From Marsupella aquatica (taxonomy: Eukaryota > Plantae > Marchantiophyta): a stretch of DNA of 64,000 nt. Each line of letters starts with the position of its first letter. Within the stretch, counting starts at the first letter, position 1. Made by a program: the position numbers and the translations under genes. Below, piece by piece: positions 1 through 64,000 of this stretch. The stretch is taken from contig OZ316898.1 in the NCBI GenBank assembly GCA_973895155.1, forward strand, positions 4,030,480 to 4,094,479. The letters are read 5' to 3'. Below the pieces are notes generated by a model. The model saw only the letters and a list, made by a program, of their open reading frames with translations, had not been told where the DNA came from and ran no database searches.

Positions 1-155
1 GTTTCGCACCAACCTGCTTGAATTCTGCAATTTCAAATCCCAGTCAGACCAGTAAAAGAGTGCATCTGTGTGCTAAATGCGTTCAAGGGCAAACGCTCGA
101 GGTCAATCGCTACGACTTCTAACATACGTCAAATTAACGAAGATTTACAACTCAC

Positions 156-1677
156 CCCCAACGCTGTACTTTGCGAGTGTGCAATCGTGAACACTACTTT
201 CTCACATGCTAGTTTGACAATTGAATACGTCCTGTGACTCGGGAGTCTGCTCAGTGAATAACGATCTACGGATAGTGCACGGAACCTTCCGAACTGGCGG
301 ACGAAATACTCGCATTTATCCGGGGGTGTAATAATTCGACAGTCAAGTATTTGCACAAAAGGGTGCAACGAGAACATAGAAACTGAAGTATAAATCCATC
401 TTTTATGGAAAAGGTAGATTGAACTAATTAAGAACATATTCATCTACACAAACGTGTGCTGCTCGTTGTCACCAATGACGAAGTCGGGGGTTCTTTCTTA
501 GGACTTTGAACACTATCTCACAATGTTTCAATTCATTTCTCTCTGCCCCGGACCACTCTTCGGAACCCTGAACTTATTCGATAGTGACCTCCAGTCCCCC
601 ACTGAGGTTAGGGTTGTAATTCAGGGTTGAAGGTGGACGCCATACTCACTTGTTGAAGTGCACTTCTCCTGCAAGATGAAAAGGCCAAGAAAGAGTCGGC
701 AAACAAAGTTGGAGAATGAGATATTCTAGCTATACAGAATTTTTTCGAGCAAAGTTCACAAACACGTCCTAGTTGGAGAATCGCATACTAAAAAATATAC
801 AAACTGCTTTCAGGGGCATTGCTGAACTAGCAAACGTTCACAAACACGTCCTACTGTTCGATCGAATTGTCGAACATTAGCAGTCTACAACTCTGGCAGC
901 AATTTTAGGAGCAATGTAGGTCGATCCATTGAGACCCGCAGACAAACTTAACGGTCCTCTAAGAAAGTGATTTCTCCGTGAACTTTTTTAGCTAAATCAT
1001 TGCACTGCAGATCATCATCAGAAATTGATTTCTCCACGGGGAAAACATTGTTAGTAAACCACCCACAGTAATTCTGGAATTCACAGCTGTTGCTCCGATT
1101 TACGTTCTTTATTAAACGCAGAGAGTGAAACTTTCAGAATCTCGTGGCAAAGGCGAATCTCTTCTTCTAGAATTGTCCTTTGAGTGCGGATAGCAGGGTG
1201 TGAAACGAGAGATAGAAATACTGAAGAAGCTAAATATGTTTCAAAGTCCCAACTCTATAAATTAAATCAAAATCAGCTCCCACGTCTGCGCCGGAACAAC
1301 AATGCCATATAAAGTATGCATATACTCTTGCGCTACGAAAAAAGGTGTCACCTTAGCTCTTACTCCTCTATGCACAATCCAAATCTCATGAAGTGAAAAA
1401 CCATCCAGCATCTCCCATCTACAATTATGACCCAAAATACAAATCCCAGACGAAACGCCCCACCCGTGTGGAAGATGGATCCACTACCAAAATCAGGCAT
1501 AAACCTCAGGAAAAGATAAACCCCGGGAGCTGATCACCTCTCCCACTCACTTAGACGCTAAATAATCCTCAACCCTAAAGCTTTAACAATGGGGAGAAAA
1601 TTAGACTAACAGACAAGACGAGCGATCGAAGAAACTCACATTGCAGCAGGCACAAAAGCTGTCGCCGGCTTCTGCAT
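156..1677 (-). other. Possible 5' exons of an unidentified spliced gene running off the left edge (candidate exons 1640-1677, about 650-668, 156-231)
   Basis: Short segments end in GTGAG donors (ctcac on +), the lower two have CAG acceptors, and they have open frames (MQKPATAFVPAA; TYSIVKLACEKVVFTIAHSQSTALG). No family recognised. Confidence 0.25.
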
Positions 1678-2301
1678 TGTCTTTGACTGCTTGTGAATTG
1701 AGCAGGACGGACTACTGCCAAACCAAGAGCAAAGGTATCTCAGCTGTCGGGCTGAATGACAGAAGAAGTGACCATCCCAAATCTGTGAAGCTCTCTCTCG
1801 TCTTATTGTAACCCTACTCAATTGGAAGGCCACTCCGCAGACCTTTCCAATGAACCTAATAATTTCATTGAGAACTAAGAGACCCACAAATTGTCAAAGA
1901 TGACGCTGTAAGTTTTCTTGCCACATTTCAGTCCTGTATATTGTACTATATGAGTAGAAGAAGGGTTCTGATGTAAAATCTTGGGTTACCAAAGTATATA
2001 ATATTTACTACATGAGTACAAAGATAGGTGTGATACGGTCTATCCGATTTCGAAAAAGTCTATCTGAGTCACTGCAAAACGTGGAAGTCCATCATACGCG
2101 TTTCTACCATCCAGAACACTCCACGGAAGCTCCACAGACGAGGAGGTTGCTCTCCACGAATCTCAAGGGCCCAAATTGAGGTTCAATTGAACTCTTCTTG
2201 TTCACTCCATAGAATGAAACGTTCTGCCTCGAGCTTAAGTTCAGTGAACGCGGGTACCATCACCGCTAGTCGGACAGTGGTTCAGCTATGAGCTGATTGG
2301 G

Positions 2302-2911
2302 ATGGCAAGTATAGACAATCTTTTTGTCATTAACAAGTCCGGCGGCCTCATCTTCTACAAGGTATTTCAGTTTTATCAAAACACCTTGCTGATTTTGCCT
2401 CCTTTGACATTTTATCCACCTGACGAGTTTTTACTTCAGGGTTCTGGAACACACTTCTCCAATTGCCGTATATCATCCATCTCTCTGTCCGACCCTCTGT
2501 GAGGGCAATGCTGGATAAGATGGTAAAACCGCCATGAAGGGATTCTCTGGCAGTGACTAAATAGTTAGAGCTCAAGAGGCCGTTGGGTCTTATTGGATTA
2601 GCTGGTGGAGTGAAATCTATTTTATTCCTGGTACTGACCAATTAGAGCAAAACCAGGTCTGGTCTTCTTTTTAACCAAATGGCGAGCAATGCCGTTCTGG
2701 CTTGTGTTTTTGGTCGGTGTGGCTGTCGTTGTAATCTAGGGTGCTCACTTATGTGACAGGAATATGGTTCCACGGGACGCTTTGAGATTAGCGAGTCTCT
2801 GGCACTCGATGCATGCGATTTCCGTTCAGCTTTCTCCTACACCAGGCTGCACTGGGATTGAAGTTCTGGAGGCCGATACATTTAATCTTCACTGCTTCCA
2901 GTCGCTCACAG
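2302..2911 (+). pseudogene. TRAPPC4: Truncated, frameshifted TRAPP complex subunit 4 (Trs23/synbindin) fragment; exons 2302-2361 and 2760-2911
   Basis: MASIDNLFVINKSGGLIFYK|EYGSTGR, then in another frame DALRLASLWHSMHAISVQLSPTPGCTGIEVLEADTFNLHCFQSLTG. The linker normally seen between these blocks (LDTN-like) is missing, causing a frameshift. No downstream exon (TKFF...YVLKNPFY) was found before the next gene. Confidence 0.8.
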
Positions 2912-3847
2912 GTACCATCGACCTTTCACTTTCCGACGCATCACTGTTTCTAACAGCTACCTGCACGCAATTGTAGGATCAGAGGCGGAATAGAACCAAG
3001 ATACACATCGTAATGGACGGTAGTTGTCCGTAGCGAATGGTTTTACCTTGGTCGTCTAGTTGCTATTATGCCCTTTAGAGTTCCTAATGTCTCGTGGACT
3101 TCATTATCACCGAGTGGACGTTTCCAGCAATAATTAGTAATGTTCTACTTGAAAACTTCTGAAGTAGCTAAGGTCTAAAGTACCACATAGATCAGATCAG
3201 TGGCCAGATTCCACTGAAATTCCACTGGTTCAGATTTTACTACCGTAATGCTGTTTTCCTCTCACGGTGAGGGATTTCAAGATTGAGTTCGTATTAGATC
3301 TAGTCAGTGCTCAGTCAGAGAACAGTCACAGACTGACGATCAAAAGTCTCAATCATCCTCTTACCTGCTGCTACAAAACTTTGTTGCAGATTTCAGATAC
3401 CAGAACTCAAGGTTGCCAATTCTTTCAGCGACCTCACTATAATCTGACTTTAAATCATGCGCTGATTGCAATTTAATAAAGACTGTCTAACAGTTCGATG
3501 AATTAGAACACCCACCAGAAACTCCGTCTGCTCTGATGTTCTAGTCTCCCAAGACTTTCTATGAAGTCCAGAGAGGAGACATCAGGGACAGTGAAGCACG
3601 GAACCACAGCTCCATTCCGCTTGCTAATAACGTTGAATTGCCTGTAGGTTTTGCAGGCGGGAAGTGAAGCATGGAGCAGCATTTTCCGGCGGACATGATT
3701 GCCAAGGTACAACTTCTACCAGGGATCACTGAAAGATGAGAGTACTTTGGTCCATGGAAAGTTGCTATAGAGGGTTTGATCGGTTACCATGTTGTGGACG
3801 GACAGGGTTGACTGTCGTAAGGTTGACGATTCCATCAATTGGTACAA

Positions 3848-6369
3848 ATGGCGTATGGTGTTACAGGCCGGGATGCCCTTCTCGTTAAGTCTCCTATGTC
3901 TCTTGTCATTGCGTCGCCTCTCTCCTCCAAACTGAAAGTTCCTCCACCATCTGATGTACATGAAGGACATCCGGGGACTTGCTTACCACAAGCATCTAGA
4001 AAGCCCTCTGTTGGAATGAGGGCGTCATGGGGAGGTGGCAGTGCGTCTCGGATTGTCTGCAATTGCACTCCTCCTCCTCCTCCTTTCTCCAACAGCAACA
4101 ATGCATCCTCCCCAATTCCGTGGGAGGATGCTTTGGATTCCTTTGCAGTGGATGTTGTAGGAGCAGAGGCAATAGCTCTCAATGTTCCTCTCATTGCGCC
4201 GTTTACCATCGCTATCACTAGGCTGGACGAGGTTCAGAACGTGGCCATCTCTGTGGCGCTGTCTGATGGAAGTATTGGATGGGGAGAGGCTCCTACTCTG
4301 CCTCCGGTCACAGCAGAGAATCAAATTGTGGCGTTGGCAAAGGCTGCTCAGGCTTGTGAATTTTTACAAGTGGAGCCTGGGCAAAGTCTGAGGGAGATTC
4401 TTCAGAAGATGGCTCGAATTCTTCCAGGACATGACTTTGCTTCGGTATGTGAAAATGTGGACAGAGTATTTTTTAATTCGAGTCTCAATCTTTTGCTGTG
4501 GGTCATGAGCTATTCAGCAGCTTGGAGGCACTGCGGGTGAAGGTGTTACTTGCCATTGTTTAATAATTTTACCGCTCCATGAATTTGACACAGATGAGTG
4601 GGTGAAGGTTCGAGCAGGGATGGAGATGGCGGTGGTGGATGCAGTCGCCTGCAGCCTGAAGCTGCCCCTTTGGAAATTCTTTGGAGGTCATAGTTCGAGT
4701 GTCACCACTGATATCACGGTAGCGACATACTACCCACCTTGATCTCACTCGTGTTAACGTTTATCCTTGGAAGTACCCATCAGCATCTCAGTAGCAACAG
4801 ATTTGATGTTTGTAATTACAGATAACTTACAAATTAAAGAAAAAAGGAAACTATCAGAGAATTCCAATGGGGATGTCTGGGTGCCAAAGTAGGCCTTGTG
4901 ATAGTTTCTATTGTTCTTCGATCCAAAGTATTCATATGCTCTCTAGACCATGGAAAGAAGGAGCTCTCACAGGTAAACTTTACCAGATTCCCATATGCCC
5001 AGAGGACCAAGCGGAGCAGTTGGCTGTGCAATACGCAGCAAGAGGCTTTGCTACCATCAAGACAAAGGTGGGCGGGAGAGCTCTTTCTTCAGATATTTCC
5101 CTTTTGAAAGCAATTCGGAGAGGCCATCCTTCATGCTCTTTAATCTTGGATGCCAATTGTGGATATACTGCTGGCGAGGCTCTTCAAGTTCTTCGAGAGC
5201 TGCATGGTAATTACACAAAGCACACCATCCCTAGATCACAGCAGCACAAAGAGTCTTATTTCCATTCTATAGCCTGCTCTGGAAGGTGGATGCATTACGA
5301 ACAAATATATAATCAGAATCCAATGTGTCCTGACAGTTATCTTTGCCTCCATTTTGCTCGCAGATCTGGGTTTGACTCCGACTCTATTTGAGCAACCAGT
5401 TATGCGTGACGATTGGACTGGCCTTGGACAAGTCAGCCGGATGGCTAGAGAGCTATACGATGTACCAGTAGCAGCAGACGAGAGCTGCCGGAACCGACGT
5501 GATGCGCAGTACATTGCGGAGAGGGGATTAGCAGAAGTGGTGAATGTGAAATTGGCCAAAATGGGAGTCATGGAAGCACTTGAACTTGTGGCTTTAGTGA
5601 GAAAGGAAGGATTGGGCCTGATGATTGGTGGCATGGTGGAGACTCGATTGGCAATGGGCTTTGCTGCGCATCTTGTGGGCGGGTTGGGAGGTTTTAGGTA
5701 TCCCTCCTGTGCAAGTTCTAGTCTTGTGCAGAATTGCTTATGCTCTTAATGTCTCTTTCTACTGAAAGCAATCAACTTTCTAGTAGTATTTAAGCAGTAT
5801 GCGTAGTCTCTGAATTTGAGTAAGAATGCGTTGCAAGGACTGTAATGTAATTTCAACTCGCCCCAACGTTGATAAGCATTTCCCGTGACGGATCTTTCGG
5901 TTGCTTCCCTTTGCCAGCCTTTATAAGTCATAGGCAGCCTGGCGCATGGGTTATACAAGCTAGTAACCATACTCTAACAAGACTGTCGTAACAAAATATA
6001 GAGCACAAAGAACAAATCTAGAAGGGATGTGAAGAATGTGGAAAATTTTGTAAATCTTATTTTTTTCTCAAGAACAAGGACTTACGTTTTGTCTCAGATT
6101 TGTAGATTTGGATACCCCACTTCTACTCGCGGAAGATCCGGTGCGTGGTGGCTACAAAGGTATTAGTAGCTATGCCTGGTGCTTCCAAGGGATCCAGTAG
6201 ATATTATCATCATTTCTTTCAATTCAAAAATTCATTCACAGAAACCTTACTGCTCTATGAAGTTGGCCTTTGATGGTTCTGAATTAACTTTGTTAGGTGG
6301 CATCTTGAAGTCAATGGTGCAGTGTACACATTTTCTGAAGACTATGGACATGGGGGTAGACTCGGTTGA
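3848..6369 (+). CDS. L-Ala-D/L-amino acid (dipeptide) epimerase, enolase superfamily; exons 3848-4444, 4608-4718, 4987-5206, 5364-5697, 6098-6159, 6311-6369
   Basis: Spliced model is in frame with GT-AG junctions. Motifs: APFTIA, GWGEAP, VRAGMEMAVVDA, TTDITIP, IKTKVG (KxK), ILDAN, FEQP, AADES, NVKLAK, FVDLDTPLLLAEDP. The Ser/Pro-rich N-terminal extension resembles a transit peptide. Confidence 0.92.
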
Positions 6370-6381
6370 ATTGCGAACTGC

Positions 6382-6499
6382 AGATTCCGTGCAAGGCCTA
6401 GAGCAACGTTTTGTTTGTCCAACTCTCATATATGCTGAGGAGATTCCGTGCAAGGCCTAGAGCAGCGTTTGGTTTGTCCAACTCTCATATATGCTGAGG
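6382..6499. repeat. 59-bp tandem duplication in the epimerase 3' region
   Basis: agattccgtgcaaggcctagagc...atatgctgagg occurs twice back to back. Confidence 0.9.
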
Positions 6500-6683
6500 A
6501 AATACATCGACCGCGTAAATACGCCTGCGAGTTCTGATACTCATTAGTTTTTAGGATTTGTCGACCACTGTAGACTATAATGATCCACTACGACATAGTT
6601 TTGTAACTCCTTCGCTATTCTATAAGTCACAACAATTTGGGCCGCCTATTAGTTTGAAATCCCTTGCGTGTTTCAGCATGGTC

Positions 6684-6950
6684 TGCAATGCGACTGTTGT
6701 ACTACTCACCTTCCCAGAAAAGTGAAGTTAGTGGGATCTCCACGAAGTAACTTCTGGCATTGAGTGCGAATGCAATGCGACTGTTGTACTACTCACCTTC
6801 CCAGAAAAGTGAAGTTAGTGGGATCTCCACGAAGTAACTTCTGGCATTGAGTGCGAATTCGCATTACACAGTGGTCCACAACGCGAGTGTTGTACTCCTG
6901 CCTCTCCCGAAAGTGAAGTTAATGGGACTTCCACCAAGAAACTTCACCAC
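6684..6950. repeat. About 88-bp tandem repeat (2 exact copies plus 1 degenerate) between the convergent epimerase and GyrB genes
   Basis: tgcaatgcgactgttgtactactcaccttcccagaaaagtgaagttagtgggatctccacgaag... is repeated, with a diverged third copy at about 6880-6950. Confidence 0.85.
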
Positions 6951-7515
6951 TTGAATTCACATTTTGCTGTGAGGAACTTTATTTCTTTTCTTTGATCACT
7001 CAATTATTGTATTACTATTAGGCTGACCTTGAGTACATACTATTACAATAATTGAGTAGGTAAATGAGTGGCAAGATGCTGCACCTTGCCAGTATGTGCC
7101 AACCAACGGATAACACTCCACAAGAGCAGACATGAAGTATAAATGAATCCTCACGTCCCATAAAGCAGGCACTTGGGCCAATCAATGTCAAAATTGCAGT
7201 GATGAGGTATGCCTAACATAAATTGGTCGACAACCCTGTGCCTTTCAACCACAAATTTGTAGCTGCCAGTTCTTCAAAATTTCAAGAGTAGATCGACGTG
7301 TAGAAGGGTCGAAATAGAACGACAGGTTTCAAATAAAGTCAGGCCATACCAGTATGCCGGTTTCAAAGAAAGTAATGTCAAACCTGTATGTTCTATGCCG
7401 ACCCTTGTACAAATCATCCAGGCACTGTACCCATCAATGTTTCTATCCCTCTATCCTCCTACGTACCCATTTATCAATCTTTCTAGAGCAAGTACTTCGA
7501 TCTCGATTCTGCAAG

Positions 7516-9933
7516 CTAGAAATCCAGATTCTCGACACCTAACATGTACGGAGAATTACTAATAAGCTCTTTCCGGGGCTCCACCTTTGGACCCATCAGC
7601 ATTGCAAACCTGTGACTCGCTTCTGCAGCGTCTTCGATTGTAAGTTGTCTCAGCATCCTATTGGCCGGGTCCAGTGTTGTCTCCCATAATTGCAGAGGCA
7701 TCATCTCTCCTAAGCCTTTAAAACGTTGAATATTGTAGGAAGCATTTGACGGAAAACTCTTCAAAAGTGATTGCAGCTCACCCTCATCATAACAATACGT
7801 TGCTTGCTTTCCCCGTTCTACCTTGTATAGAGGAGGTACTCCCACATAGATGCACCCTGCTTCAAATAATTGCCTCTGATATCGAAAGAGGAAAGTGAGA
7901 AGTAAAGTACGAATGTGGGCTCCATCAACATCAGCATCCGTGAGAATGATAATTTTATGATAGCGTAGGTTCTCTAATTTGAACTCCTCTCCCTTTACCC
8001 CAAGGCCGAGGGCAATAATCATATCTTGGATCTCTCGATTTTTGTAAATAGCAGCATCCTCTTTTCTCTCAACATTCAAAATTTTTCCTCGTAGTGGCAA
8101 TACTGCCTGGAATTTTCTGTCTCTGCCCTGCTTGGCACTGCCCCCAGCCGAATCTCCTTCCACAATGAAAATTTCTGAGTTTCGAGGATCCGTGCAAGAG
8201 CAGTCTGACAGCTTTCCTGGAAGCATTGCAGACTTAAGGACATTTTTCCGCCGCACAAGCTCTCTAGCCTTTTTAGCAGCCATAGCAGCCTTGAAGGCCT
8301 GGATGGCTTTCGACAAGATTGTCTCCAAAACATCAGGATGGGTCTCCAGATACTCAGTGACAAGTTCACCGACCGATTGCTCAACAACACGCCGCACCTC
8401 TAGATTTCCGAGCCTTGTTTTAGTCTGCCCTTCAAATTCAGGATTTGGAACCTTGACGGCCACAACGCAAGTTAAGCCCTCTCTTGCATGATCCCCACTC
8501 AAATTCTCGTCTTTCTCCTTGAGGATCTTCATCTTTCTCCCGAGAGAGTTCAGAGTACGAGTTACAGCTGCCTTCATCCCATCCAGATGAGTGCCACCAT
8601 CACTAGTTCTTATGCTGTTGGCATATCCAAGAATTGTATCTGTATAAGCATCTGCACACCACTGAAGTGCCACATCAACTGTGATGCCGTCCCTTTCTCT
8701 CCTTACTGAGATGGGCTCGTGCAGGCGTTCCTTATCCTGATTGAGCCATAGCACATACTCATTCAGACCTCCTGCAAAATGGTACTCTTTAGAACGCGCC
8801 TGTTCACCATCACCTTGTGTCAATCTAATAGTCACCTCAGAATTGAGAAAGGCCAGCTCCCTTAATCGTCCTGATATAGTAGTGTAATCAAATTCGATAC
8901 TAGAAGTAAAAATCTCAGTGTCTGGCCTGAAAATGACTCGCGTTCCTGATTTTGCCTTGAGCTCCTCCGGGAGAGGCCTACTGGTAAGTTCAGTGACTGG
9001 TTTCCCACGTGCATAGAACTGCTCATATTCTTGACCATTCCGCCACACATTCACTTGCAAATTCTCAGATAGGGCATTCACCACAGAGATACCCACGCCG
9101 TGCAAGCCCCCGGAGACAGAGTACCCACTGCCATCACCACCAAATTTGCCACCAGCATGGAGCACGGTCAAGACTGTTTCCACAGCAGATTTCCCAGTGC
9201 TTCCATGCACCCCAGTTGGTATCCCCCGACCATTGTCAGTTACACTAACAGACCCATCCGCCAGAAGCTCCACATCGATCTGGGTGGCAAAACCAGCTTG
9301 AACTTCGTCAATGGAGTTGTCAAGAACCTCCCACACAAGATGATGGAGGCCCTTGGGCCCAGTGCTCCCGATATACATGCCTGGACGCTTCCGGACCGGC
9401 TCCAACCCCTCTAACACCTGAATTTGTTCGGCATCATAGGCATCCATTGATTCAGGTGATGCCTCGACTGGTACACTGGTGCTAATGGCCCGTATAACCT
9501 CACCCCCTCTCCATCCCGCCCTAAACCCTAAACCCTCGCAAATATCAGAGCTGCTCCTAAGGGTTGGGAGAATCTGAGGGACCCCCAAAATGACACCAGT
9601 CAGGTTGATCCTGCTACAACGAGACCTGTCCTCCTTTCTGATGCCGCAGATGGGCTTGCTCTCCTCCGAGACTCTCAGTCGTGACACCACACTTACCAGA
9701 GGCCTGAACCCTAGCTTCACAGCTATCTTCTGACTCGGCTGAAAAAGTAGCCTCCGTGAGCCAGCAACAAAATTGTTAGTCTCCGCCATGAGGGCACTCC
9801 GAGAGCCGTTGCAAGAGAGAGCCATGGCGGACTGTGACAAATGTGGAGCAATTCCAGCTCTGGTGCCGGTGGTGCTCGTGGCGCAGCTCAAAAACAACGC
9901 ACCGACAGCTGACTTGAGATTAAATGGGTACAT
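7516..9933 (-). CDS. GYRB: DNA gyrase subunit B, organelle-targeted, intronless (805 aa)
   Basis: [49 protein letters not shown] (GHKL ATPase); [24 protein letters not shown] (TOPRIM); QRFKGLGEM. An N-terminal extension of about 160 aa is transit-peptide-like. Confidence 0.97.
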
Positions 9934-12804
9934 AAGTGCAGCAACTCGGAATCCGAACTCTTCTCACTCGCCGAATCGCGCTTCAATCATCATCCGATGA
10001 AGATTACATTCTCATCGCTCTGGAGCAAACGATCCAGACAGCAGCACCCTAAACCCTGACCCCATCAACCGATCCATCCTGAGCGCTTGCAAGCGACAGT
10101 CGAAAAGCTAAGTTTCCAGAATTCCTGTGAGCGGCTCCAGCCCGAGATTGAAGAAAATGGTCTGAGCGAGACGGAGATTCTCAGCTCGTCGTGCTGGTGC
10201 TGTCTTGTGACTACGAGACAGCCATAGTTCTCATGGCGGGAGATGTTTGCCTTTTTCGATTGCGTCGTGGCCAGAATTTCGTTTGCGCAGACGGAGAGGC
10301 CCACGAGGTTTGATCCAGATTTTAACGAGGCACACAAAACACTAAACTGTTTTCCCACGGCAAATATTTGGTTGGGCCTCTAAATTTGCTGCGCATCTAT
10401 ATATATTTTTGGTTACGCACATATCTAACAAACTCTGGGAAAAATGGAGATTGAGATAAGGTGAGTTTCCTACATGGCATAGCTAGCATGTGAAGAGTTA
10501 CTCAACAACCAGTTGAAGAGTTACTCAACAACCAGTTGAATCTAAATTGATGAATGGATAACAGGTTTAGATGGCCCTGCTGCTGGCTGGAAAGTGAGCC
10601 CACAAATGCATATTTGGCAGTGCCTTGTGGGGTACCCACCAATGGTAGACTCCATGCTGGTGCCCACCATCAATCATGTCACTCAAAACAGGCTATTGCA
10701 AAAATGAAATCATTTCCAGATAACTCCCATGTCCTACACACAAATCTCAACAAGAAGGTCCTTAATGTAAATTGCATTATGGATACCATTCAACCTAATC
10801 AAAAGTCTACTTTCAAATGCTACATTTAGAGTGAAGCATCTAGATTAATTAGTAGTTTTTCCTCTTTATTTACACCCTTTTCTAGTGCCTAAAACGCCTT
10901 GAATAGGAGCCTGGCTAGCTACTTTTTCCTCTTTGTTTTCTTACATACTGACCTGGATACTGGAGCTTCGCTCAGGTTCACTGTTGCCTTCCTCACCTGA
11001 AGTCTCACCCTTAAATTGCCACCACCTCAGAGTTATGGTCTCTAGCCTTCCTCACCTCATGCCTCTCCTGAAACTTGTCACCGCCTCAAAGTCATGGACT
11101 AGAAACGTAGCTGTAGACCATAGGCTCCACAATGTAACTGTGATTAACCTCTTCTACTAACCAAGTCCTTCGTTGAGAGCCTGGTTTTTCTCTTTTTCTC
11201 TTTTTTTTTTTTTGGTGGGTGGGTGGGGGGGGATGATACTCCCATGGAGCTAGTCTGGGTCCCATCATGACACCTTTGCATTTTTTTCTCATTACCACCA
11301 ATCTTGGTTCCAACAATTTTTTGATAGCACCTTCAAAATCTCCCTTAATATGCAAGAAGTGGCTGATCTTGCACTTGTTAGAAGCCTCTCAGAAATATAT
11401 TTCCAACAAGATTACTATCTCTAGTTTTCATATAGAATTGATAAAGTCATGAATGTCTAAAGATTACTCGATCTATCACTCAGTATGCAGATTCTGTGTT
11501 GCCAAAAGTTTCTGGGCAGCTACCTTTGATGTCCTACCAATGGAATCTATATATGTTGGGTTTATTAGAAAGTGCTTTCCAGTGAGCCTTACAGTATAGT
11601 CTAATTTCATTAACAATTGAGAACCTGCAAATAGTCAAAGATCACTGTCTCCTTTTCTTGCCACACTTCAATCATGGCTATGCACTATATGAGCAAAAAA
11701 GAGGTTTTCACTGTCCTGGATGCAGAATTTGTCTGAGCATTTTGGCAGGTCCATCTTGGCTTCAATTTCTTTTCTGTTTTGGCTCAACTTTAATACACTA
11801 TTGTGATGGGGGGCCAATAATGACCCCAGAATTGTTGACCACTTTATTCAGCCTATCCATAAAGGTTATCAAGTCTTTGAGAACCTTCATAAGCAAAAAA
11901 ATCCAATCTACAAATTTATCCTTAATAACTGCTTTTACGAGGCATGCCTTTTGCCAAGATTTTTATTAAAGTTAACCAAAGGAAACAATAGAGCATGATT
12001 GAATGGTTTTCTGAAAAGCAAAAACTTTCAGAGAAATCTTTTTCCAATGAAACAGTAGATACTAATAAAGTTTTTCAAAAACAAGTACCAAATATGCATC
12101 AGTCCAGAATTCAGGGGTTTATTGTGGAAACCTTGTTGTCACAAAGCACATGATTGATAATGTATCAATGATACAGTAATACAACCTCTACGGTACACCA
12201 TTCGCTGCACTGTTCAGCTTTTTGTGACCCCCTAACTTTGGTATCGAAGAGATGTTACTAGTATTGTAGCTAGGACAAAACTTTAATTTTATAATCGTGC
12301 ATTCCAGACCCCCCAGACCTGGGTTATTGTCTACATTCTATACAATTACCTCCTCTATGCACACCATTCTAAGGTACTACAGTACCTACCTCCTCTAAGA
12401 TACACCACCACATGGTACTGTTCAGCTTGTGCTGACCAGATACCTTACTTAAATGGCCTGGTTTATTCACCACTCTGTTCTACAACTGAATACACTGTCC
12501 TGTGAGCATTGTTCGCCATTTTTTTGCATTCCATACACCACGTCCTGATTTATTCACCACTCTGTTCTACAACTGAATACACTGTCCTGTGAGCATTGTT
12601 CGCCATTTTTTGCATTCCATACACCATGTCCTGATGGACAAGCTTCGCTGTAGCTTTCTTCATTCCTTTCACTGACTGCTACACAGACTCCTCCTGTGTG
12701 AGGAGTCCAGATCCCACTCGAGTCGTCGTCGTGCATGGCCGCCTGCTTCGTTTTAACATTATGTTTCCCTCGAGCTGCGAGATATTTACACCCTCGTCTA
12801 CAAC

Positions 12805-14584
12805 TCAATACTTTCTCCTTTGAGCCTTCTTCGCCGCGTATTGCATTCCATACACCATATCCAGACGGACCCGCTTCGCCGCAGCTGTCTTAATTCCTTT
12901 CACTGGCTGCCTCACACGATCCTCCTGTGTGAGGAGCGCAGATTCCACTGAGTCGTCGTCGTCTATTTGCATGGCTGCCTGCTTCGTTTCCACATTACAT
13001 TTCCCTCGAGCTTCTAGTCCTGTGTGCGGTCGGACATGTCGGACCCCACTACAGCGGCTGAAACTGCAACAAACGATAGTTTTGAGTCCACATCTGGTGC
13101 ATGAGCTCGATTTCCCGCGTTGTCACTGCTTGTGATGCAACTGCTTTGAGACGAGTTCAACAACAGATATATTGCACCTCCAAGAGATATGTTAGGCAAC
13201 AGATTGGCTGCCAGAACATTTGTAGCTCCGCAGGCGCACTTCGCCTTTGAAATGATCTGATTTCGGATACACTTGTCACAGTAACTCTTGAAGCAACACT
13301 TGCTCGCGAAGACAGCATCTTTCAAGACTTCCTTGCATAGTGGACATTGGAGCTTGGCTGGGATGTCATTGATTTGTCGAGCTGACGATGGAAAAAAGTC
13401 GACCCCGCTTTCGAAAGCTGATTCATTCGGTTTCATCACTGCGACTTCCCCGGTAGACAAAAAGTACGTTCCCTCGGGGTCGATATCGAGCATGGTTTCA
13501 GGAATGCCAGTGGGTAGCCTGATTTTCTTCTTGTAGTAAGCTTGATCACCATTTGTGGGACAATACTGTATGAAGTGTCGCACAAGTCCACAACGATGAC
13601 ACACGTAACCAGCGTGAGAGATTTTCTTTTCTATACTAGATTTCTTCCCAGGCGGGTTCTCTTAGGTGCGGCACCTTCTGCAGGTCGTTGCCGTTCGATA
13701 GTATCAGCCTCCACGAGGGCCTTCATCTTATCGTCTTCATTTTCCTGGCAAGACTTAAAAGGCGCAGAGGCGGCATACATATCTGCACCACGTTTCTTTT
13801 CTAATCCTTGCCGGTACTCTCTCTGCAATACTATAGTTCTTTCCAGGAGGGCCGTCAGAGCTGCGTTACTTTCTGCACGTCTTCGTTGCCGTTCGATAGT
13901 ATCAGCCTCCACGAGGGCCTTGATATTATCGTCTTCATTTTCTTCATTTTCATGGCAAGACTTAAAAGGCGCAGATTCGGCATACACATCTGCACCACGT
14001 TTCTTTTCTAATCCTTGCCGGTACTCTCTCTGCAATACTATAGTTCTTTCCAGGAGGGCCGTCAGAGCTGCGTTACTTTCTGCACGTCTTCGTTGCCGTT
14101 CGATAGTATCAGCCTCCACGAGGGCCTTGATCTTATCGTCTTCATTTTCTTCATTTTCATGGCCAGACTTAAAAGGCGCAGATGCGGCATACACATCTGA
14201 ACCAAAATCATCGTCGTTGTCCGTGGGCGCCGGGACAACCTTTGTGGCAAAGGCACTGCCCTGATAGAGAGCAGACGCTTGTTTACCCATATTTCCTATT
14301 ACTGCAGCGGAAGGGGCAAGGCTTTTGGCGGCAATTACGAAACTCGGCCTCGGAATTGGCCGAACCAACACCGAAGCGTTTCTCGGCACAAAGGACGCGT
14401 CATCGGTATACTCTTCCTTGGTTTTGGCGTCCAAGATTACCACGCCGAAAAAGTCCATAGGGCTTTCTGTCAATTTCTTCTGTGCGATAATCAAATCTTT
14501 CAAATTCGCAACAGATACCATAGTTCCGTCAATCGAGACAGACTCAAAGGCCTCTCCACTGGTAAACCTGAAATGGACAGCCAT
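12805..14584 (-). pseudogene. RBBP6/Mpe1-like gene copy 1, disrupted by an internal triplication, a premature stop with frameshift at about 13631, and a second frameshift at about 13015
   Basis: The DWNN domain (MAVHFRFTS...VPRNASVLVRPIP) is intact. The zinc knuckle (CHRCGLVRHFIQYCP) and RING (CPLCKEVLKDAV...CC) lie in a different frame after TAG. Compared directly with the intact copy at 30070-31491. Confidence 0.85.
13686..14200. repeat. Coding tandem repeat (198/207-bp units, about 2.5-3 copies) in RBBP6-like copy 1
   Basis: cgttgccgttcgatagtatcagcctccacgagggcc at 13686, 13884 and 14091; encodes repeated KALVEADTIERQR. Confidence 0.92.
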
Positions 14585-15871
14585 TTCGAGCTGTAAATTC
14601 ACAACAAAAGCTCTTTCCTTCACTTTTACAGTGTACAATTGACAATCTGATCGATTGCCTTCCTATTACTCACACTCTCCTGAGTCTCCACTTCAGCAGT
14701 ACCCAAACTATGACCGCACGCTCCAACGTCGTCGTTCACACTCGCAATTCCAACCTCTTCTCCAAACAACTCCGCCCTCCAACCTCGTCGTTCACACTCG
14801 CAATTGTTCAACTCTTCTCCAAACAACTGGCCGCTCGTCGTTCACACTCCCAACAAGAAGTTCTCTTCTCCACCCCAGCTTCAGAGAACTCTCAAAACCC
14901 CACCGCGCTAATGAACAGAACTCCTCCCCTCCAAACAACTGCGACAGAGAACCCTCCGGCACACTTAAAAACTAGCAGAACTCCTCCTCCAAACACCCGC
15001 AGCAGAAAGCAGAACTCCTCCTCTCCAAAAACCCGCAGCAGGAAGCTCTCCGACGACGCAACAGGAATGAGCAAAAGACCTGCTACTGATGGGAGCGAGG
15101 AAGCTTATATATAGGACGAGAGTGATGGGACGAGAGTAATGGGACGAGAGTGATGGGACGATCGCTAGTCATGCGAGCGAGGAGCGACGGATGGGGGGCA
15201 ATCGCAGGAAGAACGGAATTTCAGTACGCGGCCAAACACCGAGGAACGGAAGGAACACAGGAAAGTGCAACCTTAGCAGTCGCGGACACTGGTGCGACGT
15301 CGAAGCATCATTCTACACCAAAAAAAAGGAAGGAAAGATGGAAATGTAGCACCTTCCCCTATAACTTTGATTGGCCCCTGTAGGGAAACAAACCCGAGGC
15401 GAGCGCCCTTCGTTTCAAAGGGCCTTGGTGGGCCCCCATTCCCTCAAACCCCCACACATGCCCTGCCACCTGGCCCCTCGAACCCGGACCCGAGGTACTG
15501 TACGACGCAAGCAAAGTATTGCTCAAAGGAATGTATTGTTAGTCAGTCACTAGTAGTGTATCTTAATGTGGTTGGAGTTTTGCTGTATTGTTAGTGAGAT
15601 TTTTTCGGACTTCCCCTTAAACCGCCACTGTCCGTATAAATACGCTACTGCCAAGAGCCGGTCAGCTCATTCTTCCAGACCTGCCCAGCCAAGGCTCTAC
15701 ACTACGTCCCTGCCAGAACCCGTTAGTCCCAGCCAGGCTCCGCAATAGTAGCTGGGTCAGTGGTCCAAATAGTGCTTTGGGACTTCTCCGAGTCTTTCTG
15801 TTCGCGTGAATGCCGAAGCCATGGTTCGTGAGTGTGGTGGGCTAGAAAACATGCTGCCATAGCCATGGAGA

Positions 15872-15981
15872 TTCGTGAGTGTGCTGGGCTTGAAATAGCA
15901 CAGGAGAACGACATTGAGGCTCGTGAGTGTGCTGGGCCTGAAATAACACAGGAGAACGACATTGAGGCTCGTGAGTGTGCA
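15872..15981. repeat. About 48-bp tandem repeat near the left end of the Kolobok-like element
   Basis: tcgtgagtgtgctgggc.tgaaata.cacaggagaacgacattgaggc repeated; reads RECAG.EI.QENDIEA in ORF 15832-16038. Confidence 0.8.
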
Positions 15982-16469
15982 TACTCTCTTCATGTTCAAA
16001 GAACTTTATGGCCTCAGTATGCAGCGGAAACGAAGTAACTTTCGTTCTCCCCTGATTAGATCGTCTGCTCTTGGGCTGATTTCATTTCTGCGTCCCCTCA
16101 ATCAAATACTTACCTCGTCCTCTTGATATTGCAGCAATGTATATATAACTGTGAGCGGGGGCAGTTACCTAGCCCAGGAGAGGGGGAGGGATGGGACATT
16201 GTCCATCGCTTGTTCAAATTGTCCCAGAACAGAGCTCGATCGCAGAGGTGTTTATAGCCATATAGCCAGCAATTGTTACTGTTATGTTCAGGTTTACACT
16301 TGTTATGACATCGACCACAAATTTGTCCAGCAAATTACATTCTCAATAGCACGAAGGCAAAAAGGTTACATTGTTTTTTTGTCTCCCTGCTCTGCTGCGA
16401 TCGAGCATGTGTACAGATACCTGGAAAAGCGAACTCAAGTCTCCCCGTTTTGATTCACAGTAATAAATA

Positions 16470-17070
16470 TATGAACAAGAGCAAAATGTTATGCCAATAG
16501 CAGTATAATCGGAAGATGAAGGATGAACTCTACCTGTGGAGTGTTGCCTAAAGCTCTCCACAATTATCCAAACTCGAGCGACCAAAAATGAGCTCTCCTA
16601 AACTCAGTTCTGTCCAATTCTCTTCCTCCATGTCGAACGCAATCAAAAACATAGGGGAAGTGCAGGCCGTCATATACAGAGCGACATTGAAATAAACAGC
16701 TTTACTAAGACCCAGGTGTCTCCAAGAACAAGACCCATTTGTCTCCAAAAACACAACACGGAATCGAAGATTTGCACCCAGAACTGATTTGCACCCAGAA
16801 CATGGCACTCGTCATGATCGTCGCGAGAACAAACCGGGCCCAAGATCTCCCAAGTCTTGGCCCTCTCGCGAACCAGTTTTTGGAACTCTCCGGCACCCGG
16901 TGTCTCCTTGCGCCCACCTTCACAAAATTCCGTAGGAGAGAATCTGGCCAACCAGCTTTTGATAACATCTTAGCCTTGAAAATTGAAGGGAAAGGCATCA
17001 TCGCTATAACGATTTCTACGATATGCTCGGGTAGCTGTCTCATAGACTGTCCACCCTCCATCTCCTCCAC
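16470..17070 (-). pseudogene. Degenerate F-box protein gene fragment
   Basis: QLPEHIVEIVIAMMPFPSIFKAKMLSKAGW is an F-box motif. After frameshifts comes a propeller-like piece (KAVYFNVALYMTA...LIAFDMEEENWTEL). Confidence 0.7.
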
Positions 17071-18709
17071 AATGCATAGACAAACGGCTCAATGCAACTG
17101 CAGCCCCCGTCGTCGATCCAATGTTTCTGTCACAATTGAGTGAAACCTTAAATTACTCCACAAGAGTTGGCGGTATTGGCAATCAAAATGATTGAGGTAG
17201 GATGATATATGGGAGAGAACTTACTTCCGACAAAGATGACCTCCGGAGGTGCACGACATGGGATTTGTGGGATCTCTGCTCCGTAGTACATTCGTCATCC
17301 CGCATCGCTCGTCACTGGATCACAAGGCACCAACGCAAGATGCTCACACCTCGATCCGGAGATCTCTCCCCAAAATTGACATGAGAAGAAAAAAACACTT
17401 TCATGAGGGGAAAAAAGTTGCAGTCAATAATTTCTCGCTTTACTTCGGAGAAAGAGAGAGACGAAGGTTGGGAGAGACACTGTTCACTAGTTTGTTCTCT
17501 TGTACAGATAGCGCGCAATTGTAAAAATCAAGTGCCATGAACTTGCACAATCAATCAATCTATGCACCATTGCTACCGCCCGCCATCGCCAAAGCTTACT
17601 AGTCACTTGGATAGTGAACATCCATCTAATCGCCACCTGAGAATGTGAATGCTAGAACCCAATGCTTGGACCTCCTTCTAGGGCTCCATGCGCTTCTGTA
17701 TCTTTCGAGACATAAATGGCAAAAGGCAACAAGCAAAGCACAATTACAACGATTTTATGGCTTGGTCTAATATAAGCTGTGATTGCACAGGCGAGCTGTC
17801 ACACTCTCCAGTCTCTACTGCCAGATTGCACTTGATTTACGTATCTGCTAAGCAGAAGATATGACAGCTTAGGAGGGCTGCGACATTGTCCTTCATTAAT
17901 TTTGAACATTCATCTCAAACCACATGATGTTAGTGAGCACAATAGCCGGCTGAATCTTTGATTCATACTCAACATCCTACCTCTGCACATCCTACCTCTG
18001 CGATAGGGGAAAACAATCGGCTTCACTGAACCAAACATTCGTAACCTTCTCTATCCATCTTGTTACCATTTCCACAATGTTTGTGAAGATCGCGATTTGG
18101 AGATGCTTCTCCTTCCTTGGCCATGCACTTCAACTTAGTCGTAGATGAGCAGGGAAGTCCCAAGTGCAATGATCATTTTACACATAATGACTCGGTAGGG
18201 TCAACATGGTTTACACTAAACGGGAGTCGGCTAGGTCTATCGTGCATTTCTAGGTTTACACATAACGTACAGGGTCGGGGCGAGATGGCACGGTTTACAC
18301 AGTAGTGGCAAGATATGTCGTTGATGTCACAACTGAGAACGATGATGGGCATGGAAAGGAAAGTAGCCTCGACTCTTCCTAGAAGGTGATAGTCTCACAA
18401 AAGTGTCTTTAGAACACTAGTGTGGGTGAAATGCAGACTTGGTGAGGGAGACCGACCACTTTTTGTTGGTGACTTTCCGTCTGGCAAGGCAATTGTTTTG
18501 GGACTTGCCATATAGCAAGGCACTCACTTGGGTCAAATACAAGGCATTTGCATTTGTTGCAAGGGAAGGTATGAACCTACTAACTAAACTCTTGCATCTT
18601 TTTCCATAAGTGCATTCTTGTGAGCATGGTACTAGACAAATAATATAAGGACTTCTAATTTGCAAAATGTTGTTGTTGTCTTGTTTTGCTTGCCAGAGTA
18701 GCAGGAGAA

Positions 18710-21700
18710 ATGGTCCGTCAACCACATAGGATTGATTATCACCGAGTTGGGGGCAATGTTGCACTCAGGCTTCCTGGAAGTCATATACGTACATACCATG
18801 ACTTACAAGGTGCCCTCAAAATGTCCCATGGGAAGGTGGTGGCTTGGCTGATGGATGGTATGTCCATGCAAATCTCTGCTGCTATTAGCGCTCATCATAG
18901 ACAGGATGAAGAGGAAGTAACAGCACTTGAGGGTCCTAATGATTTTGGATGGATAAATAATGAACACCTTGCTAATGAAGAGGACTTGAGAACATTTGGG
19001 ATCATTGCCAAGGTACTTTCCATATCATTTTCCATTATACTTTCAAGATTGCTTTCTTTCACTAATCCTTGTTTTTCTAGGTTTTCATTCAAGTAAACCT
19101 CTTCTAGCATCTTTTAAAAAAGAAAAAGAAAATTGGGGTTTTCCGAAATGTAGAGGTCTTGTCTTTGGTACATCCTGATTTAGTATTGTTGTTGACACAT
19201 GTTTTTATTTTTTTCTTGCAGCCATCTTGTGGTGCATTGTTATCCGTTTCAAACGGTGATGAGTCCATTCCTAATGAGGCATCACCTTCAGACGAAGAGG
19301 AAGATGATTCAGACTTGGACACTGGTGTATTTGACCACATGGAGTCTGGAGAGGAGGATGCAGACCACATTCGAGATTCCAACATAGACGTGGAAAATGG
19401 TTCTATGATGTCCAACTCCCAGGTAACTTTGTTTAGGGTTTCTAATCCTTTTGCTGTGTGTTACATTTGTTCCATAAATTGACAAGTCATGCAAATGATG
19501 AACTTTACTTTACATAAACAAAATGCATTCATTTTATGTAAACCTTAGTACCTTCAACTAGCAAACAATAATGCAACCTAAACTCTTAACAGATGTCAAA
19601 TGAGGATGGCGGGGAGGATGGAGCCATTCCTTTGTTGGATGTGGCTGATCCAACTACATTTGGATTAGACAATATGGTTTTCATGGATTCTGGATTTGAA
19701 GAGAAACACACTCAGGTATTGTATTTTTTCACAATGTTGCCCTTCACTTTCATATATTGGCATCAATTCATAGTTTTAATTATATGTTTTCTATTTATTG
19801 CATCTTTACATAGTTTACTGATTATTGTGTGCTTTTCTAGGCATCTACTTCTTCAGATCAAGTACAAGTTGACTCTTGTTTGGATTTTGAGTATGAGCCA
19901 TCGTCTCAAGAAAATATAAACGAGTCAGACCCTGAGAGTGTAGTGGAGTATGCTTTTTGGCAAAAAAGCAAGGTCCACGAATTTTTCCAGGAATTTTGTG
20001 TGGATTGTCGTGTTGAAGGTTGCGTTGGTAAGTATTTGGTTGAGGACATTGTGACCCATCATCAGTTGTGGATATTGAAGTTGAAGTGCCCAACAGGGCA
20101 TACACAATCTTTCATGACTGGAGAGAATGAACTTCATAGAGGTATGTAAACTGCTGACATTTACACTATTTTTTAACTTTTGCAAATATTGGATTGATTT
20201 AATATTGTGTGTTATCTTTTAATATTTTTTATAAGATCTTGTTTTCTCTTGATGATTTACAGGCGTACCCGCAATTACTGGACTAATTTACCATTCCGCT
20301 CTCTCTGCTGGTCTAACACACAACATCATATGTGAACTATTCTCTCACATTCAAATCCATGTTCCAAGAAACACTCGTTGGTTTCGATTTCAAAATGGAG
20401 CCCGAAGAGACATTGGATGGATTGCAGCAGTACTGCAAGTCTGGAATGATAAGAAACAAAGGTTGCAACGAAGCCTAGCCGAAAGAGATGGTATGTCACT
20501 CTTCTTTGTAGTGAAGCATTTGCTAGTTAGCAAGATTAATTCATGAATTTATGAAATTACTACATACTAGGTTGTTAGAGCATGCACATACATGTTAGTT
20601 TCTAAATATTATTTTGTGGATTTATGATAATTGTAGGTTCCACTCCAATGATTTTATATGTGGATTGTCGTTGGGACTCATCACGTTCTGGATATCATGG
20701 CACTGTTCCTGTGATAGACGTGGTAACTAGTAAGGTAGTGGAGCTTGTAACCATTGACCGAGTTGAGGCTGGGAATTCAGGCACTATTGAAGAAATTGGT
20801 GTTCGTCGTGCTCTACAACATCTTCAGGATGTTGGAGTTACAATTAGTGAGGTTGTTCACGATGATAACAACACAGTTGATGCTATTCTTCGTGAGCTCA
20901 ATGTTGATAACCAAAAGGATCTATGGCACAAATGTAAGAATCTTTTGAAGCAGTTTAACAAAGAGCTAGCAAATGTGAAAGAAACAGCACCTGCTGGTGG
21001 GATTGATGCTGCAATATCCTTGCAAGAATTGGGCAGATTCACTGTTCAAGTGTTGTCCAGTTGGTGCAAGAACCAAAATTTGAGGCATACAGGCAATAAG
21101 ACAGAGTTGGTGCACCGCATAGGAAGACATAGAGGGCTTCCAGAGGAGGACATCACATTGCGCACCAGGAGGCAATTGAAGTATCCAGAACTGACAGAGA
21201 AACAACTTGGTGATAAGTTGAAGAGTTAGTTCTACTATTGTTGCTGCAATGCGAAAGAAAGGTATGATGGCAACTATGATATTTAATTTCATTGAAATTA
21301 GCTTGAGCAATGAATTTGTTCATCATTTTAACTAAGCTAACTCTTAAATTATATTGTAATGACTACTTACTAGCAGGGGAAATGATGATGCTACCATGTT
21401 GGCTAGGGAGATCATCACAGCAGCTGATCATTGGGCTGGCAACCATGAACCTTGCAAAAGCTTTCTTCCTCGCAAGTGTTGTGAGGAAGGTGCAACTTAT
21501 ATGCCATACTATGCGACAGGTAAAGTGTATTAATTATTAAATTTGGTTATGTACTTATGAGATAAATAAGGTGTTTGGATTGTTACCTAATCTGTTGGGA
21601 TTTCTAATATTTGCAAGTATATGGAATCTTGTGGATTTTTCAGGGGGTGCTACTCATAGAGCTTTGAAGCAATGGTTGCAGAAGAACGTCATTGCAATCA

Positions 21701-22005
21701 ATGTTCGCTTCTATACTAGAGCCCGAGCAAACTTTTTCAGTGAAACATTTCATGGAAACATCAACAAATATGCTATGAAGAGGATTCATTTTTCCATGAC
21801 TCATGAGGCCCGCATGGCATGTGCTGCAATATGCTGGAATGAAAACATTGGTCGAGAGGTGGTACGAGTTCGAACACGGCAACCTAGTAATACATGTACC
21901 CGTCAGCGTACATCAAGGGTTCGTGACCTTGTTCCTAGAAGCATCAGGTGGAAGAAAGACGTGGGCTGTACCATATTTGGAAGAGGTGTAGACTATGATA
22001 TGTGA
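18710..22005 (+). pseudogene. Kolobok-type DDE transposase, 8 exons (18710-19012, 19222-19422, 19593-19715, 19841-20141, 20263-20490, 20637-21261, 21377-21519, 21644-22005), about 760 aa, one in-frame TAG at 21227-21229
   Basis: Motifs YVDCRWDSSRSGYHGT, NSGTIEEIGVRRAL, VVHDD, KDLWHKCKN, DHWAGNHEPC, SETFHGNINKYAMKRIHFS...ARMACAAICWNEN. All junctions are GT-AG and phase-compatible. Confidence 0.8.
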
Positions 22006-22846
22006 TACTTGGTTAGTACATTTATTTTGGCACGAAACTTCCACCCTTGTCGTGCATTTGACATTTAGGATATATGTAAGTTGTAGGTTTTACTATATTC
22101 ATTTGTCATGTTTTCAGTCCCATATATCACCTTGCCATTTACTTTTGTTTTTGTAATGGAATATATATTTGTAGGATGTGAAAGTTATATTAGGGCGCGC
22201 TTAGCACCCTCAATGACAGTTGTGAGTATGTCGCTGTATATCAACTTTGGAAATACATCAACTTTGGAAATTCATCAACTTTGAATTTTTTTTCATAATT
22301 TCAGAATACTCCAAAGGGGAATTGAACCCCTCGTGCTGCCATCCAGTAGGAGTTCCAACCCAAAGGAGGGGGAAGGAGGCACAAGCCAAACAAACACAAA
22401 AAAACAACTATCACAAATAACCCAGACAATGAAAATACTAGGAATAAACAAATATAGATACATTGAAATCAAAAACTTTCAAAAACCAAATTACCAGGAT
22501 GGTGTTTGCTTCGCATTTCCCAAGGATTTTGCAATGCAATTGGGAGAAAGAAGGAGGCACATGCCAAACAAAGAAAATAAAATAATATAGTAGAACAAAG
22601 AAACCCTGGAAGAATAAGTAAACATAGATGAAAACATAGTTACACAGCCTAAGAGCACTAGAGGCATACACCAACATCGTGTTTGCTTAGAAACTCCCAA
22701 GTTATTTATACTTGCGGTTGGGAAAGGAAAGGAGGCACATGTGAAACAAACATGACAAAACCGGTGAAAACAAAGAACCCATGAAAACATAACTCAAGTG
22801 AGGACACAACAATGATGAAAAAAGAAAAAAAACACAACTTAGAAAC

Positions 22847-23250
22847 CTAGAATCGGAAACCCACATGTTGTTCGCCTGGTAGTTCCCACGTGGACTGCAC
22901 CACAGCTGTGACTGCTGCTGGGAAGGGTGTTCTGTCTGCAAAGCTAGCAACATATGCTAGCTTGCGATACACAATATACCGTTGTCGGCGAGGAACTGTT
23001 TCAGTGTATGCCCATGCGGCACACATATGAAAAGCTTCAGCTGTCGCAGGGGAAAGAACCTGGGCAAAGTTGAGGTCCTGAAGGTTGTCGTCTATCGCCG
23101 TGCAAAAAGTTGGGAACCTAGCAACTATGTCAGCATGTCTCAACAATCGAAATTTTTTGACGTCCCGGTGGAGGAATAGGCCATGATAAATGATATATGT
23201 GATCTCTATAGGAGATCAGCTCCGCCGGTCTGTTTTGATGCTCAACGCTC
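22847..23250 (-). CDS. KolX-like accessory protein (P2X7 C-terminal ballast-like), last exon; 5' part uncertain
   Basis: The C-terminus RRQRYIVYRKLAY...RTPFPAAVTAVVQSTWELPGEQHVGFRF fits the RY.AYR...R.PLP.CV...I...FP...Y.GF pattern. It is convergent with the transposase. Confidence 0.65.
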
Positions 23251-23488
23251 CTACAAAACATAGGAAATATTGAACAAATGGAGTTAGCATCCCTACAAAA
23301 CTAAGCCAACAATTGTTGTTTGATGGAGGTTATATTTTACACCAAATTGAGGAAGAACAAACAAGTATTATGCATGCATGAAGGAAAGTCAATTGAAAAA
23401 AAATTCACATATTTTGCTAAGGTAGGCAAACTAAGTATATGCATGCAAACTTGCCACACAGAAGTGCACACATGACCAAAAAGAAAAT

Positions 23489-23727
23489 TAAGGGTAAGTA
23501 CCAAGTATCACTCATGCATAATTGAAGGTATTTGGTCAACAAGAAAATGAAGGGTAAGTACCAAGCAAGTTTCACTCATGCATAATTGAAGGTATTCGGT
23601 AAATTAACAAGAAAATGAAGGGTAAGTACCAAGTTTCAATCTTGCATAATTGAAGGTATTCGGTCAACAAGAAAATGAAGGGTAAGTACCAAGTTTCACT
23701 CATGCATAATTGAAGGTATTCGGTCAA
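23489..23727. repeat. About 60-bp tandem repeat, 4 copies, inside the Kolobok-like element
   Basis: aagggtaagtaccaagtttcactcatgcataattgaaggtattcggtcaacaagaaaatg repeated. Confidence 0.9.
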
Positions 23728-24199
23728 GAGAGAGTTCAAATTGTAGACCCTGCATGATTGAATGTACCTGGAATTATTCATGCCGATTGCAAGGGTGATC
23801 GAGAAACCAGTCAATAACTCCTAGGGTAAGTCTATTATGATGTTCCAAGAACAACTGAACTGCACTCGACCGATGGAAGAACGAAACCAACTGCAAGAAC
23901 AAATTTCCTCTGCAAAATATTTTGCGGAGCTAAACTGCAATGTTATGCCAAGCTAAACTACAGAATGGCCGATCGAAGAACAATGAACTGCAAAACGGTT
24001 GATCGAAGGAACACATAAAGTTTTCTAGTTACTCGGCCTTCAGCTCATTCAAACCAAGGAACAGAGAAAAGGAGCTCATGTAGTTGAAGTATGCCCTTCT
24101 TATGGGAGTCATAAACCCAAAAAGTGAGAAGCAGCACAAGCACATAGTTTGGTCGTAAACCAAAAAAGCGATCGAACCAATTATAGAAGTATGTGAGCT

Positions 24200-25839
24200 G
24201 TGAACGAGCACAATAGGCATGGGCAATGGGCATGGGCAAGGACTGTGAGCGTCTGTGGCCACAGTAGCGCTGATTTCATTGAGCTTCATTGGCCTAATGT
24301 AAGCACGTTTCCTGTGGCGGTGGCAATCGTGTTGGGGGCTGCTCTTCTCCTTTTCTTATGGGTGGTCCTGAATTGGGCACTGCGGCAAAGGATTTACTTG
24401 AACTCGAAGGCTAAAATTCCCAGAGGTCCAAGGGTGGCCCCTGATCGGAGAAACGCTGGCTTTTGCGAATGCCAATCCTATAGAGTTTGCCACGCCTCGC
24501 CTGAAGAAGTAAGACCATAGTTGCACATTAACTCTTTACTTCTTCATTCCGACAGGACAATGAATTCACTGAAGGGATTGTGAAGTAGCTCATTCATTTT
24601 TCGCACTATTTCAAGTCAATAGGTTGGCAAATATTTCTCGAGAAATTTGGTTGTGGCTGCCGAACAATACCCGTCCCTTCGCCAGGGGGTGTTACTCCTT
24701 TTCTCCCACCCTGTGATAGTGGGTCTAAAGAGAGTGCGCCTTCCAGCTCTAACACGAAAATCCGATACTCTCAAATAGAAGCAAAGAGAGATTGGAGATC
24801 CAATCCCCCAATGGCCTGTTGCCGTAAGAGCCTAATCCGATACTCTCATTTAGAAGCAAAGAGAGAGATTGGAGATCCAATCCCCCAATGGCCTGTTGCC
24901 GTAAGAGCCTTCACTTTAGAAGTCATTAGTTTAACATAGTCATTCGAATGTCAGTTGGGCTAAGGTGTGACAAATTCTGAAAGTTTTTGCAATTAAATGG
25001 ATTGCAGGTATGCAGCTGTCTTTAGATCCCATATAGCTAGAGTACCCTCGATTGTAGTCACATCTCCGGATATGCCAAAGTTTGTGCATCCTGAAAAGAG
25101 TCTATTCCGAGCAAGCTATCCGCGAAACATTGCAACTCTTATCGGCAAAAAATCTCTTTCCAATTGCGACCCTGCGCGGCACCCCTTTCTGAAGAGAATA
25201 GTACACAGTGCTGTTCTTCCACAAACTCTAAAGCGTGAAGTGGGGCGTTGTGCTAGACACTCTGAAGTCTTGGAATGGAAGAATAGTTCAGATAGCACTA
25301 GAGAGGAAGGAGGTGAGTGCAATCCTGAATTTTCCACACTTAGAATCATGAGCGCAAACTTGAGATCACTGCATTGCTTTTGTTGGCAAGTGAAAGCTGG
25401 AATGGGACTGACCATCAAGAGACATAATGTCTGCCTTGAATGCTTGTCGTAACAGCTACAAAAGCGACGAACATTTCTATTGGCTTTGTCCTACATGTCA
25501 GAACTAGTAAAGGGAGAAAAAGATGTTTCGATTTGTAGTGTGACCATTAGAAAGAATTTCCGCGGTGATTTGAAATCAATCGATGTCGTTGCTGCTGAAT
25601 ATGGCGTCAAAATTCCTTTAGAATAGTAGCACTGGTTGCTGTCTGACAACCCTAGAGTCTGTTGTTCACTCTTACTGTGGCTATCTATTTCATATTTGGG
25701 ATCCCCGATATTCGTGGGTGAGCTGAAGCCCAAATTCTCGTCAATGCTTATCGAGCACTTTCGAAGGCCTTTTACGCCATCCCTATCAATCTCCCGGGCT
25801 TCACTTGGTGTAAAGCGCACTTGGTATAAAGCTTTGCAG
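24200..25839 (+). pseudogene. Cytochrome P450 (CYP85-clan-like) 5' fragment, frameshifted and truncated
   Basis: Membrane anchor, then IPRG / GWPLIGETLAF across a frameshift, an intron, YAAVFRSHI...FRASYPRNIATLIGKKSL, and a later piece resembling PINLPGFT...KALQ. No heme-binding region. Confidence 0.8.
24759..24910. repeat. About 75-bp tandem duplication in the CYP intron
   Basis: aatccgatactctca...tggcctgttgccgtaagagcct twice. Confidence 0.85.
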
Positions 25840-26741
25840 GTATCACGTCTGTCCAGGAAACGAGCTTGCGAAGCTGAATACCTCGCTGCTCTGCTGCTAT
25901 CAACTCAGAAATGAGCTTGCGAAGCTGAATACCTCCCTGCTCTGCTGCAATCGACTCTGCAATGGTTTACACATGCAGCATGGGAGGAGGAAAAGCATCT
26001 GGACACTGGTGCATCATGGGCGAGAGGACTTGCCCACCAAGGCTTCTCAAACTCACGCGGCCCTCCGTAAAACGAGTAGAGACACTGTGGGGCAGGTGTA
26101 GAGCTGACCGGGCCAAAAAGCGACCTGTTAATTCGAAACAATCGGGAATGCCCGGGCCTGAAATAACTCCTATATTAAGCAACCTGGTATAACCAGGTTT
26201 TGACAGTGGACAGTGGCGGTTTAATGGTGCATCACTGTTTATTTCAGTCTCCAAACTCCTATTTGTTTTGGTGATTATTTTAATTTTAATTTGGGTCTCC
26301 CATGGCTGGCTTCCTTGTATTTGTTTTCTATGTGTGAATTACTTGAACCCCAATATATATTCCATTTATTATTTCAATGTAAAAATGGATTGAACCCCTT
26401 TAAGTTTATTTATTTCTGTGCCACCTTTCTCTGCCGTTAATTGGAGGGAAAGAAAAACTGGTACTGATTTGAACTGGTGACCTAAAGGTTCAAACTGGAC
26501 TCCTCTACCACTACACCACATAAATATATTTAACAAATGTTGTACCTTAATTATTTTTAACATAGAAATCATTGTGACATTTCCATGATCAATTACCTTT
26601 TCTCCTCTGGGCCCGCGTCTCCTTGTCCTGGGCATAGAGTTTGAGATTTTTCAATCGGCTTCAATTCACATGCTCTTCATAATTGCAAGTTTTGTGGGTA
26701 TTTTATATTTCCATTCTTTTATGCAAATTTTGTAATTAAAG

Positions 26742-27086
26742 ACGAAAGGCAATCTCGAGGGCAATCAATGCGGATTAGCATTGATTACCCCATAAGTGCT
26801 GCCCGCTACCCGCATGTGCTGTATCTGATTTCAGTTTAAGTACCTGGCGCGAATGTACTTCATCACGAATTGAGGAAGGGCTCAATGGTAGCCCAGATCA
26901 GTTGGGGAGTTGGAGGTCCCGGGTTCAAACCCAGCTGTATGTCAAGAATGCCTTTTAGCATTCACCCCACCCAAAAAGTGGGGATCATTCATGCTAGTAA
27001 AATTTGAAAAAAATGTGAGCGGGGTGGGCAGTAGGCGCGGGCAGGTGTACCTGAGGCTCTTAATGAGCCTCGAGATTGTCTTTCGT
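26742..27086. mobile_element. MITE-like element with 19-bp TIRs containing a tRNA-like Pol III promoter
   Basis: acgaaaggcaatctcgagg / cctcgagattgtctttcgt (1 mismatch). Internal A-box-like ggctcaatgg (about 26879) and B-box ggttcaaacc (about 26922). Confidence 0.6.
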
Positions 27087-27852
27087 GGTGAATATTTTGT
27101 AGGCACATAATGTCATGAACATGGTATTGAATGCTAAGTTAGAGCATTTAGAGCCATCATACAAAGGTTCAAAGCTTCTTGTACTTTCTATGGGAGACCC
27201 CAACGTCCATCCATCTTGACCGGCTCAGGTTCCATCTCATATGTACAGGAGAAAAGAAATATGTGGCTCCATGAGCCATGTCTTCTTAATTCAGTTTCCA
27301 CTTCATCATGAAATGCATCTACACCTTGAATTATTTCTTGCACCATTCTATGCACATCACCCTCAGCATCAGTTGCTAACCCTGAAGAACCCTGAGTGAT
27401 AACTACTTCCTCGTCACATGGGTCTCCCAATAGGTCTAGTACAGTCTACTCGTAAAAGGGGGGAGTGGGGGTTCTCTAGTGTATAGGAGTCCCAAAATTG
27501 GGTATTGCTAACCAGTCTCTTTTTTAAAAATTTGGTGACTTTTGTATTCTTAGTGCATTTTATGAGACTCCAGATGGCTAGTAAGTTAGGGCATTCCCCG
27601 GGACATTCATATTCCTGAAATTGCATTCGGAGAGACCGTAGTCAGCCTGCCTCTCCTCCGTTTTGCACAAGAAATTGTGAGAGCGCATTCAAAGACAAAA
27701 GTCAAGGTGTGAAGCAACCAGCTCTTGGTGTGCATTGACTCCTGAGACCAAAGGCCATCTGCTTGGAAATTCAATTGCCTGAGCTGAGACCACTTGGAGA
27801 CAAGGGCTGGAAACAAAAAATTGAGGAAGAGATTGAGAAGGCAAACTGAAGA

Positions 27853-28085
27853 CTTGGAGGGGGGGGCTCGTCACTACATGGAGGGTCATACATCACATCC
27901 AAATGTTTGGATCATTTATGCCCCCCCTAAGCCACTTTATGACACTGCACGTGTGATTTTGCAATTAAACAACCCTATCTATATATTTCCATTGACAACT
28001 TAATAAGTCTTCCCTCAAAACTATTTAAATGACCCTGTATTTTGTCGCACATGGAAGTGACCACCCCCCCCCCCCCCCCGGCAAG
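27853..28085. mobile_element. MITE of the P-like family
   Basis: Termini cttggagggggggg.tcgtcactacatg / catggaagtgacca(c)n ggcaag. Degenerate 8-bp TSD actgaaga/attgagga. The paralogous site at about 33471 is empty (single attgagga). Confidence 0.8.
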
Positions 28086-30069
28086 ATTGAGGACAGCCAA
28101 CGAGAGTACGACAAAGATATGGAGTTCTGGGAGCAAATCACCATGTGTGGCCCTTTAGCTTTGATGACATATATACTGGAGACAGAGTTGGGTTCTTGTT
28201 GGGCAAATTGGATCAAGACCAGGCAAATGCTCAGACATTGATCATGATAGAAAGGGCATCAGACCATGACATGATCTAGAAGGATTACTTTAAGGAAAAT
28301 CCTACCTTATATGATAGATACAAGATGAGAAGGCCCCTTTTTTGGAGGTCCATGATGGTTTCTGTGAATCTGAAAGGTATTTACCAAAAGTTCATTATTT
28401 TACCAAAATGGTTGTCCAGTCGACTTCTATTCAACAATGTGCGTATTTGTCACAAGAATGAATGTTTACTCTCTCTTTCAGCCATTGTAGCCATAGTCAA
28501 ATCCCTCTAAGCAATACCGGTTATATAAGACTTGTCAATTCACAGGCTGAATCTTCCCCCCTTTGGCCTCTCTACGACTGACTTCTTTTGAAGTGATCTA
28601 TGACTCTACAGGAACTAAAACATAGCAATTCAACCTCACATGCTTAATACAGGCATCCAATTTCACCAAAAGGATGATACTCCTATGGGATTAACTTGTT
28701 AGAAGCCTCTCAGAAATATCTTTCCAACCAGTTTACTATCATTCTCTAGTTTTCATGTAGAATTGTTACAAGTCATGAATGTCTAAATTAAAGATTACTC
28801 TGTCACTCATGCAGTATCCAGATTTTGTGTTGCCAAAAGATTTTGGGCAGCTACCTTTGACATTATATCCTTTGATATCCAATGGAATTTATATTTGAAT
28901 GTAGGGTTTCTTAGAAAATACTTTCAAGTGAGCTTTAATATAGTATAGTCTAATTTCATGAAGAATTGAGAGACCTAAAAATTGTCAAAGATCACTGTCT
29001 CCTTTTCTTGCCACACTTCAGTCGTTGGTGTAATATGCACTACGTGAGCAAAAAAGAGGGTTTCACTGTCCAGGTTGCAAAATTTGACTGAGCATTTTGA
29101 CAGGTCTATCTTGGCTTCAATTTCTTTTCTGTTTTGGCTCAACTTTAATACACTATTGTGATGGGGGGCCAATAATGACCCCAGAATTGTTGACCACTTT
29201 ATTCAACCTATCCATAAAGGTTATCAAGTTTTTGTGAACCTTCATAAGCAAAACAATCCAATATACAAATTTATCCTTAAATAACTGCTTTTACGAGGCA
29301 TGCCTGGTGCCTAGATTTTTATTAAAGTTAACCAAAGGGAAACAATCAAGCATGATTAAACGGTTTTCTAAAAAACTTTTCAGAGAAATCGTTTTCCAAT
29401 GAAGTACAGTACTAGATACTAATAAACTTTTTCAAGTTTTCCAAAAACAAGTACCAAATATGCATCACTCCAGAATTGAGAGGCTTATTGTCGAAACCTT
29501 GTTGTCACAAAGCACATTGATAATGATCAATGGTACATTACAGTAATAGCTCCTCTATGGTACACCATTCGCTGAAATGTTCAGCTTTTTGTCACCCTCT
29601 AACTTTGGTATCGAAGTGATGTTACTAGTAGCTAACCATTTGTACTCCATATTGCTAGACAAAACTTTTAGTCTATAATCCTGCATTCCAGGCCAGCCAG
29701 ACCTGGATTATCGTCTACATTCTATACAACCTACCTCCTCTATGATACACCACCACATGGTACTGTTCAGCTTGTGCTGAACACATACCTTAGTCAAATG
29801 GCCTGGGTTTTCCCACATATTTACACTCTGTTCTACAACTGAATACACTGTCCTTTGAGCACTGTTCGCCATTTTTTGCATTCCATACACCATGTCCTGA
29901 TCGACCCGCTTTGCTGTAGCTTTTTTCATTCCTTTCACTGACTGCTATCAGACTCCTCCTGTGTGAGGAGTCCAGATCCCACTCGAGTCGTCGTCGTGCA
30001 TGGCCGCCTGCTTCGTTTTAACAATATGTTTCCCTCGAGCTGCTAGATATTTACAACCTCTTCTACAAA

Positions 30070-31491
30070 TCAATACACTCTCCTTTGAGCCTTGTTCGCC
30101 GCGTATTGCATTCCATACACCATATCCTGACGGACCCGCTTCGCCCCAGCTGTCTTCATTCCTTTCGCTGGCTGCTGCACACAGTCCTCCTGTGTGAGGA
30201 GCGCAGATTCCACTGAGTCGTCGTCGTCGTCGTCGATTTGCATGGGTGCCTGCTTCGTTTCCACATTACGTTTCCCTCGAGCTCCTAGTCCCTTAGTTCG
30301 GTCGGAAATGTCGGACCCCACTACAGCGGCTGAAACTGCAACCGATGATAGTTTTGAGTCCACATCTGGTGCATGAGCTCGATTTCCCGCGTTGTCACTG
30401 CTTGTGATGCAACTGCTTTGAGACGAGTTCAACAACAGACATATTGCACCTCGAAGAGATATGTTAGGCAACAGATTGTCTGCCAGAACATTTGTAGCTC
30501 CGCAGGCGCACTTCGCCTGTGAAATGATCTGATTCCGGATACACTTGTCACAGTAACTCCTGAAGCAACACTTGCTCGCGAAGACAGCATCCTTCAAGAC
30601 TTCCTTGCACAGTGGACATTGGAGCTCGGCTGGGATGTCATTGATTTGTCGAGCTGACGATGGAAGAAAGTCGACCCCGCTTTCGAAAGCTGATTCGTTC
30701 GGCTTCATCACTGCGACTTCCCCGGTAGGCAAAAAGTACGTTCCCTCGGGGGCGATATCGAGCATGATTTTAGGAATGCCAGTGGGTAGCCTGATTTTCT
30801 TCTTGTCGTAAGCTTGATCACCATTTGTGGGACAATGCTGTATGAAGTGTCCCACAACTCCACAACGATGACACACGTAACCAGCGTGAGGGATTTTCTT
30901 TTCAAATCCTTGCACGTACTCTCTCTGCCATACTAGATTTCTTCCCAGGCAATTATTGCCATAGGCCTTCTGAGGTGCGGCCCGTTCTGCAGGTCGTCGT
31001 TGCCATTCGATAGTATCAGCCTCCACGAGGGCCTTTATCTTTTCGTCTTCGTTTTCTTTATTTTCCTGGCAAGACTTAAAAGGCGCAGAGGGGGCATACA
31101 CATCTGAACCAAAATCATCGTCGTTGTCCGTGGGCGCCGGGACAACCTTTGTGGCAAAGGCACTGCCCTGATAGAGAGCAGGCGCTTGTTTACTCATATT
31201 TCGTAATACTGCAGCGGAAGGGGCAAGGCTTTTGGCGGCAATTACGAAACTCGGCCTTGGAATTCGCCGAACCAACATCGAAGTGTTTCTCGGCACAAAG
31301 GACGCGTCATCGGTATACTCTTCGTTGGTTTTGGCGTCCAAGATTACCACGCCGAAAAAGTCCTTAGGGCTTTTTGTCAATTTCTTCTGTGCGATAATCA
31401 AATCCTTCAAATCCGCAACAGATACCATAGTTCCGTAAATCGACACAGACTCAAAGGCCTTTTCACTGGTAAACCTGAAATGGACAGCCAT
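30070..31491 (-). CDS. RBBP6/Mpe1-like E3 ligase (DWNN ubiquitin-like domain, CCHC knuckle, RING), intronless, about 473 aa
   Basis: MAVHFRFTS..., VPRNTSMLVRRIP, DDFGSDVY, GYVCHRCGVVGHFIQHCPTNGD, PTGIPK, ELQCPLCKEVLKDAVFASKCCFRSYCDKCIR...C.CG...LLPN. Uninterrupted ORF. Confidence 0.88.
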   Translation of the reverse strand: MAVHFRFTSEKAFESVSIYGTMVSVADLKDLIIAQKKLTKSPKDFFGVVILDAKTNEEYTDDASFVPRNTSMLVRRIPRPSFVIAAKSLAPSAAVLRNMSKQAPALYQGSAFATKVVPAPTDNDDDFGSDVYAPSAPFKSCQENKENEDEKIKALVEADTIEWQRRPAERAAPQKAYGNNCLGRNLVWQREYVQGFEKKIPHAGYVCHRCGVVGHFIQHCPTNGDQAYDKKKIRLPTGIPKIMLDIAPEGTYFLPTGEVAVMKPNESAFESGVDFLPSSARQINDIPAELQCPLCKEVLKDAVFASKCCFRSYCDKCIRNQIISQAKCACGATNVLADNLLPNISLRGAICLLLNSSQSSCITSSDNAGNRAHAPDVDSKLSSVAVSAAVVGSDISDRTKGLGARGKRNVETKQAPMQIDDDDDDSVESALLTQEDCVQQPAKGMKTAGAKRVRQDMVYGMQYAANKAQRRVY

Positions 31492-32335
31492 TTCGAGCTG
31501 CAAATTCACAGCAAAAGCTCTTTCCTTCACTGCTACAAACAATGTGTACAATTGACAATCTGATAAATTGCTTTCCTATTCCTCACCCTCTCCTGAGACT
31601 ACACTTCAACAGTACTCAAAATATGACCGCACGCTCCAACGTCGTCGTTCACACTCGCAATTCTTCAACCTCTTCTCCAAACGAACTCCGCCCTCCAACC
31701 TCGTCGTTCACACTCGCAATTGTTCAACCTCGTCTCCAAACAACTGGCCGCTCGTCGTTCACACTCGCAACGAGAAGTTCTCAGCTCCACACGACACTCC
31801 CTGCGTCTGAGAACTCTCAAAACCCCACCGCGCTAATGAACAGAACTCCTCCTCTCCAGACAACTGCGACAGAAAACTCTCCGGCACACTTCGCGAACGA
31901 GCAGAACTCCTCCTCCAAACAACCGCAGCAGAAAGCAGAGCTCCTCCTCTCCAAACAACCGCAGCAGAAAGCTCTCCGACGACGCAACAGTAATGAGGAA
32001 AAGACCTGCCCCTGACGGAAGCGAGGAAGCTTATATAGGACGAGAGTGATGGGACGGTCGCTAGTCATGGGAGCGAGGAAGCTGATTTATATAGGACGAG
32101 AGCGAGGAGAGACGGATGGGGACGAATCGCAGGAAGAACGGAATCGGCCAAACACCGAGGAACGGAAGGAACAGAGGAAAGTGCAACCTTCGCAGTCGCG
32201 GACATTGGTGCGACCTCGGAGCATCACATTCTACACCCAAAAAAGGAAGGAAAGAAGGAACACTGGTGCGACGTCGAAGCATCATTCTACACCCACAAAA
32301 AGGAAGGAAAGATGGAAATGCAGCAACGTCCCCGG

Positions 32336-32660
32336 TAACTGTGATTGGCCCCTGTAAGGAAACAAACCCGTGGCAAGCGCCCTTCGTTTCGAAGGGGAGC
32401 ACAAGACTTCGTCTGTAAGGCTGTAACTTTGATTGGCCCCTGTAAGGAAACAAACCCGTGGCAAGCGCCCGTGGTTTCAAAGGGGTGCACAAGACTTGCT
32501 CTGTAAGGCTGTAACTTTGATTGGCCCCTGTAAGGAAACAAACCCGTGGCAAGCGCCCTTCCCTTCGAAGGGGGACACAAGACTTCCCCTGTAAGACTGT
32601 AACTTTGATTGGCCCCTGTAAGGAAACAAATCCGTGGCGAGCGCCCTTCGTATCAAAGGG
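32336..32660. repeat. 88-bp tandem repeat, 4 copies, each with a CCAAT box, upstream of RBBP6-like copy 2
   Basis: taact(t/g)tgattggcccctgtaaggaaacaaa at 32336, 32424, 32512 and 32600. Copy 1 has a single unit at about 15362. Confidence 0.9.
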
Positions 32661-35287
32661 CTTGGTGGGTCCCCATTCCCTCAAACCCCTGCATATGCCC
32701 TGCCACCTGGTCCCTCGAACCCGGACCGGAGGGACTGCGCGATGCAAGCAAAGTCTTTTTCAGAGGAGTGTATTGTTAGTCAGTCACTACTAGTGTATCT
32801 TAACGTCGCTTGATTTTTGCTGCACTGTTAGTGAGTCTGTCACTAGTGTATCTTAATGTCGTTTGTTTTTTGCTGTATTGTGAGTGCGTCACTAATGTAT
32901 ATTAATGTCTTTTGATTTTTGCTGTTTTCTGTATTTTAGTGCCTTTCTAGTACTCCATATGATTAGTGTTGTTAGCTAGCCAAAATAGCAGTCCCAAAAC
33001 TGGGTATTGCTAACCAGTTTTTTTTTTAATAGTTTTGCCGACTTTTGTATTCTTAATGCATTTACAAGACTCCAGATGGCGAGTGAGTTATGGCATTCCC
33101 ACCTGTCTTGCTAAGAGTAGGCCTGCATACTAGTACTTGGAGGGCAGAATTGTCCCCTGGTGTCCCAATGAGTATCCCAGGCCCAACCATTCCCCACCGG
33201 AACTGGTAAGATGAATGTCATAATTATTCCTGAAACTGCATGGGGAGAGACCATAGTCGGCCTGCCTCTCCTCCATTTTGCACAAGATATTGTGAGAGCA
33301 CATTCGAATACAAAAGTGGAGTTGTGAAGCACAGAGCTCTCGGAATGCATTGATGCCGAGACCAAAAGCCACCTGCTTGGAAATTCAATTGAGTAGTAGA
33401 AGGCCTGAGCTGAGACCACTTGGAGACAATGGCTGGAAACAAACAATTGAGGAAGAGATTGAGAAGGCAAATTGAGGACAGCCAAGGAGAGTGTGACAAA
33501 GATATGGAGTTCTAGGAGCAAATCACGATGTGTGGCCCTTTGGCTTTGATGATATATTGGAGACAGAGTTGCGTTCTTGTTGGGCAAGGTAGGTCAAGAT
33601 CATTGGGCAAGGGAGATATTGAAGGTCAAACTATGTAAGTTGTTGATTTTTCTTGGGAATGAAAAAGGTGTCAATGAGTAAACTAATGTGTAAAGGGCAC
33701 CACAGTCCATGGGGGTTACTTGGTCCATTGGAATTGAACATCAATTTTGTTGGGAAGTGTCCAATATGAAGGACTCTCTTGAGGGGACTTTACCTTACAC
33801 ATGTTGGTCTGAGTCTGTAGTTGGCTTAATGTGTTCCTCACTAACAAAAGGAGTTGGGGTTGGTTAATTTGCAAAAACAGCCTTAGGACTTGGGACCTAA
33901 ACATGGACTTGTAAAATTCTGAAATAATCCTGCCATATTCTTACCCAGAAAAATAGCCATTGACCACTGCAAATGAGTAGTGATGTATTTTCTCTTCATT
34001 TGCTATAGATACTTACCTCCTCAACAGAGGTGCTCGCAAAATCTAGCTGGCTTCAATAAATCTTGAAAGATCTGACCGTCCCAAAACATAAGTGAAGCAA
34101 AGAAGAAGAAAATATACCTAGTGAGCTAGTGGGATCGGCTAGGTGGGTTAGTGAGAAAGACAAAATGTTAAGAACCTTAATATCTTCAATTGTGTTGAGA
34201 TCTAGATATTTGACAGGATGACCAGTAGATTCTGTTTAATGGGGTCTATGGCTGGGTGCAAAACTGGCTGATAAAATTGAAACACAAAAACCTATCCAAT
34301 TTTGACCAAAAGTGGATAAGACTATTATACTTTTTAGAGTGCTGGAAACTAATGTAGCTAATTTAGTCTTGTACTTTTTGGAGTGCTGGCTAATTTTTGC
34401 CACTAAAACATACTGCCCCATAGTCACTCGCCAAAAGTGGCTAAGAATCTAGCTAATTTTGGCCACTAAAAAATGCTGCCCGAAATCTCACTCCCCAGAG
34501 TGGCCAAGACTTTTCATACCCAATCTCTCCTAATTCTTGGAGATTTTACTTGATAATGAAGTGCTCCCTTCGAAAGGAAAAAGGCTGTTCATGAGAACGG
34601 ATTCCTCATCTAATCAGAATGTATTGGGCCTGAGACATGGTAAAGTCTGGAAGCACTTCAAGGGGAAGAAGGTTAAACCCTGGAGTTCTTCAATGGTCAC
34701 AGTTCATGGTCAACAAATCTGAAAAGACCATGCCCCTTTTTGTCAGAGCGTTTGCGTTCCTTGATGCAACCAGTTTCTGGTTAATTAACAAATCTTCGCG
34801 CTGAATGAAGAAAAGTCGTGCATTACTTTGTTAGTTCACCGAACCCAAAGAAAATCCATGTGGACTATTTGTGTACCGACCCAACGTTGGAGAGCTACAT
34901 AATTTCCATGAGGGAGTGGAGAATTGACCAGAACTAGAAATCTTGACTCGAATCGTAGATTCAAAAACAGTGCTCTTTGCTTAAGAGGAATCCGGAGATC
35001 TTGCAAAACCAGAATGATCATATTCCCAAGTACGAGGCAACGGAAGCAGCAGGTTAGTTTTGGTATGAACTCGAAGACGACAGAAATGATATTGATGCCA
35101 TTATAAAGTTTAGTAGATGTAGATTACAAGTTTGGCACGGGCGAAGAAGTAAAGGACGCATAAAACTTCATACATTTTCCATGTATTCCACCTGTTCCAA
35201 ATTGTCGAGACATCACGATAAACCTAGTTTATCTGTTCCAAATTGTCCGGATATCACTATAATACATCACGATAAACCTTTCACCCA

Positions 35288-35743
35288 CTATTCTATATCG
35301 CGAAAGAAGTAGAAAAAAAACCAGCGAACCGCACCATCCGTCAACACATCCATCCAAACCAGTTCATGCACGAGAACAATCAACCAGAAAACAACCTGGT
35401 AGCTGTGCTTCGAGACCTTATGCCGAAGCCAGAGTTGCGACAAGTAAGCAGCCGGCCACCCACCCGCCAGCTCGCAGATATGCAGGCTCCTCTCACTAGT
35501 CCGCCAATCTCCAACGAGCGATGCGGATTTGTCCTGATAATATAGGACGCAGGTGTAGAAGTTGACGATGAGGAAGTAGACAACTAGCATATCCGAGGGA
35601 TGGGTTTCCATCACATGGAGGAGGCCACAGCAAGGGACGATGAGGAGGAGGAGGAAGACGAGGAAGCATGTGGATGGGGATGAGACTGAAAGAAAAGGGA
35701 GAGGAGAACTAGGGGAACGGGTCTGGAGACGGCGAGGCGCCAT
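35288..35743 (-). CDS. DUF1294-family small membrane protein, intronless (about 151 aa from MAPRR)
   Basis: YYQDKSASLVGDWRTSERSLHICELAGGWPAAYLSQLWLRHKVSKHSYQVVFWLIV matches the DUF1294 signature (DK..A....WR..E..L......GGW.GA......RHKT.K..F). Confidence 0.82.
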   Translation of the reverse strand: MAPRRLQTRSPSSPLPFLSVSSPSTCFLVFLLLLIVPCCGLLHVMETHPSDMLVVYFLIVNFYTCVLYYQDKSASLVGDWRTSERSLHICELAGGWPAAYLSQLWLRHKVSKHSYQVVFWLIVLVHELVWMDVLTDGAVRWFFFYFFRDIE

Positions 35744-38700
35744 TACGGGGTTCAGTGAGTGTGGCTGTAGGATGTCTTGAAAATTTGGTGGGCAAGCCAA
35801 TGTCAAGTAGAAATCATCTATTTCCTGGCCTCTCCTGATCGTTTCATGCCACAAGCTGTCCGATAAGGAGCAGTAGATCTACTAAGTCGCGTCCAGCTTG
35901 ACTGCAAGCCGCGCACCATGAACCCGAACCCTGGCAGCATAAATTGTCGACCTCAATTCACGCATTTAGATCCATGGAGATCCTTACGGTGCTTTCACTC
36001 CAACTCCACTCCAAAGCGTGATCTCATCTAAACATGTCGTGATTGGAAATGGAGATTGGAACCGGACTTGGAAGACCATCGTCCTCGTCCAGTTTCCGAT
36101 TCTGTACTGAGCTGGAAAAGCAACTACTTTCCAGCAACTACTCAAAAGCGAACTTATTACTCTCAACAAAAGGAGCGCCAGTGAGATCTTGGTTCTCGGG
36201 CTCACTCATTCACTCTCCAGCTTCTGTAGCACTTTAGGGCATGAGACGAATGCTAATGCATTGAAGATGATGGCACATAGGACTATTGGAGGGACGTCAA
36301 AGCAGGGAGCTGGCCAGGCAGGGTTTCAGTGTAGGCCCTCCCAACAATACGATAGAAAAGGGCAGCTGATAACTACTACCCCACTATCCGTAGCTGCAGA
36401 GTTTGGCTGTGGGCCATGGTTGTCGTGCTTGGTGCGTCTCTGGTGCTCTCGCTCTAGACCGGAAGGGCCAAAGAATTCTCTATTTTTCGGTTCCATACTT
36501 TACATTTCTCAAGCACTCCGAGAACTAGTAAGTGTTCCTTTTGGCTGACATGGTTGTGACATTGTCTGCAACTTGAGAGAAAACTAAATTAATACACAGA
36601 TGTAGTACTAGTAATTTGGTTTTTGGTTTCGAGGTTTCAAAGGAGTTTAAAGTTTATCATGTAATTAGGGAAATGCTAAGTCCACCCCATGATTCTCCGA
36701 TTTACACCCAGATCCGGCAAGTTCAGAAGCTTTCAGATTTGGACACATCATCAAAATGGCATGGTTTATGCTTTCTTACATTTTGACACATCATCAAGTT
36801 GGGATGGTGCTGTTCGTGACTTTAGGTGGATATAGTGAAAGTGTGGGATGTAATTAACTTGTCGCAACCATCAAGGAGTACAAATTTTCTACTGGTTGAA
36901 AGACTTGTTACGAAACTAAAGAGAGAATCCGGAGGTAGATACAGAAGGACGAGGCAATCTAATGTTTACGTGATTAGTGCGACAAATCTTTGATTCTGTT
37001 TGCTGACTTATCCTTTCTTAAAAGCTTCTAGCATTTAAAGCTCGTCCATGTTCTTGATGCAGCTGGGGCTCCCCTGAGGTCAGAGCCTCAGAGGGAGGAC
37101 CTCTGATGCGCTTAGGACTTCCAAAAACGTGCATAGTTATTCCTGAGAAATACCGAGGTACACTGGTACAGATTAAAATAACGATGCAGAATTACAGTAG
37201 CACAGTTTAGGTGCTGCATGACATGAAGACCTTGGGTGGCGTAGGGGGGTGGGGGGCGGAGGTGAGTTGGCCCCAGGCGATCAGGCGATAGGCTGACGAT
37301 GATAAGCATCAATCACATGAAGGGTTCTTCTTGGGGAGGCCACCGACTTAATATAGTGGTTCGAAGACATCACATAAAAAAATTGGGGGATCATTTTCAC
37401 GCACTGGAGGTTTCGCAAAGGACATGCAGTCGAAAAGTGTAAGCCTGGCCTACTGGCCCACATCCCAGAAAAGAACCCAAAATTAAAAGTTTTTGATACT
37501 CAATCTTTCTTGCCTACAGCCTGCTGGACATACTTTTCCGTAAATGTGATTCTCAAGTCTATCGATTCATGGACTTGAGCTAACAGTCGGCAGATACAAT
37601 CACATGTGGAGATTGTACATCTAGAAAGCAACGACGGTCCTTGCCCAGAATCACTGACCGAGTAACTATCAAAAAATGAGTGCATGCAGCAAATAAAACA
37701 CAGATTAAAAGAAGTGCTATATTATATATATCACCTCAACAATTTCAATTTTACATCTCCAACCCCTTTCTCTGGACGGACAGATACATTGGTGCTAGTA
37801 CTAACATGTATTGTTTAGGTACTAGCACCAATGCTCCGATCAACGGTAGAAGGCTGATCTCAGATGTTTAGCAGACAACTCAAAAACTCCCCATGCAGGA
37901 AGCACGGATAGAGGAAACGAAGAATCCAATAACCAAAATCACAAATATACTTCTCTTTCATAAGAAGAAATGATACCACTGACTATCATCTGAAAGCGAC
38001 TGAAAGACTACAGGAATTTCCTGTAGATACAATTTTCAAAGACAACAACTCCGTTGGCTTGATTCACATTCACCAGTTGCCTCTACAACGCGAGTCAAGA
38101 AGGATTTCTTACCCACCTTCGAAATTAGCGACCACATCGTCAATATAAATATCAGGCGCTTGAAGTGCTTTGAACATCCCCTCTATTGATGATATTTACA
38201 ATAATACTGTTGAAAACTCGAATGCAGGTGAAGCAACCAACATTTGGATGTCAGTCTCTACTCACGATTCTAATGTCCCAATGACCATGAATATCATCAT
38301 ATGAGAGTCCCCTGTCTAAAAGAACGGATGGGTTGTGTCAAGGGTTTGATATAAAAACGTGGGGCTTATGTATACACCCGTCTGTCAATAAACTCCACGT
38401 CCTCTCTCCGTGGGCAAAAGACGAGCTTGTAGATAATCAAGCCAAAGAACAGTACGGTGAGGTTCAGATCCTCACACTGACACAAACACACCTCTATGGG
38501 GAAAAGTGGCTGACCTTACCCAAGGAAGAGAATTCGATATTTTGGCATTTGCCCTGCACCAGACTTGGCCTATAATAGTAATGTCTTGGTGTTGGGCCCA
38601 CTTCTCCTGCTCTGGAAGCTAGTGGCAGTCCATCAGGCAGTCGAATCCCGGAAATGGGATTCTGCTTTATGGAGAAACAAAAATCTGACCGAAATATTCA

Positions 38701-38839
38701 CGAGCACTCTCTTCCTCTCTCAATATATACACATGTGTACATATTCATATCCACACACATCTATAAGCATAAAATTGACAGTAGTGACCTAATTTGAAGG
38801 CTAAAACTGGATGAATACAATTTCTACATGAACACTCTT

Positions 38840-40231
38840 TCAATGACCGCTGGGAGGAAACAATGTGAGAACACGATGAGGTGGGGAGCCTGGGCCTGGC
38901 TGACTAGAGTGAGCATTCACCATGTGATCTCTGTGCTCTGTCACATATGGCTTTTCGCTGCCGTTTGGAGGCCTTTGAGAAGTAGTCCTTGGCAGTCCCA
39001 TACTGAACGGATGGTGCTCAAAACCTCCAAAATGATGTAAAGCCCCTATCCCCATTCCTCCTGGCCCCATTCCTCCCGGCCCCATTCCTCCCGGTCCCAT
39101 CACCCCCGGTGGCAATGTCCCTTGAGCTCTAGGAATTGGGGCTGCTGCTGGTGAAAAAGGAGGGCCAGAAGCACCATTCTCTGCTCTCGGATGATGATGA
39201 TTAGAGAAAAAATGTGGAGAGGTCAAATTTGGAGGCAGGGGAGTAGATGCGAACAGGGGATCAGAAGCTGAGGGACCCTCAGTGGATAGCCCTTGCATTC
39301 TCTTGAGATACAATCGATATTTTTGAAGATGGCTCGCAACATTCTCCCTTGTCAGACCCTCCACATTCATGAGTTGCATGATAGTCTTGGGTACGGCATT
39401 CTTGATTCCCAAATGACCCACAGCATCCACAAATCGCTTATGCAATTGAGGAGTCCACACCAAACGTGGTCGCTTCAAAGTTCTTGCTGCGCTCCCTTCT
39501 GGACCATCTGCCGAATCAACATCCTCAGACTCGTTGTCTGCTACCTTCCGAGACTTGTCGAGGCTCGCCCCCTTGCTCTCGGACCCTGTTTCCAACCCTC
39601 CATACCTACCTTGATCAGAACCTATCGGACCATACTGCCCTGGGCCTCCAGGCATCGCGCCCTGAGAACCTGGCCAATAAAAGCCTTGGCTGAGTTCAGG
39701 CCCTGAATTGCCATTCCCCATCACCCCAATTCCACCTCCACCGTCCCTCTCCTGCCCATTATCGCCTTCCCACCCCTCTTTCGCAAAGATGGGATTCTTG
39801 TTAGCCCTAGCAACACTCCTCTGTCCGGAATCATCTCTATTGGTCCTCCTAAGTGAGTCATACGCACCTCGATCCTCGTCCATGCCCTCCTCGAGACCAC
39901 CAAACAGCCGACCACCACCACCTCCTCCTCCTCCTCCTCCTCCCGCTGCTGCACCTCCCCCTCCACCTGCTGTCGCTTCATACGAGGAGTACTGATCGAA
40001 AGACGGAATAGCAAACGTGGGCGTTGCCTTCTGTTGCAACAACTGCAGAGTGGCCTGAGAGGCCTGAAGAACTTCTTCGGAGTTCGGATTCGACGTGGAG
40101 GGCGGAATGCAAAAAGCTCTTGCGAGCACTCGGGAGATGAGCGAATGCGAAAGAGGGGTCAGGTCCGCCGCGGATGGCAGCCCGTTCTCCCACTCCCGCA
40201 CCCGAAGATTGTCGTCATTGATCGCCGCCAT
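38840..40231 (-). CDS. LUX: LUX ARRHYTHMO/PCL1-like GARP (SHAQKYF-class MYB) circadian transcription factor
   Basis: N-terminal [21 protein letters not shown]; [68 protein letters not shown]; SDPLFASTP. Confidence 0.95.
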
Positions 40232-43200
40232 AGTATCTCCCCAAAATCAAGAGCTCCCCTGGATCTCCACCGCGACTCCAAACACCAGATTCCAAACACA
40301 AACCCTCCCTCCTTCCCTCCTCTCAGTCCAGTCCCCTTCTCTCCTCCTCATGCAAAACCTGTCCACCACCAACAGAACTCCACACAAACGCCCCAGACTC
40401 GCCAACCATGCTGCTGCTACTGCGCTCCACACTCACTGCAACAATCTCAACCATTCGAAAAACTTACACCAAGATCGCCGCATTGCAAACCCTTCTCGCC
40501 AGCTTTCCCATCCGCAACAATCAACGAATCACTTCCGAACCGCAAACTCCATCATCTGCCTCGTCACCAGAAGAAACCAACACGACCTGGAACTCAGCAA
40601 CAACAACAACGATGACGACGACCAAATCCCATCAAACCAAATCGTCTTTCTCCTGTCTACCAACTAATTAAACAAGCATTTCTTCTCCTTCGTCATCGTC
40701 CTCTCTCCCCACCACCTTTTCCGGCAACTTTGTCAACTTGGCAAGTGGAACGAACCCCACCCGCCTCCCAGATTCACTACCGCTGCGGCTACTGCTTCTG
40801 CTGCTTCTGCTGCTGCAATCGTTCTATAGTCATCAGTGAGTTCGATCTATCGCAGAGCTCTCAGCTAGGCAGAGCTAAAATCTCGGATGCGATCCACGGC
40901 CGGGAGCAGGAATGGGAGGACCCGCCATGACCACTGTGCCATTTGGGGAGGGTGCAATTTCGGTGCTGCATTATTATTATTATTTCATCTCGACATCTTG
41001 ATTGACGAAAGTTACGTCTCAAAATCTCCCATAGCCAGCGGCGAATCGCCCACTTGACTTTTTTTGCCGCCGCGCCGGTGATTGATGAGAATGTGATCTT
41101 TGTACCGTGACTTTCTCTGCTACAGTAATCGTTTGGATTCTGTGGAGGTACGAGACGACTGTTCTCTTCCACATACGCCATGAACACCTCTAATCGCCCT
41201 ATCCACCTCTCGATTCTTCCTCGTCTACGTGTAGGGTAACCCATGGGCTAGAGGGGGCTATGGGCCTACTACCCCTTTAAACCTTATCTATCATCTACCT
41301 TCTTATGAAAGTTATAGCTCAAGTTTGTATTGCATTTTGTAAATCTTCCTACTAAATTAGCGAACAGAAGTTAGTTTTAGTGCTAAATTGTAAACATAAA
41401 CTAGAATTAGGGTCTAGGCTTCTAGAGTGAAGCCTCAAGACCATAAATCCAGGGCCCAACAAATGTATGCCCATGGAGAGCACAATAAGATGTATGGTTT
41501 GTCAAAATGATCATGCATGCTGTTTTGTGTTATCACTCTAATACTCTATTGTCATTCAAAGGCTTGTACTCTTAAGTTCACCCTTCACATATATTGCAAG
41601 TGGTACCATTACTTAAACTTCCATTGACTGAAGGGGGGAAATAAAAGTGAAGTGTGCCAAAACACAGACTCAAAGTTGATGACAGAACAATCAAAGGTTG
41701 GGGCCGGCAGTATGCATTGGGGACTGGGATGGGCAAGGTATGGTTCACCTAAGATGTTGGAGGGCATTAACTTTGCGGACATTTAAGGCAGGGTTCTATC
41801 ATTATAATCTAATTATTTGTGATCTAATTTTCATGAAGTACTCACTAGACTGAAGCCTTTTATCTATTCTATTCTATATAGTAGCACCTATATGAAACAG
41901 GTAGGCAGGGTGAGTCTCCAACAATGGCCCAAGGCCTTGAATGTCTCAGTCATCTTTAGTAAGAACAGAAATCTGAAGGGGGGTGCAGCCATGGGTTACC
42001 CAGCATAAACCCTCCTTGTGCATCTATGAGAAATTACAGCCTTGACCCGTATTAGTAATAAAGAGATTTAAATCATCAGCATCAAAGTGGGGGCATGCAG
42101 GAGGAGGAGAGGGGAGGTAAGTTCCATTGGTGTATACTCTTCCTGTTTTGTTTTTCCTTGTGAGTAGCTTTTCACTATTATTTGTCGATACCTCTGGCCC
42201 ACCTGGGGTATGCAACTCGGGTTCCTTTTGTAAATAGTGGAATAGTACTGACAGGATCTAGGCCCAAAATTCAGGGGTTGAGGCTTAGAGAAGTGGTTTT
42301 CCCAGGTGGGTTCCATTGGTGTAACCCCTTGTGTAATTTGTTGTTGGTAGCCAGGCATAAACTTACAGGGGAGTGTGGCATTGGCCTTCAAATAGAGTAA
42401 CTCTTTAATGTCCAAGAATCTTGAGCAAGATGTAAACCATTTCTGATGGTGCTGATTACCACAATGTGGTTACCATGAGAGCCTTTCGGAGAGGTGGGAG
42501 TGGGGTGGACTTTCATTACTAATTATAAATGGGGATGCATGATCGTGCATCCCCCTAGAGACTCCCAAACTCACTCTTGATCTCACTCTATGCAATTGGA
42601 GACACAACTGGATTGTCTGTTTGTTCAAAAATATGGTGATCGTGGTAGTGACTCCCTCCTAACTATGGTACGTATCAATTACCAATTACCGTAGTGGGGG
42701 CCTTGGGATTGCCTTAGGAGCATTGAGGGTGAACGTTTCATTATTTCTTCCTGGTTTTTGGAAAAGGGGGAATTGAGCACCAATATCCATAAAGAAAGAC
42801 AAAAGCCAAAAGCGGGCATAATTTCAAATTTTCCCTTCTTTATTCATAAATATCACATCGCCGCAAAACAAGAAGGGTTTAGCTGGGAGGTAGGATCCCA
42901 AAAGCATGAAACCCAACAGAGGGAAGTAAACAAGGGGGAGACTAGAGAGCCAAAAAGCTTCGGAGTCCCTAGCAGCAGCAAAAGGACTAAAGCCCATTGA
43001 GCAACAACTTGAAGCACCTGGTAAAGCTCTGGAATAAACTGTATAGCAGGGCTCTGAAATATGAATTTGTCTACAGCCCCTAAAATCAACAACCTCAACA
43101 ATGAATTTCTGAGCCCATGATGTTGCAACAGAGGCACGCCATCTAAAGAAGCCGGTGAAGACCCAAAAAAAGATATAAAATAAGGTGAAGACCCCAAACA

Positions 43201-43457
43201 TAATTCTCATTATTTTCCTTATCAAAAGAATTCTCATTTACTAGAAAACATACATATAGAATATTTGTATGAGGCTATAATCTATTTTAATTTAATCTTG
43301 TAAAAGTACAGAAATTAAATCAATAAATAAGAGAAGGCAACCCATAGGTCGGAGCAACTATAATATCTCACAGCAAGTGGCTAGCGGCCTGTAAACTTGA
43401 TTGAGTCTAATGATTTCCTCCACATGCTATCATAATTGATTCATATCTATTGTAGCA

Positions 43458-43490
43458 AGATATTTTGCCACAAACTAGGACAAAATATCT
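43458..43490. promoter_or_regulatory. Inverted pair of Evening Elements (AAAATATCT) upstream of LUX
   Basis: agatatttt at 43458-43466 and aaaatatct at 43482-43490, about 3.2 kb upstream of the LUX ATG. Confidence 0.35.
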
Positions 43491-44163
43491 GTCATGATAA
43501 CAATATTTATACTGATTTTCGAGTGAATTGCTTGGATTTAAAAGGTGCACTATAGCCATCAAATTATTTTCTAGTTATTCACGGGCTTACTAAGGATTGT
43601 TTGTAGTAGCTGCATCCAAAGGACCTTTAGCTCGATTAAACTCTCACTCGGCAACTCCTAAGGTTATCATGATTTTATTTGGCAGAGACTCTAGTTTCAT
43701 TACAACATCAAAATTCAAAAAATCTACGCTATTTAGAATTAGTGTGAAATCCTTCTTTAAGGATCAGAGTATTGTTAAACCACAACTGCCCTTCAAAAGC
43801 TACGGGTTACCTGTAGTTACCATTAAAAAGAGATTTTTCCTGAAATTGTGGAACAAACTAACATGCTAGAGAAGAACAATGATTGAAATATGGAAAAAGG
43901 GGAGATCTTGGACACTTCCCCTTATATAGGGCAAGTTGTGGTTTAAAGACTAGAACAAAATATTCATCCTCATAACAAAGTATTTCCTGTTATGTGAGTG
44001 CCTAGCTTGGATTTAAAAGGTTCAGTAGGGCCATCAGAGTGTAGTTTGAGCAAAAGTTATCAATGCAACAATTTTTTTTGGCAATTGTTTAATAGTCACC
44101 ATTCCACAACAACGCCTTAGAATTCCAACTTCCGGTAGTTAAGGGCAATATAAAAGAGGTTGT

Positions 44164-44499
44164 TAACCATATCAGTAATCAATCACTGATATCAGTTGAG
44201 TTCAGTATCCTCGCCTAGCTCGTACATCCCTTCAGCAGCCCTGCTGAGTCCCTTGGGCGACCCTCACCAATGTCCTTCAAACAATAGCGGCGTCAATACT
44301 CTAAATCCACAACTCAGCAACCTTGCTGAGTCACCTTGGGCGACATTCGGCGATCCTCACCGAGTCCTTTAAAAAATGATGGCTTCAGAGTCCACAACTC
44401 GGCAACCTCGCTGAATCATTTCCAATCCTATTTGTAATCACTGATATCTTGAACTGATACCTGATATCTTATATCTGTGAGGGCTACCTGATATGGTTA
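44164..44499. mobile_element. Putative MITE with 12-bp TIR and internal repeats
   Basis: taaccatatcag ... ctgatatggtta; internal repeated ctgatatc and ccttgggcgac motifs. Confidence 0.5.
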
Positions 44500-45899
44500 T
44501 GACACTCCAATATAACCCTGTAAATTTATCAAAGGACTAAATGTGGGTTAGTAAAGAAGTTTATCTGTGGGATTGTTTTACAGACGACACTAGTATTAGC
44601 AGTTGCTCGATAGCAACGATAACCCATAGACAGTGTACAAATGATTTAAAAAATATAGAGAAGAGAAAATTATGAACAAAGGAGCCAAGACGTGCAATGG
44701 CCTACTTTTGGAGTTTGTACGCTAGGGGGGTCTCATAATTTCCTTGAAAAAGTCAATTGATTGAGGAGGACTTGATAGGAGGTTCTTAAAAGTAAATAAA
44801 GGGTTGAAAAAGTAAGATGATTGGCTTAGATAGAATATAGGAATAGCATATAAGTAAAGTAAAGAGCTCTGGCAGGGTCTCATATGATAGAGATGTATAT
44901 ATTGAGTGTGAGACCATAGGAGTGCTTACTGATCAGTGGGCTTGTATTCTATCAAGATTGAGGTGCATTGGTGTTTTCATGAAGTTTTGGACATACAAAA
45001 GTTAATACTTCTAAGGATAAATACTAGTTAGAAAAAAAACACATGGGTGAACAACATTGCTCTGTAGTCCACATCAATCAAGGGGCAAACAGATTTATGG
45101 ACAGCATCCTTTTCTTTCAAGAACCAAATCAACATTGCAATATTGTGGGATATATATATATATGTAAAAGATAATATTTTTTTATCAAAAATTGATCTTG
45201 GAAGTGGATATTATAACTTAGATTTCCATGCAATCAATGAGCCTTAAGAACTCATGCCCAAAGAGGGTAAGCCCCTTCTTGTGATTAATTAAGTATACAC
45301 TTACCATACCCTATGCCTGAGTGTGTGTTGCGCACAAAAACTGTCATGTCCCCAACTTGTTGTTGCAACCATGCAGTCCTTGTGGCCATGCAATCATTGC
45401 GTCCATGTTGTTGAGTGTGCAAGTTTAGGGTGTGGGAATTAGTTGAAGGATACAAGTGGTCAATCAATCCGGGCCTCAATCCCCATTCTCCAGGTATAGC
45501 CCCCTTCTTGGCACAACACATGGTGACCTGGGTGACCTGTTAACCCCCCTACCAGGTGACTTCCTACAAGGCATCACCTTAATTTTAAAACTCACACATA
45601 ATAAAGCAACTTAAAAAAATTGCATTCAATACCCGTCACACACAACAGATGTGAGGCACATGACACATGGAGAAGTAGGGGCACGAGAGACAAGTTTCCC
45701 TGGCCATCAAACGGTAATGAAACTTGCTTTGTTAGTGGACTGCCACAATCAAATCCCACCGTGATTTTTTGTTTTCAAAAATAGACAACACCCAGGCAGA
45801 AAAATAGCCTAGTGCATGTTGGTACATTGTACAACTATCATATTGTCATTCATTGATGCAAGTTTAATGGTGCACACAACACAAAAGTATCAAGGTGGG

Positions 45900-46174
45900 G
45901 TGTATTCTTGCCCCCCCCCCCCCCCCACATCACCTGCTATGTAACTTGTAGGGTTGGTACACCCTAAACCGTAAGGAATGTCTTTTTATGCCTACTAATT
46001 TGGAATATTAAAAAAATGGTATAGCCACCCTATCTTTTCTTATAAGCCTCAAAATTGGATTTAAACTACCCTAATGTTGTTTACAAAAAATTGAGAGCCC
46101 TCCCTTGGAACCAATAAACTGACTCTGTTTCATCACACACAATGTACCATTTTCATGGAAGTGATACTCCCAAG
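45900..46174. mobile_element. Degenerate or partial MITE of the P-like family
   Basis: Interior (ttataagcctcaaaattggatttaaactaccctaatg) and right end (ggaagtgatactcccaag) resemble the 47677-47960 element. Confidence 0.55.
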
Positions 46175-46699
46175 GGAAAATTTCAGGCAAGGATTGTTGT
46201 TGTGACCCTGTGGTTGTAGGTGCAATGCAATACAAGGCTGTGCATTGAAGAAGAATGTCAAGATGCATAGGACAAAGATTGCAAGGTGAAGCACTTAAGT
46301 GTTGTGGTTTTGATTGCATTTTTTATGTAGCCACATTTATGGGTGCACATTCTCATTGTTTTAGTTGGGTAATTATTGTTGTAAAAATGTTATCATTTTA
46401 ATTGGTCAGTGTTGTTATGAAAGTGTTCTGGTTTTTTTTTTTGGGGGGGGGGGCATGATCATAGTCGCTTAGTCCAAAACATAGTTGCACAACAAAAGGG
46501 AGACTGTATTCATTGTTTTTCTCCTTTGTTTTGTTTTGTTTTGTTAATTTAATTTGACTTAACTTAACTTATAAATTATAATTAAATGTTTAAATTTTAT
46601 TATTGTATTCTGTTTTTCATTATTTCTCTTCATTCCCTTTATCCTAGGCAGGTGCGGGGCAACTGCAATTGGGCAGGCAAGTGAGGTAGGAGAAATACA

Positions 46700-47000
46700 A
46701 TGAATGGGCAGATGTGACTATTAAAGATTGCTCTTAGTCTTGTGACTCAAAGGTTACGGCAATTAGGTTGACCTCAGTTAGGGACTTAGCTGAGGTTAAG
46801 TTAGCCGTGTGTGACCTTGCATATACTAGGGCTAGTGTAAGCCGCTGGTATCTAGTGGTTGCTCATTTAACGAAGCAACTTGAGGAAGAGAAAGAGCCTA
46901 TGTGTTTGACTACTATGAAGTAAAGTTGTTGTGTTCGTGTGGATGTAGCCTTGGAGAAGAGGTTAACCACGTATGGATTGTGTCAACTACGTGTGCATGT
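46700..47000 (+). mobile_element. Copia-type LTR remnant
   Basis: gtgtggatgtagcc...ttaaccacgta motif typical of plant copia LTR U5 regions. Boundaries unclear. Confidence 0.35.
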
Positions 47001-47676
47001 GATGAGTCATGATCGTATCATCATGAAGGAATACGTAATAATTCAATAGTGACAACATAGAAGACCATCTTTGGTGAAATGCTCAGATTAATTTTCTGTT
47101 GTTATTCTCCTTTTTGTAAACAAACCATTCCCATTTTGACAGAATTGTTTATTATAACAATGTTTAATTTGATGTCGTAGATTGATATTGATAGCCATAA
47201 TTATAAACCAATCATAAAGAGTGCACCTTTCCAGAAAAACCTAAGCATGTATGTCTCTCACTCTTTGAACAGTTTGAAACTCTTAAATTAGCTTCTATAA
47301 TGATAGTGTCTAATGGTGGTAGTACCTTTCCTTGATATTGGTTGTTTCTTTCTTTCTATAGATCATTCTGGCTATAGATCCCAGGTTTGAATGAAATCTA
47401 TTAACTAGTGTTGTTGTAATCAATGAGTTTCTTGTAGAGGACTTCTTCAAACTTCTATAATCCATGAACACCTAGACCGTATATGCTTGATCGATGGACC
47501 GGTGTGAAACTTTGTGATAGTTTAGACCCTCATATATGAAAGCTTTGTTACAGTTTAGACCCCCATGAAACTTTGTTGTTAACACCCCCTTGAACACTTT
47601 TGTGTCACATATTCTTGTAGGGGTTCTTAAGTGTGACATTGGATACTAAATTGGACACTGTCTGAAAGCATTTGAG

Positions 47677-47960
47677 CTTGGGGGTCTCACTATATGGATG
47701 CCTTCCCATCACCTACGACGTTTTTAGGCCTCGGACCCCCCAAAATGTAAGAAAAAATATTATTTTTCAACCCCTATAAAGTTGGAATATTCTTGGAATT
47801 TGGTTATAAGGACCCTAATGTTCTTATAAGTCTCAAAATTTGATTAAAAAACCCTAATGTTCTTCTCAAAAAATTCTTAAATCTTCCATTTGAACTAATA
47901 AAATGACCCTATATTTCGTTGCATGTGATGTGTCATTTTTTTGAAAGTGAAACCCCCGAG
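47677..47960. mobile_element. MITE of the P-like family with a perfect 8-bp TSD
   Basis: catttgag | cttgggggtctcact ... agtgaaacccccgag | catttgag. The left end aligns with 55214 onward, and the interior resembles 63900-64000. Confidence 0.88.
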
Positions 47961-48002
47961 CATTTGAGCTACAAACTTGGGCACATTTGACTGTGTGCAC
48001 TC

Positions 48003-51000
48003 TGTAGGCAAAATGTCGTAACACATTGCAAGGACAACCCGGCCTCCTACCGTCTGCCCAACTCCTGCCTCACTAGGGCAAGTGCTACACCTCTATGTCA
48101 CTACTCTGGCTTGATTCCCTCTTCTGGCTATGAGCTAACTTCCCTAAAAACCAACACTAGACTGAGTTCCCCCCCACTACTCCGGGGCTCTCCCCCTAAA
48201 TACTCAAAACCCCACACCAAAGCATCCCTTACGGGGTCACAAGGATGGCGGCTACCCTAGCGGCGCCGCTAAAACCTTCACAAAAGAAATCCCTAATCCT
48301 AAAGCATGCGGCACACACATGCTCCTAAAACCCTAGTCTAACGATGGGGCCGACGGTGCCTTCGACGGTGCCCTAACAACGCTACGTGAACCGCAAACAT
48401 GCAAGAGACCCCACAATTGCTGAAACTAGGCGTCCCTTTGATTTCACCTCTGAGCTCACCTCTGGGTAGCCCTACTCCTCTTGATCATGAATCACCAAAC
48501 CGCTCCCAAAACGGACGTCGAACGACCAAGTTATGGTTGTTTCAATATCACTTACTTACCAACTTCGTCGGGCCCTAACTTACTCATCCTGGCTCCGTTT
48601 GAGGAGCGTCGCCTCTTGTTGAAATCAGCTCCGCGAGCTCTTTCTAACAAGCTCGTGAGTGCACCTTTCCGAAAAGTTTCACAATCCAGAGGTCGTACGA
48701 CCAAGTCCGTACGGCTCTCGGGGTTGACTATCAAAAATCTTAGGAACCACGTGCGATCCAAAATAGGTATTTTTTATATGAATTAACTAAATTTTTAAAA
48801 AGCGTAGGAGGCAAAAGGAGGTATTATAAACTCATGTTCATAGAATATTCTCTAATATATATACTTTTTATAAAGTAAAATAGGTTATTAATATTAAAAA
48901 TAGAGAATATTCTTGGGATATTTTCTTTATAAAATAGGTCTATTTATATTAGGCTAGGATCGCACATGGTACCCCAAAATATACACTTAGTTAACCCCCC
49001 AAGGTACGGCTACCTAGTCCTCCTCCTCACTCACGGTGCCATGGCTTGAGCCCCGTGAGTTGGTCTCTTCATCGCTCTCAATCGGAGTGGAGACTACTCC
49101 GCTTCTCTTCTTCTTCACATGTGTATTCCTCCCGCTAGTGCTCCCTTGCTTCCTCAACACCGCCCAGGCTTGCCAAGCCTTGACATAGCCCTCACCGATG
49201 GTATCCTTCCACAAGGCAGCCTCCTCTCCAGATTGCAACTCCAACGGTAAAACCTGCCCGGTGGCCATGGGAGTCCTTGGTATCACAGATCTGGGTGGCA
49301 TCCCCGGGGTTCCCGTATTGACCTGGGCCTCCCGTAACAACTTACGTACCTCCTTGAGCTTTTTCTCCAAGCTCTTATTCTTCTCCTGATTCTTCTTGGC
49401 AGCTTCCAGTAGGGGACCGTACTTCTCACTTCCTTCACCACCATCTCAATGGCCTTGGAGACCAGGTCAGGGGAAAGCGTGGAGCTAGGTGGGCAGGGAC
49501 TCTTTCGCTTCCCCTGACTCAAGGCCTCACTCCTTTTGGCCCTAGTCTCAAAGATCCCCACCTGACTCCGTAGTTCTGCAATCTGGCCTCTTAACCTTTC
49601 CACTTCTCCCGTGTTCCGCTTCTCTTTGGCCAATGCTTCTCTCAGCACTCCAACTTCCTCCGCTTCTTTGGCCTTAGTAGACAAGGCCCCCCTCAAGTGA
49701 GAAATCTCCACTTGAGCCGCTTGGAGAAGCTTGGCCTTCTCTTGTATGGCTTCCTCCTTAGCTTTGATCACCTCCTTCATCAACGTGGCCCCTTGCTGCA
49801 ATGTTTCCACCCTTGTGTTGGCCTGCTTGAGCGCATCTCTCAATGTGTGGGGTAGCTTGAGCCCCTGATGGGCCCCTTCACGAAAATCCCGTAATTCGGC
49901 CAAGTAGACCTCTGGAATGTCGTAAGCAAGGGGCTCCTCTGGGTTCCCCACCAGAGATTCTGGCCACTCCAATGTGTACTCCTCATCCTGGATGTCTTCC
50001 TCAACTTGACTGTCTCCTATTCTTGCTGACACTGTTGGCACCTTTGTGAGTTTCCCCAAGATGGTAGTGGCAATGCTGTGGATTTCCGTGGTAAGGGATG
50101 ACCCAGCTTCTTTGGGCCCCGGGGAGGTAATCAATCCTTCTGCCTTGACCAACAAAAATGACCCCATCAAATGCAAAGCTCCCCCTAGTTTCAGACTCTT
50201 GGGTTCAGCAGCCAATAGCTTTGTCAATCTGTAATACCACCATCCGTAAGCATGGGCTGGATATTTCCAAATATTCAGAGCAATTATGAAATGCTCCCCG
50301 TTCACTACCCCGGATTGCACATTACCGAGGACCCGTTGATGAACCTTGGCCAGAAATCCCTTGTGTGCTGCATCCTTGACGGCCGAGAGATGAATGGCCA
50401 TGGTGGAGGTAGGATTGTTCACCCAGCATGCCACCATTGTCAACGTGAGATCCCCGATGATGTTTTGGGGGGTGAATGAGAAGTGCTGGTTCTCCAAAAA
50501 CAAAAGCTTAGCCAACTCGGCATGAGGTACCAAATGCTGAATACATGCAAAATAAATCCCCTCCGTGCGCAATTCCATTCCAGCCTCCAAGTCCCAACTC
50601 TTCCCTGGAGGGATTCTAATCTCTACTCTCATGAAGTTGGTGAGCCCGGTGGCCTGGAACATGGCTTTGCAATCCTCCACAATCTTGGCAGAGTTCTTGG
50701 GATAAATTTGACGGATAACCTTCCTCATAATCGGTGCTGGACTTGCTGCCAATCCAGTGCTCATTGCCGCCCTTCTTTCTTCTCTCTCTTCCTCAATTAG
50801 TGTCGCAATGTACTCACGGTAAGCGGCCTTGTATCTACGAATGTGAGCCGCGCTGAACTCAGGCTGATCAAGCATCCATGCTCCAGAAAAATACGAAATC
50901 ACAAAATCCCGTCACCAAATTTAAATCCTGGCCCGAACGGCCCCCGTATCACGATTAAGAACCACCCTCAATTTCCCCAAAAGTCACTCGATGTCGCCGC

Positions 51001-52169
51001 CGCTAATGCCCGAAAAACGTGAACCCCCAAGCTCTCACAATCCCCCATGAGAGAGCTTCAAAAAGAATTGCAAGAGAGAGAGAGCTTTCAGCCAGGAGTC
51101 GAGAAAACACCAAGTTTGCTTTCGGCAATGAAATGAGCTGCGCGCAACGGAGAAAGAAGAGAAGAAAAAAAACAATGAAAAAACCAGGGGAAGGAAACCC
51201 CTTCTTTTCTAACTTTAAGTTGGCGCTTCTAAGCTTGCGGCTGCCCTCCGGGCGCCTTCCCAAGGCCTGACACCTGCCCTCTGGCTCGCGGGAGCCTTAA
51301 TTCCCGCTCGTCCGCATAGCCTCCCTCATCCGTGTGGCCCGATACTCCCTCCAAGGTCGGGGGAATTAATTCCCCCACTACCCCCCGCTAGTCACGATGT
51401 AGGGCTCCTTGTGGCCCGGCAGCATCCCACGGCCGCGCCCTCCTCCTTACTCCCGGCTCGCTGCCCTATGTAGGGCGCGCTGCCTCTTTACTCCCGGCTC
51501 GCGGCTGTCCTCCGGTGGCTGCTCCTTGCGGGAGGGTGTAATATGCCCCCCCTCTGCTCGCTACTGTTGGGCGCCCCAGCTGCCCTGCGCCTCCCTTGCG
51601 CTCCCCAATAGTCTCCCCGGCAGTCCCCTCGGCACGGTGCTTGCGCCTTGCCAGGCCCAACACGCCCTCTTTTGGGGAATTTAAATCCCCCCTCTGCCTC
51701 GGCTCGCATCCTGGCTGTGCTGTGCCTTGCCTCGCCTCGCCCTGCGCCTGCCTCTCGGCAGGTTCCTCTTCTCGGCTGTAGCGCCTCGGCTCCCTCATCC
51801 TGGCGCTCGCCACCCGGAGTACTCGCGGGGCCCTATTTAGGGGATTTAACCCCCCCTCTCGACTGCCTCCTCACGGGGGTTTTAATTCCCCCTTATTTTT
51901 TCCTCCCTACCCATGCCCAGTCGCGCCCCGTGCCTGCTTGCCCCGGCACTCGCCCTTCTCCTCCTTATTACTCGTGGAGCTCCCTCCTTAGCCCCCAAGA
52001 TTCCACGTGTCAAGCCCTAGGGGTGCCCCTTATGGCCCCATTGTTTACAAGGGTTTTCCCCCTTTATTTTGTTTAAACCCCCCTTAGACCATAAAACTTA
52101 AAGTTTGTCTTCTTAGACCTTGCGATTGGGGTCTAAAAAAATAGCCCAAGTTAAACGGTAAATCCTACA
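48003..52169. mobile_element. Putative long LTR or retrotransposon segment (tgtagg...cctaca) containing an orphan ORF
   Basis: TG...CA 6-bp inverted termini, GC-rich repetitive segment at 51250-52000, LTR-like composition. No TSD found. Confidence 0.4.
49014..50902 (-). CDS. TE-associated protein of unknown function with a coiled-coil C-terminal half (ORF 49283-50902, probably continuing into 49014-49370 through a frameshift)
   Basis: 539-aa intronless ORF with a heptad-rich segment (LKQANTRVETLQ...LRGQIAELRSQV). No gag/pol motifs. Confidence 0.5.
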
Positions 52170-52339
52170 GGTGCTTGCTTAGGTCGCCATAAACCTCAGA
52201 ACTATGGTGAGAGAGAAAAAGAGTAAGTTAAGCCCACCGGGCATTACCAACTTATAATGACGGAAGTAACTAAAAAAATTGGTATTCACAATGGTTATTT
52301 ACATGGCACAACCCCAGTAAACAAATATTGAGGGTTTTC

Positions 52340-55213
52340 AGTGACGGGAGCCCCGTCATAGTAATTGATGGTTTGAAGATCCTGGGAGTTTTGTCGCATG
52401 AAACTTGTTGGTGGTGGGCTCATCAGATAGATCATTGAGAGGGCTTTCTAACAGTGGTTAGAAATCATTGATCGGATTTTTGGGTGAGGAGTAATCACAG
52501 AGAACATTTTTCTGTGGAGTTTCATGTTTGATGGTTATTTGGGGGAGAGACCAGTGGTTTGTTTTTGCAACGGTGTGAGCTGTGTGGTGCGGAAGGCGTC
52601 GCATGTTATAGCTCAAGTTGAAGATTGAAGCAAGCTGGTCATTTTGGTACCTGGTTTGCTGGCGTTTGCGGTGCGAGTGTGATGTGACGAGTAGGAGTTG
52701 AGTTCTGGTTTTTTGACAAGCTATGGTGCTTGTTTCTCCCTAAACCGGGTTACTCATTGTGACGTTCGACTCAAAAGAAGAAATGCAAAGTGTTTGGGCT
52801 CAACGAAGAGATCGCGGCGAAGTGATTGTTTTGAGTCCAGGATTGGCACTTGACGCGAAAAGAGTGTGACGCGACAAAAGTTTTTTCTCTGTTGGACTTG
52901 CAGACTATGCCGGTGCAATTCGACAATATTTCCCATCAACGGTCGTCACTTTTCTCGTATGAAACGGCATCGGTTTTTTTTGGACTCCTAGCTACGTGGG
53001 CTACGCGGCGGTGTTGAGTTTTGAGTTTTATGAAAAGTTTTGAAAAAAGACATTTTTTTGTGATTTTCTCATATGAGTGACTCGGAGGATACTGGAAGAA
53101 TCAACGTCGGTGGAGCTTCAGGTTTGCGACGGTCAGACGAAGTCTAAGGAGGAGCTGGTACCGTTTGAGGAGGAACTAGTATCACCGGTACGATCACCGG
53201 TGCGGCGTGAAGTGGCGAAAGTTGTTCTACTACTAGAGTTGTCGGTAGTTGGGAAGAAGAGAGAGATGGCGAGATTCAGAGGAGTGAAGTTTGAGGTGGA
53301 GAAGTACGATGACCGTACTGATTGTACTTGCTATGGGAGAAGCAAGTGAAGGGTGTTCTTTGTGCCATGGGCTTAGATCATCTGCTCTCTACGCGAGAGC
53401 AGTATGATGGAGAGGAGAAGATTTCTGTGAAGCAGGGAGACGAGAGTAGGTGATTGCTGTCAATGCGGTGATGCTTAATTACCTCAAGCCGCATATCATC
53501 AAGAAGCTGGATGATTATGCGGATTGCGCATCACTCTTCAAGGCCCTCAGAGAGAAATACTACGAGAAGATGCATTAGACCGGCTGTACAAGAAGTCTCT
53601 CTTGATGAGCCTCAGGCTCAAGGAAGGGAGCAAGTTGCAGGATCACCTGGATGAGTTTGATAGCTTGGCTGTGGATCTGTCAAACTTGGGTAAGGGAGTT
53701 GAAGATGAGGATAAGGCCTTGCTTCTGCTAAGCTCCTTACCGCCATCTTATTAGGGCTTGAAACAAGTGCTCTTGTACAGAGATCTGAGGTCCATTTTGT
53801 ATGATGAGGTGGTAAATTCTCTACTGTCTGATGATGCACAAAAGAAACTGGGTCAAGCCCAGACAACATCTTCATCCGGTACTGCATTGATTGTGAATCG
53901 TGGGAGGTCTATGCATCGGATAATTGGAGAGAACAGGTTTAGATCTATTCAAGGGGGAGATCTAAATCTAGAGAGAAATTGCAAGAGAGGAAGCCTCAAG
54001 CATGTTGGATATGTGGCAAGCCTAGCCACCTGAAAAAGGATTGTCGGATAAAGGACTCTACCCCATCAACTAATGCGGCATCCAGTGCACATGAGGTAGA
54101 TTTACTCGATGATGATATTTTATGATGCCATTACTTTGCCTTCAACGTAGTATCACAACAAAGAGATGATGGTTGGATACTAGATAGTGCTTGTACCTTT
54201 TATTTTTGCTATAGGAGAGAGTTTTTCAGTTCTAGCTTACACGGTTTCCAACGGTTCAATGTTGATGGGAAATGGAATCCCATGCCAAGTAGTTGCACTC
54301 AGATCTGTGAGATTACAGATATTTGATGGTGTTGTAAGAACAGTGCGGAATGTGAGACATATTCCTGGCATGATGAAAAATCTCATTTCACTTGGAATGT
54401 TAGAAGCAAATGGCCGTCAGTGGAGTTCTACTAATGGTGTCCTTCAGGTTTCAACCGGTTCTAAGGTTGTTGAAGAGAAAGAGGCACAAAAATCTGTATA
54501 TTTTTGGAGGGTAGAGTAGTATGTGATGAAGCCAATGTAACCTTATCTCATGAGGAGATGACCCGACTGTGGCACTTTCGGCTAGGTCACATGAGTGAAA
54601 AAGGTTTGGCTGTACTTATGAAAAGAGGTTTAATTTCTAATTTGCACTCAGATAGTAAGTTAGATTTTTGTGAGCATTGTGTGCTTGGGAAGCAGCACTA
54701 GAAACCCTTTGGAGTTGGAACTCACACTAGCAAGGAGGTACTTGAGTATGTACATAGTGATGTGTGGGGACCAGCCCTTACTCCCTCACACTCTGGACGG
54801 TTATACTATGTCACGTTCATAGACGATTACTAAAGTATGTGTGGATCATCTACTTTCTCCACAACAAGTCTAATATTTTTGCCACTTTTAAAGAATGGAA
54901 AGCCCAAGTTCAGAATCAGACTGGTAACAAGGTGACATATCTTTGATCGGATAATGGCGGTGAATACAGTTCCGGGGAATTTGGAACGTATTGTAAGGAG
55001 CAAGGGATTACACGCCATCTCACAACAAGTTATACTCCTCAGCAAAATGGTGTTTCCGAGAGGCTCAACCAAACACTATTGAAACACTCGAGGAGTATGT
55101 TGAGTCAATCATGCTTACCACATGAGTTTTGGGCTGAAGCTGTCAACACTATAGCTTATTTGGTAAATTTCTCTCCATCAAGTTCTATTGGATTCAAGAT
55201 GCCATTTGAAATG
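52340..55213 (+). mobile_element. Degenerate Ty1/copia retrotransposon (gag, protease, integrase), cut by a DNA transposon
   Basis: MARFRGVKFEVEKYD, DEDKALLLLSSLPPSY, CWICGKPSHLKKDC, WILDSAC, LWHFRLGHMSEKGL...CEHC, HSDVWGP, SDNGGEY, TPQQNGVSER, FWAEAVNT; many stops and frameshifts. Possible LTR end ...ttctaaca at 52453 followed by a degenerate PBS. Confidence 0.92.
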
Positions 55214-55949
55214 CCCGGGGGCCTCAATATACAGAGACCCCCATATCACGCTCGACGTTTTGGACCCTTGCACCCGTAACTTATTAAGTAAAAAATAAAA
55301 TTCCCCTTCCCTATCATACTTATAAGAATTCCAAATCCTAACATTTTGACCCCTAAAAATTGTTAAGTAAAGTTTTGTTGTGAATTAAACACCCCTTAGT
55401 AAGAAAAGAAAAGTTCATTCAAATGCGCACCTTATTTGGGTCTTTGTCAAGTTTATTTGAACCCTAATGTGCTCCTTAGGCATCCATATCTCATGGAAAA
55501 CTGATAGTATATAGTGTTGATGCTTCCACTAAGAATACCAATTCTAGTAGAAGCTTCAACAATATATAGTATGAGTTATTCATATTGCAATCTGTTGCGC
55601 TTGTCTGATGTGAAAGGTAGGTACACCAAAAAGGAATCGAGTCAAGAATCTGAATGGTGAGTGTATGTGGCAAAGGGGAATTGAACCCTTGATTGAGCAA
55701 GAAGCTCAAGTATCCAAATCTGCCACCCCCTAGCCTATTCCCCTAACCTATCCCCTATACATACTAAAACCACTACCATGACTATTGATGCATGAAAATC
55801 ATTCAACTCTAGACATGGTCTCCAAATAAGTATTCAAAGCTTGTTTATCAACTCGATCTAACACATACACTAAACCAATCCCTTGTTTCATGGTTAGAGT
55901 AACATTAGTCATCACCATTTCTATATCAATCCATTGTAAATCAGTTGTA

Positions 55950-58900
55950 TCATAAGAATTCAACTTTGCTTGAGCTTGTTGGCTTATACCAATTGAACAA
56001 GAACTGACAAATACTCCCTACGTGTCCATGAGGAGGTGTTGGTCTGTCAAGCAAATCAATAGCAGGTCTCACTCTAGTCCATTTTCCCTTAACTTTTTGT
56101 CTCATCATCATAATCCGACCAAACCAAAATTCTTTCTTTGCTTGCACTACTGGCTCTTGAATCCTAGATTTACCTCTTCCCTTACCTTTCCCCTTTTTTG
56201 ATCTTGTAGAAGGGCCTGCATCATTAGCACTTTCAAATGCTACTCCACAATCACTCCCAACATCAACAAAATAAGTCATAGTATTTGGATCACATTGTTT
56301 CCTCTTACCAAGATTATAGTATGCCACTTGCTTCACCCTTGTCAGCCTATCTTTAGACAAATGAAGGTTGCCCACTAGTTGACTCACCAAAGTTGATTTG
56401 TAAATTGTTCTGCCCTCATATGTAACTGTAGGCAAAACCTTCTTCTTTTCTTGTAGAGGGCTCTGAAAAGACTGTGTAAACTCAGCTACAACAGAAGACA
56501 ACACATGACGAACCTCATGCCCCAAAGTATCTACCTCCACAAAATGAGGTTCTGGTATGTCTAACTCAACCCCATCCTGCAAAACATCATCAGGAATGGT
56601 TAGCTCATCTGTCAACCATGCATAAATTCAATTTAGATCTTCCTTAGGGTCTTCAAATTCATGAAAATCTCCTTCTGGACGAGGTCCAATTGGAGATCTA
56701 TGCTCTACATGCTCTTCAGAATCGTCAACAATAACTGCCTCTGCTATTATAGCTGAATCTGGCCATGTCTGAACTTCCACATCCCAAGGGGTGAGTCCAC
56801 CATCGCTTTCTTGTGGCTGGCAGATCACTTTTGGGAGACATTTGTAACCTTCTAAGAAACTCTCTTGCTTCTTCAAAACCTTCTTTCAAGGCTGCAACCA
56901 CCAACTCATTAGTTTGCACTTTAGAGTAATCAAAAAGATTAGGTGCATCTTCACCTTCAAGTAAAGGATGAAGCTTGGCCCATACATGATCTTGTTTTTT
57001 ATGTGATTGAGCTACTTTCAAGCCCTCTGGTCCACATTCTAATCCAGCAAGACGATTTAACCCAACAGCACTGTCCAGCAAGGAGCCAAAATCATAATTC
57101 CTCTCATGGCCACTCATTCCACCTACTTTGCTGAAAAATATCTCACAACAATCAGAACCTAACTCATGAAATGGAATACACAAGTGAGAAAACTTATCAC
57201 GAAATGCACATATAAGCAATACAATAAACTGACATGACATGTTAACATCATGAAAAGCTTGGATTGATATCATATTTCTCTTTGTATATGAAGCAACATT
57301 TCCACCTACAACATGATCACCATACCTCAACCACAACCTCCACAATCGAAAGAACCAAGAAACTTTACCTACTAGCTTCACTCTAGTCCTCAGGTCATGT
57401 CTCTGGGAGTAGAAAATGTCAATATAGTCTGCACAGATCTGCAGATACAACTCTGTCCCCAAACTTCGTTCATGCAACACATCAATTCTTCCATGCAAAT
57501 CTGCTAAACAGTCACGCACCTTTTTTAATGCTATCCTTTGGGGACCAGCCCAGTTTTGACGGTCGGATCTGTTCACATCATCCCAATTCAATCCATGTTG
57601 ATGGATTGGATAGTTATTGTACACATTACAAACATGAAATAGGGAAGCATGTTGGTCTCCAAGTGCCATTATTGAGGACACTCGATCTAGTGGGTTAATC
57701 AACTTTTTCCCATTGTGAGGCTGGTCTTGATCACCAAAACCATACAGGTCCCCATTAGGCAATATGGCAACTGAGTAAGGCCATCCTTCCCACCCTACAG
57801 AAAATCTAGGGTAAGAGCCATTTGCACCTCTGTAGTCTTCTAACATCAATTTCCTGCGTCTTGCATCACCATCACTAGCACGCCCAAGCAAAGGACCTAC
57901 AGAGTCTCTGCAATGCACATCCCAGGATTCCTTCAATTGCACCCAATGCTCTCTAACCCATTCTGCCTTGAATTTGTTACAGGTTGATATAGCACAGAGG
58001 GCCAACTTTGGCATTCCAACATGCAATGGATTCACAATGACAACTCTAGCATACATGCCCTTGTTAAAATCCTCAAATGTATTTACAATCTTGTTATAGC
58101 CATCCTCACCATCACCTACAAGAATTTCTAATCCAAATTCACAGGTGTGCTCATCCTTATGGCCACAAAAACCAATCAGAGTGTCATATTTGGCCTCCCA
58201 CCTGCAAACAGCCCAATGACAATGAAGTCAGTTCCAAAGAGTTGGTAGTCTAAGTAGTTACATGCCTCACAAATAGTCTTCAACTCCAATTGCATCATTA
58301 TGTGCTATAATATACAAACATACCTTGGGCTTTCTTTGATTCTGGTTTCATCCTCTGCAAGCATGACAGGTACATCCGCCTGAATTCCCAACATCTCCTT
58401 TGTAGTAGACAGAATCCAAGCCACTTCCTTAAATGTTTCTGGCCTGATTCCAGCACGAAATTGAACAAACTTTGCTCTATCTCGTTTTAGTGTCTTCAAG
58501 CTTGGCCCAGCTAAGTTCCTTGCAAACACATGGGCCACTTGTCGGCCCCCATATTGAAACATAGCCTGAGCTATGGCTTTTGTTTTCTGACTGTAGCGAA
58601 ACCCCCTTGCACTTCTCTCCAAATTTCTACCTACATCCTTCAAGAAATCCCAAAGATCTTCTTTTCCACCAAATGCACCATTCCTATGGCCATTGACAAT
58701 ACTCCTTAGAAAAAGTCTCAAATCTTTTCTGTCTGCAGCTACTCCTAACAATTCCTGCAATTTTCTCTTCCTAGTACTAAGGGCACACACTTTCTGAGTC
58801 TATAGTGCCAACAACCATCTCTCTTTTCTTCTCTTGACATTCAGACCATGCATCTGTGTGGTCAACTCTGGACGTGTCAAATAACGTGCATTCAAACCAC

Positions 58901-60384
58901 CCTCTGTGCTTCCGTCCCCTCTCTTTGCTAAAGCCTCCGCTTCCCTGTGCACCCACCCACGAAAGTCATCTTCTAGTGTTATAACATGACATCTACTGCA
59001 AGTTAGGTTCAAAAACCCCCCACCATACAAGGACAGCCTAGAGCAATCTCTATGCCTAAATAGTCATTTTATATGTACAATAGAACTTGTGTTAGGATTG
59101 TAGACATCAACAGAGACTGCAACATCTAAATCCCATACATCATGTCCACCACGCTGATCATGCAAGATACCCTTCACAACATACTTCACATTCTTCCACT
59201 CTACATATTCATCCCATATTCCCCAACAGAGCAAACTTAAACCCACATCAATGTCTATAGACCCAGCTGTACCAGAGCTGCTGCTTGCATTGGAAGCATC
59301 CTCCTTGAAGAATTTTAAAATTGAATTTTGTGAAGGATGTTAATCCCTCTCATCTGGCTTCCTTGGTCTGCCCCTCTTTCCAGATCTCAATGCAAGTTCA
59401 GCAGTATTCTCTCTGGCTTCAACTACATCCAGGTGACCCCGACTGACCAAATGTGTCCTCAGGTTGTGGTCCAAAGTTCCTTTCTTACAAACCAAATCCA
59501 TGATTGCCCCACAGACTTTACAAATGAACCTTATAAAGGAACCACTTGTTTGCATTATTGGCTACACCTGGCACAGGAGGCACATGAAATAGCTCATCAT
59601 CACCTCCACACTCAACATTCAGAGTCTGGACTATCTCTAGGCCAGTTGTTATGGCCCCCTCATAATCAAACTCAGGCTTCTGTGCAAGATCTGCAGGCTT
59701 GACCCCAATCATAGCAATGCCCCTTCTCTTGCAGTAATTGTCTTTGTGTTTAGCAAAGACAAGGTGCTTGGTCTTAAAATTGCTAAACAAATTAGCAATT
59801 GACTTCTTATCTTGGGAATTGTCTGCCCTCCCATAGACCACTCTGCACTCAAGACACTCCAAATGGCCTCTCACATCCTGTCCTTCATCCCAAGTTCAAA
59901 TTCTCCAATTATGAGCTTTATAACCATTCTTGTGAATCCACTTCTCTAGTCTTATATATTCATCATTCCAGACTTTGACAGCCGCCTGAGACATGAGAAG
60001 AGACTCAAAAGAAGCTCTCATAGGGGCAGCTTCTTGTAGATGTTCACCCTGGGAAGAGTCCACTCCAACCGATTGGGTGACAGGAGTAGAAATTGATGGA
60101 AACTCTGTCCTGGCAGTATGCAAGGATCCAATTTGTTCAATGACAACAACTTTCCCATCCAATTCAGACAACTCAGTCATTTTCTCACTCTTGACCTTCA
60201 TGCGACCAGGAAGCCTATAATCCTAGAAATCAAAATCAAAATCAACCAAATCAGGAATCCGACTTCGAAAATCAGCTAAAGTTTGTCCTTCTTTGAAGGC
60301 CAACACAGCTATAGGTTCTTCATCTTTCCCATCAGTCACCACATCCCTTTTCTTGCGCAACAGTTTTACAAACTGGGTAGCCAT
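55950..60384 (-). pseudogene. P-superfamily-like DDE transposase with N-terminal C2H2-type zinc fingers, about 1400 aa, with several stops and frameshifts; intron at about 58202-58322
   Basis: MLAEDETRIK (first D), RASDGDARRRK (second D), DQDQPHNGKK (DxxH), DRQN, LGSDCCEIFFSKVGG (E); fingers CLEC...H...H and CKVC...H...H. Confidence 0.72.
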
Positions 60385-60589
60385 TTCAATCAATTTGTTA
60401 AAGTTAAAGTATGAAGGGGTTCTGAAAACAATCATAGTCACACAATGAACCTGCCATACAACACAATAAACAAAACAATATAAAGCATATTAGACATTAC
60501 TCCGAAATACTTGTTGAACACAGTTCACATATAATTAGTCCAATGAATAAGTTTGCTCTACCAAAGCATTTCTACCAAACTCAGAAACT

Positions 60590-61280
60590 CTAAGAGGTAT
60601 GTGGCTGTGCAGGAACCAATTCCCCCTCAGGTATTGCATGCCTATGACAATAAATGAAACGCCACCATTCCACATCCCAGTGGTCCCTGCCCTTCACACA
60701 CCTCCTGAGGTGTTTCACCCCCCCAGGTGTCTCATCATGACACCAACTGCAAGGGCACCTCCGACACTGTACAAAGTCTTTAATGCCATCCTTGTACACT
60801 TTATAGTACTCACAAAAATGCCTTGGGCACATTAGGTTGTTTGGACTTGCTGGATGAGACCTATGAGGCAGTGCCCCAACCTGAAGTAGCACCCTAAGGC
60901 AGCCAGGATGGTAATGAGAAAAGCAATGAGGGTGGGCACAATGGAGCACAAGGGATTCCTGTGTTGTGGGATGTTCAAATCTGCCAATGAGTCCACAAGC
61001 AAAGCATCTAGCTTTGTTGGCAGCACACAATTCACAAACCCATGGTGCCCTCCAATCATTGGTTTTAGGCAATGTGACAGGAGTGCAAGCAGGCCCTTGC
61101 ATACCTTTTCCACCAACAAAGTGAAAATGTCTACTACAAGGCCCATCACAAAAGACGACATCATCTGTCTCATCACAAAAGAAACAACAAGGGGGATCCA
61201 TGCGGTGGTGCTCCGTAAGGGAAAATATGTCAATCCTTGGCACATCAGAAGCCATCTCACCTTGCTGGATAGTGATTTAC
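60590..61280 (-). CDS. EDM2/NSD-like triple PHD-finger protein exon inside the P-like element (further upstream exons likely)
   Basis: CFFC...FCDGPCSRHFH...C...WVCELC....RCFACG...CAHPHCFSHYHPGCL...CPRHFC...QCRRCP...IYCHRH: the EDM2-type PHD arrangement. Confidence 0.75.
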
Positions 61281-62639
61281 CTCTGCAAAACAGATGCATT
61301 CACTCAGCATCCATTTCACATCCCCTCAACATCCATTCTACATTGATAGCGTCCTGAACATAAGCATACCTTTAATCTCTGATGTAATAAGAGATGCAAC
61401 AACTTACTGGTGATAGTTGACTGAGGTCTGCTCCTTCCACAATTTTTGAATGTGAACCCTGACTGTATATTGCTGAAGCTTCTGAAATGCTTCCACTACA
61501 CCCGCAACAAATCCATCCTGCAAGAAGAGTTGAGTTAGCATATTAATTTATGAAGAGCTGACTATTTGAGCTAAAGGAAATAAACTAAAGCCAGGTTCAT
61601 TCCTGCTGGAAAATGATTGCTTCAAGAAGGAGTTTAAATAGAAAAAGGAAGACACAGGCACATGAAGATCTACAATAAACCATCCAATAAAAAAAATACA
61701 CAAGAAGAAGAAGGAACAGTAGCGAACTTTTACAGACAGTACACAATTCCAGTCATGCATGGAAATCTGGATATAAAGTTAAGCAGGGAATCAAACTAGC
61801 CATTCAAGTAACTGACTCAAAATTTAACATACCTTGGCAACTACTGGTACGTTCTAGATTATAGACTTTAAACAGATCAAAACAAGCTGCACTTTCCTCT
61901 TATTGGACAGCTGCACAACACAGTGCAACCCAGTGCCATATGAATGTCAATCAAAGCCTTTGCTTTTCGAGTATAAATCATTTCAATCACCATTCATAAG
62001 GCAGATCAGTCATTACAAAGTTTCCAATGCTCAACATTGTATTTGAATAAGTTACTTAGTGAGAGCCTCAGACAAGTGACTTCGACAGCCTATATAGAGA
62101 GAGCCACGGCAGTTGTTGCTAATCGAGGGCACTACAAGTGCTTCACATTATGCATTTGGAGGACCTTCTGGAAGAGATTATTAAGATCTGTGTACTGATT
62201 GTCTACACTATGACAATATTCCTATGCTTCACGCTCTAGATCTTGTAATCACCCTCGATCACAGCAGGCCAATCACAGCAGCCTGATACAAAATTGCCCC
62301 CTGATCAAGACCGTGCTTGATGGAAGCAAGGAGCGCAAACAAAGAGAGGAGCTCAATTGAAGCTTCACGATTGGAGGAAGCAGCTTGATGGGCAGCTCAA
62401 TTGAAGCCGGGAGGAGCTCGAGAAGAAGGAAAGAGCTCAAACTAGGGCTCAAACGAAAGGAGGAAACTCAATTCATACTCAGCAATTGGAGAGAGCAAAA
62501 ATCATTTGACTGCAAAGCAAAGTCTATAGTAGAAGAATAGCAGGGAGAAACTGAGCAAAATAGAATGGGCCGACAGCATTTTGGCTCCAAGATTTCAAAT
62601 ACCTCTTGAGTTGGAATTGCAAAGATGATCTGTGCTTCT

Positions 62640-62900
62640 GCCCTTCGCCCCAGCCTTCAAGCACGCCCTTTGCCCCAGCCTTCAATCTCGCCCTTCAAGC
62701 TGCTCACGCTTTAGCCCTTCCAGCTCGCCCCAGCCTTCAATGTCGCCCTTCACCTTCAAGCAGCTCGCCCTTTGCCTTCAAGCTTGCCCTTCAAGCTGCT
62801 CGCGTTTAGCCCTTCCAGCTTGCGGTTTGCCCTTGAAGCTTGCACCAGCCTTCAAGCTCACCTTCAAGCTTGCACTTAGCCCTTCCAGCTTGCCCCAGCT
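62640..62900. repeat. Low-complexity short tandem repeat (ccttcaagct / gccttc units)
   Basis: Many consecutive imperfect copies. Confidence 0.75.
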
Positions 62901-64000
62901 CGATCCCACCAGCAGCCGCAACTCACACCCGCAGCGCCAATAGTCTCGCCCACAGTGTCACTTGCCCGATCACTTTCAATCCCGATCGACTTCAGCCGGG
63001 ACTTTAGCTGCACCTCACTCACACTTGCAGTTGCCACCTTCGATCAATAGAGCCGTAGCGCCCAGCCTATGTGTAAGCATTCCTTCAAAAAAGGTTGATT
63101 GAAGCAATGTCTAGACCCTGACCCAAGCTCACATTGATCACGGCCGCAACACCCAGCACCCAGCCCGAACACGACCGTAGCACCTAGATTGCTTGACCAC
63201 AACCTTTAGACAAACAGAATACAGCCGTAGCACCCCTGAGATTGCTAAAAAATTGCCGCAGCACCCTTCAGCTCACATAGGGAACATCTAGCTACAGTTC
63301 AAACATTGCAAAGGCACTGCGCGCATGCATTTCCTTTTGAAAAAAACAAGGCAGCACCATCACAAGCTTTGCGTAGCTTGATTTCCTTAAAAAAAATGAG
63401 ACAGCACCCTCACCATACGTACGCGCATGCAGTTCCTTCAAAAAAACCACGAGGCAGCAAGCACAAAGCGCCTACTTTGCGGCTCCCTTGTGCACTCCCT
63501 TTGCAAAATGGGAGTCTTTTGTCCAACGGTCCCAGTCACATTTGCCCTAAAACTGGCCAGGCAATGTAAACCATTAGATCCCCAAAAATGGACGGATGGA
63601 TGGAATCGCGATCAATCCAATATCAGGCCAACATCTATGTGGAGAATGGGTTCGACACTTTGCACCCTAAGCCTTCCCCTTTCCCCCCTCTCGGATCATC
63701 CACCTCTTGCCCAGATAATTCAAATATGTCCCTCAATGCCACCATGAAACCCTATAACACTAAGTAACCTCTTTACATATGGATGTGCCACGTGGACCAG
63801 TTATTAATGGACACGTGTTCCCCATATATGTCCAGGCCAAAAATGCCCTATCTTAAACTAACAACTTACATTGAAGAAGTGGGGTTTTTTGCACGGACCC
63901 CTATTAGACTTCTAAGTTGCAATATGTATTTCGCAACCCCTAAAGTTCTTCTACAAAAATTCTTAAGTATTCCGCAGAATTGAATTAAAAAACCCTATAC

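Follow-up and report, generated by a model that had tools for sequence, protein, structure and literature searches.

Is the block at 15617-26224 of this 64-kb stretch of Marsupella aquatica DNA (the whole stretch analysed here, hereafter the window) a mobile element, and if so, to which transposon superfamily does it belong? We conclude that it is probably a Kolobok-superfamily element that moves by cut and paste, from a lineage of streptophytes (charophyte algae and liverworts).

Termini and insertion site

The 10.6-kb block carries a perfectly matching 13-bp inverted repeat, ACCGCCACTGTCC, at both ends, with TTAA immediately outside, as the first-pass annotation had described. The features that bound it are:

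15617-15620, no strand: left TTAA (target-site duplication or target half-site), directly adjoining the terminus
15621-15633, plus strand: left terminal inverted repeat, ACCGCCACTGTCC; a subterminal GTATAAA motif comes next, at 15634-15640
26208-26220, minus strand: right terminal inverted repeat, reading GGACAGTGGCGGT on the plus strand
26221-26224, no strand: right TTAA, outside the right inverted repeat

This is the sole pair in the window when TTAA-flanked inverted pairs of 8 to 13 bp are sought at a spacing of 1–25 kb. First-order Markov simulations produced a 13-mer TTAA-flanked pair in 0 of 300 runs and an 11-mer pair in 2 of 300. Similarity between the left and right ends is limited to TTAA plus 13 bp, and no second copy of the block was found in the 64-kb window. 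The possibility that the ends are independent copies of one small dispersed repeat, which the first-pass annotation had itself raised against its reading, is thereby excluded.

Nine ends were compared: two from the window, those of the Riccia sorocarpa family 1 elements L001, L003 and L004 (both ends of the last), both ends of the family 2 element L006, and one from Calypogeia (L002). All nine read flank, TTAA, ACC(G/A)C. Since they are alike while their flanks are unrelated, they represent true termini with TTAA as the target. The four TTAA bases are constant and the next flanking base is variable; the termini read 5′-AC..GT-3′ throughout, so the AC..GT ends first noticed in the window are real and kept in its relatives. 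The inverted repeats are short (10–13 bp). Two of the relatives are complete and have TTAA on both sides: L006, of 8.7 kb, and L004, a deletion derivative of 2.9 kb. No direct repeats longer than TTAA surround the window element, L004 or L006. Being palindromic, TTAA could formally belong to the inverted repeat. As no empty site has been seen, we infer that TTAA is duplicated on insertion, the alternative being a preference for a TTAA target.

A paralogous copy of the region (copy B, 28694-32835 continuing at 32985-33587) is without the transposon block, as had been reported. It does not, however, provide the direct join that would delimit the insertion: the extra DNA in copy A measures ~11.9 kb (15599-27482) against 10.6 kb for the element, the 1.26 kb beyond the right TTAA (26225-27482) are likewise missing in copy B, the junction between the copies falls within a variable minisatellite, and no clean single-TTAA empty site was seen in the paralogue. 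The evidence nevertheless supports 15617-26224 as inserted mobile DNA with TTAA on either side. A tandem duplication of a gene block with a DWNN-domain gene came first, and the element then entered ~1 kb upstream of that gene.

Transposase and convergent accessory gene

Two genes that converge on each other occupy the central part of the element:

18710-22005, plus strand: transposase gene, multi-exon, exons defined by homology
~18710-19000, 19901-20146, 20256-20510, 20627-21262, 21366-21519 and ~21640-22002, plus strand: transposase exons by homology
20627-21262, plus strand: catalytic exon with the first D (VDCRWDS), second D (VVHDDNN), DxxH (KDLWHK) and an inserted SAP domain
21227-21229, plus strand: premature stop TAG at a conserved Trp codon (TGG in relatives)
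21366-21519, plus strand: zinc-finger exon with an H-x5-H-x2-C...C motif (HWAGNHEPC..RKCC), between DxxH and the catalytic E
21640-22005, plus strand: last exon, with the catalytic E in NFFSETFHG and the stop codon
22847-23215, minus strand: accessory ORF with a KolX-like C-terminal motif and no cysteines; conserved part 22856-23056

An acidic stretch lying after exon 1 and before 19901 is left out of the exon set. Compared exon by exon, the set is 40–70% identical to Riccia and metagenome proteins and to the copy in Calypogeia fissa. A phmmer search with the transposase returned 213 matches, the best in Calypogeia fissa (60% identity), Riccia, Chara braunii and Closterium; these sequence matches place relatives of the element in both charophyte algae and liverworts. 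In current annotation, the proteins from Riccia and Calypogeia are called no more than ‘hypothetical’ or ‘SAP domain-containing’.

Motifs follow one another in the order D, D, DxxH, H..H..C..C zinc finger, E. The SAP domain is recognised by Pfam (E = 5e-5). Across the family alignment, D316, D382 and H404 do not vary, and H542 and C550 of the predicted zinc finger (~21417-21480) hardly do. We interpret the product as a putative DDE transposase with an RNase H-like fold, in which VDCRWDS, HDD and SETFH would supply the catalytic D, D and E beside DxxH, SAP and the zinc finger. It would recognise the short ends, 5′-ACC(G/A)C..., and probably also the subterminal GTAYAAA motif, excise the element and reinsert it at TTAA, which would be duplicated upon insertion. 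This transposition chemistry, like the DNA-binding roles of the element's proteins, is something that we infer.

The spliced DDE transposase of the first-pass annotation is indeed present as a multi-exon plus-strand gene, but the nonsense codon at 21227-21229 had been overlooked. The window reads LKS*FYYCC, Calypogeia reads LKSWFYKCC, and hardly any member of the family alignment departs from this Trp. Owing to this TGG to TAG change, the window copy could now move only with transposase supplied by another copy. We regard it as a decaying non-autonomous relic with no evident effect apart from its position ~1 kb upstream of the DWNN gene.

The convergent small gene, also noted earlier, is confirmed on the minus strand and recurs in an identical position in L001, L003 and L006, so that it is conserved in four elements; the layout with the transposase on the plus and the small gene on the minus strand is repeated in L001 and L006. 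Its ORF, for which no start codon was found over the full 22847-23215, is 44% identical over 70 aa to Riccia P0157 and would encode a small protein with a KolX-like C-terminus. KolX is the second protein of Kol0 elements, with a P2X7 cytoplasmic-ballast fold and seven conserved cysteines. By eye, the C-terminus of the accessory protein resembles the KolX / P2X7 end, with the seven cysteines absent; no P2RX7_C / P2X7 match was obtained from Pfam, a PDB profile search or Atlas, and the AlphaFold model (pLDDT 42.5) was too poor for a fold search. The resemblance to KolX thus lies in a short C-terminal motif, without statistical support.

Superfamily assignment and competing readings

For the Kolobok superfamily, the references are Repbase, Kapitonov and Jurka 2007, and Kojima and Bao 2022 (PMC9587614), whose definition the motif order together with TTAA fits. 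We judged likeness to it by eye against the Data S5 core alignment of PMC9587614, in which Kolobok_16_CGi and Kolobok_1_OwFu read ‘DARHG.RK..HD.N..NDLWH..H..H..C..C..ESFNN’ and Kol0 families carry ‘DGQFDSPG’. The window transposase agrees with this alignment in motif order and wording. According to PMC9587614, nearly all Kolobok elements have a zinc finger between C/DxxH and E, which MuDR, P and hAT lack; the same source gives Kolobok termini as 5′-RR ... YY-3′ and names only chlorophytes and rhodophytes as plant hosts. TTAA is found at the window's two ends and at the seven Riccia and Calypogeia ends, all nine of which depart from RR..YY by reading AC..GT. For the AlphaFold model of a relative, P0013 (mean pLDDT 72.5, core above 90), the first fold matches are Hermes, ISCth4 (IS256) and the transposase of the P element, and no piggyBac, PIF or mariner structures are among the fold matches listed. 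P element, Hermes and ISCth4 transposases make up part of the C/DxxH group, which includes Kolobok. We take Kolobok_1_KlNi in the published alignment to be a Klebsormidium family. The plant Kolobok lineage proposed from the letters alone is partly supported, by TTAA, motif order, zinc finger and relatives; the nearest Pfam models bear Mutator or MULE names, and the KolX likeness is without statistics.

Those names suggest a rival reading, which we consider unlikely: a Mutator-like (MuDR/MULE) element, divergent and using TTAA by coincidence. PF20700 (‘Mutator-like transposase’) is matched by 8 of 24 relatives and PF10551 (‘MULE transposase domain’) by 5 of 24, no other Pfam families being touched by the relatives, and ISCth4, an IS256-family transposase, ranks high among the fold matches. 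Of the relatives, P0061 (Chara, 30.0 bits) and P0083 exceed the PF20700 cut-off of 26.5 bits, the other six of the eight falling below it; P0144 (3e-11) is the sole relative above the PF10551 cut-off; and the window exons gave no MULE or Mutator-like Pfam match. The name PF20700 may not map onto Repbase superfamilies, since a Repbase Kolobok such as Kolobok_24_Hma (‘DGTWQRRGFSSLNGV’) presumably resembles PF20700 members. MULEs produce 8–11 bp target-site duplications, whereas here TTAA adjoins nine of nine ends with no longer direct repeat around the window copy, and the inverted repeats reach just 10–13 bp. The zinc finger between DxxH and E, absent from MuDR (PMC9587614), is present.

Membership of the piggyBac superfamily would account for TTAA at both ends and for an accessory protein without the KolX cysteines, since a second, KolX-like gene poor in cysteines is reported from some families of piggyBac (Data S6, PMC9587614). 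The window element shares with these families the TTAA target and a KolX-like C-terminus without most cysteines, but its transposase is unrelated to theirs by Pfam and by fold: DDE_Tnp_1_7 is unmatched in the window exons and in the 24 relatives, DxxH and the catalytic E are present, and the fold matches listed are P, hAT and IS256 transposases. The termini differ as well, being ACC..GGT in the window and CCC..GGG in piggyBac, which makes this reading highly improbable. An equally slim chance attaches to a PIF/Harbinger element (3-bp TTA/TAA duplication, transposase plus second gene), which would fit the two-gene layout and could turn TTAA into a TTA duplication by a one-base offset; DDE_Tnp_4 is unmatched by Pfam, the accessory gene gave no Myb/SANT match, and it is all four TTAA bases that are constant at the nine ends, with the next base varying. 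Least credible is a chance inverted match around a degraded transposase gene in unique DNA, a reading that the short 13-bp repeat and the paralogue without a clean empty site might invite, but which the 0 of 300 simulations speak against and which is refuted by ACC(G/A)C beside TTAA bounding related elements in two other liverwort genera.

Element arms and comparison with known systems

The two 3-kb arms around the genes and the interior of the element contain:

15873-15980, no strand: left subterminal tandem repeat, 48-bp unit, 2.2 copies
16708-17088, minus strand: F-box-like ORF fragment in the left arm, a weak match (PF00646, E = 0.02, 15.3 bits)
23477-23727, no strand: internal tandem repeat, 60-bp unit, 4.1 copies
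24197-25449, plus strand: P450-like fragment, comprising an N-terminal anchor-like ORF (24197-24517) and a further ORF (24997-25449)
25857-25964, no strand: right subterminal tandem repeat, 51-bp unit, 2.1 copies

G+C is 0.39–0.40 across the two transposon genes versus ~0.45 in the arms, and no counterparts of the arms, their F-box-like and P450-like parts included, were found in the related elements. The arms are lineage-specific DNA, and their gene fragments are most simply explained as acquired host DNA. Both fragments named in the first-pass annotation were retained in weakened form. The F-box score lies under the PF00646 cut-off of 20.5 bits, and the ORF had no PDB match; ORF 24997-25449 is modestly similar to CYP90B1 residues 48-107 (E = 0.005) but has no Pfam p450 match. 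The P450-like N-terminus of the window copy is clan-85-like, and Riccia family 1 carries a clear, different P450 fragment that Pfam recognises. Capture in the manner of Pack-MULEs, as suggested earlier, would in the window copy follow from one modest P450 and one weak F-box match.

Taken as a whole, the data make it reasonably likely that a streptophyte Kolobok lineage, the first described in land plants, has persisted in Chara, Closterium and three or more genera of liverworts, is marked by AC..GT ends with GTAYAAA, a SAP insert and a cysteine-free KolX-like partner, has been recently mobile in liverworts and takes up host gene fragments. We know of no description of Kolobok from land plants, which, to our knowledge, are usually credited with only hAT, CACTA, PIF/Harbinger, Mutator and Tc1/mariner among transposons with terminal inverted repeats. 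Because land-plant transposon annotation generally assumes these five superfamilies, a Kolobok-type liverwort family would be overlooked or given a wrong label by the usual plant pipelines. The range of Kolobok would be extended into embryophytes, with a streptophyte clade useful for rooting its evolution and a plant version of the KolX-like partner as material for studying that protein's role. Riccia sorocarpa copies are 94–98% identical to one another, one being a deletion derivative; such near-identity suggests a source of active TTAA-specific transposase, a candidate tool. Genetic tools exist for Marchantia, of the same plant lineage as Riccia.

With Pack-MULEs and cargo-carrying CACTA/MULE elements, the window element has in common host-gene-like fragments between transposon ends, and different family members hold different fragments (a P450 N-terminus here, another P450 piece in Riccia family 1). 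Whereas Pack-MULEs are short and non-autonomous, these fragments, known from sequence alone, ride on an element still holding both transposon genes. From Kolobok it differs in its AC..GT rather than RR..YY termini, in the SAP domain inserted between DxxH and the zinc finger, in having liverworts and charophytes as hosts, in the gene fragments of its arms, and in an accessory protein that is without all seven KolX cysteines and HMM-detectable homology. TTAA ends and short inverted repeats are shared with Kolobok-16_CGi, Kolobok-1_OwFu, Kolobok-1_MyEd and the two-gene Kol0 (Kolobok-1_XT); the accessory C-terminus, too, shows the R-x2-[LF]-P ... W/F-P ... GF pattern of Kol0 KolX, and the order D, D, DxxH, zinc finger, E and the local motifs are closely similar.

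Termini and insertion site of the element

The first-pass annotation had proposed an element bounded on both sides by TTAA and a perfect 13-bp terminal inverted repeat (TIR), and both ends were read directly from the sequence at the expected places. Inside them lie a spliced DDE transposase gene and a small convergent gene, both of which had also been claimed.

Features of the element (window coordinates)
15617-15633, left end, cccc TTAA ACCGCCACTGTCC
about 18710-19000, + strand, transposase exon beginning with Met, MVRQPH...
19901-20146, + strand, transposase exon, Cys/His-rich
20256-20510, + strand, transposase exon conserved relative to the Calypogeia fissa genomic copy (L002)
20627-21262, + strand, transposase exon with the catalytic Ds, DxxH and SAP domain
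21366-21519, + strand, transposase exon with the zinc-finger motif
about 21640-22002, + strand, transposase exon with the catalytic E, then a stop codon
22847-23215, - strand, convergent small ORF ending in ...RTPFPAAVTAVVQSTWELPGEQHVGFRF
26208-26224, right end, GGACAGTGGCGGT TTAA

In a scan of all 226 TTAA sites of the window, no other inverted pair of 8 to 13 bp flanked by TTAA had its members 1-25 kb apart. First-order Markov simulations of the window produced a 13-mer pair in 0 of 300 cases and an 11-mer pair in 2 of 300. No likeness between the left and right ends was seen past the shared 17 bases, and no second copy of any part of the element was found elsewhere in the window. A small dispersed repeat present in duplicate can thus be ruled out as the origin of the ends.

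The element is located ~1 kb upstream of a DWNN-domain gene (- strand, 13631-14638, Pfam E = 9e-20), which belongs to a tandem duplication of ~4.2 kb (11373-15598 versus 28694-32835, 84-94% identity). Because these blocks match, and 27483-28206 likewise matches 32985-33587, copy B of the duplication lacks ~11.9 kb that are present in copy A: the TIR-bounded element (10.6 kb) and a further 1.26 kb (26225-27482). The element is inserted or copy A-specific DNA. The earlier statement that the paralogous copy joins directly was too strong: the junction between the copies falls inside an 88-bp minisatellite, and in the reconstructed empty site the alignment to the paralogue is clean only up to 15598 and then runs into divergent minisatellite, with no single-TTAA site visible. 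Internal 200-bp and 88-bp repeats differ in number between the two duplication copies.

The 1.26-kb stretch adjoining the right end of the element, which is absent from copy B as well, may be a separate small insertion. Inside it, a 20-bp inverted repeat encloses a unit of ~350 bp (about 26740-27085). This unit includes a tRNA-like stretch at about 26888-26935 for which ARAGORN makes no call.

Related elements and possible cargo

In Riccia sorocarpa, locus L001 contains a full element, in which the transposase lies on the + strand and a convergent small gene at 15036-15521. Locus L003 is 98% identical to L001 across the shared parts, and L004 is an internal-deletion derivative of 2.9 kb. An element of a second Riccia family (L006, 6876-15584, 8.7 kb) carries these two genes as well, arranged as in L001.

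Ends of the window element and of related liverwort elements
Window, both ends: TTAA ACCGCCACTGTCC
Riccia family 1, L001 end: TTAA ACCGCGGGTACC
Riccia family 1, L003 end: TTAA ACCGCGGGTAGG
Riccia family 1, L004 ends: TTAA ACCGCGGGTAAG and TTAA ACCGCGGGTTTC
Riccia family 2, L006 ends: TTAA ACCACCACTAAC and TTAA ACCACCACTACA
Calypogeia, L002 end: TTAA ACCACCAGTACG

DNA outside the TTAA is unrelated at every end compared (window, L001, L002, L003, L004 and L006). The ends of the related elements therefore answer the doubts raised earlier as to whether other transposase copies have different or closer ends: the ends belong to the transposase family, no copy has different or closer ones, and TTAA is constant. 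A GTA(T/C)AAA sequence is found 13-22 nt inside most ends in three liverwort genera (15634-15640 in the window) and is a candidate transposase-binding site. No left end could be located for the Calypogeia element in L002, and the Chara braunii gene of L005 showed no TTAA-flanked ends around it; among the fetched loci there were no empty sites for L004 or L006.

The Riccia family 1 copies (L001 9240-16045, L003 and L004 9752-12668 in GCA_046195345.1) lie on three chromosomes. Their 94-98% identity, together with a deletion derivative that has kept intact TTAA-flanked ends, suggests recent mobility of this family in Riccia sorocarpa.

The two genes of the window element have a G+C content of 0.39-0.40, against about 0.45 for its two 3-kb arms; related elements offered no counterpart of the arms at the DNA or protein level. 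The element had been said to carry fragments of host genes. For the cytochrome P450 fragment the evidence is modest: a right-arm ORF, preceded by an anchor-like ORF, is similar to CYP90B1 residues 48-107 (E = 0.005). For the F-box fragment it is weak, the left-arm ORF giving a match below threshold. Riccia family 1 has a P450 fragment between its transposase and small gene (PF00067 in called genes; L001 13950-14195, L003 11251-12016), which derives from another P450 than the window fragment and from another part of the protein. Neither the window nor the fetched loci contained a parent gene of the P450-like or F-box-like pieces. Given the arm ORF matches and the different P450 piece in Riccia, it is plausible that these elements take up host fragments, perhaps repeatedly; support for this in the window copy is only modest.

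Transposase and accessory protein

Transposase exons were searched one by one, with their bounds taken from comparison with L002. Conserved motifs follow each other in the order VDCRWDS (first D), VVHDDNN (second D), KDLWHK (DxxH), SAP, HWAGNHEPC..RKCC and NFFSETFHG (E); across an alignment of 13 family proteins, neither of the two Ds nor the His varies. At residues 142-172 of the catalytic ORF 20606-21226, between DxxH and the zinc finger, lies the SAP domain (Pfam E = 5e-5), a DNA-binding type of domain. In UniProt, the Riccia relatives P0005 and P0013 go only by the name 'SAP domain-containing protein'.

The catalytic ORF (207 residues) gave 213 phmmer matches. The best of them are unnamed or hypothetical proteins from liverworts (Calypogeia fissa, 60% identity; Riccia sorocarpa; R. 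fluitans), from the charophytes Chara braunii and Closterium, and from a Pyramimonas/Prorocentrum transcript cluster; liverwort proteins are the closest relatives. A profile search with a 24-member alignment returned three close relatives only, low-complexity words dominating the candidate list. Roughly half of the sequence words that make up 18600-23300 were present in four sequencing runs from two organisms.

A TAG at 21227-21229 replaces a Trp conserved in the family (LKS*FYYCC in the window versus LKSWFYKCC in Calypogeia). The window transposase thus ends ahead of both its zinc finger and its catalytic E. In the Calypogeia copy, a different stop codon falls on the Arg of VDC-R-WDS (L002 9950-9952), so that the annotated protein P0001 starts downstream and spans the C-terminal half only.

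The last 70 residues of the accessory ORF are 44% identical to Riccia protein P0157 (E = 3e-10). The protein end follows the pattern R-x-R..VYR..(8-10)..R-T-P-[FL]-P..(11)..W..(6)..VGF, which parallels the C-terminus of KolX and P2X7 (Figure S6, PMC9587614) and also that of cysteine-poor KolX-like proteins borne by piggyBac (Data S6, PMC9587614). Unlike KolX, the accessory protein lacks the conserved cysteines altogether. Homology to KolX received no support from Pfam at E up to 10, from Atlas (top match DUF8286 at 0.88, a lead only) or from a three-sequence profile run against the sequences of PDB, among which P2X7 should be present; word-based homologue searches were negative or unusable, and the AlphaFold model (pLDDT 42.5) is too poor to use. 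The accessory gene is conserved in the lineage and is possibly a relative of KolX.

Superfamily assignment and comparison with known Kolobok elements

In the definition of Kojima and Bao 2022 (PMC9587614), Kolobok elements have RR..YY termini and make TTAA duplications; the zinc-finger motif of the window transposase occurs at the place described for them in that work. Motifs were compared by eye with the core alignment published there (Data S5). The streptophyte family consensus (DGRYDSxRxAxHCTV, HDD, QKDxWHKxK, HWAGDHSxC) is very close in wording to Kolobok_16_CGi (DARHGWRK, HTHDRNMAI, QNDLWHGIK, DHYQNDHKRCH..RCK, FVESFNN) and to Kol0 families such as Kolobok_1_XT (GDGQFDSPGHSAKYCTYT, FDVWHICK). 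With its TTAA flanks, short inverted repeats, zinc finger in this position and similar motif wording, the element fits Kolobok best and probably belongs there.

The main rival, a Mutator-like element that uses TTAA, appears unlikely, even though Pfam gives it some ground: PF20700 ('Mutator-like transposase') is touched by 8 of 24 relatives and PF10551 ('MULE') by five, with the Chara protein P0061 above the PF20700 cut-off of 26.5 bits at 30.0 bits and P0144 reaching 3e-11 on PF10551. P0144, a distant phmmer match of 517 aa, has a THAP domain (E = 6e-25) alongside this clear MULE-domain match, which shows that the Pfam MULE and Mutator models reach into this transposase group. Kolobok_24_Hma and Kolobok_1_LHu (DGTWQRRGFSSLNGV) appear to resemble members of PF20700 in wording, so the Pfam name may not match the Repbase MuDR superfamily. 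Both families are included in the Kolobok alignment of Data S5 (PMC9587614).

The window exons matched no Pfam transposase family, and none of the 24 relatives matched piggyBac, PIF/Harbinger, hAT, P or CACTA models. For the full-length relative P0013, an AlphaFold model (mean pLDDT 72.5, core above 90) was submitted to a fold search, whose first matches, with probability of at least 0.92, were the transposase of the Drosophila P element, Hermes (hAT) and ISCth4 (IS256 family); piggyBac, PIF or mariner structures were not among the listed matches. On this predicted structure, the P, hAT and IS256 matches represent the C/DxxH group, where Kolobok is placed.

Kolobok has been listed from animals, fungi, chlorophytes, rhodophytes and protists, and Data S5 includes a family named Kolobok_1_KlNi (PMC9587614), which, from its name, we read as a Klebsormidium family. 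In the full-text literature covered, which is an incomplete set apart from Repbase, we found no description of Kolobok in land plants (liverwort, Marchantia, embryophytes, moss); a survey of 1007 plant genomes names it in the methods only. Compared with known Kolobok elements, the layout and the inferred chemistry of the liverwort lineage are of a familiar kind; its host range is new, and AC..GT termini, a SAP insertion and a cysteine-free partner protein mark it as a variant.
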